Virus record (IMG/VR): IMGVR_UViG_3300042469_000981
Length of the DNA stretch: 64,000 nt
Direction: 5' to 3' (one strand)
From: a virus
Shown: positions 1 through 64,000 of the stretch, in pieces
Numbering within the stretch: position 1 is the stretch's first letter
Layout of the letters: each line of letters begins with the position of its first letter
The notes under the pieces: generated by a model
Database searches by the model: none
Told to the model about the DNA's origin: nothing
What the model saw: the letters and a program-made list of their open reading frames with translations, nothing else
Made by a program: the position numbers and the translations under genes

Positions 1-79
1 TGATTTTACCTTTACGTTTAAGTTCTTCTAACCAAATTTTCAGAACCGCTAATCTTTGTACATTACTTGTTTTACTCAT
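1..79 (-). CDS. small hypothetical protein, runs off the window edge
   Basis: Hand translation MSKTSNVQRLAVLKIWLEELKRKGKI...; its ATG overlaps the stop of the upstream ORF. Confidence 0.5.
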   Translation of the reverse strand, partial: MSKTSNVQRLAVLKIWLEELKRKGKI

Positions 80-209
80 TACTTTTTGCTTTATTTAAAA
101 CTTCGTTATTTTCTTTTATACGTTTATTGAATTTTTTACCATGCGCTCTACTTTTTTTATATCGCTTAGATAAAGTATGAGGTACATATTTTTTATTTAT
201 AGTACTCAT
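72..209 (-). CDS. small basic hypothetical protein (45 aa)
   Basis: Hand translation MSTINKKYVPHTLSKRYKKSRAHGKKFNKRIKENNEVLNKAKSNE; tightly packed with neighbours. Confidence 0.55.
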   Translation of the reverse strand: MSTINKKYVPHTLSKRYKKSRAHGKKFNKRIKENNEVLNKAKSNE

Positions 210-212
210 AAT

Positions 213-368
213 TTATCCTTGTCCTACATTTACTTTAACATAGTTTTTAGAGCCTTTATTTTTAGACATTTTAGTCTTTGCATGGATACCTTTTCTAGAT
301 TTTTTAGGTTTTTCTTTGTAAAGCGATGAAGCGCTTATTGATGTTTTTTTAGATTTTGCTGCTGCCAT
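213..368 (-). CDS. small, highly basic protein (51 aa)
   Basis: Hand translation MAAAKSKKTSISASSLYKEKPKKSRKGIHAKTKMSKNKGSKNYVKVNVGQG; preceded by TATTTAT motif at 373-379. Confidence 0.65.
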   Translation of the reverse strand: MAAAKSKKTSISASSLYKEKPKKSRKGIHAKTKMSKNKGSKNYVKVNVGQG

Positions 369-392
369 GCTGATAAATACATGGCTTTGTTT

Positions 393-920
393 TTAAAGTC
401 TTTCCCATTTATTCTTATAGTCCTTATTAGTAGTAGCATAAACAGCATAGTCATTTCTAATTGGTTGACCACTATTATAAGCACCACAAGCCAATGTCCA
501 GTCATGGTGGATTGAGTACCAGTTGCGAAGCATTTTCATACTAATCATAACATTTAAATCAATATTAGTTTTTAATTCTTTTTCACTAATACGACGCCTA
601 ACATAAGGTCTAGCCCAACGTGTAATAATCTGCATTGGCCCTACTGCTCCAGCATATGATTTTTGATATGGATTGTAATTAAAATGAAATGGGCCTTGAT
701 AACGTGTTTCTAAATAAGCAACATTATAAGCAATATGTTTAGGAATATTAAAACTATCACTCCAGTGTTCAATTGACTCATACATCTGGAGTGAAATAGT
801 TCCATTAGCTAAATCTAAACGTTCTTCAAAATAATCTAGACGTCGGTTAACATTATAATACATTAACCCAATAATACCTAGAATAATAATCAAATACCAA
901 CTTTTTAATTTAGCAAACAT
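393..920 (-). CDS. lytic transglycosylase (SLT domain) with N-terminal membrane anchor
   Basis: SLT motifs: catalytic E in AYLETRY, AVGPMQI, GAYNSG; hydrophobic N-terminus YLIIILGIIGLMYY. Confidence 0.85.
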   Translation of the reverse strand: MFAKLKSWYLIIILGIIGLMYYNVNRRLDYFEERLDLANGTISLQMYESIEHWSDSFNIPKHIAYNVAYLETRYQGPFHFNYNPYQKSYAGAVGPMQIITRWARPYVRRRISEKELKTNIDLNVMISMKMLRNWYSIHHDWTLACGAYNSGQPIRNDYAVYATTNKDYKNKWERL

Positions 921-928
921 ATTTTATT

Positions 929-1246
929 TTATTTAGTTACAACAGGACTAGCAATCTTAGAAGCATACATTTTAAAAATGATTCGACCTACTGAATCACT
1001 ATAAATACTATAACTTCCTGTTTTACGATCCATCATAATCAATTTGTCTTCTGAATCAATAGCAATTCGAACTTCTTTATTTAAAATAGTTTCATTAACC
1101 GATTTGGGTTTCATTTTCAATTCATTGAAATAGTAACCTAGACCAAAACCAGCAATCAAAGTTGATGCTACAATAGTAATGTTCATAAAGCGAGCAAATG
1201 CTGCTTTAAATTTTTCCTTGAACTCTTCTGTGATTAATTTTTTCAT
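929..1246 (-). CDS. hypothetical single-pass membrane protein
   Basis: Hydrophobic stretch ITIVASTLIAGFGLGYYF; promoter motif directly upstream. Confidence 0.7.
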   Translation of the reverse strand: MKKLITEEFKEKFKAAFARFMNITIVASTLIAGFGLGYYFNELKMKPKSVNETILNKEVRIAIDSEDKLIMMDRKTGSYSIYSDSVGRIIFKMYASKIASPVVTK

Positions 1247-1263
1247 AACATTTATTTTTGTTG

Positions 1264-1295
1264 TAAATATAATATTAGCTTATTATTAAGCCAAA
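1264..1295 (-). promoter_or_regulatory. early/middle-type promoter motif
   Basis: TTTGGC-N18-TATATTTA on the coding strand; one of 10 copies with identical spacing. Confidence 0.75.
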
Positions 1296-1301
1296 TTTAA
1301 G

Positions 1302-1640
1302 TTAACTTTTTTTAGGCCTACCTCGTTTGACAACAGGTGGATTTTTTAATTTACTAACAGCATTAACAATACGTTGACAATCTTCATATTGTTCTTCTCT
1401 AATATAGTAAGGTAAATTTTCTTCTAATGTCTCAATAAAGTGTTTTCGCTCAACAGTAATGTCATAAATTTCTCCCTCCTCTAAACAGTTTATAGATAAA
1501 ACATGAACATGCTTCTTTTTTGAGTCCATATTATTTAATATACCATCTACAATAGCTTTAGCTATTCTAAAATCTTTATTATCAACAAGTTCTTGGAACT
1601 CATCTGAATTGTTAACTGTTATCTCTTTCATCATAATCAA
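1302..1640 (-). CDS. hypothetical protein with UVR-like helix and C-terminal AT-hook-like motif
   Basis: EEQYEDCQRIVNAV resembles a UVR motif; ends KRGRPKKS. Confidence 0.6.
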   Translation of the reverse strand: MIMMKEITVNNSDEFQELVDNKDFRIAKAIVDGILNNMDSKKKHVHVLSINCLEEGEIYDITVERKHFIETLEENLPYYIREEQYEDCQRIVNAVSKLKNPPVVKRGRPKKS

Positions 1641-1825
1641 AATAAGTTAAAGAAATCTGTTTTTATATTCTTCTCTTTTAATTTACTAAATTTTTCTTGT
1701 TCCTCCAAGCTTTTAGTAGCTAATTTTTCTAAATGTTTTTGTTTTTGGACATCAAAATCATTAACAAGGGAATCATGTTTTTTATGTTTGCCTTTTTTTA
1801 GTAATGGTACTCGTTTCTTTTTCAT
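1637..1825 (-). CDS. small basic hypothetical protein
   Basis: ORF with ATGA overlaps on both sides. Confidence 0.6.
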   Translation of the reverse strand: MKKKRVPLLKKGKHKKHDSLVNDFDVQKQKHLEKLATKSLEEQEKFSKLKEKNIKTDFFNLF

Positions 1826-2466
1826 AGGCGGGAGATAAATTCACTACCATCATCTAAAGGTTTAGGGTCATATAGTCCTAATTCTCTAAGGCGTTGTTGA
1901 GTATAATCATCTACTTCCCAATCAACTTTAGATTCATTTTTAACTAAATGATCTTCTAGACCCTCCAGTTGTTTGTCGCTAAATATGTCTCCAATTTGGA
2001 GGAAATAACAGTTATAACAAAGCATTTCTAGGTTATCAAGACGATAATGTTGTTTGTTACCATCTTTAAAATTTAAAATTAAAGGCATTTTATAATCTAG
2101 TAAACGATGCTCATGAAAACCACATGAGTAACATTCTTCCTTCATATAACCCTCTTGTAATAATCTATATTTAATTTTATTAGGGTTGAATGAGGATGGA
2201 TCTAATCTACCTTCAATAATGTCTAATAAAGCAAAATCACGTCTTGGTTTACCATTACTTAAAAATTTAGGAATGCCTTTACCTGATTGGTTTTTATGTT
2301 GTTCAAATAAATTAGCATAACCAGGTTGTGTTGCCTCATATCTCCTAGCCCACATTTTGTAATGTATGTAAGAACAATTCAAATAGCGAGCTGCTGCTTT
2401 ATTTGATTTGGTTTTAGCCATAGCAGCTAAAATCATTTCCTTACCAAGTGGTCTTGCTTTTGGCAT
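1822..2466 (-). CDS. HNH-fold zinc-binding protein, possibly catalytically degenerate
   Basis: CYSC and CYNC zinc knuckles flank LNFKDGNKQHYRLDNLEML; the usual catalytic His position appears to be F. Confidence 0.6.
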   Translation of the reverse strand: MPKARPLGKEMILAAMAKTKSNKAAARYLNCSYIHYKMWARRYEATQPGYANLFEQHKNQSGKGIPKFLSNGKPRRDFALLDIIEGRLDPSSFNPNKIKYRLLQEGYMKEECYSCGFHEHRLLDYKMPLILNFKDGNKQHYRLDNLEMLCYNCYFLQIGDIFSDKQLEGLEDHLVKNESKVDWEVDDYTQQRLRELGLYDPKPLDDGSEFISRL

Positions 2467-2762
2467 TACTCTTCGTTTGGTTTTACTTCTCTAAATCCTG
2501 GAGGGATTTCTGTTTGAGTTTCATCAATAGGTTCAAATAATTTATTTCCAGTTTTACGAAGTTTATTTTCAGCTTCAACATAGGCTTTATAATCTTCATG
2601 TTCCAAATGAATAGTTTCAATCCAAGTATGATCACCTTCACCTTTCATTATTGTGACAACACCTTTTTTCTGAACACCTGAACAGCTAACACAGGTTTTA
2701 GCTGTTGGTAGGGCTTTTAATCTTCCTTCTGGAATTATGTCTCCACATTTAATACAATTCAT
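2466..2762 (-). CDS. DksA/TraR-type C4 zinc finger protein
   Basis: CIKCGDIIPEGRLKALPTAKTCVSC matches the DksA C4 finger pattern CxxC...IPxxRLxAxP....CxxC. Confidence 0.8.
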   Translation of the reverse strand: MNCIKCGDIIPEGRLKALPTAKTCVSCSGVQKKGVVTIMKGEGDHTWIETIHLEHEDYKAYVEAENKLRKTGNKLFEPIDETQTEIPPGFREVKPNEE

Positions 2763-2765
2763 AAC

Positions 2766-3149
2766 TTATTTATTTTTTTCTATATTATCTACTCGTTTTA
2801 AAAATTCCCAAAGTTGTTCTGTTGTCTCAACAATTACATTTTCTTCAGTTTCATTATCATGGTCATTTAATTTAATGGCTACCACATTGCCTTCCTCATC
2901 ATAACGGTTATATACCCACCATAATACAATGTCTGTTTTCCATTCACCGTATTTAATGAATAATAAATTTTCAATCATTATATAAAATGGTTCTTCATAT
3001 GAGGTAATATTTAAGGCGTGTTCCTCTAAGGTTGAACTGCGCTCAAAACATTCATCTAATAAAGAAATAATGTCAATGAAAATTTCTTTTTCACTTAACT
3101 CTTTTTTCTTTTTTGATTTAATATTTACGTTTTTACCAAAGTTTTTCAT
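2766..3149 (-). CDS. hypothetical protein
   Basis: Intact ORF in operon context. Confidence 0.7.
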   Translation of the reverse strand: MKNFGKNVNIKSKKKKELSEKEIFIDIISLLDECFERSSTLEEHALNITSYEEPFYIMIENLLFIKYGEWKTDIVLWWVYNRYDEEGNVVAIKLNDHDNETEENVIVETTEQLWEFLKRVDNIEKNK

Positions 3150-3304
3150 AATATAGTTGTTACACCAAATATTTTTAAAAATTCTTTTAATGGGAGTTGT
3201 TTACGCTCAGCAAACAATTTAGCAGCTTGTAATCTAGATGTTGTAACTACACGACCAATTGTTTCTTTATTTTTATCGTTTCTGTTATAAAATTTAAATA
3301 TCAT
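3146..3304 (-). CDS. small hypothetical protein (52 aa)
   Basis: Hand translation MIFKFYNRNDKNKETIGRVVTTSRLQAAKLFAERKQLPLKEFLKIFGVTTIL; ATGA overlaps on both sides fill the gap exactly. Confidence 0.7.
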   Translation of the reverse strand: MIFKFYNRNDKNKETIGRVVTTSRLQAAKLFAERKQLPLKEFLKIFGVTTIL

Positions 3305-4206
3305 AATCTAATATACTTATGTTGTTGTTCTTCTAAACTATTAATAGTTATTTTTAAATTTCCAATTTGGAATGTTCCTGTATCATTTGTTTCTTTTACA
3401 ATATCATTTAATTGTTGAATATAATTATAATCCTGTTGTGTTATAGTCTTACCATCAATTTCTACAATTACATCTTCACCATCATTAAACCATAAGCCTA
3501 ATGATTGTTTTATATTAGTATCCATATCACCATGGATGATTAATTTTTTATTATAAACTACATTGTATGTTGATTTTCTAAACCCCCACTTTTTAACAAA
3601 GTTAAAATTAGATTCTTGTTCTATAGATTGATAGTCACCTACACGAGATGTTTTACTAACAAAATGATAAACATGAGCTGAACTAACTTTATGTTCAAAA
3701 CCAGCTAGTTTATATCTTAAATGCAAATCATCATCTTCACAAAACATTTTAAAAGTATTACCATCAATACCAATATAATCCTCTTTCATACAACCAAAGA
3801 ATAATTGTGAACCACCATCAACTAAACTTTCCTCTATATTAAAATCTAAGAATTTTTGATTATTAAATGTTTTTAAATCATTACCACAATCCAAAATAAT
3901 TTTACCAGCATATATGTCGGGATAAATAGGAGGTTCAATTCTTGTGTAAGTTGTTATTCTTCCTTTTTGAATATGTTTATCCATAGTTTCAAGAAAACCA
4001 GGCTTAATAACCATATCATTATGAAGTAAAATAATTTTTTCACCTTTTGCTTTAGCAACAGCATTATTATAATTTAAACCTAAAGTAATACTGTTGTTTT
4101 CTTCAATAACTACATCAACATCAGGATAAATTTCTTTAATATTATTTAAAATATTAATAGTGTATTCTGTGTTGGTTTTATTTGTTGGGATGATTAATGA
4201 TATCAT
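3301..4206 (-). CDS. glycosyltransferase family 2
   Basis: MISLIIPT start, NNAVAKAKGEKIILLHNDM, FCEDDDLHLR acceptor-base motif, VYHFVSKT. Confidence 0.85.
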   Translation of the reverse strand: MISLIIPTNKTNTEYTINILNNIKEIYPDVDVVIEENNSITLGLNYNNAVAKAKGEKIILLHNDMVIKPGFLETMDKHIQKGRITTYTRIEPPIYPDIYAGKIILDCGNDLKTFNNQKFLDFNIEESLVDGGSQLFFGCMKEDYIGIDGNTFKMFCEDDDLHLRYKLAGFEHKVSSAHVYHFVSKTSRVGDYQSIEQESNFNFVKKWGFRKSTYNVVYNKKLIIHGDMDTNIKQSLGLWFNDGEDVIVEIDGKTITQQDYNYIQQLNDIVKETNDTGTFQIGNLKITINSLEEQQHKYIRL

Positions 4207-4207
4207 A

Positions 4208-4864
4208 TTAATATGTTTTATAAAAATCGTCTACTGATATAATATTTAGTAATTCTTCTCTATATGAGTCAAAATAGTTCCATTCTAAACATTTTTCTAA
4301 AGAAGCTTTATTGTAAAGTTCTTGTGGTTTTTGTTTAACTATACCCACTCCCCAATCTGTGTCTACTACTTTTATTTCTAAATTAGGTTCAGTACATCTA
4401 AGTTTAACTACTGATTTCCAAACATCTCCATTCCATAAGCCTGAAATTCGAGGAATAACCTGGTTTGTAAATTCAGGTGGATTACAATCATGTAATATAA
4501 TAAATCCATTAGGCATTAAATGATTTAAGGAATTTTTTATATCTTTATCTACTTGATTTGAATGATGAAGACCATCTATAAAAATAATATCATACTTAAT
4601 ATCATGTCCCTTAATAAAATCAAAAAACTCATCAGAAGTAATAGGATAGTTAATTTCAGGAACATTCATACCTCCAACCTCTGATCCTGGTGAAGGATCA
4701 ACTCCGTCTTTATGTATGGCCTTAATTTTTCTTATACAAAGCCCATCATTTACTCCTATTTCTAAATAGTTTAGAAAATTATAGTTTTTTATTAAATGGT
4801 TAATTAAATCCCATCTTTTAACTCCGTTAGGGTCAGCATAGATATCATTTGAATATTTTTTCAT
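4208..4864 (-). CDS. class I SAM-dependent methyltransferase (Methyltransf_24-like)
   Basis: YLEIGV, DGVDP, YDIIFIDGLH, GFIILHDC motifs; start moved to MKKYS because the longer ORF overlaps the upstream gene. Confidence 0.85.
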   Translation of the reverse strand: MKKYSNDIYADPNGVKRWDLINHLIKNYNFLNYLEIGVNDGLCIRKIKAIHKDGVDPSPGSEVGGMNVPEINYPITSDEFFDFIKGHDIKYDIIFIDGLHHSNQVDKDIKNSLNHLMPNGFIILHDCNPPEFTNQVIPRISGLWNGDVWKSVVKLRCTEPNLEIKVVDTDWGVGIVKQKPQELYNKASLEKCLEWNYFDSYREELLNIISVDDFYKTY

Positions 4865-4865
4865 A

Positions 4866-5822
4866 TTATTGTGCTTTACTAAATGCTGCGTAGACATTTT
4901 TTGGTATTATATTTTTTTCTTTTAATTGCTCAACTCCTTTATTAATATATTGAGGTAAATTAGCTTCAAATATTGATCTTTGTTCTTTTGCTCCTATTTT
5001 TATACTTAAAAAATCTTTATAATAAGAAGTAAAATCTCTATCTCTTAAATCTCCCATACTGTAATCTAATATAGTTTCTCCTCTTAAAACATATTGCTGG
5101 AAGTCAACATTATTTAGCTTAGTAAAATCAGATAACAACATTGAATAATAATCCCATGGGCCATATCCTGTCCAATCATCATGAATAGGACATAAGTTTT
5201 CATAAAACTCTTTATTATATATGTCAAACCATATAGCCCATTTACTTTTATCTACAGTTTCTAAAAACCTTTCATCTTCTGGATGGTTTATGTCTTTCAT
5301 AAGATGAAAAATATCAAAGTCACCCCATTTATCATAAGGAACATCCATGTATTTTTTATTAGTTATACTATCCCATGTGCTGTCCCACATCTTATGTATT
5401 TCAGGAGTAACAACAAAATATTTATTTTTTACTAAACGAACGGATTCAATTAAGTAAGATAACAAATACTCACTAAAATATATATCAGGGCAAATAGAAA
5501 TATAGTAATCAAATTCTTTACCATAAGCTATTTTTTGCATATCTAATAAACCATAGTTTTCATCTCCATCATAAATGATAGAGTTATGTTTATAGTCTTT
5601 TAGTAAAATAGCTAAATCATTATATTTTTTAATAAAAAATTCTTTTGGTAATTGACTATTGTCCCAATCAATGATATGGTTAGATAAATTTAAATGAGTA
5701 TCAATAGTAATTTCTATATCTTTATTCAAATAATAAAATGATTTTTTTAGTTGGGTATATGACAGTAATGCAAAATCAATTTGCCAAGGCATAATTAAAT
5801 AAAATAGTTTTATCTTAATCAT
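4866..5822 (-). CDS. hypothetical protein, possible glycosyltransferase-related
   Basis: YISICPDIYF segment resembles a GT-A DxD region; sits in the glycosyltransferase block. Confidence 0.45.
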   Translation of the reverse strand: MIKIKLFYLIMPWQIDFALLSYTQLKKSFYYLNKDIEITIDTHLNLSNHIIDWDNSQLPKEFFIKKYNDLAILLKDYKHNSIIYDGDENYGLLDMQKIAYGKEFDYYISICPDIYFSEYLLSYLIESVRLVKNKYFVVTPEIHKMWDSTWDSITNKKYMDVPYDKWGDFDIFHLMKDINHPEDERFLETVDKSKWAIWFDIYNKEFYENLCPIHDDWTGYGPWDYYSMLLSDFTKLNNVDFQQYVLRGETILDYSMGDLRDRDFTSYYKDFLSIKIGAKEQRSIFEANLPQYINKGVEQLKEKNIIPKNVYAAFSKAQ

Positions 5823-6322
5823 AATTTACCGGTTTTAATTTCAGTTACTATTTGCTCAATAGTCAATTTTCTTCCTAAAATATTCATCTCATTTTTAGTA
5901 AAAGGTTTAATTAAATTTACCCAATATAAGAATTCATCTAAACTTAAAACATATCGAGTAGTGTTTTGTACATTAGGTTCTATTCCTTTACTTAGCTGAG
6001 ATTTAAATACATTTAGTATAGTGTTTGGAGTTTTTACCCATTCACAAACTTCAATCCTCACTATAGTATAATATTTAAAATTATTTCTAATATATTCTTC
6101 TATCTCTATTTTATGGTCAGTGTATCTATCTTTTTTATAATAGACTCCTAAATTTGAAAAATAAACTATATGTTTATCTTTTGAAATTGTTTTAAGAAGA
6201 TTAAATTCTCTTTCATATTCATTTTCATCCACACATGTACTATTACTTACCCCGGATGCGAAAAATACTAAGTCATTATTGTCTTTAAGGACATTAGCTA
6301 TACTCCCATTACCTATTATCAT
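5819..6322 (-). CDS. short NAD-dependent epimerase/dehydratase-like protein
   Basis: MIIGNGSIA Rossmann start, FFASGVSNS, VYFSN, YTDHKIEIE (YxxxK). Confidence 0.7.
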   Translation of the reverse strand: MIIGNGSIANVLKDNNDLVFFASGVSNSTCVDENEYEREFNLLKTISKDKHIVYFSNLGVYYKKDRYTDHKIEIEEYIRNNFKYYTIVRIEVCEWVKTPNTILNVFKSQLSKGIEPNVQNTTRYVLSLDEFLYWVNLIKPFTKNEMNILGRKLTIEQIVTEIKTGKL

Positions 6323-7131
6323 ATTAACTTATTATGTTTAAAAATTTGAGTTATTGTGTTAACTATGTTTTGTTCGTAATCTACGTAATCTAAAGCTAAT
6401 TTCCAATTTTTTTCAATTATTTCTTTTCTATTTTCATAATAACTTTCATTTAGTTGATTAGTTATATAAACTAAATCATCAACATTATTAAAAGTTATAA
6501 TACCATCCATATCAAAATAATCACCTATGTTTGAGCAACCCCAATATAAAGGAATAGTTTTAAGCAAAAAACAATCTAATATTTTTTCAGTAAAATATCC
6601 TCTGTAAGAAGTATTTTCAATCACTACTCCAAATTGTGAATTACCAAATATAAATTCTTTACCTAAACGAGCATCATCAATATTATTTCTGTCTCCATAG
6701 GTCTCATAAAACTTAGTAGGAATGCTAAATTCATTTTTTCTAGCGGTAGCTTCATGTCTTAAAGAATGACCATATGTTTTAAGTAACTTACCTTGTAAAT
6801 GAGCCAATTGGAATGTTTTATCATGATTTTTATTATATTGATCGGGTTTAAGCCAAGTATGTCCAAAAGGTTGAAAAATAGCATTATCACAATTGTTTAA
6901 TACTTTATCATTTTGAGTTAAAATAATAGTGAATATATCTTTATTTTTAATAACCCAATCATGTAATCCAAAGTATTCATTTGGTTCCTGGAATGCAATT
7001 ATATTAATTGGAGATAATTCTTCTTGAGATTGAGGAGCAGTATCAATAAATAAAGAAAAATCTAAATAAGATAAATGTTTAAGTTTATCTTCAAAAATCT
7101 GTTTATCAAAGTGTGCTACTTTTAATTTCAT
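6319..7131 (-). CDS. glycosyltransferase family 10 (alpha-1,3-fucosyltransferase-like)
   Basis: FGVVIENTSYRGYFTEKILDCFLLKTIPLYWG matches the GT10 motif FxxxxEN...YxTEKxxxxxxxxxIPIYxG. Confidence 0.85.
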   Translation of the reverse strand: MKLKVAHFDKQIFEDKLKHLSYLDFSLFIDTAPQSQEELSPINIIAFQEPNEYFGLHDWVIKNKDIFTIILTQNDKVLNNCDNAIFQPFGHTWLKPDQYNKNHDKTFQLAHLQGKLLKTYGHSLRHEATARKNEFSIPTKFYETYGDRNNIDDARLGKEFIFGNSQFGVVIENTSYRGYFTEKILDCFLLKTIPLYWGCSNIGDYFDMDGIITFNNVDDLVYITNQLNESYYENRKEIIEKNWKLALDYVDYEQNIVNTITQIFKHNKLI

Positions 7132-7736
7132 AACGTATTATAAAACTGGTTTTGTTTTTCTTGTTTTTCAATAGTTTTTGGATGAATTAAAGCTAACTCA
7201 TCAACTGCAGGCAGTACAGTGAAACGTTTATGACCTTCAATCACTTCATGAACCGCATTCCTCCATTTAATTTCAGGAACATTTCTATAAATTCGTGTTT
7301 GATAATCAGGCCAATTTACTCTTTCATTTTCATATTTCCAACCCCATTTTTGTATATGTTCTGATGTAATACCACTTACTGTATTAATTCTAGGAACATA
7401 ATACAAATCAACTTCTGGATTGGCTTTAAGAATTTGAGGAAGTAATTCTAACATTTCAAGAGCTATTAATTCATCAGCGTCAATCTGAAAGATAAATTCT
7501 CCTAAACAGTGTTTTGTTAATTCATTTTTATATGAAGCAAAATCTTTATTTAAAGGATAAAACCAATGTTTTATTCCTCTATCAAGAATAACACTTACTA
7601 CTTCTTTAGTATGATTATCCTGATCAATTTGGACTACGATTTCATACTCAGGTGATAGAGCACGTTCTTGAAGATAATCAAGTAACGTCTCTAACTCCTG
7701 ATGTTCGTTACATACAGTGATTGCTAGGCTAATCAT
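7128..7736 (-). CDS. glycosyltransferase family 2
   Basis: ISLAITVCNE, DFASYKN, FIFQIDADE (DxD), WPDYQTRIYRN, VHEVI. Confidence 0.85.
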   Translation of the reverse strand: MISLAITVCNEHQELETLLDYLQERALSPEYEIVVQIDQDNHTKEVVSVILDRGIKHWFYPLNKDFASYKNELTKHCLGEFIFQIDADELIALEMLELLPQILKANPEVDLYYVPRINTVSGITSEHIQKWGWKYENERVNWPDYQTRIYRNVPEIKWRNAVHEVIEGHKRFTVLPAVDELALIHPKTIEKQEKQNQFYNTL

Positions 7737-8188
7737 TCTGGTATAACTCCAATGTATGAGAGGGCATCCATAAATTCCTTTTCACTAAAGTTTTTTATAG
7801 TGTCCATATCCATTCTGAATTTATAATGTTCACCTGGTTTTTTAGGATTAGGGTATTTATGTTTTTCTTCTTCTTTAACTGGTACTGATTTTACTGCTGA
7901 CCAATGCCAGTTAAAAGCAGAGGCTCCGTTAGCAAAAATCATTCCTTTTTCATGTAAGTTGATAGCTGATGGCATCCATACTTTACCTTTTTCATCTTTA
8001 TGGAATAAATCTTTATAAAGTTCAGGTAGTATTTCTTTTTGTTGAGTTAAAAACTCTCCATCTTCAACCATTAATGAATTTGTTTGGAAACCACAACCAT
8101 AACAAAAATAGGTTTTAATGTCTTGGTTTACTTCATCTACGTAACATGCGTCTGAGCCGCAGCGGTCACAAATTATTAAATTATCCAT
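7733..8188 (-). CDS. hypothetical protein with N-terminal zinc ribbon
   Basis: CDRC...CYGC. Confidence 0.6.
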   Translation of the reverse strand: MDNLIICDRCGSDACYVDEVNQDIKTYFCYGCGFQTNSLMVEDGEFLTQQKEILPELYKDLFHKDEKGKVWMPSAINLHEKGMIFANGASAFNWHWSAVKSVPVKEEEKHKYPNPKKPGEHYKFRMDMDTIKNFSEKEFMDALSYIGVIPE

Positions 8189-9488
8189 TTATCTTTTTTA
8201 ATTTAGGTATTTCAATTTTTTTAAGTTGAGGTAATGCTAGTTTAACTTCTTTAGGAAACTCAGGAATATATTTAATAAGTAATTCATCTACTTTTTCCTT
8301 CATAGCATCCCAACTAAAATTATTTTTATTTTTACTAGCTAAGCGTTTAGCATTCTCAGTATAGTTTTTATAATTTTCAAAAACATCTTTTAAATAAAAA
8401 CCAGTTTGACCAGGGTCTACAGTGAACCATTTTGATTCAGGTAACAGGAACTGATTTTTAGTGCTTGGATGAACATTAGTTAATTGACCTCCTAATAAAC
8501 AAGTTAATTTAGAATCTAAGAAATCAATTTGGCCTGACCATCCAGAACAAATGATAGGTTTTTTAGTTAAACTAAATTCAAGCAATGGACGACCAAAACC
8601 TTCTCCTTTAGTTAAATTAACCATTGCTTTTACTTTTGGATGGTTATAAAGTTCATTCATTTCTTCATCTGAGAATTCACCATGTAAAAGATATATGTTA
8701 GGTAAGTTTTTAGAGTTTACTGTTTTCTTAATTTTCTTAATTTTCTTAAGAATTTCCTCTCTATCATAATAAGATGAACTTACTTGAGATGTTTTTAAAA
8801 TTAAAGCAGGTTTATTCATTTTATTTTTAAACGTTTCAAAAAACGCTTTAACTAACAAACCAACATTCTTTCTATCCTCACCCATATCGCCTTCCATCCA
8901 ATGTCCTACAAACAAATAAGCAAATTTTTCTTTAATACCCATCAATGAAGTATATAATTCACTTTGAGGTATTTTATCTAATATTTTATAAACATTAGTG
9001 TTAGCTCCTTCAAACAATACTTCAATAGGCTTTTCTATTTTAATAGTAGATTCTAAAACATTTGTTTGTTTATTTCTTTTTTCAAATACACAGTCTTCAA
9101 ATACTTTTTTAGAGTGATTAGATGAAGTAAGAGTTAAATCCATTCTATTAATACCTTCAACCCAATCCCCAGGACAAATATCACTTTCAATACCTGCTGT
9201 AACTCCAATATTAAACTTTCCTATAGGTTGAAATTCATTTGGAACAGTAATCTGCATCCAAATATCAGGTTGTTGATGGTTTGTTGGATTAGTAATCATA
9301 TGATTTAGTAAAAACTCCCATTCTAGATTAGATTTACAGAATCCAAAAGGTGTATTTCCCCATCGTTGAGATAAAAGTTTTACTTCATATTTATTAGTTT
9401 CTATAATAGATTTAACTAAATCTCTGCTTCGTGCTCCATACCCAGAGAAAGTATCAAATGGACAACTAATTACAAATAACGGTTTCAT
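8181..9488 (-). CDS. glycosyltransferase family 4 (GT-B fold)
   Basis: FSGYGARSR, GEGFGRPLLEF, PIICSGWSGQIDFL; likely start MKPLFV at 9488. Confidence 0.85.
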   Translation of the reverse strand: MKPLFVISCPFDTFSGYGARSRDLVKSIIETNKYEVKLLSQRWGNTPFGFCKSNLEWEFLLNHMITNPTNHQQPDIWMQITVPNEFQPIGKFNIGVTAGIESDICPGDWVEGINRMDLTLTSSNHSKKVFEDCVFEKRNKQTNVLESTIKIEKPIEVLFEGANTNVYKILDKIPQSELYTSLMGIKEKFAYLFVGHWMEGDMGEDRKNVGLLVKAFFETFKNKMNKPALILKTSQVSSSYYDREEILKKIKKIKKTVNSKNLPNIYLLHGEFSDEEMNELYNHPKVKAMVNLTKGEGFGRPLLEFSLTKKPIICSGWSGQIDFLDSKLTCLLGGQLTNVHPSTKNQFLLPESKWFTVDPGQTGFYLKDVFENYKNYTENAKRLASKNKNNFSWDAMKEKVDELLIKYIPEFPKEVKLALPQLKKIEIPKLKKING

Positions 9489-9492
9489 TTTT

Positions 9493-10926
9493 TTAATATA
9501 ATAATTTATGATTAATAATTCTATCTTTAGCTTCAGTAGCATTAATAAGTTCAAATCTTTCTCTTGGTTGCCAAGTAGAAAATAACTCATCAAATGCTTC
9601 AATTACTCTTTTACCTTGAGTTTCTCCAGTAAATCCAGCTTCATTTATAGCCCATTCTCTACCTTTTAAACCTTGAACTTTACGTTCTTCAGGAGTTAAT
9701 TTATACACATTCATGATTTGTTCAGCAGCGTCTTCAGGACGGCAAGTGTCATCCCAAATGTAAGGAGTTGGAGGTGAACCTACAAGTGTACGTGATGAAG
9801 GAAATACTGGATAGGCCCATTCTTTATGTTTTTTATAAGTACCTTTATGATTTGAAGGAATTTCTGGTGAAGGTGTAAACCATTCTCCATTTTCATCTTC
9901 AAATCCCATTTGATCTTGCATACCCCCAGTCACGTTTGCAATGATTGGGTTACCTGATAGAATTGCTTCTGTTAAACTTAATCCCCATCCTTCATTAGAT
10001 GTTAATAAAATTTGACAATCTGTACTATTATATAACATATTCATATGGGTTGGATCAAATCTAGCATCAGTAAAAATGACATTATATTGATCTCCATTCA
10101 ATATCAACTCAATAACAGCTTCTAAATCAGTACCATGATCACTTATTCGTTCAGTATGAAGTACCAACACACATTTTTTAGCTTGTTCAATAGGCAACTG
10201 ATCAATAAAATACCTATAAGCTAACATTGTATCTGGAATTTGTTTGCGACGAATGTTTCTTGAATTAAAGAATAAAGCAAAATCATATTCTTTACCTTTA
10301 AATAAATTTTTCTTAAATTCTACTAATTTAGAATCCTTTTTATCTAATGGTTTAAAGACTTCATGATTCAGTCCATGAGGAACATATTTAATAATTTTTT
10401 TATCTGCTTTATCACCTAAAACAAGCTTATTAATATTTACTGTTTGTTTTGAAATACCCATCAGCAAATCACAAGCTTCATAATACGGTAAGTTATATAA
10501 TGGTGCTGGGTAGTCATCCCAAATGTTTAGGTAAGTAATTGGAATTGACTTACGAATTTCATTTTCCATAGCAAACAACCAAACAAAGTAACGAGGATCA
10601 GTAATCAACATAATAGCATCTGGCTGTTCAATTTTAATCAATTGTCTTAAAATGTCTGAATTGCCATATTCATTTACAGGATACATTACTACGGATGAAT
10701 CAGTTAGTCCGGTAATGTCATTTGTTGATTGAGATAGATCTAAACGTTGACCTGCTTCTGGATGTGTAATGGCACCTCCTAAATTAACCCAATTAAAATG
10801 TTGAGCAGTGTGGATTACAATTTCTTTGGCTACTGTTGCTACACCAGAAGTAACTCTAATGTCATCACAGATAAGCATAATTTTCTTCCTCTTATCAGGA
10901 GGTAAGTAAGCAAAACTTGAATTCAT
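9493..10926 (-). CDS. glycosyltransferase family 4 (GT-B fold)
   Basis: VTSGVATV, YVPHGLN, RNIRRKQIPD, SNEGWGLSLTEA, PIIANVTGGMQDQ. Confidence 0.88.
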   Translation of the reverse strand: MNSSFAYLPPDKRKKIMLICDDIRVTSGVATVAKEIVIHTAQHFNWVNLGGAITHPEAGQRLDLSQSTNDITGLTDSSVVMYPVNEYGNSDILRQLIKIEQPDAIMLITDPRYFVWLFAMENEIRKSIPITYLNIWDDYPAPLYNLPYYEACDLLMGISKQTVNINKLVLGDKADKKIIKYVPHGLNHEVFKPLDKKDSKLVEFKKNLFKGKEYDFALFFNSRNIRRKQIPDTMLAYRYFIDQLPIEQAKKCVLVLHTERISDHGTDLEAVIELILNGDQYNVIFTDARFDPTHMNMLYNSTDCQILLTSNEGWGLSLTEAILSGNPIIANVTGGMQDQMGFEDENGEWFTPSPEIPSNHKGTYKKHKEWAYPVFPSSRTLVGSPPTPYIWDDTCRPEDAAEQIMNVYKLTPEERKVQGLKGREWAINEAGFTGETQGKRVIEAFDELFSTWQPRERFELINATEAKDRIINHKLLY

Positions 10927-10933
10927 GTATTTT

Positions 10934-11128
10934 TTAGTTTTTAATTTCTAGGTTGTTGTGTGAATGAACTTTTTTTCTAAAATCTTCATCTGTAAGATAC
11001 AAATGAATAGTGCGGTCAGCAAGTTTTTGTAAAGAAAATTTGTACTTAACACATGCAATCTTGAAATCCTCAAATAACTCACTCTGTACTTTCACAGAGG
11101 TTAATGTCATATCCTTTTTATTTGTCAT
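10934..11128 (-). CDS. small putative ribbon-helix-helix DNA-binding protein
   Basis: Beta-strand LTSVKV followed by two predicted helices (SELFEDFKIAC, LQKLADRTIHLYL). Confidence 0.5.
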   Translation of the reverse strand: MTNKKDMTLTSVKVQSELFEDFKIACVKYKFSLQKLADRTIHLYLTDEDFRKKVHSHNNLEIKN

Positions 11129-11171
11129 AGCTTTTATTTAATTTTTATATATATAAATATATGAAGATTTT

Positions 11172-12125
11172 TTAAGATATACTAGCGGTACAAAGTTCTT
11201 TTTTATTTTTAAAAGGACAATACATGCAGTTCCATTTTGATGGGTTTGGTTCAAATACTTTATCTTTATATGAACCATCATGGTTAAATACTTCTTCTAT
11301 AAATGAATTAATAGTGTTAGTTGCTTTACCCATTTTAATTTTACCACTAGCAGGAGTGTATTCTTGAATCCTAGATATTGGAAATGGTGATTCTTCCCAT
11401 ATTTTTCTTTTAACAATAAAAAATTCTATTTCAATATTGTCTTCAGGTACTCCAAATTGTTTACTATAAAACTTTTTATAAAGGACTAATTGGAGTTGTT
11501 TAGTTTCATCTTTTTTAGTTTTATCATCCCAACCGCTTCTAGATGTTTTAATATCTATAATTTTAAAAGTATTAGTTGGTTCATGATACAAAACAACATC
11601 CAAGTAGCCTTTATATAAGATAGTTCTAAATTCAGAATGAGGATTAAGTAATAGAGGTACTTCACAGCCCACTAAAAACCATCCTTGTTTACCAAAATAC
11701 CCACTTCGTTTTTTCTTTACAAAATTTAAAATAGCTAAACCATCTTCATAAAACTCTCTCATTTCAACAGGATCACTAAAATGAACATTTTTATTAGATT
11801 TATAATCTTTTAAATATGTTTCTCTAAAGCGTTCCTCAAAATATTCTTCTAAATTAATTCGGTCCGCTTCAGCACCACTAATATTGTATATAGTTGTTAT
11901 ATAGTGTTGTATAACCTCATGTAGTGCAGTTCCGAATGTCATATGAATAGACTGTTCAGATGTATAATAACCGTCTCTATATTGTAAAGACCATTTACGA
12001 GGACAAGACAAAAACATAGACATTTGACTATAGGAAATTGCTTTTTCAGTAGCATAATTAATTTCCTTTAGAGTATGTTGTTTGATTTGTTTTACAATTG
12101 CAGGTATTTTTTTCTTTTTACTCAA
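11172..12125 (-). CDS. PD-(D/E)XK nuclease, AddB/Cas4-like
   Basis: SYSQMSMFLSCPRKW, FGTALHEV, KGYLDVV, IIDIKT; C-terminal CMYCPF...C. Confidence 0.85.
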   Translation of the reverse strand: MSKKKKIPAIVKQIKQHTLKEINYATEKAISYSQMSMFLSCPRKWSLQYRDGYYTSEQSIHMTFGTALHEVIQHYITTIYNISGAEADRINLEEYFEERFRETYLKDYKSNKNVHFSDPVEMREFYEDGLAILNFVKKKRSGYFGKQGWFLVGCEVPLLLNPHSEFRTILYKGYLDVVLYHEPTNTFKIIDIKTSRSGWDDKTKKDETKQLQLVLYKKFYSKQFGVPEDNIEIEFFIVKRKIWEESPFPISRIQEYTPASGKIKMGKATNTINSFIEEVFNHDGSYKDKVFEPNPSKWNCMYCPFKNKKELCTASIS

Positions 12126-12128
12126 AAC

Positions 12129-12383
12129 TTATTTTTTACCTTTAAGCATCTGGATTGTTTTCTCTAGATATAGAGCTAAATCCATTGCTTCTTCTTTAGC
12201 ATGTTGTAGATAGTCTAATACAGATAAATCTGTTCTATCTAAAGTATTGTTATACTTGTTTTTACCCATCTCAGCCCTTTTAATATGCTCATCAATAACT
12301 GAGTCTACAATTGAGTCTGTTTCAATTATGGTTCTTGTTTTTGGATGTTCTCCTCTAAAACCTAAATCACTGTTTTTTGTCAT
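12129..12383 (-). CDS. putative all-alpha NTP pyrophosphohydrolase (MazG-like)
   Basis: GKNKYNNTLDR...LQHAKEEAMDLALYLEK carries an EExxD motif typical of MazG-like folds. Confidence 0.5.
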   Translation of the reverse strand: MTKNSDLGFRGEHPKTRTIIETDSIVDSVIDEHIKRAEMGKNKYNNTLDRTDLSVLDYLQHAKEEAMDLALYLEKTIQMLKGKK

Positions 12384-12799
12384 TGGATTTCTTTTAATAA
12401 CTTTTTAATTTCTTTTTCATCAATTCCTGATTTTTCAAGAATGTATTCTACTCCTTCTTTTTTAAGAATGTATAAATAATCCTCAGCCTCACCTAATGAT
12501 ATAGTGTAAAAATTAGCTACATGTTGTAGTAGTGAGTTGCTAGGCTTCTTTTTTGAAGTTTTGATGTATTTGAGGAAGACATTCTTTTTAGGTAACATAG
12601 AACAATAGTATTTATAAGTTTTTTCTTTATCAGGGTAGGGTATTCTTTGGCCAAAATTTGCAACCTCAGTGTATCCTTCATACATACTTACAAATCTATG
12701 AACCATATAAGAGTTAAATGACTCTTGCTGGTCTTCCGTAAAAGAAGACCAGGACGTTTTATTAGTGGTGATTTCTTTTAACCAATCAAATATCGTCAC
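12380..12799 (-). CDS. clamp loader small subunit (T4 gp62-like)
   Basis: FDWLKEIT, FNSYMVHRFVSM, LPKKNVFLKYIK pattern; near the clamp loader ATPase. Confidence 0.7.
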   Translation of the reverse strand: MTIFDWLKEITTNKTSWSSFTEDQQESFNSYMVHRFVSMYEGYTEVANFGQRIPYPDKEKTYKYYCSMLPKKNVFLKYIKTSKKKPSNSLLQHVANFYTISLGEAEDYLYILKKEGVEYILEKSGIDEKEIKKLLKEIQ

Positions 12800-13028
12800 C
12801 GCCGTATTCTTTTCTTAATTCCTTAGGCAATGCTTCAAGTAAAATTTCTCCACTTTCTACATCATAAAATACAGGAATAGGAATAAGAGCATCTTCATCA
12901 GCGCCTACTACAAAACGAGATACTTTTCGAAGGATAACTCCTTGACTCCAAATTTTACCACCTGATGGTGTTTCCATTGATGTTGTCTTAGACAAATCAA
13001 AATTAAGGTTCATTTGATTATTTTTCAT
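12786..13028 (-). CDS. hypothetical protein
   Basis: Intact ORF in operon context. Confidence 0.65.
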   Translation of the reverse strand: MKNNQMNLNFDLSKTTSMETPSGGKIWSQGVILRKVSRFVVGADEDALIPIPVFYDVESGEILLEALPKELRKEYGGDDI

Positions 13029-13215
13029 TTTCTTTATGTTTTTTCCATTCTAAATAAAATCCTACAGCAACTAAGGTATTCATTCCAAATGATGCTATAA
13101 TTTCTTTAATATCATCATACACATTCATAGTTAGGTGAACATGACCTACCATCCAAAAAGGAACAGATAAGTTACTTGCTACCCAAAGTATAAAAAAGTG
13201 GATGAATTTTTTCAT
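13018..13215 (-). CDS. small membrane protein
   Basis: Two hydrophobic segments. Confidence 0.6.
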   Translation of the reverse strand: MKKFIHFFILWVASNLSVPFWMVGHVHLTMNVYDDIKEIIASFGMNTLVAVGFYLEWKKHKENEK

Positions 13216-14147
13216 ATTACTCTTTTACTTAAAATTAATGATAAAATTCTAGATATCAAAGCCATAATGTTTATTTCTTTATCAATTCTAAAATTAGCAT
13301 GGTATTGATATTCTTCAATATGAATAATAACTTCACCCATACTTGTAGGAGCATATTTATCTACATTATCAAATAAAAATCTAAATAATTCTTCAAAATC
13401 ATTAACACTAGAATCAGCTATAATCTGTCTAATGTTATTAAATGACTTTGTTGTTGGTTTGCATAATTCCATGAGTACTTGATTTTTGTAGTTACTAGAC
13501 ACTAATATATTTTTATCAATGACTACCTCATCACCTGTTACACCCATTTGAAGTGTATTAAGCATTTTACGTAGATCAGGATAAAATTGATTAATAACTA
13601 GTTTTAAGTCCTCAGCTCCCATCCCAACATTCTCTTTTTTAAGAATGTCTATAATATGATAAGCAATATCTTGTTTTGATGGAGGTACAATTTTAAGTAC
13701 CTGGCAGCGTGATTGAAGAGGATCAATAATACGCTCAACATAATTACAAGTTAAGATAAATCTTGTAGTACGGGCAAATGTTTCAATAATGTTTCTTAAT
13801 GATGCTTGTGCTTGGATTGTAAGAAAATCTGCTTCATCCAAGATAACAACTTTAAGAGGTTTAAACGAGGCCACAGATGAGAAGCCCTGGACCTTATCCC
13901 TAATAGTATCAATACCACGCTCATCGGAAGCGTTAATATAGAGATAATCGCAATTGAGATTATTAACAATAAGTTTAGCAAGAGTAGTTTTACCGGTACC
14001 AGCAGGGCCGTAGAAAATAAAATTTTGAATATCATTCTGTTCTAGATACTTTGAAATAGTACCTTTAATTTGTTCATTTCCTACATATGTAGAAAGATTT
14101 TGAGAACGATATTTCTCAACCCAAAGTGTATGTTGCTTAGAACTCAT
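13212..14147 (-). CDS. clamp loader AAA+ subunit (RFC small / T4 gp44-like)
   Basis: LWVEKYR, GPAGTGKTT, INASDERGID, VILDEAD, LQSRC; likely start MSSKQ at 14147. Confidence 0.95.
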   Translation of the reverse strand: MSSKQHTLWVEKYRSQNLSTYVGNEQIKGTISKYLEQNDIQNFIFYGPAGTGKTTLAKLIVNNLNCDYLYINASDERGIDTIRDKVQGFSSVASFKPLKVVILDEADFLTIQAQASLRNIIETFARTTRFILTCNYVERIIDPLQSRCQVLKIVPPSKQDIAYHIIDILKKENVGMGAEDLKLVINQFYPDLRKMLNTLQMGVTGDEVVIDKNILVSSNYKNQVLMELCKPTTKSFNNIRQIIADSSVNDFEELFRFLFDNVDKYAPTSMGEVIIHIEEYQYHANFRIDKEINIMALISRILSLILSKRVI

Positions 14148-14403
14148 AGTCTCCGTATATTGAATATTTTTTAGGTTCTGGTTCTTTAATTTCAACCTCA
14201 TCACTTACAATAGCATATAATTTTCCTGCTGTTAGATCTAATCTAAATGCTTTAGGTTTAACTACAGCTACTTGATACCAAGCCTCTAGAGCATCTGTAA
14301 TAGACTTTTGAACCTCATTAACATTACTCATCTTCCAATTGTCACCTGGAGGGACACGAGAACCAATCTCGATTAGTTTTTCTTGTATTTCTATTTTGCT
14401 CAT
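14137..14403 (-). CDS. hypothetical protein
   Basis: Intact ORF in operon context. Confidence 0.65.
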   Translation of the reverse strand: MSKIEIQEKLIEIGSRVPPGDNWKMSNVNEVQKSITDALEAWYQVAVVKPKAFRLDLTAGKLYAIVSDEVEIKEPEPKKYSIYGDYEF

Positions 14404-14588
14404 AACTTAATTTGATCTTGAAAATATGGAATTAAACTCTCAATAGGATAATTTATGTAGGTATGGTTTGCTGTTGCCATACCCACATAAATCCTATCAG
14501 TACCTGGAATAAAATATAATGTTTTGATAGTTAATAATTGACCATCAATAGTAATAAGTTTTCCAATTAATGATACTGCATCTTGCAT
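14400..14588 (-). CDS. hypothetical protein
   Basis: ORF with ATGA overlap to the next gene. Confidence 0.6.
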   Translation of the reverse strand: MQDAVSLIGKLITIDGQLLTIKTLYFIPGTDRIYVGMATANHTYINYPIESLIPYFQDQIKL

Positions 14589-14598
14589 AATTGTTAAT

Positions 14599-16212
14599 TT
14601 ACATCATTCCCATCATGTTGCCAAACCCTTCATCACCTTTCTTTTCTTCTGGTTTGTCAACAATAACAGCTTCTGTTAATAAGATAGTACCAGCCACTGA
14701 AGCAGCGTTTTCGAGTGCTGTACGAGTTACTTTAGCTGGATCAATTACTCCAATTTCTCTCATGTCATGAAAATCTTCATCAAACAAATTGAATCCGTAC
14801 CAATAATCACCTCCTGTTGCTCCTGATAATGCGTTGTAAATGTCTTCTAATTCATAACCAGCATTAGATAAAATTTTCTTAAATGGTTCAGCACAAACAT
14901 TATAAACAATTCTACCACCAATACTATTAAGATCACTAATACCATTTCGAGCATGTAACAAAGCCATTCCACCACCAGGTACAATACCTTCTTCTAAAGC
15001 AGCTTTAGTTGCTTGAAGAGCATCATCTACTCGATCTTTCTTTTCTTTCATTTCCGCTTCAGTAAACCCACCAACATGAACAACTGCTACACCACCAATA
15101 AACTTAGCCAAACGTTCTTGCAACTTTTCTTTTTCATATGGTGAAATTGCTTTTTCAATTTGATTGTGAAGTTCTTCAATACGGTCTGTGATTTTGTCTG
15201 ACTCACCTTTACCATCTACAATAGTAGTTTCATCTTTACCTACAGTCACAACACGAGCTTGACCAAACCAATCCCAACTAAACTTATCCAACTTCATACC
15301 TTTTTCAGTACTGAATACTTGTCCACCAGTCAAGATAGCAATGTCTTCAAGAATTAGTTTACGACGGTCTCCAAAATCAGGAGCCTTAACAGCTACAACT
15401 TTCAAAATACCTCTTGCTTTGTTTACAATCAAAGTAGCAAGCGCTTCACCATCTACATCTTCAGCAATAATAACTAAAGGTTTATTTTGGTTAGATACAG
15501 CTTCTAAAATAGGCAACAACTCTTTTACTTGAGTAAATTTCTTGTCTGCGATCAAAATCAAAGCATCTTGTAAAGTAGTAGTCATTGAATTGTTATCAGT
15601 TACAAAGTAAGGTGATTTGTAACCTCTATCAAACTGCATACCTTCTACTGTTTCAAGATATGTTTCACCGTTTTTAGATTCTTCAATGAATACAACACCT
15701 TCACGACCTACTTTTTGCATCGCTGTAGCAATTAATTCACCTACTTCTGGATCGTTGTTTGCTGAAATTGTAGCGATTTGTTTAAGTTGTTCCTCATTTG
15801 AAATATCTTCTTTAATTTCATGACGGAGATGTTCAATTACTTCTTTTACTGCTTTATCAATACTACGTTTAATCTCAACAGCATTTTCACCATGGTTAAG
15901 ATATTTAAGACCTTGTTTAGCCATTTCACGAGCCAACAAAGTAGATGTTGTAGTACCATCACCAGCATTATCAGCAGTTTTAATAGCTGCTTGTTTAACT
16001 AATTGTACTCCCAATTCTTCAATTGGATCTTCTAATGTGATTGATTTAGCTACTGTGACACCATCTTTAGTGCTTTGAGGAATACCTCCATTAGCAATAA
16101 CTACGTTACGTCCATTAGGACCTAAAGTGGCTGTAACAGCATCAGCTAGTTTATCAATACCACTAATCATTTTTTCCCTTGCTTCGGGACCGAATTCTAT
16201 AACTTTGCTCAT
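14599..16212 (-). CDS. groL: chaperonin GroEL
   Basis: [49 protein letters not shown]; Gly/Met-rich tail. Confidence 0.98.
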
Positions 16213-16213
16213 A

Positions 16214-16504
16214 TTAATCTTTATTTACTTTAGCTAAAACTTGATTTTCAGGACCCAGCCAATATTCTTGACCTTCATATTCCATTTTACTAAAACCCAT
16301 TGTAGGCAATACAACTGTATCTCCTACACTCAGCATAGTAGGAATAAAAGTTCCTGTAGCTGAATAGTAACCTTTTCCAACTGCTACTACTTCTCCTAGT
16401 TTGTTTTTCTCATTCCCCAAGTCAGGGACAATAATGCCTCCATATGACGTCTCTTCAGACTCAACAGGCTTAACGATAACTGAATTATAAATTGCTTCTA
16501 ACAT
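16214..16504 (-). CDS. groS: co-chaperonin GroES
   Basis: VIVKP, TSYGGIIVPD mobile loop, GEVVAVGKG, VGDTVV; directly upstream of groL. Confidence 0.95.
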   Translation of the reverse strand: MLEAIYNSVIVKPVESEETSYGGIIVPDLGNEKNKLGEVVAVGKGYYSATGTFIPTMLSVGDTVVLPTMGFSKMEYEGQEYWLGPENQVLAKVNKD

Positions 16505-16505
16505 A

Positions 16506-16799
16506 TCAAAAATTAAACTTTTGTGTAAATGAATTAATTACATCACTATATTCACCAATGTACTCTTGTAATGAGTCATATGATTTACTATTTACTTTAT
16601 CCTTAGCGATTGATCTTAAAGCGCTTCCTAAATTACTATAATGACCTACAATTTTATTATAGTCTTTACCTGAATCACTATATCTAGTGTCTGGTGTGAC
16701 TTTAATATTAACAGTCATACAGTTGTCATCCATAGAAATGAAATAAGGTTCCATAACAGGATCATTAATAAAACGGGTATATTCTTTTTCAGTACTCAT
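16506..16799 (-). CDS. hypothetical protein
   Basis: Intact ORF behind a promoter motif. Confidence 0.7.
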   Translation of the reverse strand: MSTEKEYTRFINDPVMEPYFISMDDNCMTVNIKVTPDTRYSDSGKDYNKIVGHYSNLGSALRSIAKDKVNSKSYDSLQEYIGEYSDVINSFTQKFNF

Positions 16800-16803
16800 A
16801 ACA

Positions 16804-16835
16804 TTAATATAACATTCTTTTTTTATTGTTCCAAA
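16804..16835 (-). promoter_or_regulatory. early/middle-type promoter motif
   Basis: TTTGGA-N18-TATATTAA upstream of the hypothetical-groS-groL genes. Confidence 0.65.
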
Positions 16836-17056
16836 CTTTCTTCAATAAGTGGTTGTTCATCTTCAATCACTTCAGCCTCTTCTATTAAACGAACAAACCA
16901 AAACATTCCATCTTTTCTAAATACATTAGTTGTATTTGTATAACCTTTAAATAAATTTGTATCAATTCCTGTGTGTTCAGGAATTACTCTAATGATGTGA
17001 TACAAGTCATCTTTGATAGTAATTAATGGTATACCCATATTATAGTTCTTTAGCAA
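16823..17056 (-). CDS. hypothetical protein
   Basis: Intact ORF in operon context. Confidence 0.6.
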   Translation of the reverse strand: MLKNYNMGIPLITIKDDLYHIIRVIPEHTGIDTNLFKGYTNTTNVFRKDGMFWFVRLIEEAEVIEDEQPLIEESLEQ

Positions 17057-17780
17057 TTACATAATACTCACTTTTGATACTTCCATTGTCAAATGCTAGT
17101 CTCATAATTCCATCTAAATTAATTTCCATAGTACAATTAGCAACATCTTTATTACAGTACATGATTTCTTTAATTAAATTAGAATTATAATGAGCTTTAA
17201 ATTCATTAGGTAAATTATTAGTAGTAATATCTGGTAAGTAAAAAGATACCTTATTTGAGTATTCAATGTTACCTCCAAACATCATTTCCAATTGTAAATC
17301 ACCATCAGCGTTTATAAACGGCTTAAATACAACTGTATCAGTGTCTGCGAGTGCTGATTTTGCTTTGATTATAGCGTTTATACTTTCATTATCTAACGTG
17401 GCTTCAATATTGTATACACCATCACCAACATACTCTCCAGCCTTAGGAATAATCATATTATCAGCTAAAGCATAATTAAGAGTAAATTGATTATCAGCTA
17501 CAATAAGTTTAGTAATTAACTTATGTTGTCTTATATAACTTAAATCTAAATAACCATTTGTAATAGATAATAATTTAAGTAATTGAGATGTATTACTGAT
17601 TGAAATTGTTGCATCTTCTAATTCAAAATCATCACATGTTACTGTTCCGATCATTGAATTGTCAGGGGAATTGAATTTAATAATTAATTTACTATCTTGA
17701 ATGTCCCACTTAACTTTTTCATTCATTCCATTCAAGTAATACTTGGAAATAATTGAAACTAAATCTAATTTATTAATCAT
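17040..17780 (-). CDS. DNA polymerase sliding clamp (gp45/PCNA-like)
   Basis: Size about 250 aa, alternating beta/alpha pattern, directly downstream of PolB and near the clamp loader. Confidence 0.7.
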   Translation of the reverse strand: MINKLDLVSIISKYYLNGMNEKVKWDIQDSKLIIKFNSPDNSMIGTVTCDDFELEDATISISNTSQLLKLLSITNGYLDLSYIRQHKLITKLIVADNQFTLNYALADNMIIPKAGEYVGDGVYNIEATLDNESINAIIKAKSALADTDTVVFKPFINADGDLQLEMMFGGNIEYSNKVSFYLPDITTNNLPNEFKAHYNSNLIKEIMYCNKDVANCTMEINLDGIMRLAFDNGSIKSEYYVIAKEL

Positions 17781-17800
17781 AACTTATTTATTATATATAT

Positions 17801-26166: not shown

Positions 26167-26631
26167 TTATCCTTTATAAAATGCTGTGTTTTTTTCATGT
26201 TCCCTAAATTCAACTTGAACTATTTTTACACGCTTATTTGTTTCTTTTTGAATAAATGTGTTTAGCTTGTAATAAAAATATTGAGCAAAACATTCTGCTC
26301 CTGTATTAGGTATTACTCGTAATTGGATTATACCTTCGGCATCCATGTTACGAAAATGAGAAAGATATGGATCATCTTCTGCAATGATTGTAGTATGATC
26401 AAGCATATAATCCATCCATGCTTTAGGATTCATACCGTCGATAGTACCTTGGGAACGCTTCATACCTCCAAAGTCCCATACCCAGTTGCGGTGGTCAAGA
26501 TCGCCTTCAAACCATACTTTTAAACTTACTCCGTAACCATGTAGGAAACGACAATGAGTATCTATAGCTTTCCATTGACGGAATACAGTTGAGTAACCGT
26601 CAAATACTTTTGTTGATCTAAAACTACCCAT
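26167..26631 (-). CDS. queD: 6-carboxy-5,6,7,8-tetrahydropterin synthase
   Basis: HCRFLHGY, WVWDFG, LDHTTI, AECFA, EFREHEKNTAFY. Confidence 0.92.
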   Translation of the reverse strand: MGSFRSTKVFDGYSTVFRQWKAIDTHCRFLHGYGVSLKVWFEGDLDHRNWVWDFGGMKRSQGTIDGMNPKAWMDYMLDHTTIIAEDDPYLSHFRNMDAEGIIQLRVIPNTGAECFAQYFYYKLNTFIQKETNKRVKIVQVEFREHEKNTAFYKG

Positions 26632-26869
26632 TAATAAATTCCATTATTTGTTCAAAACTTTTAACTCCTACAAACCGACGTAATTCTTGTCCATTTTGAG
26701 CTAGTACTACTGTAGGAACACTCATTACATTAGCTGAACGTGCTCTATCTGCTTCATAATCAATGTTAATTTTTTCAACATTAATTTGTTGTCCTACTTT
26801 ATCCATAATAGGACCTAAGGTTCGACATGGTTCACACCATGGTGCGGTAAAATAAAATATCTGTTTCAT
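26624..26869 (-). CDS. thioredoxin-like protein
   Basis: FTAPWCEPC, VMSVPT. Confidence 0.9.
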   Translation of the reverse strand: MKQIFYFTAPWCEPCRTLGPIMDKVGQQINVEKINIDYEADRARSANVMSVPTVVLAQNGQELRRFVGVKSFEQIMEFING

Positions 26870-27078
26870 ACTAATTCTTCTATAATTCCAATAATTTCAC
26901 TAAGGATTAAGATAAAAACTCCTAATCCAATACTATACAACAATGCTCCATACCCAGTCAACCTAACAGCTGATTTAAGAAAGCTAACAATCTGATGTTT
27001 TTTAGGATCAGGATGTTTTTGTTTTTCATTTAAAATTCTATAATGAATTTCATCATTAATAATACTTTCATTTTTCAT
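26866..27078 (-). CDS. small membrane protein
   Basis: Hydrophobic C-terminal half. Confidence 0.65.
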   Translation of the reverse strand: MKNESIINDEIHYRILNEKQKHPDPKKHQIVSFLKSAVRLTGYGALLYSIGLGVFILILSEIIGIIEELV

Positions 27079-27290
27079 ATAATTTCTTCTTCTTTAACTA
27101 ATTCAGCTCCAAAATTTTCCTCTAGGAGACGAGAGGTATTTTCTTTAAATAATGGTTTGGCTTGAGACCAATCATAAGACCATTGAATAGATCCTTTGAT
27201 TAGTCCCGTAAATACCTCACCATGCTTATTAACCACAACATACATTTGTGGGTACGGTCCTGATTTTCTATACTGTCTTTTCGTAATCAT
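27075..27290 (-). CDS. hypothetical protein
   Basis: Intact ORF in operon context. Confidence 0.55.
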   Translation of the reverse strand: MITKRQYRKSGPYPQMYVVVNKHGEVFTGLIKGSIQWSYDWSQAKPLFKENTSRLLEENFGAELVKEEEII

Positions 27291-28155
27291 CTAATACTGA
27301 AGATACGTACTCTTTTACATATTCCCAAGTTACTGGTCCAAATTCATCAGCATAGTTTACAGGATCTTTTTTACCTAACTTAAGAAATGCTTCTACACGT
27401 TCAACTGATGATGCTGATTTATAATCTGAAAACCATTCTGGTGATGGGTTTCCATAATTATCAAACACTAAATGAATCATTGGTTTGTAACTTGTGTTTG
27501 TACGGCTATAAACCTCATCAAAATCAATGCCTAGTTGTTCACAACATAATTCACCATCTTTTAAAATAGAAAATTTATTTCCTTCCATATACGGAACATA
27601 ATAATTTACTAAATGTGAATCCCAGTTACCTGTTTTAAACGCTACTTCATCTGCTTTTCTCCATTCATCTGTACAATCAGGATAAACTGAATGGTCACCA
27701 CTATGTACGCCTAAAGCAATAACACATTCTGTGTTTTTAGAATTAGCAATAGATAAAGCTACAGCTTGAGTAATAGATGAAAAGATTTTATTACGATTAG
27801 GAACTACAGTTGCCTTCATATTTTCTTCAGCATAGTGACCTTCAGGTACTTCATCTCCTCCGGTTACAAGTGCTGAATTAAGTAATTGGGACAAACCATC
27901 TAATTTAATTACTTGATAATTAATTTTTGGAAAATGATGCATGATAACTTCTGTTGTATCATTTTTGTACTTAGTTTCATCAGCTTTACTATTTAAATAG
28001 TTAACTAAATCTTGAGCACGTTCAAGTTCAACTGAGTGTTTTTGCCCATAATCAAAGGATAGTGCTGTAACTTCATAACCATTGGCGAGTAGATGAAGCA
28101 GCAAGGTAGAGCTATCCATTCCTCCACTTAGTGATAATACTGCTTGTTTTGTCAT
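27268..28155 (-). CDS. queC: 7-cyano-7-deazaguanine synthase-like PP-loop ATPase (lacks canonical Zn cysteines)
   Basis: SLSGGMDSST, DYGQKH, VVPNRN, YPDC; C-terminal TNTSY...SDYKSASSVER replaces TxxCY...CGxCxxCxxR. Confidence 0.9.
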   Translation of the reverse strand: MTKQAVLSLSGGMDSSTLLLHLLANGYEVTALSFDYGQKHSVELERAQDLVNYLNSKADETKYKNDTTEVIMHHFPKINYQVIKLDGLSQLLNSALVTGGDEVPEGHYAEENMKATVVPNRNKIFSSITQAVALSIANSKNTECVIALGVHSGDHSVYPDCTDEWRKADEVAFKTGNWDSHLVNYYVPYMEGNKFSILKDGELCCEQLGIDFDEVYSRTNTSYKPMIHLVFDNYGNPSPEWFSDYKSASSVERVEAFLKLGKKDPVNYADEFGPVTWEYVKEYVSSVLDDYEKTV

Positions 28156-28289
28156 AGTTTTGTTTTATTTGCTAATCTACGTAACTGTTCTAAATTAGAC
28201 AAGCTTAGGCGAAAACGATTTTCCCAAATAGCATCTAGTACTTTTTTAATTTCAGCTTCATAAGCTGGATTAATATCTATTTTTTTCAT
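28152..28289 (-). CDS. small hypothetical protein (45 aa)
   Basis: Hand translation MKKIDINPAYEAEIKKVLDAIWENRFRLSLSNLEQLRRLANKTKL; ATGA overlaps on both sides. Confidence 0.65.
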   Translation of the reverse strand: MKKIDINPAYEAEIKKVLDAIWENRFRLSLSNLEQLRRLANKTKL

Positions 28290-28474
28290 TTGTTAAAATA
28301 TTCGTTTAAAAATGATTTAGGGTACATTACAATTTTACCTTTATAAACAGGATTTGATACTTGTTTAATAGTTGTAACAATTTTTTTAGCAGTTGCAGCT
28401 GCAAAAACATCTTTACCTAGTTCTTGACCTGCTGCCTTGCCTAAGTAATCATAAAGTGATAACATTTCTTCCAT
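28286..28474 (-). CDS. hypothetical protein
   Basis: Intact ORF in operon context. Confidence 0.65.
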   Translation of the reverse strand: MEEMLSLYDYLGKAAGQELGKDVFAAATAKKIVTTIKQVSNPVYKGKIVMYPKSFLNEYFNK

Positions 28475-28477
28475 AAC

Positions 28478-28963
28478 TTATTTTTTTAAATATATTTTTT
28501 CTTTAGTGCCTGCTGTTTGGTCATACCATTGTTCTTTATTCATGTCATACCATCTATAAGGTAATTCTGGGTTATCATTCCAACCATGAGCTCCATAGTA
28601 AACAGCGTCTTTTCTTAACAAATTTGCTCTGTGAGACTTATGAAATTCTTCATCTCCAAACCAAACAGGCATAACAATCTCTTCAGTAATAACCTCTTTT
28701 TTCATAGTATTATTTTTACCTCGAGCAACCCAAACGTCTATAGAGTCGTTTAAATATTGTTTTAACGCAGGTATGTTATTTCTGAACATTTGGCTTATAG
28801 GGTGGTTAACTCGGCTTTTAGAATATGCTTTACCAGTCAGTGTTGGTCTACCTTCTAGACCAGCAATTAACTGATAAGTTTCTACTCGTTGTTTACCTAA
28901 ACGTTTATCATCTAGAGATTCAAGTGATGTTTTAAAGTCGGGGTATGGGAGAAATACTTGCAT
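28478..28963 (-). CDS. pyrimidine dimer DNA glycosylase / endonuclease V-like protein
   Basis: MQVFLP, LDDKRLGKQRVE, NHP, PVWFG, HKSHRANLLRKD. Confidence 0.8.
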   Translation of the reverse strand: MQVFLPYPDFKTSLESLDDKRLGKQRVETYQLIAGLEGRPTLTGKAYSKSRVNHPISQMFRNNIPALKQYLNDSIDVWVARGKNNTMKKEVITEEIVMPVWFGDEEFHKSHRANLLRKDAVYYGAHGWNDNPELPYRWYDMNKEQWYDQTAGTKEKIYLKK

Positions 28964-29739
28964 TATTTTAATAGTTTTCTAAACATTCTTAAATTCCAAT
29001 CAAGTAAGTTATAATCAATATCTGTAGTGTAAAAATTATGGTTCATATCTGATTTTGGTTTTTCAGTTAAACCATTTCTACCATATTGAATACCATCTAA
29101 AGTAGCCATAATTGGGTTTGATGTATCAATAGTTTCAATAAAAGGCATATCTTTATACCAACTGAATTCTTGTGGTACTTGACAGCCTAATAGATGTACT
29201 CTATCATTATCTACAATCAAACCCATATGATACATTCTACTTATTACCTCAATTCTACCTAATGCTTTAGCTAGATTTTCATTAGGATGATTAGAGTGAT
29301 TTAAATAATATTCAGCACCATATGAAAATGCTATCTTTTTATAACCTAAATCTTTATATGTTTGATAACATAAAACAGCATCTAAAAAGTTTTGAGCTTG
29401 AACAACTGCTACTTTAGTAACTTCTTTAGGTAATTTAATTTGAGTCCATTTTCTAGCATTAACAATAGAAGCATTTGTATCTTGCCAAACATCAGGAACA
29501 ATAAACTCATTAGGACGTAACTTATCTACCCAATATAATAGACCTGAATCATGGTATGCTGTTCCTAATTCATGGAGTGAATTATCTAAGATAATATAAC
29601 GACCTTGTTGTTTTGCTTTCATAAAGAAATCAACATAGTCTTTATCTTTATCTAAAAGATGAACTAAACAATAATCATAGTCATTAAAATCAAGACTATC
29701 TTCTAACAAACATAAGGGAACTTCATGACTTATTTTCAT
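28963..29739 (-). CDS. TGT/DpdA-like TIM-barrel protein, candidate DNA-guanine transglycosylase
   Basis: IILDNS, IVPDV, AVVQA, VHLLG, IDTSNP follow the TGT-fold motif order (D...QG...HxLG...DS); heads the queC/D/E/folE cluster. Confidence 0.55.
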   Translation of the reverse strand: MKISHEVPLCLLEDSLDFNDYDYCLVHLLDKDKDYVDFFMKAKQQGRYIILDNSLHELGTAYHDSGLLYWVDKLRPNEFIVPDVWQDTNASIVNARKWTQIKLPKEVTKVAVVQAQNFLDAVLCYQTYKDLGYKKIAFSYGAEYYLNHSNHPNENLAKALGRIEVISRMYHMGLIVDNDRVHLLGCQVPQEFSWYKDMPFIETIDTSNPIMATLDGIQYGRNGLTEKPKSDMNHNFYTTDIDYNLLDWNLRMFRKLLK

Positions 29740-30224
29740 ATATTTACTTTTTTAGGTCTACCTCGTCTTTTAGGAGCTACTCTCCTAACATTGTATTTTG
29801 TACTAGCATAAAGATAATAATCCTTTACAGATGAGCCAAACAATTTAATCTCTTCTTCTACTAAAAGTTTATCAATTTCAAAATGATCATAAATAGCATC
29901 TATAAAATTCTCTAATTTAGAATCATCATCATTATAATGGTCTGTCATTAAACGCTCATATTTACTTAACAACAAACCGCCTCGTTTAGCTCTATCAAAT
30001 GGTTCTAAACCAGCATTGTCATTATCATATTTTTCCCAAAGTGCTGATTGTGCCATCCAAAAATAAGGAGATGGATCAAAGTCACCATTGTTTATTCTTT
30101 TTTCAATATGAGCAGACTTAGGTAGTGGTTTTGGAACATCATAATTTCTCCACCATCTAAATGGACTGTAATTAAGTTTTTTAAGTTGTGATAAGTGTTT
30201 TTGAATAACTTCTCTAGAATGCAT
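29736..30224 (-). CDS. hypothetical protein with C-terminal AT-hook-like motif
   Basis: Ends PKRRGRPKKVNI. Confidence 0.65.
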   Translation of the reverse strand: MHSREVIQKHLSQLKKLNYSPFRWWRNYDVPKPLPKSAHIEKRINNGDFDPSPYFWMAQSALWEKYDNDNAGLEPFDRAKRGGLLLSKYERLMTDHYNDDDSKLENFIDAIYDHFEIDKLLVEEEIKLFGSSVKDYYLYASTKYNVRRVAPKRRGRPKKVNI

Positions 30225-30225
30225 A

Positions 30226-30453
30226 TTAGAAACCTATTTCTTTTTGTAAATCATATATTTCTTTTTCTACCTCAGAATATACATTAAGATTTAAATAAGT
30301 ATCATTCCAATTATGATAAAATAAATATTCTTTAGCTGCTTTAGGCATAAATTCTTTAACCAATTGAGCTTCTTCAGCGGTTAAAACCTCTTTGTTGTAG
30401 AAAAGCTCCTGAGCGGCTTGGAAATCAATATGTTTTAGAGTTTTATAAATCAT
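30226..30453 (-). CDS. hypothetical protein
   Basis: First ORF after a promoter motif. Confidence 0.65.
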   Translation of the reverse strand: MIYKTLKHIDFQAAQELFYNKEVLTAEEAQLVKEFMPKAAKEYLFYHNWNDTYLNLNVYSEVEKEIYDLQKEIGF

Positions 30454-30475
30454 AACCTTTATTTTTATTATGCTA

Positions 30476-30507
30476 TAAATATAACATCAAAATCTAACAA
30501 GGCCAAA
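30476..30507 (-). promoter_or_regulatory. early/middle-type promoter motif heading the deazaguanine operon
   Basis: TTTGGC-N18-TATATTTA. Confidence 0.75.
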
Positions 30508-30514
30508 CAAGAGA

Positions 30515-31744
30515 TTAAAAATAAGTTATAGTATTATCATCTTTTTTAGACTGGAATTGTTTTGTTAGTAAGTCTTTTAGATTACTTACTTCATTTAAAA
30601 CTTTTTCTTTTTTCCAGTTTTCAGCTGTAGTAAAACTATTAGTTACATCTTCTAGTTTATTAATAGCTTCCATATACTGATTAAGTTGTTGAGTGTCTTT
30701 TATGTTTAGGTTAGCTGCTTTAGCTTCTTCCTCATCTATAATCCCATCATCATTAGTATCTGCTTTATCAAATACTTCTTTAAGTTCTTCTTCCTCAACA
30801 ATACCATCTCCATCTAAATCTAATTTATTTTTATAATATTCTTTATCTTTTTCTTTATAGATTTCATATTGTTTTTCTTCTTCCTCTAAAATATCATTTT
30901 CACCTAACTCAGCTTCTAACCATTCTTTATCTTCATCTGTTAGTTTGTTTATAGGTGTCTTACGTAATTGAGCAAATGCAAAGTTAGCGGCTATAACAAG
31001 AGCAATAGCTAATGGATCAAATACAAATATAATAACTAATATATACCAGTTAATGATTCGGTCCATAGTAACACCAGTAAGAGCACTTAAATATTTTAAA
31101 GGACCTAACTCACTAGTCGCTGTAGCATTAGTTTTAACTTCTAATATTTTAGACTCAATTGAAAAAATAGAGTCATTTATTATATCTAATTTAGAAGATA
31201 ATTTATCATCTGATTTAGAGGCATTCTCAATTTGTTTAATAGAAGCATTGTTAGATCTTACTACTAAATTACCTTTACGATCTGTAAATTGGGTTGTTGA
31301 TCCTTTAGATAAGCTACCTTTTAATTCAGATAAGGATTGTTTTTCTTGTAAAATACCTGCTCTAGTATTTTCATATAATTTCTTTTTAGTTTCTAAAGAT
31401 GCTACTCTAGAATCAACAATACTAGTTTGGTCAGCTGTTTTTTGGTAAGCTGAAGATAAATAACCATAGATACCCGCTGATGTAATTAATATTAAAATAA
31501 CAGCTGCTATAGTTAAATAAATTCTTAGTATTTTATTTAATTTATTCCAGTATTGATATAATAAAGAGGCAATTACTAATTTAGATATCTCTAAAGAAGA
31601 GGCCATAATCATCACAGCAGTACTAGCCCCAGCAAATAACATGCTGAGACCAGTAATACTATAAACGGCTGCGGACGCACTTACTGATAGTGCTGAAAGA
31701 GCAATTATGAATGGGAATACTCTTTCTTTGATTTTTTCAAACAT
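30515..31744 (-). CDS. multi-pass membrane protein with coiled coil and EF-hand pair
   Basis: Three N-terminal hydrophobic segments, one more after a coiled coil; DLDGDGIVEEEE and DTNDDGIIDEEE 12-residue EF loops. Confidence 0.75.
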   Translation of the reverse strand: MFEKIKERVFPFIIALSALSVSASAAVYSITGLSMLFAGASTAVMIMASSLEISKLVIASLLYQYWNKLNKILRIYLTIAAVILILITSAGIYGYLSSAYQKTADQTSIVDSRVASLETKKKLYENTRAGILQEKQSLSELKGSLSKGSTTQFTDRKGNLVVRSNNASIKQIENASKSDDKLSSKLDIINDSIFSIESKILEVKTNATATSELGPLKYLSALTGVTMDRIINWYILVIIFVFDPLAIALVIAANFAFAQLRKTPINKLTDEDKEWLEAELGENDILEEEEKQYEIYKEKDKEYYKNKLDLDGDGIVEEEELKEVFDKADTNDDGIIDEEEAKAANLNIKDTQQLNQYMEAINKLEDVTNSFTTAENWKKEKVLNEVSNLKDLLTKQFQSKKDDNTITYF

Positions 31745-31762
31745 AATCTTAAAAATTAAGCT

Positions 31763-31786
31763 GGTGAGAGCTTATTCGCTCTCACC
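31763..31786 (-). terminator. hairpin overlapping a stop codon
   Basis: Perfect 9-bp stem GGTGAGAGC/GCTCTCACC with 6-nt loop; weak T tract. Confidence 0.5.
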
Positions 31787-31951
31787 TTTGCTTTTTTTCT
31801 TTTTGTAGTACTTACGTTTTGGTTTTGGGGCAGGAGATTCTTGAGCGGCTACCATTTCTTTCACTGTAGGTTTAACTTCCGCAGGAGCAGGAGTTTCAAC
31901 TACTTTACTTTTACCAAAAATTAAGTTTCTAAGTTTTTGTATAAGATTCAT
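31772..31951 (-). CDS. small Pro/Lys-rich protein (59 aa)
   Basis: Hand translation MNLIQKLRNLIFGKSKVVETPAPAEVKPTVKEMVAAQESPAPKPKRKYYKKKKAKGESE; TATTTATA just upstream. Confidence 0.7.
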   Translation of the reverse strand: MNLIQKLRNLIFGKSKVVETPAPAEVKPTVKEMVAAQESPAPKPKRKYYKKKKSKGESE

Positions 31952-31963
31952 AATTATAAATAT

Positions 31964-33820
31964 TTACACTATTTCACAAGCACCTCCAGCACAAGCTGCT
32001 TGATCCATCAATGCTGTGTTATCAGTCATCTCAATTACTTTGGATAAATCTACTTGATGTAATGATTTTACTGCCTCATTAAATTGTTCCTCAGTAATTG
32101 TTTCATAAGGAGCTTGCTTATAAGTACCTAAATCTTCAGGTAAGAATGAAAGTGCGGTAAAGTATTCTTTGTTTTCATAAAGCCATTCTCCAACAGTACC
32201 CCATTCATCTTGTTTAATAGTTACTGTAGCTGATACGTTGTGCATATTAGCACCTTTTCTATGACCTGGTTTGATCCAATTTTTATTAATTGTTTTAATG
32301 CGTTCTAACATATCCATAGCTGATTCTTTACGTGTGATTGAACCTTCTGGAGCACGTTGAGGAACAGAAACAATTGATTGTAATGTTGGTTTAAAGAAAT
32401 CATCTTCCAACATTTCAGGATGGTACATACTTAAGTAAGCATAAAGTGCTTCATTTTTACCTAAACGAATACGGCGAATATAATAATCATCATGCCAAGC
32501 GTGAATGCCTGAACTTGTACCTAGTACTAATGAAGTGGTACCTGAAGGTTTAACTGTAGTGACACGAGCTGCTTTATTAATACCTAATACTTTAGCTAAA
32601 CGTTCATTTTCATCACATGCTACCTTAGCTGCTTCTTTCATATTTAATTTAAATACAGCCCCTGAAGCAATACCTGTCATTCCAATACCTAACAATGCTT
32701 CTTTTTCAGTTGTTTTTCTCCAAACATCTCTCAAATAATGAAAGTCAGTATATGAGGCTTGTAGTGTACCAATAAATGCTGCTGCTTTAGCTCTTGAGTT
32801 ATATTCTTCTTGTGTTTCAATATCTGAAGCATTAATTTCGCACAAGTTACAGAATTGATTAGCTTTCAAGTTAATTTCAGCGCATGGGTTAGTACCAGCA
32901 TCTTTATCATTTGTAAATAAGAAACCTGGTTCACCACTGTTAGATGCTTCAATTTTACCCCACAAGTTCATAAATGTTTCTTTATCAATCATGTTACGAA
33001 GTAATACTGCTGAGTTATTAGCACGGCCACGTTGTGGATTATTTTCCCACCAGTTACCAAACTTACAAGTTAACATATTCTCATCATGTAGGTTAAATAA
33101 AGCAATTAAAGCAGCCCTACGAATACCTCCGGATAACACAGCATCAGCTAAGTGACAAATAATGTCATGACATTCTACTGTTGTTAATTTTTCACCATCT
33201 TGTTTACGGTCTAAAATAGCTTGCATATGAATTAAAGCAATTTTCAATGGTTCAGGACCTGGTGCTTTACCACCTACTGTAATCAATGAAGCACCTTTAG
33301 CTCTAATGTCTCTAAAGTCAAATAGAGGAGCAGTTGATGTGTAACCAAAATAAGCTTTAGTCAACATACGAACAGCATCAGCCCATCCTTCAATAGAATC
33401 ACCTACTAGATAACGCTTTGATTTCAAAGGTTTTCTAATTTCAGGTAATTGTTCTACATGGTGGGTTTGAACTGAGTATCCAACTCCACAACCTGAAAGT
33501 AACAAAAACATAATTTCAGAAAATGCTCTGTAATCATCAATTGGTAAATATGAACAGTTAAAAATACGAGCGTTGTTTATTTCAATAGGCTTACCAGCAA
33601 ATTGCATTGAACGCATAGATGGTAGTACTTTTTTGTCATAAACAAACTTGTAAGCGGCTTCAATTTCTTCAGCCAATTCAGGAAATTTCTTCAAGTGCAT
33701 TTCCTTGTTTCGAGTTACTAGCTCGTCCCATGTCTCTCTCCTGTTTTTGTCAGGTACGAATTTCGCGTATTTGAGGTGGGTAGTGATTTCAGACAAAATT
33801 TGTGATTCTGTAGTTAACAT
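31964..33820 (-). CDS. nrdJ: class II (adenosylcobalamin-dependent) ribonucleotide reductase
   Basis: IFNCSY, GCGVGYSV, GGIRRAA, GTNPCAEI, FCNLCE, TTVKPSGT, C-terminal CAGGAC; no beta-subunit gene nearby. Confidence 0.92.
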   Translation of the reverse strand: MLTTESQILSEITTHLKYAKFVPDKNRRETWDELVTRNKEMHLKKFPELAEEIEAAYKFVYDKKVLPSMRSMQFAGKPIEINNARIFNCSYLPIDDYRAFSEIMFLLLSGCGVGYSVQTHHVEQLPEIRKPLKSKRYLVGDSIEGWADAVRMLTKAYFGYTSTAPLFDFRDIRAKGASLITVGGKAPGPEPLKIALIHMQAILDRKQDGEKLTTVECHDIICHLADAVLSGGIRRAALIALFNLHDENMLTCKFGNWWENNPQRGRANNSAVLLRNMIDKETFMNLWGKIEASNSGEPGFLFTNDKDAGTNPCAEINLKANQFCNLCEINASDIETQEEYNSRAKAAAFIGTLQASYTDFHYLRDVWRKTTEKEALLGIGMTGIASGAVFKLNMKEAAKVACDENERLAKVLGINKAARVTTVKPSGTTSLVLGTSSGIHAWHDDYYIRRIRLGKNEALYAYLSMYHPEMLEDDFFKPTLQSIVSVPQRAPEGSITRKESAMDMLERIKTINKNWIKPGHRKGANMHNVSATVTIKQDEWGTVGEWLYENKEYFTALSFLPEDLGTYKQAPYETITEEQFNEAVKSLHQVDLSKVIEMTDNTALMDQAACAGGACEIV

Positions 33821-33838
33821 TGTTTTTTTAATAATTTT

Positions 33839-35200
33839 TTAGTTAGATAGTTCGAAAAATCTTTGTTTAATAAGTGCCTTGTCTGATGAATCTATACCTC
33901 CAAAAGTATTAGATTTTTGTGGTGAAGATGATTCTTCGTCTTCTTCTAAATAGGATGATACCTCAAAATGCCCTGTTGAGGTATCTACTTTGACAGAATA
34001 GGTCATACCGTCCATTCCGTATCGATTTTTCATAATGTGAAATCTTCCTGTCCCATTTACTTTATCTTGACGTTTCCTTGATAAGGATATAGCAACATCA
34101 GTAACCATCATTTTATCATAGCTACCTGCTGCTTTATCACCCTCAATAATATCATCTTTTGCACCAGCGCGGTTTACTTGAGATACACTCCAAATAGGTA
34201 GATTTAATTCTCTAGCAAGACCCTTAGTACTAATATAAATATCATCTATTTCATCCTTACGCTCACGATTATTTTTCTTTGAACGAAGAAGATCTACATA
34301 GTCAATAATAATTAGGTCTGGTTTAAAATCTAGATCAATACATTTTTTAATATGTGATTCAATAGTTGATATAGATGCTTTGCCGGTTGGATATTCTTTA
34401 ATAATCAATTGACCTTCCAACTGATTGACTACATCTTCAATTTTAGTTTTATATTTTGTAATATCTTGAACTGATATGTTAGTGAAGAAAGCGTCATATC
34501 TTCGTCCTACATAATCAGCTCCTAATTCTAAAGTATAATGTAAAACATTATAACCTAACTTAACAGCATAACCACCTAAAGCAACTAGTGACCAAGATTT
34601 ACCACCACCTGGACTACCAAATATTAATCCGAAGTCACCATTACCTAAGCCACCTTGAAGTAGTTCATTAAATGATTCCCAAGGTGTAGGAACAATTTTT
34701 CTATGGTCTTCTCTATATCTTGATTCAACATCTTTATTATATTCATGACCCATATTTTTGTCTCCACCTGCTTTAAGTGCATTGTCAATCATTGATCTAA
34801 TTGAATCATAATCTCCAGCATTAAGAAAATCTACACTTGTTAACAATGCTTTTTTAAGCTGTTGGTTTTTACAAAAATTAGAAAATTCTTCCTCAACATA
34901 CTTAAGATCTTCATCTGATGCTTTATATGCTTCTCTTAATTGTTCTTTAATAGATACTTGTAAAACTTCATTATCAATTTTTTTAAGTTCTACTTTAAGA
35001 ACATCCATACTTGGAGTAGTATGATATTTTTGATAATATTTTAGGATTTCTTTAATAATCCAACGGTGTGCTGTGTTGTCAAAGTATTCTTCACTTAACA
35101 CATCTTGAATGTTCAATAGAAATTCTTTATGTGTTAAAAGTGAAGACAGTACTTTAACCTGGAATCCTATTCCGTATTGTGAAAGATTTTGTAATGTCAT
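33839..35200 (-). CDS. replicative DNA helicase (DnaB/gp41-like)
   Basis: GSPGGGKS, HYTLEL, IIIDYVDLL, WSVSQVNR, KNRYG. Confidence 0.93.
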   Translation of the reverse strand: MTLQNLSQYGIGFQVKVLSSLLTHKEFLLNIQDVLSEEYFDNTAHRWIIKEILKYYQKYHTTPSMDVLKVELKKIDNEVLQVSIKEQLREAYKASDEDLKYVEEEFSNFCKNQQLKKALLTSVDFLNAGDYDSIRSMIDNALKAGGDKNMGHEYNKDVESRYREDHRKIVPTPWESFNELLQGGLGNGDFGLIFGSPGGGKSWSLVALGGYAVKLGYNVLHYTLELGADYVGRRYDAFFTNISVQDITKYKTKIEDVVNQLEGQLIIKEYPTGKASISTIESHIKKCIDLDFKPDLIIIDYVDLLRSKKNNRERKDEIDDIYISTKGLARELNLPIWSVSQVNRAGAKDDIIEGDKAAGSYDKMMVTDVAISLSRKRQDKVNGTGRFHIMKNRYGMDGMTYSVKVDTSTGHFEVSSYLEEDEESSSPQKSNTFGGIDSSDKALIKQRFFELSN

Positions 35201-35205
35201 ATAAC

Positions 35206-36261
35206 TTATTTTTTAAAACTGTTTATTACTTTAAATGTATTGGTAATTGTTAATTCAGGATCTTTCATTAGTTTATTTAATCCATCTTCATTATAAAGTA
35301 ACATAAATGCTTTGGTATTCAAAGCTGGAGGTAATTCTTCTGAGAATTCTTCTAGGTATTGTTTTTCTACTTCATCAACTAGTGGTTTTCCTAAATCCAT
35401 AATTTTATAATTATTTCTTAATCGATCCTCATCTTGAAGTACTCGAGCGTAAATAACATGCTCTTTTAATTTTGATTCGGCAATGCCCATTAAGTCATCA
35501 AAAGACAGAGGGCGTTCAAGTAATTCAGGAAACTTTTTAGTAACACCTTTTTTACCTAAACCTTTAATACCCTCTACTTTATCTGAATTATCACCTAACA
35601 GTGTTTTGTATAAAATAAAATTTTCAGCTAATACACCATAATTGCTCTTAATCATTTCTTTGGTATAAAATTCTTTTTCAGCTGGTCTATATACTGTTAT
35701 TTTATTGTTTACTAATTGAATAAAATCTTGGTCATTAGATACAATGAATACCTTAGAACCATGTTTAGTAGACAATATATCACTTAAATAGGCGATAATA
35801 TCATCAGCTTCTACCTTATTCATACTAACTGTTTTAACAGGTAAGCATTTTAAATAATGAATTAACCTAACAGTTTGGTTAACCTTAGAATCATGTTCCT
35901 CTTCTAGTGAATCAAAAACGTCCCAGTTAGTGATTCGAACTAAGTTCCTACCTGATTTGTACTCAGGTAATAGATTCTTTCTGTTTATAGAAGAACCAGC
36001 TCCATCAAATACAACATATACAGAAGTTGGTTGTAATTGATTTACTAAGTAATTTAATGAGCGTAAAAAACCTCCTAGGCCACCAACATGCGCTCCATCT
36101 TGGTTAACCATCTTCATCATAGCAAAATTTCTAAAAAACAAATTCAACCCATCAATAAGCAATACTCGCTCATGAGGGTTTGTTAGTACTTCATCTTCTT
36201 TGGTTACTTTGCCTAGAAGGTTTATCAAGTCGCTCTTTTTCATGTTATTTAAATATAACAA
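35206..36261 (-). CDS. 5'-3' exonuclease / flap endonuclease (T4 RNase H-like)
   Basis: LLIDGLN, VVFDG, YKSGR, VEADDII, SNDQDFIQL, LLGDNSDKVEGIKGLG. Confidence 0.93.
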   Translation of the reverse strand: MLYLNNMKKSDLINLLGKVTKEDEVLTNPHERVLLIDGLNLFFRNFAMMKMVNQDGAHVGGLGGFLRSLNYLVNQLQPTSVYVVFDGAGSSINRKNLLPEYKSGRNLVRITNWDVFDSLEEEHDSKVNQTVRLIHYLKCLPVKTVSMNKVEADDIIAYLSDILSTKHGSKVFIVSNDQDFIQLVNNKITVYRPAEKEFYTKEMIKSNYGVLAENFILYKTLLGDNSDKVEGIKGLGKKGVTKKFPELLERPLSFDDLMGIAESKLKEHVIYARVLQDEDRLRNNYKIMDLGKPLVDEVEKQYLEEFSEELPPALNTKAFMLLYNEDGLNKLMKDPELTITNTFKVINSFKK

Positions 36262-36281
36262 ATTTTCTTAAATAGGCCAAA
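36250..36281 (-). promoter_or_regulatory. early/middle-type promoter motif
   Basis: TTTGGC-N18-TATATTTA. Confidence 0.7.
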
Positions 36282-36282
36282 C

Positions 36283-37377
36283 TTATTCCCCATCCATTAA
36301 GTCTAGAGGAATATCTCTGGTTGATTCATTCCAATCTGATGAATCTTCGATTACTTCAAACTTTCCATCTCCTAGAATGTCTTTCCATTCCATAGAATGT
36401 GCTTTCTTGTAAGTATCAATTTCTTTTTTATCGTCCTGAATAAAACCATGAATAGTAGCGATTACAACACTTTTTGTTTGTAATCCTGTAACGTGGTTCT
36501 TATCACATGACACTTTAGTTCTTACAGCAAATTCTACTTCTTTACCGTCTTTAGTTGCTTTAATTTTACTTGTACCACTATTAGTAATGTTACCAAAAGT
36601 TAATACAATAGAAGCATCCAAAAACATAGTCTCACCATTTTTCATCTTCATTTTAGGTTGTGCCATAATATTTTCAGCTGGTGCAACCCAGATCTTATTA
36701 ATAGCTACCATTGAATTAGTGAATGGTGCGTTTTCTTTTCTAGATAAAGGGAAACGTTGATTAATAAAGTTACCAAATTGTTGAGACATAGCTCCTGCGT
36801 TCCACATAGGATTGTTTTTATTTGCTTCAACACTCATTTTACAAGGTATTGAACCAATTGAATCCCAGAAGAAACACAAGTCATAAGGCAAATTACCTTT
36901 TTTCTGTTCATCCAACAAATCAGCAATAAATTCAGCTACGTCTTCAATAGTACCTAACGATGATCTATCTTTATAAATAAAGAATCCATCATGGTCAACT
37001 ACTTCTCCTGTAGTTTCATCAACTACATCATTAAGTTGGAAACCCATTGTACGAGCGTGTTCCCAGGACCATTTCATTTCAGTAATAATAAAAACAGGTA
37101 AGATACCCATTTTTTGAGCGCTAATTGCTAACTCAAGTAATGCTGTAGTCTTACCTGTATTACTGTGTCCTCTTAATAATGTGATGTGACCTACTGGAGC
37201 ACCAGCTACAGAAATTGAATCTTGTAGTGCTTTTGAGAATGGGATCCATTTTTGTTCTTTAAACTTAACAGTTCCATTCAATAATTTCTTCTCCTTGAAT
37301 TTCTCAAGGTTGAAGTTTGATTTAATCTCTGTAGAGATTGCTTCCGTTAGCGATTCGCTTTTTTTAGGTCTTGGCAT
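36283..37377 (-). CDS. RecA/UvsX-like recombinase
   Basis: GHSNTGKT Walker A, FFWDSIGS Walker B, MVAINKIW; adjacent to SSB. Confidence 0.85.
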   Translation of the reverse strand: MPRPKKSESLTEAISTEIKSNFNLEKFKEKKLLNGTVKFKEQKWIPFSKALQDSISVAGAPVGHITLLRGHSNTGKTTALLELAISAQKMGILPVFIITEMKWSWEHARTMGFQLNDVVDETTGEVVDHDGFFIYKDRSSLGTIEDVAEFIADLLDEQKKGNLPYDLCFFWDSIGSIPCKMSVEANKNNPMWNAGAMSQQFGNFINQRFPLSRKENAPFTNSMVAINKIWVAPAENIMAQPKMKMKNGETMFLDASIVLTFGNITNSGTSKIKATKDGKEVEFAVRTKVSCDKNHVTGLQTKSVVIATIHGFIQDDKKEIDTYKKAHSMEWKDILGDGKFEVIEDSSDWNESTRDIPLDLMDGE

Positions 37378-37395
37378 AAAATAACTTTAATTTAA

Positions 37396-38235
37396 TTAGA
37401 ACGGCAAATCATTACTTTCATCTTCGTCTTCAAACAAAGAATCAAATTGATCAGCTTTGTTGGCTTTAGGAGCCATAGGTGTTTTTAAAGCATAAGCTTT
37501 AACTGGAGCTACTTCTACTACTGCTTCTTCTTCATCCTCATCTACATCTCCAGAAGCATCTTCAGGTGACAACCAATTTTGCAATACTTCTTTTAAAGCA
37601 TCAAATTCCATTTTTCTTTGAATTTCTAACAATACGGGTTGTTCTTTAAGGAATGTCTGGATTAATGAAGCATCAGAACTTAATGCAGTTGTTTTAGGTT
37701 TAATACGAATTGATGATTTAAGACCTTGACGACCACCAATGTCACCTTTAACTACATCAACGGTAAAGTCTCTACCATCATTGATGTCTGTGTAGTCTCC
37801 ATAATCTTCATCTTCAGCAATACCTAAAAGTTGCATGTAAATTTCTTTACCAAATTCCCAAAGGCGTACTCCTTTTTCTTCCTCACCACGTACAATTACA
37901 GGAGCAAAAACTCTCATTTTTGGGTCTAATTTCTTAGCCAATACCCAGTTTTCACGATCATTGGTTTTACGAAGTTGAGCAGCAAATTCTACAATCGGGT
38001 CTTTTTCATCCCAGTTAGTTAAGGCGTAGATAGGAAATTTTGAAAATCCATAGTGAACAAAAACCTCTTGAAATGGGTTTTTAGGATTCAATTTAGAAGG
38101 AACAATACGAATTTGGTACTTTCCTTCTTCTTTTGGTTTCCAGTAAACTTTTGAGTAATCAATTTTTTCTTTCTTGCCTGTGTTGTTCGTCGACTGTAAT
38201 GAATTTAGTCGTTGTTTGATTGATGCAATATCCAT
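37396..38235 (-). CDS. single-stranded DNA-binding protein (T4 gp32-like)
   Basis: YWKPKEEGKYQIRIVP, VRLWEFGK, DINDGRDFTV; acidic tail ending DLPF. Confidence 0.85.
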   Translation of the reverse strand: MDIASIKQRLNSLQSTNNTGKKEKIDYSKVYWKPKEEGKYQIRIVPSKLNPKNPFQEVFVHYGFSKFPIYALTNWDEKDPIVEFAAQLRKTNDRENWVLAKKLDPKMRVFAPVIVRGEEEKGVRLWEFGKEIYMQLLGIAEDEDYGDYTDINDGRDFTVDVVKGDIGGRQGLKSSIRIKPKTTALSSDASLIQTFLKEQPVLLEIQRKMEFDALKEVLQNWLSPEDASGDVDEDEEEAVVEVAPVKAYALKTPMAPKANKADQFDSLFEDEDESNDLPF

Positions 38236-38261
38236 GATTTTTATTTATTAGTTTAATATCG

Positions 38262-38293
38262 GAAATATATGAACGAGGTATTGTATAACCAAG
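38262..38293 (-). promoter_or_regulatory. early/middle-type promoter motif for SSB
   Basis: CTTGGT-N18-TATATTTC. Confidence 0.6.
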
Positions 38294-38300
38294 TTAAGGT

Positions 38301-38321
38301 GGGCCCTCTTTTGAAGGGCCC
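38301..38321. terminator. GC-rich intergenic hairpin
   Basis: 7-bp stem GGGCCCT/AGGGCCC; T tract is on the plus-strand side, so orientation is uncertain. Confidence 0.45.
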
Positions 38322-38339
38322 GTATTTTATTTTTATTTA

Positions 38340-38627
38340 TTAATCTTCATCCTCTTCATCATTGTGTAGGAATGCTTCAATAGCATCTCCTAATAATCCA
38401 CCTTCTGTACCTAAATAATCGTCTATAATATCATCATCCGTAATATTTGCTTGATATAAATCTTTCATTACTTTAGCTACAGCATCATAAAACATGTCTC
38501 TAGCTTCCTGAGATACAGCACTATCCGGATCTTTAGCTTCTTTAGTTAAGCGAGATTGAGTGGTAATTTTATTTTCTACTAACCACTGTTTAGCGTTAAA
38601 ATTGTCTGCTTTTTTCATGTTTATCAA
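38340..38627 (-). CDS. acidic hypothetical protein
   Basis: Intact ORF with its own promoter motif. Confidence 0.7.
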   Translation of the reverse strand: MINMKKADNFNAKQWLVENKITTQSRLTKEAKDPDSAVSQEARDMFYDAVAKVMKDLYQANITDDDIIDDYLGTEGGLLGDAIEAFLHNDEEDED

Positions 38628-38634
38628 TATGTTA

Positions 38635-38666
38635 TAAATATAACAAAGAAATCCTAAATTGCCAAA
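38635..38666 (-). promoter_or_regulatory. early/middle-type promoter motif
   Basis: TTTGGC-N18-TATATTTA. Confidence 0.7.
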
Positions 38667-38674
38667 CCGGTTTT

Positions 38675-39133
38675 TTACAATTCAACAATCTTATAAACTT
38701 TTGTATTCAATTGTTTCAACTCATTATGGTTGGTTAACAAAATACAGTTTTTATAGTGCTGCCAGTTTACACGGTAAGATGGGTCAACCACTCCTCCGTT
38801 TAACTTTTTTATCAAATCATTCAACGCATTAATAGTATAAAGCGTATTGGTTTCTTTTTTTCTATGTACTAAAATAGTATTCAATGGAATACCTTCTACA
38901 TTACCCTGCTCTACATTATAAGTAATAACATATTCATCTGTACTTTTAACATACAAAACAAACATCTTATTATACATAATAGAATAAGCTCTTGTCAGAT
39001 CATTAATTAAATCATCTAAGCTTTCTAAAGTAGTAAATGTACAAAATAACTTATTATTCACGTCGCGTATGGTGGTTAAATCAAAATCGTATCCACTATA
39101 CATATGTTTATCCTCTTGTAAAATCATAGTCAT
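38675..39133 (-). CDS. hypothetical protein
   Basis: Intact ORF overlapping the end of the PolA-like gene. Confidence 0.7.
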   Translation of the reverse strand: MTMILQEDKHMYSGYDFDLTTIRDVNNKLFCTFTTLESLDDLINDLTRAYSIMYNKMFVLYVKSTDEYVITYNVEQGNVEGIPLNTILVHRKKETNTLYTINALNDLIKKLNGGVVDPSYRVNWQHYKNCILLTNHNELKQLNTKVYKIVEL

Positions 39134-40397
39134 AACCTTTTTTAGTTTTTGTAATTAATTTATATTTTTCAAATACTTTATTTATCTCAAGTTCAATACC
39201 TTCTTCCTTATCTCCTAGTTCAAACAAAAAACTATCATAAGTATATAACACTATCTTAGTTTTCTTACCCCTTAATAACTTATGTATATCCATTAATATC
39301 CTAGTATTAATAGCTGTTTCTATGTTTTGCAACATATAGTTAAAAAGTTTTTGTGGATTCATATTTTCCAGCTTATCCTTTTCAAAGCAATAACCTGAAA
39401 TTGGTACAGTAACTTGACCGGAGTTATTAAACGCCTCCCAATTTATTGCTACAAATTCTTTTACTTTCTTAAAAAATTCCAGATGCTCATACTCTTTAAA
39501 TACACCACCATAGAGTTGTTTAAAAGTGATTTCTTTTGCTTCTTGATAACTGGTTTGGTAGAGGTCTGCAAACGCCTGGTGGACATCTGAAACGCCAAAA
39601 TCATAGGTAAGTAAGCGACCGACAATAGTAGGATGATATGCGCTAATATCGAACTCAACAAATCCATGACTCGATATGTAGCTTCTCCTTGAGCCATCTT
39701 CTTTATTTATTGCTGCGAAATTAACACCATTAAAAGAGTTACTTGGTCTACGGGTTGTTGTAGCCAAATTGTAACTTGTGTAGATCCTATCATCTTGGAT
39801 AGAATAAAATTCTTGATTGAGTTCATAGTGTTTATCAAATTCATATTTATCTATTTTTAATCCGTTTTTTTCAATACCAAAGAATGCTAATACTACCTTG
39901 CTGTTATAAAAATCAAACCAATCGGGTAGTTCCTTAGGTAAAACACTACGAACGTGACTATAAATATGTTCACACTTCTCATAGTGCTTAGTTACCGGTA
40001 TTAGTTTATTGGTTTCTTTATATGTAGGATATTTGGAGTAAAAGTAATTATATACTTTAGGTGGATCTTGTATATACGGAGGAGTGAGTTGGGATAGGTC
40101 GCACAAGCATTTTAATGGAAAATAATATAATGCCTGTTTTTTATCTTGTACCCATACTCGTTCTATTTTTTGTAGTATAGCGTTTATTAACGTTTTATTA
40201 AGCGAGGCTGTTTCGCTATGCGAAACACATAACATATAGCCTTTAGTGTCGTTAAACGGCCTAATATAAACTAATGATATATTATTTAAGGCAGGATGAA
40301 CATTATCATGGTAAGGAATAATTTCAACAAAAGCTTCCTTAATTACTTTTTGTTGTAATACCTCTAAATCTTTATCTGTCTCAATTAGCCAAAACAT
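39108..40397 (-). CDS. short divergent family A DNA polymerase
   Basis: IEKNGLKID, TTRRPS, motif A FVEFDISAYH, motif B AKEITFKQLYG, NYMLQ, motif C LYTYDSFLFE. Confidence 0.8.
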   Translation of the reverse strand: MFWLIETDKDLEVLQQKVIKEAFVEIIPYHDNVHPALNNISLVYIRPFNDTKGYMLCVSHSETASLNKTLINAILQKIERVWVQDKKQALYYFPLKCLCDLSQLTPPYIQDPPKVYNYFYSKYPTYKETNKLIPVTKHYEKCEHIYSHVRSVLPKELPDWFDFYNSKVVLAFFGIEKNGLKIDKYEFDKHYELNQEFYSIQDDRIYTSYNLATTTRRPSNSFNGVNFAAINKEDGSRRSYISSHGFVEFDISAYHPTIVGRLLTYDFGVSDVHQAFADLYQTSYQEAKEITFKQLYGGVFKEYEHLEFFKKVKEFVAINWEAFNNSGQVTVPISGYCFEKDKLENMNPQKLFNYMLQNIETAINTRILMDIHKLLRGKKTKIVLYTYDSFLFELGDKEEGIELEINKVFEKYKLITKTKKGYDYDFTRG

Positions 40398-40411
40398 AAC
40401 CTTTATTGATA

Positions 40412-40443
40412 TTAATATAACATCAATATATTATACAACCAAA
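40412..40443 (-). promoter_or_regulatory. early/middle-type promoter motif for the PolA-like gene
   Basis: TTTGGT-N18-TATATTAA. Confidence 0.65.
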
Positions 40444-41076
40444 TTATTGGTAGTATTTTGTCCAATCAAATTTTAAGTATTGATCTAAGGCAGGTAATTT
40501 TAAAGTAGTGGAAGTTAATAAAGTATTATCTCTATTTACTTTAGCTGCTTGTTCTTTAGTTCCTGTTAGTTGCCAATCTAAATAGAAAGGAATGTATAAA
40601 GTAAATTGTATTCTAGGATCTTTAGCTACTAATTGATCAAATATATTTTGATTTATTTCAATATATTTATTTTCATTTGTTTTTTTACAAAAATATCTTT
40701 TAAATTCTCCAATTTGATAATCTTGTTGAGATGGTAAAACAGGATTATAATAAGGTAAAATTCTATTTATAGGTAAATATTTAGGATAATCTCTATAATT
40801 AAAATCATTAGGGTATGGAAAGTTTAAAAACCCACCATTAGTACTAATTGAATATTCTGGAGGAGAATTGAATGAATTAACAGAAGGATAAAGTGTTGGT
40901 GGATTTTCAATTAATTCAAAGCTAGGTAGATCTTGAGGTGTTTTGCCTGAAAAATATTTTCCGCTAGATAGTTGATAGTAATATCCTATGTATGTCTCAA
41001 AAGTAGTAGCATTATACAACTCATTACCATTAGTATATAAGTTAAGAGTTATTTGGGACAGAGGATAATAAGACAT
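40444..41076 (-). CDS. hypothetical protein, probably baseplate-associated
   Basis: Last gene of the tail/baseplate run. Confidence 0.55.
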   Translation of the reverse strand: MSYYPLSQITLNLYTNGNELYNATTFETYIGYYYQLSSGKYFSGKTPQDLPSFELIENPPTLYPSVNSFNSPPEYSISTNGGFLNFPYPNDFNYRDYPKYLPINRILPYYNPVLPSQQDYQIGEFKRYFCKKTNENKYIEINQNIFDQLVAKDPRIQFTLYIPFYLDWQLTGTKEQAAKVNRDNTLLTSTTLKLPALDQYLKFDWTKYYQ

Positions 41077-41088
41077 ATTTGTTTATAA

Positions 41089-44010
41089 TTATTCAGGTAC
41101 TCTAATTATTCCTCTAATACCACCATGATATTTTTCAATATATTTATTTGTTCTTAATGCTTGGTAATTAACTTTACCATTTCCTTCATTTCCATAGTTA
41201 CCATCAATAGATTCAAATCCATTTTTAGAAACAGCGCCTGCTATAGAAATATGACTTTGCTTATAAAAAATCATATCCCCTGGTTTAATTACTGTTCTTC
41301 CTGGGATGTATTCTTCAGCGTATCCTTTTGCTTTCATATTTTGAAAAGTGGTCTCACATGATCCTGCTAATGGCATTCTTCCAGGAGTAAAACTATTAAA
41401 CAAACCTAAATAAAATTCTTTAATTTTAGCATCTTTACTTCCTACTTCTTGATAAGCTTCTTTCCAAACTAAATCAGCAAAGAAGTTACACCAAGCGTTT
41501 CCTCTACTCCAACCAACAGATTTCATTTTATTTTCAAAATCAGTACTTACAAATTTTTCATTAGTACCTATTTCTCTTTGTCCTATATATCCTCTGGCTA
41601 TTCGTACTATAGTATTCCTAATATCAGATAATTTAGGATCATTAGTATAAGGTAAAGGAGATTGATTTGGACTTGACCGTTGAGTTTTAATAGGAGATGT
41701 TTGTTTTCCAGGTTTAGTCCCTACAGGGTCTAAAGGTATAGCAGCTGAGGTTATATTAGTGGTCCAAGCATTATTTTGAATAGTATGTGATATATTCATA
41801 ATAACAAACTCCATGGCTTCAGGATAATTTTTAGGTAAAAATCTAGAATCAATATTAAATTTATTAAATATTTTCATACCAGATAATCCATCCATAGTTA
41901 AAGTTAAATTAAAAGGTAAAAATCCACTGTTTGGTGATGATGAATATGGGTTAGTAGTTTTAACTGCTAGTGTTGATTGTTTTTGATCATACTCTAAAAG
42001 TTGTTTTTGAGTATTTGTAAAGTTAGCAAATGAATCTTCATTCCATTGATGTACAATTAATGATGATATAAATGAATCAAAAATACGAAGTGTTTCTTGA
42101 TAAGTATCATTTGTATCTTTATTATCATTTTCACTTTGTATTTTAGTATTTGATGGACTAAATATTTCTTTTTTAATTCTGTCTTCTGTTCCTTTATTTA
42201 AATTAGATATAGCAATAGCATCTTGTCCAGTCACATAACCCCTTGCTGTAGCACCAATAGTAATCATAGTAGCTAAATCAGGTGTAATTTCTGTTTTAAG
42301 TTGTAAGTCTCTAACAAAACTACCACCTACAATAGACCCAGATTCATTAGTTTCTAATCCATATACATTAAACTGTGTTGTTTTTTTATTTGTTATAATA
42401 GTACTTCTATCAGGCAATGATGTTTTATCTATAAAAATAATAGTGTTAGTATCATAATCTATTTTAGGAGTTATACTATTAAAATTACCTGTTGCCTTAC
42501 AAAACCCAGACATTATACTATTTAATAAAGAAACAAGAGATATATTCCCATCTGTATCTTTTGAATCTTCTAATAGTTTTAAAATAAAAACCATATTAAA
42601 ATAACAAAACATTAGTTTACCATAGGAGTTATTACCTTTACTAATTACAAAATCGTCAATATCAGGATATAAAGTTTGTTCAGGTGTTGTAGAAGTAAAA
42701 CCAGTAGCTCCAGGTATATTATACTCTACTTCAATAGCAGGTAATGTTTTTTTAAAAGCACATATCCTAGGATCTGAAGGGATTTGTTTTGGAGGAGTGT
42801 ATATTAATATTTTATCACTATCAGTATCTCCAACATTTAAAATTTTCTCACTAGTATCATTTATTGTTGGGATGATACTATTTTTTATTAGTTGTAAAAA
42901 AGTACCAAATCGAACAAAGTATTGGGTTTGACCTGTTGTGTATGATTGAGAGAAATAATCAACAGATTTTGATCCATCAAGAGAATAAGTATTAGTCCCT
43001 ATAGTATTTGTTTTTGGAATCAATTTTTGAATTTCAGCAAACACAGCTCCTATAGTACTGCTTTGAGCAAAAGATACTATTGTGTCTTCAGAAGTGTTAG
43101 GTAATCCTGCTGATAGGGCTTCACTTAGATTAAAAGTAGTAGGTCTAGTTGGTCCTTCTGTTTGGAGAAAAGTAGGTTTTCCAGGAAGTAAAAGGTTAGT
43201 TTTAAGTGCTTCTATAACATCACCTGCGCTTCTTAAAATAATAGTTATGTCATAAGAACCATCTCTATTAAATGTCCAACTATAATTTACTACTCTGCCT
43301 ATTAAAGCATCATAGTTACCATCAGTATATTCTCGTTGGATTGCTACAGCTTTAAGTAAGTTATTATAAGTTACAACATCTGTACCTAGTTCATCCTTTA
43401 TATAACCGAAATTATATTTTTTAATTAAAAATGAGTCAGCTAAACTAGTTATATTATCAGAAACATAGTTTCCTATATTATTAAAATAAGATGTATTACC
43501 CCATTCTAATAACATAGTATAACCTACTCTTAAATATAATGTACTAATTATATCAAATTGAGTTTTATTGTTAGCTTTAATTTGAACTGTACCTGTTCTA
43601 AGAGAGCCCATAGTCTCACTTTTTATATTAGCAGATACAATACCGGGCATAGGCTGAATTCCCCATTCTGTTCCTCCTAAACCATATGCTCCCATATTAT
43701 CATAAACTCTACTTGAGTCAATTCCTGCTCTTTGAAAGTTTTCAATACCAGGATTAGTTCTAGGAATTTCATCAGTAACACCATTAAATAAAACATATTT
43801 AATAGCTAACTCATCAGATTTAGCAAATCCACCACCTAACATATTTAAGTCAGTTATGTTAGCTGATGATACTAATTTAACAAAACTAGTTTTACTATTA
43901 GCCCAAAGGATTTGTTCTGTTGTTCTATTAATTGATCCTAAGATTTCTTGTCTTTTATTAACTTGTTCATCAACAAATGATTCAAAACCTTCCCCTATTA
44001 TATTTGACAT
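41089..44010 (-). CDS. baseplate hub-like protein with C-terminal CHAP amidase/peptidase domain
   Basis: C-terminal IARGYIGQRE, AWCNFFADLVW, PGDMIFYKQSHISI, ESIDGNY; position after the LysM/gpX-like gene. Confidence 0.75.
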   Translation of the reverse strand: MSNIIGEGFESFVDEQVNKRQEILGSINRTTEQILWANSKTSFVKLVSSANITDLNMLGGGFAKSDELAIKYVLFNGVTDEIPRTNPGIENFQRAGIDSSRVYDNMGAYGLGGTEWGIQPMPGIVSANIKSETMGSLRTGTVQIKANNKTQFDIISTLYLRVGYTMLLEWGNTSYFNNIGNYVSDNITSLADSFLIKKYNFGYIKDELGTDVVTYNNLLKAVAIQREYTDGNYDALIGRVVNYSWTFNRDGSYDITIILRSAGDVIEALKTNLLLPGKPTFLQTEGPTRPTTFNLSEALSAGLPNTSEDTIVSFAQSSTIGAVFAEIQKLIPKTNTIGTNTYSLDGSKSVDYFSQSYTTGQTQYFVRFGTFLQLIKNSIIPTINDTSEKILNVGDTDSDKILIYTPPKQIPSDPRICAFKKTLPAIEVEYNIPGATGFTSTTPEQTLYPDIDDFVISKGNNSYGKLMFCYFNMVFILKLLEDSKDTDGNISLVSLLNSIMSGFCKATGNFNSITPKIDYDTNTIIFIDKTSLPDRSTIITNKKTTQFNVYGLETNESGSIVGGSFVRDLQLKTEITPDLATMITIGATARGYVTGQDAIAISNLNKGTEDRIKKEIFSPSNTKIQSENDNKDTNDTYQETLRIFDSFISSLIVHQWNEDSFANFTNTQKQLLEYDQKQSTLAVKTTNPYSSSPNSGFLPFNLTLTMDGLSGMKIFNKFNIDSRFLPKNYPEAMEFVIMNISHTIQNNAWTTNITSAAIPLDPVGTKPGKQTSPIKTQRSSPNQSPLPYTNDPKLSDIRNTIVRIARGYIGQREIGTNEKFVSTDFENKMKSVGWSRGNAWCNFFADLVWKEAYQEVGSKDAKIKEFYLGLFNSFTPGRMPLAGSCETTFQNMKAKGYAEEYIPGRTVIKPGDMIFYKQSHISIAGAVSKNGFESIDGNYGNEGNGKVNYQALRTNKYIEKYHGGIRGIIRVPE

Positions 44011-44012
44011 AA

Positions 44013-44312
44013 TTAAGAATTTATTGTATTAAAAGCACTTACTACTCCAGCATAAAAAGCAGGTATTCTAATTTGCAATCCTTCAGGAATAACTAATGAA
44101 TTTTGAGGTAATTTATCTGTATTAGCTATGGATATAACCCACCATAAAGAACTATTTTTATAATATTGTAATGCTAAAACATCAAACCTGTCACCTTGAA
44201 CAGTATAAACATAGATATCATCAGAAGTAACTGGTACTTCTGGATAGCGAGAAGTGACATATACTAATTTTTTATCTATTTTAGTTTTTGGTATGTTTTG
44301 ATATCTATTCAT
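44013..44312 (-). CDS. LysM / tail protein X-like baseplate protein
   Basis: YTVQGDRFDVLALQYYKNSSLWWVISIAN...IPEGLQIRIP. Confidence 0.8.
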   Translation of the reverse strand: MNRYQNIPKTKIDKKLVYVTSRYPEVPVTSDDIYVYTVQGDRFDVLALQYYKNSSLWWVISIANTDKLPQNSLVIPEGLQIRIPAFYAGVVSAFNTINS

Positions 44313-44316
44313 ATTA

Positions 44317-46176
44317 TTAGAATACTAATTCAGGATTGTCACTAATAGGAGCATTTCCTGTAAAGTTAGTTGGACCGCCAGTAGGCTCAGGTGTTTTAAT
44401 TGTTTTTATAGGATAATCATTACCACTACTATTAGCTAAAGATATAAATTGTTGGTCACCATAAGCATTAGCAAATCCTACAGAATTATCAGTGCTGAAA
44501 TCTTCAGTTGCTCTATTTGAAAAAGTTAATGATTGTTTAGATGGAATAAAGTTTTGAATAGGTATAAAGTTAAAAGATGAAACTCGTATAATATGAGGCA
44601 TTTGTTTAACACTATCATCTACACCTCCATTTGTATCAATTCCTATTTCCCATGGTGAATCATCCTGAATATCATAAGTTAAACTAGTTATAATGCCGGG
44701 TTGTTCATAAACATATCCTCCAACAGTTAATTGGACTATATTTCCTCTCATATACCCCTGAGGACTATAATCAGGAGCAGTTGTTGAAGCTAAATAGTTT
44801 AATTTTTTATACATGGGTATAAGCTCTTGTTTTGATTGAGCTGCTACTGTCCAAGATAATGTAATAGTTCTAGTAAACCCATTGTAGGTGTAAAAATTTT
44901 CTCCTCTTCCTAAATATCTAAACGGTGACCATTCTGCTTGGTATGAATCAGACATCCCACCTAAAAATGCTCTAAAGTGTAAAAAAGTTTTAAACGTTGG
45001 TTCATTATTATCAATAACCGCTATTCTAAAATTAACTAAATCATCTAAATTAGAATCTGTACTTGCTTCTTGACTTCGATAAATAGGAACAGAATTAATT
45101 TTATCTAATCCAGGTTGAAAAGATCCAAGATTGGTTGCTCCGGGTGATGTAATACTTACTCCAGTGTATGATAAACCATCAGTATAATTAGCATAGCTTT
45201 TACCGGATCGTCGACCTGGTTGGCCTAAGTTAGTTCTTAGGTCATAATTTTGGGTTTGATAATCAGGAGCTAAAGGAGTGGCTCCACTTTCTGTAGATGT
45301 TCTACCATTTTGTTTTAAATCTCCTATTTGATTTCTTAAAATTTTTCTAAAATCTTGAATTTCTGGAGATGATTTGCTGCCGTTAGGTGTACTTAAAGAA
45401 TTAGGTTGGGGTCCAGTTTGTAAAAGAGGAAAAGGAACAGTTGAAGGAGCAAAAGGTTTACTAATTAATGTAGAATTATAAACCCAAGTATCATTATTAA
45501 AATAGGAATTTTTACTAGGTTGAGATAAAAAGGTTTTAGATGTTTTAGAATATCTTATGTTTGTATTTCCTATTCCTAAATTTGAACCTGGTCCTCCAGT
45601 GTAAGTCATTACATCTGGTCCATTATTAAGGATTATATTATTATTGGTTTTTGATGATTGTAAGATATTAGCATCTAATAAATTAATTAATCTATTAGTA
45701 TTTGTTTTTGGATTTGCTACTGTTGGAGTTACTCTAACATCATATAAATTTTCATTGTTAGCAAAAGCACCAGTTCCAGCAGACGGATTTCTACCTTGTT
45801 TATTTAAATGTCCACCAAAAGCAACAACACCTGTTTGTGCTAATGTATTTAGCGGTGAATAAGCACCTTCATTTAATATACTGCTTGTTTGTGTACGAAC
45901 AGCAGTACGAGATAATAATTGTTGTTTAGCTGTAAATAAGATACCGTTTGGTGATTTGGTATCTCTAAACATTTTAGTTAAACGTTCAACATCCGCGGCT
46001 GTATCTCTAACAGCATTAATACCACCTCTTAATAAGAAATCAGTTGTACCTATATAAGGACCAATCCTATCAGGAATGGGAGTGGTAATATATGGTTGCC
46101 CACTATTACCTCCATTGACCCTGTCATTCCCATACCGTAGGGACTTAAGATCCGTTTTTAGGTTTATTAATCCCAT
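44317..46176 (-). CDS. baseplate / tail-tube-initiator-like protein
   Basis: C-terminal FRAFLGGMSDSYQAEW...GRGENFYTYNGFTRTITLSW resembles tube-fold initiators; lies between tape measure and LysM genes. Confidence 0.5.
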   Translation of the reverse strand: MGLINLKTDLKSLRYGNDRVNGGNSGQPYITTPIPDRIGPYIGTTDFLLRGGINAVRDTAADVERLTKMFRDTKSPNGILFTAKQQLLSRTAVRTQTSSILNEGAYSPLNTLAQTGVVAFGGHLNKQGRNPSAGTGAFANNENLYDVRVTPTVANPKTNTNRLINLLDANILQSSKTNNNIILNNGPDVMTYTGGPGSNLGIGNTNIRYSKTSKTFLSQPSKNSYFNNDTWVYNSTLISKPFAPSTVPFPLLQTGPQPNSLSTPNGSKSSPEIQDFRKILRNQIGDLKQNGRTSTESGATPLAPDYQTQNYDLRTNLGQPGRRSGKSYANYTDGLSYTGVSITSPGATNLGSFQPGLDKINSVPIYRSQEASTDSNLDDLVNFRIAVIDNNEPTFKTFLHFRAFLGGMSDSYQAEWSPFRYLGRGENFYTYNGFTRTITLSWTVAAQSKQELIPMYKKLNYLASTTAPDYSPQGYMRGNIVQLTVGGYVYEQPGIITSLTYDIQDDSPWEIGIDTNGGVDDSVKQMPHIIRVSSFNFIPIQNFIPSKQSLTFSNRATEDFSTDNSVGFANAYGDQQFISLANSSGNDYPIKTIKTPEPTGGPTNFTGNAPISDNPELVF

Positions 46177-46421
46177 TAACGAGGAGGATTATCTAAATAT
46201 TTGTTAGGGGTTCTACCGTCTAAATCTAATTGAGATTTAGCTAAACTTTCTTGATATTTAGAGGATCTATCATAAGCTAAAGGTTTTTTACCATCTAAAT
46301 CTAATTGAGATGCAGCTAAACCTTTTGGGTAATTAGAAGCCCCACTAAATTTTTCAGGAGTACCTCCGTCTAAATTTGTTAGGTTTGATCCTTGAGTTTG
46401 TAGTTTGTTTAAGAGATCCAT
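46176..46421 (-). CDS. small protein with three 25-aa repeats
   Basis: NLDGGTP, DLDGKKP, DLDGRTP; DNA period exactly 75 nt (46219, 46294, 46369). Confidence 0.75.
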   Translation of the reverse strand: MDLLNKLQTQGSNLTNLDGGTPEKFSGASNYPKGLAASQLDLDGKKPLAYDRSSKYQESLAKSQLDLDGRTPNKYLDNPPR

Positions 46422-46442
46422 AGTTTTATTTTATTATACATA

Positions 46443-48812
46443 TTAACTTGTAACACCTTCATTTAAAGCATAAGTACCCATAGATGTTGCTGTGTTTAAT
46501 TCTGTTGTTCCTAAGTATATTTTAGGCATTGATTGTTTTGAAGATATAGCTATAAGCTCTTTAAGTAGGGTAACCATTTCATCTGTTCTGCCTAATTTAG
46601 TACCACCAGCTCCTACTACTGTGTCTTCAGGAAGAGATTTAATAACATAATCTTTAACAGGAATAACACCTTCCTTAATAGCTTGTTTATCAATAATATC
46701 TCCCAGAAAACCACTCATTGCAAAATTACCACCTGAAAGAGCAGTGTTTATAGCTGTTCTTTTTTCGGTTGGTTTATAATTTTTATTATAATTTTCATCA
46801 GCTGCTTTTTTTCTTTTAAAATAATTTTCTGCTTCTTCTAATTTAGTTAATTCTTGAGGAGATAAATCCGCTTTTTTAACACCTTCTGTTTTTACTCTTT
46901 CATTGAACATTGCTATAGTTTGTTTAGCTTCTTGTTCTTTTCTTTTTTCTAGAGCTTTTGAAAATCGTTCAGGTAGTGAAAAAATAGACCCACCTTCAGA
47001 TAAAGCATCTGCTAAAGCTTTTAAAGCAGTTATTAATTTATCTAAAGTACCACCAGTGACTAAATCAGTAAATACTTCTTTAGCTTGATCTAAAGCTAAA
47101 TTAAATTTTTCTTGAGCATCTAATCGTGTATTAGCAGCTTTAATATCATCTTGCGTTAGTTTACCTTCAGCTAATTTTTGGGCTAGTCTTTCTTGTCCTG
47201 CTTCTATAAACCTATCATATTGTTCTTTTTGATTTTGTTCTATTAATTTTTCTTGTATAAGAACATCAGCTAATTCATCACCAGTCATACCAACAGCTTT
47301 AGCTAAAGCTCTTTGTTGTATAGGTAATAACTTTTGAAATTCAGCTAATCCACCTACATTTTCAAGAGCGGCTTTAGTAGCACCTACATAATCTCCTTGT
47401 AAAGCTAAAGCTCTAGCTCTATCTAAATTTAAATCCTTGCCAGTTAATAATTCTGCTTCTAATTCAGCTGAAATTGATTCTTCAAAATTAAGTAATGAAT
47501 CTGTTACTCCTTTAGTTTTTTCTAAAGAAGTGCCTAATTTATTAGCTTCTAATGTTGCTTGAAATAATGCTTTAGAACTTCCTTTAAAAGATACTAATAA
47601 TTGACCACTAACTTTTGAAGCTTGACTTAATATTTTTTGAGCACTAAATAAATATTTATTTTGATTAGCATATTGAGCTACTGTGTTATAAGCAGTATCT
47701 AAAGCATCTGTGTTTTTCTCATTATTTACTTCAAAAATTTTATTTAAACTAGTAGCTTCATCAACTGATAATTTTAGTTCTTTGGTTAAAATAATTTGAG
47801 CATCTATTGCTTCTTTAGAATAAAAACTAGATAAAGCAGATAATTCTGAAAGTTCAGCTTGGGCTTGGTATATTTCTTTAGTAAGTTTAAATTGGGTTTC
47901 AAGGCTACTTTTTATAGACTTAAAATAAGTATCAACACCTTGAGCTTCTTCTTTAGTTATTTGAAGATTTCTTGATAAAGAAGTAATTCGTTTATCAGCA
48001 TCAAACATAACCCCAACAAGCATTTGAATTGCTTTAGCTATTCCTGCTATAATTGCTAATGGACCTAATCCACTAAAAGCAGACGATAATCCTTTCCCTA
48101 ATATTTCAAAACTACCTTTACCTTGTTTAGCAAGGTCTCTCATATCTTCTTTAGCATCATCAATGTTTAATATATCTCCTAAAATAGGAATTTTCTTTAA
48201 ACCATCTAATGCTTTACCAGCTAAACCAATTTGTTTTTCAATCTTTTTTTCTTCAATTAATCTTTCTTTAGTTTTATTATTTATCCTATCAATAATTCCA
48301 AATTGATCTAAATAACCTCTTAAAATAGCTGCTTCTTCTTCAGATAAATCTTGAGTATTTTTTATTGCTTCTTCTGTTAAATCAGTAATTTTATATTTTA
48401 TTTGGATTGATTTAGCAGCATCTACTAATTCTTCTTTATTGATTTTAAGTTTTTTCTGAAGTCTTTCAAGATCTTTTTTAGATAATTCACTTAATCCTTT
48501 TTCATCATACTTTAATCTGTTTGTAATATCAGCTATATTTTTAAAGGCTTTATTTGCTTTACTAGTAGTTGAACCCCAGTTACCCATTTCTTTTACAATA
48601 CCTTCAAGTTCACCCTGTAAGTTTCCAAAAGTATTATCTAATTTAGCTGCTTCATCTTTAAGATCTTTTACAGCTCTACCTATTACTCTAATTTGTGACT
48701 CAACTTGTTTTAAATTAGATGTATCAATATTAAATTCATACTTAGTTTTACTAAGTTTTTCATACTCAGCTATTAACTTTTCTAATTGTTTTATCTTTTT
48801 GTCGTCAGTCAT
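46443..48812 (-). CDS. tail tape measure protein
   Basis: Long helical Ala/Leu/Lys/Glu-rich protein with a hydrophobic segment, directly after the tail chaperones. Confidence 0.8.
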   Translation of the reverse strand: MTDDKKIKQLEKLIAEYEKLSKTKYEFNIDTSNLKQVESQIRVIGRAVKDLKDEAAKLDNTFGNLQGELEGIVKEMGNWGSTTSKANKAFKNIADITNRLKYDEKGLSELSKKDLERLQKKLKINKEELVDAAKSIQIKYKITDLTEEAIKNTQDLSEEEAAILRGYLDQFGIIDRINNKTKERLIEEKKIEKQIGLAGKALDGLKKIPILGDILNIDDAKEDMRDLAKQGKGSFEILGKGLSSAFSGLGPLAIIAGIAKAIQMLVGVMFDADKRITSLSRNLQITKEEAQGVDTYFKSIKSSLETQFKLTKEIYQAQAELSELSALSSFYSKEAIDAQIILTKELKLSVDEATSLNKIFEVNNEKNTDALDTAYNTVAQYANQNKYLFSAQKILSQASKVSGQLLVSFKGSSKALFQATLEANKLGTSLEKTKGVTDSLLNFEESISAELEAELLTGKDLNLDRARALALQGDYVGATKAALENVGGLAEFQKLLPIQQRALAKAVGMTGDELADVLIQEKLIEQNQKEQYDRFIEAGQERLAQKLAEGKLTQDDIKAANTRLDAQEKFNLALDQAKEVFTDLVTGGTLDKLITALKALADALSEGGSIFSLPERFSKALEKRKEQEAKQTIAMFNERVKTEGVKKADLSPQELTKLEEAENYFKRKKAADENYNKNYKPTEKRTAINTALSGGNFAMSGFLGDIIDKQAIKEGVIPVKDYVIKSLPEDTVVGAGGTKLGRTDEMVTLLKELIAISSKQSMPKIYLGTTELNTATSMGTYALNEGVTS

Positions 48813-48826
48813 TTAAAATAGTTTAT

Positions 48827-48834
48827 TATAAATA
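48827..48834 (-). promoter_or_regulatory. late-type motif TATTTATA
   Basis: 14 nt upstream of the tape measure ATG. Confidence 0.5.
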
Positions 48835-48844
48835 TGAAAAGGCA

Positions 48845-49130
48845 TCATTTTTTAGATGCCTTTGTTACATATGTAGGTACTTGTACTTGTTTATTTTTAG
48901 ATGCTTCTTCTTTTACACTACCTTGAGTCCAACTATCTTCATTTTTAGTATTAGTTGATTGGTGATAATATTCTTTTAATCTATTAAATGTATAATTACG
49001 TAACCAAATGGGCATGTTATAAATAACATCATAACTATAGCCACCTTGACCATGGAATACTATTTCATGAATTTGATTAAAAATAGTTAATCTAAATTCA
49101 GCAGTATTGTTAAATGTCAGGCCAAAAAAA
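48845..49130 (-). CDS. tail assembly chaperone C-terminal extension, probably reached by frameshift
   Basis: Open in the +1 frame through the T7 run of the upstream gene; no in-frame ATG between that point and NMPIWL. Confidence 0.55.
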
Positions 49131-49841
49131 GTTAAGATTAATAGGAATGTCGATGTCCTCCTCAACACCATCAATCATTACTTTAGCTATTAAATCAACA
49201 TCAGGAGATATCATTTTTATATATGCTCTTAAGGCACGTGAGTCTGAGGCTAGTAAATAATTATCAACAAAATCTTTAATAGCTGTTTTATCCTCACTAC
49301 CATCAACAGAAATAATTTGGTATTTTAATCTTGTTGTAACATCTGTTGAAGATTCTCTATTAATCTTTTTTAAACCTTCAATTTCTTGTTTAATTTTTTC
49401 CTCGTCTTTTTCATTTAAAAGTTTAAACTCTAACTTAGTTCCTGATGTAGGGAGAGTAAATGTAAAAGTGCCTTTACTAGATACTAAGGAATCATTAAAT
49501 AATTTATTTTCTAAAGTAGATAAATCAACAGTATGTTCTTTTCCACCATAAGTAAATGAATATTCTTTACCATAACCTAAAACACGAGAAGCTACTAAGA
49601 TAGCATTTTTATCACCAGTGATTAGGTCTTTAATATCAAATTTACCTAGTGTTAGTGATTCTAATAATTTATCTAACACAATACCTTTTGAAATAAAGTT
49701 TTGGTTTGATAAAATATCTTCTTCTTTTGCGGTCATGTACTTCATTTCTACTTTACCGCTTCTTAAAATGTGGCCTTCCGGGTAAACTAATCCTTTGGAG
49801 GGCAATTCTACAACTTCTGTTGGAAACTTAAATTCGCTCAT
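49110..49841 (-). CDS. tail assembly chaperone / T4 gp26-like baseplate hub assembly protein
   Basis: VELPSKG, MKYMTAKEEDIL, GDKNAILVASRVLGYG; between tube and tape measure genes. Confidence 0.75.
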   Translation of the reverse strand: MSEFKFPTEVVELPSKGLVYPEGHILRSGKVEMKYMTAKEEDILSNQNFISKGIVLDKLLESLTLGKFDIKDLITGDKNAILVASRVLGYGKEYSFTYGGKEHTVDLSTLENKLFNDSLVSSKGTFTFTLPTSGTKLEFKLLNEKDEEKIKQEIEGLKKINRESSTDVTTRLKYQIISVDGSEDKTAIKDFVDNYLLASDSRALRAYIKMISPDVDLIAKVMIDGVEEDIDIPINLNFFWPDI

Positions 49842-49854
49842 AAACTTATTTTGT

Positions 49855-49862
49855 TATAAATA
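49855..49862 (-). promoter_or_regulatory. late-type motif TATTTATA
   Basis: 13 nt upstream of the ATG, immediately after a terminator. Confidence 0.55.
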
Positions 49863-49867
49863 TTAAT

Positions 49868-49898
49868 AAAAAAAAGAAGCTCGCAAAAAATGCGAGCT
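49868..49898 (-). terminator. intrinsic terminator after the tail tube gene
   Basis: 8-bp stem AGCTCGCA/TGCGAGCT followed by a T8 run on the minus strand. Confidence 0.8.
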
Positions 49899-49922
49899 CT
49901 TTTAATCTTATTTTTACTATTA

Positions 49923-50411
49923 TTAGAAATTTAACACACAGTAATCAGGTTGAACAGTCATTGTAATGTTAACAGCAGTATCAACAGTATCCCAACTGTA
50001 ATCACCGAAGTTAGCATCTGTGATTAAAGCACCTTTAATAATCCATTCTGATACGATATCGCCTACAGGTCCTAATACATCGAAAGTTAAGTCTTTCTTG
50101 TAGAAATCACTATAACCATCACGACCAGTTACTGATTCGTGGTGTAAACGTACCCATTCCATTACAGCCTGAGCTCCTGAAGGAGTAATAGGATCGAATA
50201 ATGTAAATTGGATAGTACCCCAAGTGGTTTTACCTTTTACAAAGCGTTGAACGTTTATATGGTTTAAAGGAACAGTACCTTGAGTTAATGTGACTGCACC
50301 AACACCTTTAATCTCATACGCTGGTATACCGTCAATATACATAATGAATCGGTTTGCCTGTTTGGGTTCAAAGGCTGTGAAAAATATTTCGTTTGGATCT
50401 AATACTGCCAT
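49923..50411 (-). CDS. tail tube protein (T4 gp19-like)
   Basis: FEPKQANRF, WGTIQFTLFDPI, AVMEWV, YKKDLTFDVLGPVGDIVSEWIIKGA; directly after sheath. Confidence 0.88.
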   Translation of the reverse strand: MAVLDPNEIFFTAFEPKQANRFIMYIDGIPAYEIKGVGAVTLTQGTVPLNHINVQRFVKGKTTWGTIQFTLFDPITPSGAQAVMEWVRLHHESVTGRDGYSDFYKKDLTFDVLGPVGDIVSEWIIKGALITDANFGDYSWDTVDTAVNITMTVQPDYCVLNF

Positions 50412-50433
50412 TTTATTTATTTATTTGTTTTGT

Positions 50434-50441
50434 TATAAATA
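50434..50441 (-). promoter_or_regulatory. late-type motif TATTTATA
   Basis: Between sheath and tube genes. Confidence 0.5.
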
Positions 50442-50457
50442 TTCTGTTTTTAAAAAA

Positions 50458-52215
50458 TTACGCTGGGAAAGTTGCTCCAGTAGGTAAGATGTTGAAATCC
50501 AAGTAAATGAATTCAGCTGTCTTAGTCGGCTGTAAGTAAATTTGACCAACCAATTGGTTTCTATCAATTACATCAGGAGTGTTATTGCTATCATCCATTA
50601 CTACTTTAAAAGCATACAAACCTTGACGTTGTTGAACTGATTCCAAATATGGGTTAACTTGGTTCAAGAAACTAGTACGAGTAGCAATTGTGTTCTGTTC
50701 AAATACCAAGTTTTGAGCAACTTGAGAAATGTAAGATTTAAGAGCAATTAACAAACGACGAACGTTTACACGATCCAAAGCGCTAGCTTTAGTTTGTAAT
50801 GTTTTTTGTCCGTAAACTACAACTCCAGTTCCGGGGAAAGTAGCAATTGGGTTAACTTTATTTTGATATAAAGTGTCGCGTTGTGATTGAGTCAATTTCT
50901 TTTCAGCTCTTACCACTGTGCTTAAACCACCTCTGTTAATACCTGCAGGTGCAAACCAAGGCTCTGATACTGTATCATTGTAAGCATAAACACCACCAAC
51001 CATAGTTGAAGCTGGTACCCAAACCAATTGAGCAGAATCTGGATCAACTGTTTGAACCCAAGGCCAGTATGAAGCAGCGTATGAAGTATTTTTAGCGTTA
51101 GCAGCTGAGGTAGCATCATTAACACTTGAACTAAAAGGTACTAAATCAGTTACATAAATAGCATCTCCACGATTTTGAGTGTTACTAATGATTGATGTTA
51201 CTTGGGAAGCACCAATAGTAGCTGTATTAGCAAATAAACCAGGAGTTAACAATACATTGTATCTGTAGTCATCAGCATTAGCCATCAAACTAATCATATC
51301 ACTGTAATCGCTGCCTGTTAAACCTTGAGTGTTAGTTGAAGCAACATCAATGTTATTATAATAATCAGCGCCTGAACCGAATAAATCACCAACAGCACCT
51401 ATGAATGATCCACTTGCGTTAGCTGGAAGAGATCCGGTTAATGTTGATTTAGCTATACCGTTATTATCAAAATAGAATGGTGTAGGAGTTTTAACACTTT
51501 GTACATACACGTATCTTGAATTGTTAGGATAGTCTCCAGTGATTGAAATTTGGTTATCTACAGAATTGTAAGATTTTACTTGGTTACCAATTATTCTAGA
51601 TACGAAATTAGGAGCGGTTGGGTCCATTGATAAGTTAGTCCAACTTTCTAATACAGTAATGTTATTTGTAGTGTCATCACCTTGACGAATAAACAAACTA
51701 AAAGTACCGTTAGCGGTATCTTGGTTTGCAATTTGCCATCTGATATTATCAGCTGAACCTGAAGCTGTTAATGATCCACTAGCATCTAATGAGCAAGAAC
51801 TGTTCATTAATTTACCTTGTGAAATAGTATTTAATACTAAAGCTTCAGCTGCTGAGGCTGAGTTTAAAATAGATACTCCACCACCTGATCCACCAGTTAC
51901 TGAACCTGTAGCGGTTGTAGCTGAAGTGAATGAACCACTCACTACTCGTGATACCAACAATGTCTCTCCACCGTTATTAAAATAGTTGAAAGCAGCAATT
52001 GAGGTGAAATAAGTGTAAACTTGGCTAGCACTTAAAAAAGTAGTACCAAATTTATTCTGATAATCACTGTATGAAGTAACGATTGTAGGAATTTCTACAG
52101 GGCCTTTAACAGTAGGACCAATAAGAGCGGCTCCTACAGTTACTGGCTGTTGGGTGATAAATGACTGATCGTTTTCAAGTGCGAGTACGCCAGGGGATAT
52201 TAAAGTTTCTGCCAT
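50458..52215 (-). CDS. contractile tail sheath protein
   Basis: ISPGVLALEND, LIGPTVKGP, WFAPAGINRG, LYQNKVNPI, GQKTLQ, DRVNVRRLL, FEQN, PTKTAEFI. Confidence 0.96.
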   Translation of the reverse strand: MAETLISPGVLALENDQSFITQQPVTVGAALIGPTVKGPVEIPTIVTSYSDYQNKFGTTFLSASQVYTYFTSIAAFNYFNNGGETLLVSRVVSGSFTSATTATGSVTGGSGGGVSILNSASAAEALVLNTISQGKLMNSSCSLDASGSLTASGSADNIRWQIANQDTANGTFSLFIRQGDDTTNNITVLESWTNLSMDPTAPNFVSRIIGNQVKSYNSVDNQISITGDYPNNSRYVYVQSVKTPTPFYFDNNGIAKSTLTGSLPANASGSFIGAVGDLFGSGADYYNNIDVASTNTQGLTGSDYSDMISLMANADDYRYNVLLTPGLFANTATIGASQVTSIISNTQNRGDAIYVTDLVPFSSSVNDATSAANAKNTSYAASYWPWVQTVDPDSAQLVWVPASTMVGGVYAYNDTVSEPWFAPAGINRGGLSTVVRAEKKLTQSQRDTLYQNKVNPIATFPGTGVVVYGQKTLQTKASALDRVNVRRLLIALKSYISQVAQNLVFEQNTIATRTSFLNQVNPYLESVQQRQGLYAFKVVMDDSNNTPDVIDRNQLVGQIYLQPTKTAEFIYLDFNILPTGATFPA

Positions 52216-52244
52216 GTTTTAAAAATTAATGATTTTTATTCTAT

Positions 52245-52252
52245 GATAAATA
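52245..52252 (-). promoter_or_regulatory. late-type motif variant TATTTATC
   Basis: Upstream of the sheath gene, inside the inverted repeat CTATGATA-AA-TATCATAG. Confidence 0.4.
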
Positions 52253-52270
52253 TCATAGAAAAAATCAAAA

Positions 52271-52522
52271 TTAACCCACTACAGTAATTTCTCCCTTGTC
52301 CAAATCTATACTTCCGTTACCGTACTTAGATTGAAGAGTATTGTTTAATGTAGCTTCTGAGTTCATAACTTCTACTAAAAGATTAGTTAATGTTTCTTTT
52401 TGTAAAGTTAATTCTTGGATTCTTATTTCAATAAAACCAAAATCAGCCATTAACTGTTCTCTTTTCACTTTTAAATCCTTAATTGCTTGGATTTCTTCTT
52501 GTTCTAAAACTTTTGTTTCCAT
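52271..52522 (-). CDS. small coiled-coil protein
   Basis: Heptad-rich helix then KYGNGSIDLDKGEI. Confidence 0.7.
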   Translation of the reverse strand: METKVLEQEEIQAIKDLKVKREQLMADFGFIEIRIQELTLQKETLTNLLVEVMNSEATLNNTLQSKYGNGSIDLDKGEITVVG

Positions 52523-52532
52523 ATGTTATTTT

Positions 52533-53309
52533 TTAAATATAAGTTCCAATAAATGTAAAATCAACACCACCAGGAGCAGCACTTTCAAAAGTAATTGATG
52601 TATTATTACTTGTAAGAGCGGTCACCACTTGATTAGATTGAGATACTGCTAATCCTAAAAATAAATTTTGATTTAATGTTTTGCCAGTTAAATCAACTGG
52701 GCTTACAGTTACTACAGCCTGATATGGAGGGGTTGTTGATGTTTTACCAGCTCCAGCAAACATTTTTAATATACCAGCTACTGCTACTACTGAACCACTA
52801 GGTACATAATAACTTGTATTACCTAAAGTTGAAGTAGATGTATCTGAAGTAGCAGCTGATACAGCATTAGAGGCTGAAACAGCATAAGAAGCAGTTCCTG
52901 CTACACTACCAGATAATGAACCTGTAATAGAGGTAAATTTACCTACTGAGCCTGAAACTGTCATTCCGCCTAGTCCACCTAGCACATTAAGAGAAGGATT
53001 GTAGTAAGGACCGTTAGTACCATCCGCTGCTAATTGATAATAATCATCTAAAGCAGCTGTTGAGTTTTTAAATACTAATGTATATTCATTGTTTGTAGAA
53101 GCATTACTAGCTACAAATATTTTACTAGAAGAAACAGCATTAGTAAAAAAACCACTACCTGTAGTCGCTCCAGAGAATGCAAATGAACCAGATAATGTTA
53201 TGGCGTATCCCTCAGTACCAGTAAATGCGTCAACTGATTGAGTTACTTGTCCGGGTAATATAACATTACCGTTAGATATACCTGATGTAGAGAGGGTTTT
53301 TAATGCCAT
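52533..53309 (-). CDS. Ser/Thr/Gly-rich virion structural protein, fibre-associated
   Basis: Beta-rich low-charge composition within the structural region. Confidence 0.55.
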   Translation of the reverse strand: MALKTLSTSGISNGNVILPGQVTQSVDAFTGTEGYAITLSGSFAFSGATTGSGFFTNAVSSSKIFVASNASTNNEYTLVFKNSTAALDDYYQLAADGTNGPYYNPSLNVLGGLGGMTVSGSVGKFTSITGSLSGSVAGTASYAVSASNAVSAATSDTSTSTLGNTSYYVPSGSVVAVAGILKMFAGAGKTSTTPPYQAVVTVSPVDLTGKTLNQNLFLGLAVSQSNQVVTALTSNNTSITFESAAPGGVDFTFIGTYI

Positions 53310-53346
53310 ATGTTAATAAATATATGTTTTTTAGTTAAGTTTTAAA

Positions 53347-55716
53347 TTATAGTCCGAATCTTCCTTTGGTTGCATTATAGTTTTGAGCTATTTCGGTTGC
53401 AGATAATGCTCTGTTGTATATTCTAAAAGCAGCCATCTTATTAGGAGCTTTATCATAAGAGGGTGTTGTAACTGCAGAAAGCTGGTAAGCGTTTCCGGTC
53501 ATTAATTCAAATGTAGAAGCTATATTCATAGTACTTGCTTGTTGAACTCCGTTAACAAACATTTTTACAGTAGTGCCGTCATAAGTCATACTGTATAGTT
53601 TAAAAGTTGCTGAAGGATTTAGTAAGTCTGAAGTAATTTCTGAATAACCAGCTCCGGGATTAATAGCTATCCTAAATCTAGCAGAAGACGTGTTCCCTAC
53701 AAGGCCTATAAACGTGTTTCCACTCATTACCAAATGTGGATATCCTCCAGTTGAATTACCTGTTAATTTACAGTAGTATTCTAAAGTTACAGCACTGAGA
53801 ACTGGTTTATTACCAGTAACGGAGTCATCAATTCCATCAAAGTCGATACAACCACCGCTATCAATGTTAAAGCTAGGTCCATTAATTAAAGTACCGTTAT
53901 TAGCATTTCCGCTTAAATCAGTCCATGTTGTTCCTGTTCCGGGGTATGAATCTTTATTAGCTGAATCTAAATTAATTATTAATCCGTTTGTTACTATTTG
54001 TTGGCCTTGGAATTTGTCTTTAGTTGCTTGATAGTTTTGTTGGACTTCTGATGCTGTGAGTGCTTTACTATATATTCTAGTGTTTGCAATTTTTCCATTA
54101 AATTCATATCCTCCTGCTCCCGTAAATCTTGCAATATACAGAGGTACATTAGGTGTAGTGCCAGAAGATGTACCTGTTGTATTTTCCAGTACTCCATTTA
54201 CATAAACTTTAGCTTGGTAATTTACACTAGCATCTACTGTTACAATAACATGAAACCAGGTATTAGGAGCTATTTGAGTAGTTGAAGGTAAATTAGTGTA
54301 AATCCATCCACTTCCATCTCCAAAATGTGAGTTAAAAAAACCATTTGATATTTCAAATCTAATTCCTAAATTCACATCTAGGATTACTTTTTGAGCTGTA
54401 GTATAAACATTAGGATTTAACCACATTTCTGTACTCCAATTAGATAATGATGGGAAATTAGATGTTACAGCATAATCATCTACTCCATCAAAATTAATAA
54501 TACCACCGTTTATATTATTAAAAGTAGGTCCGTTAGTCAATGTAGCACTAGCTACACTACCTGTTAAGTTATACCATGCTGTTCCTGATTTAGGATATGA
54601 TACTAAATTATTAGCATCTACCATGAATACTAATCCATCTTGAACAATATTACTTTGGAAATAGTTTTGTTTAACTTCTGAAAGTGATAATGCTTTAGAA
54701 TATATTTTAGAATTATTTATATTACCCTGTCTATAAGAATTATAAATATCACTTCCTATATAAGCTTTGGTAGCATTAGATGCTGTATAAGTTGTAATAG
54801 CAGAATTTGATGAGGCGATAGAAGTTCCGTTAACATATAAAGTCCCTGTGTACGATGCACCATTTTTACTCCATGTACCCACAACATGGAAAAATTTTCC
54901 TGTAGCTATATTTGTTGAAGTATAAGTAGTAGAAGAATCAATTAAGTAACTTTGAACAGTGGTATCTATCTGCCAATAAAAACTACCATTTTGTAATCCG
55001 TTTCTCCATTGACCTAAAGTTATATGAGCATAATTGCCTGATGGATAGTTTATGTCATTTACAGACATTAATGTATGATAAGCATTATCATTAGTTGTTG
55101 TACTACATAACATTTCGAATGTAATATCCTGATTATTAAAGGTAGTAGGAGCTATATTAGTTATACTACACGTAACAAAATCATCAACACCATCTAAAAA
55201 AATAGTTCCTAAGGAAGAATTAAAAGTAGGACCGTTAATTAAAGAGCCGTTATTTCCAAAACCACTTGCGTCATACCAACTAGTTCCTGTTTGTGGATAT
55301 GATGTAGGTTGATTAGCATCAACATACAAAACTAACTCATCAGCATCAATCCTAGGAATAGGATTATCCGAGTTATTAATAAAGAAATTATTTGTTACAA
55401 CCCAGTTATAAGCACTACCTGTTGTAGTAAAGTTTCTAGGAGAACCCGGTAATGTATTAGCGGCATAAACAATATTTGCCGAACTGTTATTATAAGCCGG
55501 ATAAAATAAAGGTTTACCTGCCGGTCCTCTACCTAAACTAGTTGAATTACCTATAAAGATAACATTGTTTTCTGCCGGTACTTCACTCATCCAAGATAGT
55601 CCTCCAAAACCTCCTCTGTAGTTACGCTGTTGTCCATCAACAACATATGAGATACTGTTTTCTTGTATACTACCTGATACTGGTGTTCCGGGGTTATATG
55701 ATACTGGTTGTGGCAT
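53347..55716 (-). CDS. LamG/concanavalin A-like fibre protein, three modules
   Basis: Three repeats of GL..xDAxNxxSYP...W.D.SG...FDG.DD...QNY. Confidence 0.85.
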   Translation of the reverse strand: MPQPVSYNPGTPVSGSIQENSISYVVDGQQRNYRGGFGGLSWMSEVPAENNVIFIGNSTSLGRGPAGKPLFYPAYNNSSANIVYAANTLPGSPRNFTTTGSAYNWVVTNNFFINNSDNPIPRIDADELVLYVDANQPTSYPQTGTSWYDASGFGNNGSLINGPTFNSSLGTIFLDGVDDFVTCSITNIAPTTFNNQDITFEMLCSTTTNDNAYHTLMSVNDINYPSGNYAHITLGQWRNGLQNGSFYWQIDTTVQSYLIDSSTTYTSTNIATGKFFHVVGTWSKNGASYTGTLYVNGTSIASSNSAITTYTASNATKAYIGSDIYNSYRQGNINNSKIYSKALSLSEVKQNYFQSNIVQDGLVFMVDANNLVSYPKSGTAWYNLTGSVASATLTNGPTFNNINGGIINFDGVDDYAVTSNFPSLSNWSTEMWLNPNVYTTAQKVILDVNLGIRFEISNGFFNSHFGDGSGWIYTNLPSTTQIAPNTWFHVIVTVDASVNYQAKVYVNGVLENTTGTSSGTTPNVPLYIARFTGAGGYEFNGKIANTRIYSKALTASEVQQNYQATKDKFQGQQIVTNGLIINLDSANKDSYPGTGTTWTDLSGNANNGTLINGPSFNIDSGGCIDFDGIDDSVTGNKPVLSAVTLEYYCKLTGNSTGGYPHLVMSGNTFIGLVGNTSSARFRIAINPGAGYSEITSDLLNPSATFKLYSMTYDGTTVKMFVNGVQQASTMNIASTFELMTGNAYQLSAVTTPSYDKAPNKMAAFRIYNRALSATEIAQNYNATKGRFGL

Positions 55717-55722
55717 TTAGTT

Positions 55723-55974
55723 TTAGTAATATAAAGATCCAGTTATTATCCATTCTGGTTGAGAAAGAATAACTAAAGCTTCATTATAATTATAAGGACC
55801 TTGTTTGGTATTTAAAGCATTAACTGAAGAGGGTATCTCTCCAAGCCATCTGACTGTTGATAAGGATTCATTTTGAGTTTTTCTAGTAGTAGATGGTGAA
55901 ATTTCTTCTACTTGAGAATAATCAATAGTTCCTATTTCAGAAGTGTTAAATATTATATAAGTTGATTCTTCCAT
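55723..55974 (-). CDS. small fibre-associated protein
   Basis: Paralog of 58390..58671 (IFN...ID..QV.E.S..T.RK...PSSV.AL.TK...PEW). Confidence 0.7.
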   Translation of the reverse strand: MEESTYIIFNTSEIGTIDYSQVEEISPSTTRKTQNESLSTVRWLGEIPSSVNALNTKQGPYNYNEALVILSQPEWIITGSLYY

Positions 55975-55976
55975 AA

Positions 55977-58385
55977 TTAAACTCCATATTGAGATTTAAT
56001 AGCATTATAATTTTGAGTTACTTCTGTTGATGATAAAGTTCGATTATATAACCGACATATTCCCATCTTTCCAGCCCAAGCTGGCCTATCATCTGTGATT
56101 ACTCCTCCTCCAATATCTAATCTTCCAGAACTGTATAATGTAATATTTGGAGTTGGAGAAACAGTAACATTAACTATTAAATTATTATTTAAATAACATC
56201 TTAAATTACTTGATGAAGGATTGTAAGTTTCAACATAATGAAAATTATTTCCAAATCCTACATTGCTTGAAAAATTAGGAACCATTACATAATCATTACC
56301 AAAATAATATTTATATAAACCATCAGCTCCAACATTATAATATATACCGTTAGATTGATTGGGATTTTGTTGGCCATAAGCAAATAAATGCCAGTTATTG
56401 CCATTGTTTAGCATATTAGCTACAATCTCAATACTATAATTAGGATTTCCTGTAGGTAAGCTTGTAGTAGTATCTGTTCTAAAGAAGTAGTCAGTATCAC
56501 TATTTGTAGGATTCCAATTAAACATACCTCCACCGGGTACTTGGTTCCAATTTATTTGTGAATTACCATTAGTTCCACCGACAGGATTTTGTAACCATGC
56601 TACATTATTTCCATTTCCTGAAATATCATACCATGTTGTTCCTGTTCCTGGGTATGAATCTAAATTGTCTGCTTCTAAATTAAGTACTAATCCGTTTGTT
56701 ACTGGGCCAGCTGGTGTTTCAAATCTGTATTGTTCAGCTTGATAGTTTTGGAGGATTTCGGATGCGGAGAGTGCTTTATTGTATATTTTAGTATTGGCTA
56801 CAGTACCATCAAAATATCTTCCTGAGATATTTATTCTTCCAATATCTAATTGGACTGTAGTGTTACTATTTGTATTTGCTCCAGCACCAGAGGATACTAA
56901 AACCCCATCAACATATATTTCAGCAGTTGTTGCTCCTGTTCTTTGACATGATATATGCCTCCAGGCTCCATTATTTACAGATGTTGTAGATATTAAAAAC
57001 GCACCTCCATCCCAGCCAAAACCAACATATCTATTTGTAGGACTTAATTGAATCCATAATCCTGTACCAGCTGCATCATCATATTTAGAAACAACTCCCA
57101 TATAGTCACTTGAACTTTGATTAGAAGTTTTTATCCAACAAGAAACATTAAAGTTTCCTGTTCCAAAATCTAAACCTGTAGAACCAAAATTAACATAGTC
57201 ATCTGTACCATCAAATACAATTGAACCACCATTGTTTATGTTAAAAGTAGGTCCATTAGTTAATGCACCATTACCTACACTACCTGTTAAATTATACCAC
57301 GCTGTTCCTGATTTAGGGTATGATACTATATTATTAGCATCTACAGCAAATACTAGACCGTCTGTGACTATTGGTGCTCCAAAATAGTTTTGTTTGACTT
57401 GAGCTTCTGTTAAAGCTCTAGGATAAACTTGAGTGTTTGCTATACTTCCATTAAAGTGATATCCTGTAGTTGAACCATTATACCAACTACCAATTCTTTC
57501 ACCGTTATTATTGACTTGGATTGTGGCATTATATGTTGTTGATAAAACATTAGTACCGTTGATATACATTTTTGCAACACTACCATCATAAGTAACAATA
57601 GTGTTATACCATCTATTTGCTATAAAATAAGTTGAACTACCAACTTGGAAATCTTGCATTCCAATCCCATTAAACATAAACCTTAATTTAAAAGTAGGAT
57701 TTTCAAAAAATAAAGCATATTGAGTATTCACATATCCTTTTTCAAATAAAAATCCATTTTGTGATGCTAATGCTGGAGAAAAAGTACTACTAACTGTAAT
57801 ACTGTCACTATTTAATGCTGTGTCATTAGGGAAGTTTACATAATCATCAGTACCGTCAAAAGCAAAATATCCATTTGAATTCCATGTAGGACTATTAGTT
57901 AAAGTTCCATTTGTGCCTTTCCCACTTAAATCTCTCCAGTTAGTCCCTGTTTGTGGATATGAAGACATTTTAGAAGCATCTACATCAAATGCTAAACTAT
58001 CAGCATCTACTCCCTCAAATGGATCATTTGACTCTAAAATAAAATAACCTCTAGCATTTATTAAATCGTTTAATGCAACATTGGCATCAGAATAATTACC
58101 CGGTGAACCAGGTATACGATTAGCCGTATATAAAATAGCTGCCGAACCTGTTCCATTACAAGAATAAAACAATGGTACTGCTAGACTAGGATTACCTTCA
58201 AACCCTTGAGTATAAGTGTCTGTTACAAAAACAATTGGGGCAGCACCGTCTGCCGAAGGTACCCATTTTTTAGAAGCAAAGGTAGTATAGTCCCTATTAC
58301 CACTGTCTACAGTGTAATTAACATTACCTCCCCTGATGCTTCCTGATAAAGGACCAGAAGCATTATATGCTATAGGTCTAGACAT
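55977..58385 (-). CDS. LamG/concanavalin A-like fibre protein, three modules
   Basis: Same module pattern as 53347..55716 with a related N-terminus. Confidence 0.85.
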   Translation of the reverse strand: MSRPIAYNASGPLSGSIRGGNVNYTVDSGNRDYTTFASKKWVPSADGAAPIVFVTDTYTQGFEGNPSLAVPLFYSCNGTGSAAILYTANRIPGSPGNYSDANVALNDLINARGYFILESNDPFEGVDADSLAFDVDASKMSSYPQTGTNWRDLSGKGTNGTLTNSPTWNSNGYFAFDGTDDYVNFPNDTALNSDSITVSSTFSPALASQNGFLFEKGYVNTQYALFFENPTFKLRFMFNGIGMQDFQVGSSTYFIANRWYNTIVTYDGSVAKMYINGTNVLSTTYNATIQVNNNGERIGSWYNGSTTGYHFNGSIANTQVYPRALTEAQVKQNYFGAPIVTDGLVFAVDANNIVSYPKSGTAWYNLTGSVGNGALTNGPTFNINNGGSIVFDGTDDYVNFGSTGLDFGTGNFNVSCWIKTSNQSSSDYMGVVSKYDDAAGTGLWIQLSPTNRYVGFGWDGGAFLISTTSVNNGAWRHISCQRTGATTAEIYVDGVLVSSGAGANTNSNTTVQLDIGRINISGRYFDGTVANTKIYNKALSASEILQNYQAEQYRFETPAGPVTNGLVLNLEADNLDSYPGTGTTWYDISGNGNNVAWLQNPVGGTNGNSQINWNQVPGGGMFNWNPTNSDTDYFFRTDTTTSLPTGNPNYSIEIVANMLNNGNNWHLFAYGQQNPNQSNGIYYNVGADGLYKYYFGNDYVMVPNFSSNVGFGNNFHYVETYNPSSSNLRCYLNNNLIVNVTVSPTPNITLYSSGRLDIGGGVITDDRPAWAGKMGICRLYNRTLSSTEVTQNYNAIKSQYGV

Positions 58386-58389
58386 TTAA

Positions 58390-58671
58390 TTAAGCTGCTG
58401 AACCTGAAGGGAATGGATTAGGATCTGTCCATTCTGGAGTTGCTAAAATAGTTAAAATCTCATCGTATGTGTATTCGATTGATTTTGTAGTTAAAGCAGC
58501 AACTGATGAAGGTTGAGGCATATCGTATTTAACGAATGTTTGAGTTTTATCAACTGATTTACGAACTGTATCAATTGAGGTTTCATAGACTTGATTAAAG
58601 TCGATTAAAGGAAGTTCTGTAACGTTAAAAATTACAAAGCGTCTGTTTGCGTATTCTTCTTGTGTTGTCAT
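58390..58671 (-). CDS. small fibre-associated protein
   Basis: Paralog of 55723..55974. Confidence 0.7.
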   Translation of the reverse strand: MTTQEEYANRRFVIFNVTELPLIDFNQVYETSIDTVRKSVDKTQTFVKYDMPQPSSVAALTTKSIEYTYDEILTILATPEWTDPNPFPSGSAA

Positions 58672-58684
58672 TTTATTATTTTGT

Positions 58685-58692
58685 TATAAATA
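58685..58692 (-). promoter_or_regulatory. late-type motif TATTTATA
   Basis: 13 nt upstream of the ATG. Confidence 0.5.
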
Positions 58693-58696
58693 TTAA

Positions 58697-60181
58697 TTAT
58701 AAACCAAATCTTGCTTTTTGTGCATTGTAGTTTTGAAGAACCTCAGCAGCTGATAGACCTCTACTATAGACTCTTAAAGTAGATAAATTCCCTGGAAAGG
58801 CATAAGATGAATTTGAGCTAAACCCAGGACCATCAAAACTTGAATTTGTAGATGTTGCTGATGTTGAAGTTATTAGTTGTCCATTAATATATAATGAAGC
58901 TGTGCCTCCGGTTAGATTACCGGTGTATGATAATAAAAGTTGCCTCCAGGTACTGTCCCCAAGATTAATTGTATGAGTTAAACTTACAAATGTTCTTGTC
59001 CCATTAATAAAGTTCAAACAACGTAGTGTGTTAGGTGTATAATAAACAGCGTGACATCCTGGGGTGTCAATAGTACCTGTTCCATATTTTAGTAATTCAA
59101 CTTGTTTATTGGTTGTTTGTTTGAACCACATTTCTAAAGTGCTTCCATTATTTAAAGTTCCCCCAGCTATTGTAACAAAATCATCACTACCATCAAATGT
59201 TAAAGTACCCCCATTTTGATAAGAATTAAACCCTATTCCATTAACTAACGTTCCATTATTACTATTCCCACTTACATCATTCCACAAATATGGTGTAAAC
59301 GTTCCACTAGTGGTAAATGTATGGATTGTGTATCCGTTTAGGTATGTAATTGTACCTCCGGTTGCTGCTGGGAGACCTGGGTAACGTACTATAACTATGC
59401 CTGAGCCACCGTTACCACCACTTCCACCACCACCACCAGAGTTTCCTCCTCCGCCACCACCAGTATTGGCAGTAGCAGCAAACCCATTTACATTAATTCC
59501 ACCAGCACCATTACCTCCACCACCAAGTCCTCCTGTGCCTCCTGGTGGGTTTGGGTATGTTCCACCACCTCCACCCCCTGCGTAATAAGTAGAGGTTCCT
59601 GAAATAGAATATGCATTTCCATTCCCACCATTACCAGCTGTACTCCCATTGGCATTTTGACCAGTTTGTCCAGCTCCACCACCACCACCAGCACCACCAC
59701 TAGTAGTATTTGGGTCTCCTATACCACCGTTAAATCCTTGCCCAGCCGTTCCTAAACCGAAGATTGTACGTTCACTACTAACCCAACCTCCAGCTCCTCC
59801 TCCTGAGCCACCATTCTTTACAGGACCATAAACATAAGCTCCGGATCCATTAGCTCCTCCTCCACCTCCAATAGCAGTGAGTGAACCAAATACAGAATTA
59901 TTTCCACTTGTACTTTGACCAGCAGGAGGTCCACCAGATCCACCAGCACCAACAGTTACAGTAATAGCAGCGGCATTAGTTAATTGATAAGCACTGTTAT
60001 ATATTAAACCACCAGCACCTCCGCCACCACCAAAGTCAAATCCACCTCCACCACCACCAGCAACAACTAATACCTCAACATATGGAGGTTGTGAGCGAGT
60101 GTATGAATCCGGATCGCCTGCATCTAGGTTTAATACTAAACCATTTGTTACTATACCTTGTGGACCTTCAAATCTACTCAT
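58697..60181 (-). CDS. LamG-like module interrupted by a glycine-rich domain
   Basis: GLVLNLDAGDPDSY, then VEVLVVAGGGG...GSGIVIVRY...TIHTF, then WNDVSGN...FDGSDD...QNY. Confidence 0.8.
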   Translation of the reverse strand: MSRFEGPQGIVTNGLVLNLDAGDPDSYTRSQPPYVEVLVVAGGGGGGFDFGGGGGAGGLIYNSAYQLTNAAAITVTVGAGGSGGPPAGQSTSGNNSVFGSLTAIGGGGGANGSGAYVYGPVKNGGSGGGAGGWVSSERTIFGLGTAGQGFNGGIGDPNTTSGGAGGGGGAGQTGQNANGSTAGNGGNGNAYSISGTSTYYAGGGGGGTYPNPPGGTGGLGGGGNGAGGINVNGFAATANTGGGGGGNSGGGGGSGGNGGSGIVIVRYPGLPAATGGTITYLNGYTIHTFTTSGTFTPYLWNDVSGNSNNGTLVNGIGFNSYQNGGTLTFDGSDDFVTIAGGTLNNGSTLEMWFKQTTNKQVELLKYGTGTIDTPGCHAVYYTPNTLRCLNFINGTRTFVSLTHTINLGDSTWRQLLLSYTGNLTGGTASLYINGQLITSTSATSTNSSFDGPGFSSNSSYAFPGNLSTLRVYSRGLSAAEVLQNYNAQKARFGL

Positions 60182-61917
60182 TATTTTGTTGCGTTATAGT
60201 TTTGTAAGACTTCGTCTGCTGTTAATCCTCTGTTATATAAGTTAACACTAGCTATGTTACCATTAAAAAATCCACCAACAGCTCCCCCAACATAAGCTCC
60301 TATTTGAACAGGAACTGTTGTTGATGTTACGGCTGTATTGAAGCTTGAATTAGTTTGTTTTAATACACCATTGATATATACCTTACCATTACCTGCACCA
60401 TCTGATGTGGCAACAACATGATTCCATTGGTTATATTGTATATTTGTAAGTGCAGGATTATTTACGTAAGTCCAATTTGAATTGAACACTCCAAACCAAA
60501 TATATGGAGTTCCTGTATCATTAGCAATGTACAATTCAAAACTTCTTTCATTAGCACCATAAGTTGCTCTAGTACATATAATTTCGTAGGTTCCATTAGG
60601 TACAATATTAGCATAAAACCATGCTTCTATTGAAAAATTAGCATTAGCAAAATCATATGCTGAATTGTATGTAGTATTTATATAATCATCAGTTCCATCA
60701 AATACAATAACACCTCCATCTTTAGGACTAAACGTAGGTCCATTAGTTAAAGTACCATTAACACTTCCTGTTAAATTGTACCATGCGGTTCCTGATTTAG
60801 GATATGATACTAAATTACCAGCATCTAAAGCAAATACTAATCCACTTGTTACTATTGGACCACCGTAGTAGTTTTGAGCTACTTCTGCTGCTGTGAGTGC
60901 TTTAGGATAAACTAAAGCTTGAGCTATATCCCCAGTTAATATTTCACTAGCTGCTGAAGGAGTATAGGAACTTAAAACATGTACTCCGTTAGTTCCTCCA
61001 TTACTTCCAATATTAACTCCCGTTTGAGTTGCTACTCCATTTAAATAAGCAGTTGCTGTTGAACCATTGTAAGTCATTGTTAAATGATAAAAACGTCCTG
61101 TAGCTATAGTGCCTCCGTTGGTGTAAAGTAATCCACCCCCACCTCCATTTCTACCATACATGAAAGCATTATTACTGTAAAATCCAATCTGAGAAAGTAA
61201 TCCTCCTGTACCTAATACTGTTTGGTAAGTACCACCACCACTAGTTCTAGCTACAGCAGTTAATGTAAAAGAAGAAGTAGTATTACTTGGTAAAGTTGTG
61301 TTAACAGCTACAGCATAATCATCTGATCCGTCAAAATTAATCCATCCGTTTGAGTTATAAGTAGGCCCGTTAATTAAATTAAATCTATTATTTTGACCAC
61401 TTATATCATACCAAGTAGATCCTGTTGTAGGGTATGAAATAATTTGATTACCATGAATATATAACCCTAAATTATCAGCATCAATTTGCTCATAATAATC
61501 AGGCCCAACAGCAAAATAATTACTAGAAGAGGCAATCCAATTCAACGCTTGTGAACCAGAGTTAAATGGAGTTTGACCTATTCTATCCGGTAAACCATTT
61601 ACAATTGTTATAACATCTAAAGAAGATGTACCTACTGTTACCCAAAACACAGGAGCTGAATATTCATCTACTGCAGGTAAACCGCCTTCAACATAAGCAC
61701 CTCCCGCGTTTGAGCGAGATACATAGTAGTTAGCTGTATAATTATCTGAAATAATTGTATAGAATTGTCCGTTATTTGGAATATCGGAATACCAATTAGT
61801 ACTGTTGTAGTTTTGCCCGTAATTTTTTCCGGCAGTTTCTACCCCGTAACTAACTCTGGATGTCTGTAAGCTTCCTGAAATTGGGGATAGGTCATTAACA
61901 GCTACTGGGTTTGGCAT
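60181..61917 (-). CDS. LamG/concanavalin A-like fibre protein, two modules
   Basis: Related N-terminus plus two modules; ends QNYNATK. Confidence 0.85.
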   Translation of the reverse strand: MPNPVAVNDLSPISGSLQTSRVSYGVETAGKNYGQNYNSTNWYSDIPNNGQFYTIISDNYTANYYVSRSNAGGAYVEGGLPAVDEYSAPVFWVTVGTSSLDVITIVNGLPDRIGQTPFNSGSQALNWIASSSNYFAVGPDYYEQIDADNLGLYIHGNQIISYPTTGSTWYDISGQNNRFNLINGPTYNSNGWINFDGSDDYAVAVNTTLPSNTTSSFTLTAVARTSGGGTYQTVLGTGGLLSQIGFYSNNAFMYGRNGGGGGLLYTNGGTIATGRFYHLTMTYNGSTATAYLNGVATQTGVNIGSNGGTNGVHVLSSYTPSAASEILTGDIAQALVYPKALTAAEVAQNYYGGPIVTSGLVFALDAGNLVSYPKSGTAWYNLTGSVNGTLTNGPTFSPKDGGVIVFDGTDDYINTTYNSAYDFANANFSIEAWFYANIVPNGTYEIICTRATYGANERSFELYIANDTGTPYIWFGVFNSNWTYVNNPALTNIQYNQWNHVVATSDGAGNGKVYINGVLKQTNSSFNTAVTSTTVPVQIGAYVGGAVGGFFNGNIASVNLYNRGLTADEVLQNYNATK

Positions 61918-61926
61918 AGTGTATGA

Positions 61927-62310
61927 TTATAAATATGGAGAACCGGTAGGTGCTGAACCTGTAGGACATTCAAATCGTTCGCAATAATCTTTTTGGTAAA
62001 TAGGCATTGCATTACCAAATGTGGTTAACTCTGTACCAGGAAAAGGCCATACCTCACTTGAACTGAAATTAGGTAATGGTTCTTGATTCCATAAAATATC
62101 TACTGCTGATGCTGTAGACCAAAGTGAGCAAGACATAATAGGCATTCCCATAGGAGAGCTTGCGCTTACATACTGTTCACAAATTGGACCCATAACATAA
62201 ACTGTTTGGGTATATTGCCAAGTTGTTTCACCACCAGGTGTTGTAATGCTTTGTGTTATCTCATTTAATAGAGATAAATCATTCATTAAATATTTTCTGT
62301 ATTGATACAT
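61927..62310 (-). CDS. hypothetical protein
   Basis: Intact ORF in the fibre region. Confidence 0.6.
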   Translation of the reverse strand: MYQYRKYLMNDLSLLNEITQSITTPGGETTWQYTQTVYVMGPICEQYVSASSPMGMPIMSCSLWSTASAVDILWNQEPLPNFSSSEVWPFPGTELTTFGNAMPIYQKDYCERFECPTGSAPTGSPYL

Positions 62311-62311
62311 A

Positions 62312-62650
62312 TTAAATTGATCCAGTTGGCATACAAGGTACTTCTACCCAATTAATAATTGATTCATCCCAAACGTAACACTTACCATCATTTGGATAAG
62401 GCACAGGAGCTACCCAATCATAATTTGAGTCTAAAACCCAAGACGGGTAAGGTTGGGGACATATAAATACATTTGCTTCAGCATCGTAGGTATAACCTAT
62501 ACCCGCGTATTGTTTGCGGAATGAACCGTCTATTGATGTCTCTATCCAATTAGTAGGATCGCCTTCGGCGCCTGTATTGATAAATTCTTGAGTGGCTACT
62601 ATAACAGTAGTAACAACACTGTATTGGTTTATGTGTGCGAAGTATCCCAT
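62312..62650 (-). CDS. phage fibre-associated hypothetical protein
   Basis: YFAHI...VIVA...W.ETS...FRKQYAGIGYTYD...PQPYPSW pattern typical of small genes flanking Gly-rich fibres. Confidence 0.65.
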   Translation of the reverse strand: MGYFAHINQYSVVTTVIVATQEFINTGAEGDPTNWIETSIDGSFRKQYAGIGYTYDAEANVFICPQPYPSWVLDSNYDWVAPVPYPNDGKCYVWDESIINWVEVPCMPTGSI

Positions 62651-62829
62651 TGTGTTTTATCTTTTTCTATTTGTTCGTTTATTTCTTCCCAAGTAGGAGG
62701 TTGTGTTCCTGTAGGATCATTCCACTTGGTAAATGTTGTATTATATAATTCAAATTGAGCATGTGGACGTAATTTTTTAACTGCTACATCTACACCCCAT
62801 AACCCTAAATATTGTTCAAAAATATCCAT
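62629..62829 (-). CDS. XkdW-like small fibre chaperone
   Basis: AVKKLRPHAQF...W.DP...PPTWEEI. Confidence 0.55.
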   Translation of the reverse strand: MDIFEQYLGLWGVDVAVKKLRPHAQFELYNTTFTKWNDPTGTQPPTWEEINEQIEKDKTQWDTSHT

Positions 62830-62830
62830 A

Positions 62831-64000
62831 TTAAGTTAAATAACGTACTATTACTATACCTGAGCCACCATTTCCAGCTGTAGTAGCATTAGCACCACCA
62901 CCACCTCCTCCACCTGTATTTGAAACACCTGAAGTATTAGGGGTTAAAACTCCATTAATTAATCCAACACTATTACCTCCTCCTCCAAGTCCACCAAGAC
63001 CTGAATTAGGAATAGTTCCTGAGAAGTTATGACTACCTCCACCTCCACCTCCACCTGAGTAATAGGTAGAAAATCCAGTAATTGAATATGCTAAACCATC
63101 TCCACCGGCTGTTCCATCTAGAACACCTGAGGTATCTGTAGAGTTTTCACCAGCTTCACCAGCACCACCACCTCCACCTGCAGATCTTGAACTATTAAGA
63201 TCATCTCCTCCTTTATTACCTTGACCAGTAATACCTGCAGCACCTGCTACTCCTGAGTCACCACCAGCTCCACCACCAGATCCTCCTATACTAGGTACAT
63301 TTGGATTTTGATCAGCACCTCCTCTACCACCACCAATAGCAGTTAATCCGCCAAATACAGAATTTGACCCGTTAGTAGCATTGTTTTGATCAATAGTACC
63401 TCCACTACCACCGGCACCAATAGTTACAGTAATACCACTACCTGCGGAAACACCATAAGAAGATACATAAAGTAATCCTCCGGCACCTCCGCCTCCTCCT
63501 CCTCCACCATTAACATTAGATTCAGCTCCTCCACCTCCACCACCTCCAGCAACAACAAGTACTTCTACTTGACCTGTAAATGAAGGAGTAAAGGTTGCTG
63601 AACCTGTAAATGTATGAATAGTAAATGGTCCTGAATATGAAATTGTACCACCTGAACCTGAATTGAAATTAGTCCAAGCTTGAACTTGGGCTTGACTTAT
63701 TGAAGTATCAGGAATAGAAGCTAATGTATTTACAGCAAAATTATTACCAGGGACAGCATAAGTTTGCATATTTGTAAAATAAAGAGCATCAAAATATGTT
63801 CCTGTATATAGTAAAGATCCATTTACATACCAATATGAATTGGTATTGGTAAAATACCAAGCAGATCTATTTTTACCTTGTTTAGGAGTAAAACTCCCAG
63901 CATAAAAATATCCACCACTATTGTTTCCATCCCAATATATTTGTCCTGATCCTCCTAAATTAGCAAAATAAAAATAATCTGATCCTGCAGACGGGTTATT
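62831..64000 (-). CDS. glycine-rich domain fibre protein, 5' end outside the window
   Basis: Frame stays open from the track's ATG (63769) to the window end (77 more codons, NNPSAGSDYF...); C-terminal VEVLVVAGGGG...GGSGIVIVRY domain. Confidence 0.8.
   Translation of the reverse strand, partial: NNPSAGSDYFYFANLGGSGQIYWDGNNSGGYFYAGSFTPKQGKNRSAWYFTNTNSYWYVNGSLLYTGTYFDALYFTNMQTYAVPGNNFAVNTLASIPDTSISQAQVQAWTNFNSGSGGTISYSGPFTIHTFTGSATFTPSFTGQVEVLVVAGGGGGGGAESNVNGGGGGGGGAGGLLYVSSYGVSAGSGITVTIGAGGSGGTIDQNNATNGSNSVFGGLTAIGGGRGGADQNPNVPSIGGSGGGAGGDSGVAGAAGITGQGNKGGDDLNSSRSAGGGGGAGEAGENSTDTSGVLDGTAGGDGLAYSITGFSTYYSGGGGGGGSHNFSGTIPNSGLGGLGGGGNSVGLINGVLTPNTSGVSNTGGGGGGGANATTAGNGGSGIVIVRYLT

Follow-up and report, generated by a model that had tools for sequence, protein, structure and literature searches.

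Why would a phage that encodes a regular family B DNA polymerase (PolB) also encode a second, smaller DNA polymerase without a thumb? Family A enzymes are the best-understood DNA polymerases, and their thumb is taken as essential for holding the product duplex. Here, we analyze a window of 64,000 nucleotides from the IMG/VR virus record IMGVR_UViG_3300042469_000981, in which such a family A enzyme is encoded together with a small downstream partner. A sequence-only reading of this window had proposed that the enzyme is either a distributive specialist or a two-subunit polymerase. The locus, the replication module that follows it, and the regular polymerase are laid out as follows.

40414..40442, minus strand: promoter-like motif TTGGTT-N17-TATATT, ending 16 nt before the polymerase ATG
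39108..40397, minus strand: divPolA1-type compact family A DNA polymerase, 429 aa, 50.6 kDa (ORF, profile, and fold)
38675..39133, minus strand: partner gene, 152 aa, 17.8 kDa, an alpha/beta orphan; 26-nt overlap between its start and the polymerase stop
38637..38665, minus strand: next promoter-like site, TTGGCA-N17-TATATT, closing the two-gene unit of polymerase and partner
33839..38235, minus strand: downstream module of SSB, UvsX, flap exonuclease, and helicase (Pfam and PHROG matches)
37396-38235, minus strand: gp32-type SSB (Pfam/PHROG)
36283-37377, minus strand: UvsX-type recombinase (Pfam/PHROG)
35206-36261, minus strand: 5'-3' flap exonuclease, FEN (Pfam/PHROG)
33839-35200, minus strand: DnaB-type helicase (Pfam/PHROG)
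17801..20395, minus strand: regular PolB, 864 aa, including an exonuclease domain; promoter motif of the same form at 20402-20430
16214-16504: GroES
14599-16212: GroEL

Results

The second polymerase is a compact member of the divPolA1 clade

As a single sequence, the window polymerase has no match in Pfam, PHROGs, or PDB. Several lines of evidence nevertheless place its family. First, the family profile matches the Klenow fragment (E 9e-9), hhalign to Klenow gives a probability of 95.6%, and 34 of 80 family members, the window protein not among them, match Pfam DNA_pol_A (PF00476; best E 1.5e-15). Second, the AF2 model (pLDDT 95.6) has the palm-fingers fold of Pol I preceded by an exonuclease-domain scaffold. 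In Foldseek, it matches the apicoplast, mycobacterial, and E. coli Pol I at E 1.5e-16 to 5e-15, and in VIA, the Bst Pol I large fragment (300-876) with Z 26 and an rmsd of 3.6-3.9 over ~397 aligned residues, covering polymerase residues 1-427. All of the top 50 structural matches are DNA polymerases, and the fold matches include Pol theta and Pol nu, two A-family translesion enzymes. Third, the A1 profile scores the window polymerase at E 3e-162, and the protein is 38.2% identical (94% coverage, E 7e-81) to gene 1 of Flavobacterium phage immuto_3-5A, the type member of the computationally described divPolA1 class (Yutin et al. 2024, Virol J 21:200). By profile and predicted fold, the window gene is a member of the divPolA1 clade and a miniaturized family A polymerase of the Klenow fold.

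The enzyme class is already published and is not new as a kind. For divPolA1, a truncated thumb, an exonuclease inactivated by replacement of all three exonuclease Asp residues, a regular polymerase in the same genome, and conservation of the replication genes that follow have been described (Yutin et al. 2024, Virol J 21:200). The window polymerase has the same truncated thumb, probably inactive exonuclease domain, and retained palm residues, and the window likewise has replication genes downstream and the regular polymerase elsewhere, beside GroEL/GroES and nucleotide-modification genes. With the class known, the present analysis mainly contributes the operon structure, the partner, and the residue changes: neither the coupled partner gene nor the steric-gate His, the Arg to Tyr change in motif B, or the promoter appears in the divPolA1 paper. 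Moreover, that paper covers 14 genomes, whereas the family here comprises 4199 clusters at 90% identity (1024 representatives at 50%), including the Microcystis cyanophage Mel-JY01 and a 484-kb phage. Members are abundant in aquatic metagenomes and uniform in length (~410-455 aa), and a search for fused forms returned no relatives longer than 752 aa. The window ORF is intact and a dN/dS of ~0.15 indicates purifying selection.

The divPolA2 proteins of barbaviruses are similar in that a second divergent PolA occurs beside a regular PolB and has neither a homologous thumb nor an active exonuclease (Yutin et al. 2024). [quoted passage not shown]

The thumb is deleted and the active site is altered but retained

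The segments of the polymerase discussed below are the following.

39933..40397, minus strand: N-terminal domain, aa 1-155, at the position of the 3'-5' exonuclease domain; part of a whole-length structural match to the Klenow/Bst large fragment
39804..39848, minus strand: thumb stump, aa 184-198, in place of the ~100-residue helical hairpin of Pol I
39741..39755, minus strand: TRRPS, equivalent to Pol I TGRLS; R217 = R668, invariant
39633..39650, minus strand: motif A, DISAYH; D250 = D705, H255 at the position of the steric-gate E710
39507..39548, minus strand: motif B/O-helix; Y284 = R754, K288 = K758, F292 = F762, Y296 = Y766, and G297
39231..39245, minus strand: motif C, YTYDS; Y387 = H881, D388 = D882, S389 = E883

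Judged by alignment and structure prediction, the thumb subdomain (helices H-I) is deleted. D183 of motif 1 (EKNGLKID) and T215 of the TGR equivalent enclose 31 residues, and the corresponding D548 and T666 of E. coli Pol I enclose 117, values close to the 29 versus ~110-120 estimated from the sequence alone. The profile alignment leaps from Klenow chain residue 233 to 323, skipping 234-322, over five profile positions. Compared to Pol I, ~86 residues corresponding to the whole thumb hairpin are missing. The AF2 model of the polymerase alone, a check that the earlier reading had suggested, has only a five-residue helix at this site in place of a normal thumb. The fingers are also shorter than in Pol I, by ~15 and ~24 residues. 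A Klenow variant with a deleted thumb tip still polymerizes, while binding DNA less tightly and with reduced processivity and frameshift fidelity (Minnick et al. 1996, cited in PMC10061031); as described in that citing source, the mutant is an engineered partial truncation, whereas in the window family the loss is natural, conserved, and extends to the whole hairpin.

The residues expected of a templating active site are largely in place. Among 80 family sequences, down to ~30% overall identity, R217, D250, K288, Q357, and D388 are invariant, and Y296 (97%), F292 (91%), and G297 (at least 91%) are highly conserved; both catalytic Asp residues and the Lys/Phe/Tyr of motif B had been read correctly from the window alone. 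The minor-groove readers R217 (R668), Q357 (Q849), and N353 (N845) are also kept. The departures from Pol I are just as consistent. H255 aligns on the sugar-gating E710 without gaps in HMM and HH alignments to Klenow, and the position is His in 77 and Gln in three of the 80 members (96% His), so that the His noted in motif A at first sight is a family trait. In motif C, where TYDS stands in place of VHDE, position 389 is Ser or Ala across the 80 members beside the invariant D388, and Y387 falls on H881. Because R754, E883, and H881 are all important in Pol I, their changes to Tyr, Ser/Ala, and Tyr, respectively, could make the polymerase activity weak or altered. Finally, the segment equivalent to Pol I 684-692 has a two-residue deletion in the window protein, and the helix there has only four residues (236-239).

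Column conservation across the 80 members gave no conserved DxE on the first exonuclease strand, consistent with the original impression that clear exonuclease motifs are lacking. The N-terminal domain instead has its own family-specific conserved residues (H34, H60, E/D62, K87, D100, N130, P134, K137, and E140). On this pattern, together with the Asp replacements described for divPolA1 (Yutin et al. 2024), the domain is probably inactive as an exonuclease and survives as a scaffold.

The partner gene is tightly coupled to the polymerase

The overlapping downstream gene that had been recognized in the window proved to be a constant companion. A homologue lies directly downstream of the polymerase and overlaps its stop in 76 of 78 loci, mostly by 20-35 nt. 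The partner is also present in the distant Mel-JY01 and LR756508; the overlap is 4 nt in Mel-JY01, and in the 484-kb phage the partner lies 1.5 kb downstream of the polymerase. Partner homologues are 58-87% identical with 38 invariant columns, and a dN/dS of 0.02-0.09 indicates tighter constraint than on the polymerase. Based on gene coupling and co-conservation, we infer that polymerase and partner form a stoichiometric complex.

The AF2 model of the partner (pLDDT 81) is an alpha/beta structure with a ferredoxin-like core at residues 23-92. Its profile has no match in PDB; Foldseek against PDB gave a best E of 0.07; VIA against 48,161 chains gave a best Z of 5.8, with generic ferredoxin-like matches; BFVD returned only its own family and ESM Atlas no match; and Pfam and PHROG scans of 38 members were also negative. 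An OB fold is absent from the top structural matches. Because structural and profile relatives are limited to generic matches, we assign no fold family. The C-terminal half is net basic, with an invariant HRKK stretch; beyond this, nothing in the fold points to DNA binding. Among the partner relatives, seven longer ones form single-member clusters. Two of these (P0272 and P0275) have the C-terminal part of the polymerase and the partner in one ORF, and others join neighboring genes; we treated the fused forms as possible frameshift or assembly artifacts.

A predicted promoter makes polymerase and partner a two-gene unit. Comparison of the regions upstream of relatives yielded the form TTGG-N19-TATATT, which occurs 10 times in the window, always on the minus (coding) strand and upstream of genes, compared to 1.73 expected copies and 0 of 100 shuffles reaching 10. 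The motif upstream of the polymerase is kept in 27 (strict) or 44 (loose) of 73 related loci, versus 0.35 and 1.6 in shuffles. Thus, the candidate early-type promoter first assigned to this gene has support from its relatives. A generic sigma-70 scan missed the promoter upstream of the polymerase, and two guessed promoter motifs were dropped as not enriched.

The replication module is fixed and the regular polymerase is not

The order polymerase, partner, gp32, UvsX, FEN, and DnaB is kept in nearly all related loci and also in Immutovirus and Mel-JY01. By contrast, the regular polymerase varies: it is PolB here, a split PolB in two relatives, a 778-aa PolA in Immutovirus, and a PolB-like protein together with PolC in LR756508. 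That the regular polymerase beside divPolA1 is swappable agrees with previous work (Yutin et al. 2024). The phage had been credited with PolB, clamp, and clamp loader; PolB is present and both clamp-loader subunits adjoin it, while the clamp was not identified, the candidate ORF at 17040-17780 having no PHROG match. The window also encodes a dCTP deaminase, FolE, QueE, and QueC.

Discussion

The observed family, fold, deletions, residue conservation, gene coupling, synteny, and promoter point to a distributive, non-proofreading, two-subunit auxiliary DNA polymerase, which we regard as the probable identity of this enzyme on sequence and model evidence. The catalytic activity, complex formation, and biological role that we propose would be as follows. 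The predicted early/replication-type promoter would transcribe the polymerase, and the partner would be translated along with it via the start-stop overlap. The palm and the trimmed fingers retain the residues for templated dNTP addition, i.e., the metal-binding Asp pair, the O-helix Lys/Phe/Tyr, and the equivalents of R668, Q849, and N845. The partner may supply the thumbless enzyme with a grip on DNA or a tether to the replisome. The pair stands at the head of the fixed module of SSB, UvsX, flap exonuclease, and DnaB, whichever large replicase of family A, B, or C is present. Since the pair is kept with any large replicase family, its most likely job would be short-patch, non-proofread DNA synthesis on SSB-coated ssDNA, e.g., filling gaps at the ends of Okazaki fragments together with the flap nuclease, extending recombination intermediates, or tolerating damage, and bulk replication would be improbable. 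Immutovirus keeps the pair despite a full-size PolA that might fill gaps, which suggests a role more specialized than generic gap filling.

Of the two options in the sequence-only reading, the two-subunit one has gained from the coupling in 76 of 78 loci, the presence of the pair in distant relatives, and the tight constraint, whereas the 7-deaza, primase-replacement, and rNTP variants of the specialist have lost ground, as detailed below. A bolder version is possible but stays tentative: the two proteins may be an obligate heterodimer in which the 17-kDa alpha/beta partner replaces the thumb or adds an activity such as priming or D-loop extension, giving a new subunit architecture for family A and the one constant of a module in which A, B, and C replicases are swapped. 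T7 DNA polymerase is an A-family enzyme that relies on thioredoxin for its grip on DNA, with thioredoxin docking on an insertion in an intact thumb. The window pair differs in having no thumb and a phage-encoded partner, and the likeness serves as an analogy for what the partner might do. The family, which is large, natural, and abundant in aquatic phages, does without a thumb, carries a different residue at the sugar gate, and maintains its dedicated small partner under very strong constraint. As an active heterodimer, the pair would represent a new way of building a polymerase and provide a handle on why these phages swap the main replicase yet never lose the pair; it would then also be a compact enzyme (50.6 + 17.8 kDa) whose substrate tolerance might be unusual.

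Of the alternatives, a translesion or damage-tolerance polymerase, i.e., an open, Y-family-like enzyme copying UV-damaged DNA in sunlit waters, survives best, although we consider it unlikely. It would fit the absence of a thumb and of a proofreading site, the shortened fingers, the altered R754, E883, and H881 positions, the adjoining recombinase and SSB genes, the aquatic and cyanophage distribution, and the presence of Pol theta and Pol nu among the fold matches. However, the strictly kept minor-groove readers are typical of accurate A-family enzymes. This alternative overlaps with the auxiliary two-subunit polymerase that we favor and does not exclude it.

Next in order, and likewise improbable, is a two-subunit primase-polymerase. 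The precedent is established: in CCPol-MP of staphylococcal SCCmec, the small protein MP, whose gene directly follows that of the A-family polymerase CCPol, enables the latter to prime DNA synthesis de novo, and shortening of the helix at Pol I 684-692 creates the space for the initiating triphosphate (Bebel et al. 2020 eLife; Rice 2023 Front Mol Biosci). The window pair has in common with CCPol-MP a reduced thumb, a partial or non-functional exonuclease domain, a small and tightly coupled downstream partner, a helicase in the module, and the shortened 684-692 helix. However, MP is an OB-fold SSB, whereas the window partner is predicted to be an alpha/beta protein with a ferredoxin-like core; CCPol keeps E710, whereas the window family has His; and the CCPol thumb is shortened, whereas here it is deleted. 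Moreover, CCPol is the sole primase of its elements, whereas relatives of the window phage encode another one: a DnaG/Toprim-type primase-like ORF (~310-330 aa) is present in Immutovirus, G001 (95% complete), G002, G005, and LR756508, with a weak match in Mel-JY01. These six related genomes weaken the idea that the polymerase synthesizes primers in place of a primase. In favor of that idea, the window's own 135.8-kb record has no match to Pfam Toprim_2, Toprim_4, DnaG zinc ribbon, or Prim-Pol, and none of its ORFs match the Immutovirus primase protein or a four-sequence primase profile; however, this record is 83% complete and the neighbor gene of the primase is missing from it as well.

A specialization for ribonucleotides or modified dNTPs (7-deaza-dGTP derivatives), with H255 as the adaptation, is very improbable. 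The nearly invariant His, the FolE, QueE, and QueC genes in the window, and QueC in all five Immutovirus-like genomes checked would agree with it. However, QueC was not found in Mel-JY01 and LR756508, two complete genomes that carry the pair, which weakens the proposed link to 7-deazaguanine. T7-type RNA polymerases have Tyr at the Pol I F762 position, used to accept ribose, and a small residue at the E710 position, and DNA polymerases have Phe at the former. With F292 being Phe in 91% of the family and H255 bulky, the gate does not have the features of the T7-type single-subunit RNA polymerases, and incorporation of rNTPs has become correspondingly less plausible. His and Glu are similar in bulk, and the steric gate may therefore still be closed; CCPol primes with dNTPs yet keeps Glu.

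Least probable of all are a catalytically inert scaffold, suggested by the three changed residues that support catalysis in Pol I, but opposed by the metal-binding Asp pair, O-helix Lys/Tyr, and R668/Q849 equivalents that stay invariant or nearly so at ~30% identity, and the actual core replicase of the phage, made processive by the partner, suggested by the conserved replication context of the pair and by the large polymerase being swappable and lying among chaperonin and nucleotide-metabolism genes, but opposed by the poor fit of a thumbless, non-proofreading enzyme to a 135-190 kb genome and by PolB, which adjoins the clamp-loader genes and shares the promoter type.

A divPolA1 polymerase beside a variable main replicase

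The intact ORF at 39108-40397 (minus strand) encodes a 429-aa member of a known, biochemically uncharacterised polymerase class published in 2024. The surrounding window has a G+C content of ~30%, carries nearly all of its genes on the minus strand and is part of a 135.8-kb viral record with an estimated completeness of 83%. The protein shares 38% identity, across 94% of its length, with gene 1 of Flavobacterium phage immuto_3-5A, which is annotated as "DNA polymerase family A", and exactly this protein group was named divPolA1 by Yutin et al. 2024 (PMC11348598, "Two novel phage PolAs"). As described there for 14 phages with genomes of 155-190 kb, the thumb is truncated, all three exonuclease aspartates are replaced and the palm residues are kept; a regular family A, B or C polymerase is encoded elsewhere, adjoining GroEL/GroES and nucleotide-modification genes, and a conserved set of replication genes lies downstream of divPolA1. 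The window matches this description point for point. Its regular polymerase is a PolB, near which dCTP deaminase, FolE, QueE and QueC genes are also found, and gp32, UvsX, flap nuclease and DnaB genes lie downstream of divPolA1. The GroEL/GroES placement had already been remarked for the group (PMC11348598). No later papers on divPolA1, or on its biochemistry, were found in the literature searched, and a 2023 PolA classification has no thumbless group among its 19 subfamilies.

Genes around PolB in the window
12380-12799 and 13212-14204: clamp loader genes, near PolB
14599-16212: GroEL-type chaperonin, between clamp loader and PolB
16214-16504: GroES-type chaperonin, between clamp loader and PolB
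17801-20395: PolB
23528-24202: GTP cyclohydrolase (7-deazaguanine pathway), adjoining PolB
25373-26164: QueE-like (same pathway), adjoining PolB
27268-28155: QueC (same pathway), adjoining PolB

An independent check bore out the exchange of replicases. PolB is present in this phage, in the related genome G004 and in Microcystis phage Mel-JY01; Immutovirus has a regular 778-aa PolA and no PolB; and the 484-kb phage LR756508 has PolB-like ORFs together with a PolC-type alpha subunit. In two further related genomes, G001 (C1:93355-95419) and G003 (C1:83541-85245), PolB reads as two ORFs of about 596/575 aa and 301/324 aa, which may represent a split PolB or an intervening element.

A Klenow fold without a thumb

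Searched by itself against Pfam, PHROGs and the PDB sequences, the polymerase had no match. Its family comprises 4199 clusters at 90% identity; at 50% identity there are 1024 representatives, of which 415 have E <1e-30. Lengths nearly always fall within 410-455 aa, and the search gave no relative above 752 aa. A profile of 80 members (identity range 30-94%) matched the Klenow fragment (E 9e-9) and the Bst and Taq large fragments (3e-7 to 1e-4), hhalign matched the family to E. coli Pol I residues 324-928 with a probability of 95.6%, and 34 of the 80 members individually matched Pfam DNA_pol_A (best E 1.5e-15). With the AlphaFold2 model (mean pLDDT 95.6, pTM 0.92), the top Foldseek matches were A-family polymerases only (E about 1e-16 to 1e-13), and VIA-align placed residues 1-427 onto Bst large fragment 300-876 (Z 26, ~397 residues aligned). 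Together, the family matches and this full-length superposition indicate that the modelled protein keeps the whole Klenow architecture, including the exonuclease-domain scaffold, in ~175 fewer residues. Compared with five relatives, dN/dS is 0.14-0.23 (Nei-Gojobori), and the gene is therefore not the decaying pseudogene that the sequence-only reading had considered.

Counted directly on the polymerase and Pol I sequences, the thumb segment is greatly shortened, as the earlier reading had proposed.

Segment lengths (residues) in the polymerase and in E. coli Pol I
Thumb, D of E(K/R)NG.KID to T of TGR: 31 and 117
Motif A Asp to motif B Lys: 38 and 53
Motif B Lys to motif C Asp: 100 and 124
Start of Klenow fragment to motif 1: 175 and 217

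In the model of the polymerase alone, a 5-residue helix (184-188) stands in place of the thumb hairpin. The suspected lack of exonuclease motifs also holds: across the 80 members, no conserved DxE was found on the first strand of the N-terminal domain. This domain (aa 1-155; 39933-40397) instead has a family-specific set of nearly invariant polar residues (H34, H60, E/D62, K87, D100, N130, P134, K137 and E140) that differs from the DEDD set and could form a partner interface, a metal site or a new active site.

Residue equivalences were taken from HMM and HH alignments, both without gaps across the motifs. Every element of the sequence-only observation was confirmed, including both catalytic Asp residues and motif B K/F/Y retained, His at the sugar-gating Glu and TYDS for VHDE in motif C, and a change of Arg754 to Tyr was added.

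Active-site residues, their Pol I equivalents and conservation over 80 sequences
R217, R668: 100%
D250, D705: 100%
H255, E710 (steric gate): H 96%, Q in the rest
Y284, R754: Y 65%, R 10%
K288, K758: 100%
F292, F762: 91%
Y296, Y766: 97%
N353, N845: 79%
Q357, Q849: 100%
Y387, H881: 97%
D388, D882: 100%
S389, E883: S 71%, A 28%

A conserved partner in a two-gene unit

The overlapping downstream gene noted earlier encodes a 152-aa partner (38675-39133, minus strand) and starts 26 nt ahead of the polymerase stop. Of the 80 divPolA1 loci compared, 78 extend far enough downstream to show the next gene, and in 76 of these it is a partner homologue, mostly with overlaps of 20-35 nt. Because internal Met11 is replaced by Ile or Thr in several members, the upstream, overlapping start is the real one. 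Conservation is higher in the partner than in the polymerase (58-87% versus 45-78% identity across the same loci); 38 partner columns are invariant, and its dN/dS is 0.02-0.09. It extends to distant relatives: in Mel-JY01, whose polymerase is 28% identical, the partner (E 1e-33) overlaps the polymerase gene by 4 nt; in LR756508, the partner (E 5e-46) lies 1.5 kb downstream. The partner model (pLDDT 81) is alpha/beta with a ferredoxin-like core at residues 23-92 and is not an OB fold; residues 1-21 are disordered, and the C-terminal half is net basic with an invariant HRKK stretch. No convincing relative was found in PDB, BFVD, Pfam, PHROGs or ESM Atlas. In two metagenomic single-member clusters, P0272 and P0275, a single ORF joins the polymerase C-terminal portion to the partner, which may reflect natural fusion or a frameshift error within the overlap.

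Comparison of upstream regions among relatives yielded a promoter class, TTGG-N19-TATATT, with a -35-like TTGGnn, a 17-nt spacer and a TATATT -10 element often after TGT (often TGTTATATT). The window has 10 copies at fixed spacing, on the coding strand only and each just upstream of a gene (chance expectation 1.73; 0 of 100 shuffles reached 10).

TTGG-N19-TATATT sites in the window, all minus strand
1266-1294, 16806-16834, 20402-20430, 22828-22856, 24215-24243
30478-30506, 36252-36280, 38264-38292, 38637-38665, 40414-40442

These sites precede replication and nucleotide-metabolism genes, including divPolA1, a variable 95-aa ORF, gp32, flap nuclease, PolB and FolE. The early-type promoter ascribed to the polymerase is supported by the site at 40414-40442, which a generic promoter scan did not pick up; of 73 related loci, 27 have the motif upstream of divPolA1 under strict matching and 44 under loose matching (shuffles, 0.35 and 1.6). 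Bounded by this promoter and that at 38637-38665, polymerase and partner form a two-gene unit. Related loci hardly ever depart from the gene order polymerase, partner, gp32, UvsX, FEN, DnaB; the acidic 95-aa ORF occurs in just 5 of 80.

An inverted repeat (40405-40430, TATTGAT-N11-ATCAATA) covers both the -10 element and the polymerase gene's leader, where it could act as an operator or form an mRNA hairpin. A strong G+C-rich hairpin (38299-38323, GGGCCCT...AGGGCCC; genome 30% G+C) lies between the 95-aa ORF and the gp32 promoter. Read along the coding strand, it is not followed by a T-run; its possible roles ahead of the SSB gene are termination, RNA stability or regulation.

Function of the pair

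The enzyme has a Klenow fold with a complete catalytic palm and nucleotide-binding O-helix and lacks a thumb and a conserved exonuclease site. Its gene is co-transcribed with, and translationally coupled to, that of a conserved small protein, and the pair heads an SSB-recombinase-flap nuclease-helicase module whatever the replicase type. Because its invariant residues serve metal binding, triphosphate binding and minor-groove reading, we infer that divPolA1 would be an active DNA-templated DNA polymerase. By analogy with an engineered Pol I thumb truncation, in which DNA affinity, processivity and frameshift fidelity are all lower (Minnick 1996, as cited in PMC10061031), it would by itself be distributive and error-prone. 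We suggest that the partner would be a stoichiometric subunit restoring contact with DNA or the replisome, and that the pair would carry out short-patch synthesis on SSB-covered DNA.

Immutovirus keeps the pair beside its full-size PolA, suggesting a task that a normal replicase does poorly; primase-like and lesion-bypass readings therefore stay alive. The closest mechanistic precedent is CCPol-MP of SCCmec, in which an A-family polymerase and a small partner give a new activity; here, likewise, a polymerase is paired with a small protein. Both CCPol and divPolA1 have a reduced thumb and a short helix at Pol I 684-692, and by this analogy the pair could be a primase-polymerase. However, the partner here is not an OB-fold SSB, and six related genomes have a Toprim/DnaG-like ORF, a weak match in one of the six. 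That no primase was found in the 135.8-kb record carries little weight, because the record lacks ~17% of the genome and also the gene that neighbours the primase.

The 7-deazaguanine pathway genes by PolB suggest modified DNA. The proposed link of the pair to such DNA is weakened: QueC is common to Immutovirus-like relatives but absent from the complete genomes of Mel-JY01 and LR756508, both of which have the pair. The retained Phe292, and a His about as bulky as Glu, argue against ribonucleotide use, another option raised from the sequence. The invariant catalytic residues make an inert scaffold unlikely, and the lack of proofreading and of a thumb does the same for a main replicase role.

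In the literature searched, no description was found of the conserved partner, of the substitutions in the active site or of the bicistronic unit with its bounding promoters; together, these make the divPolA1 class a directly testable two-protein system.

Neighbouring genes

At 30515-31744, a 409-aa protein has a weak EF-hand-like match (~24 residues; Pfam 22-24 bits, just below the 25-bit cut-offs). Downstream of DnaB, this phage encodes a class II (B12-type) ribonucleotide reductase (31964-33820), whereas Immutovirus has class I NrdF/NrdA at the equivalent place (L001 6895-9242), indicating a gene swap within a conserved module.
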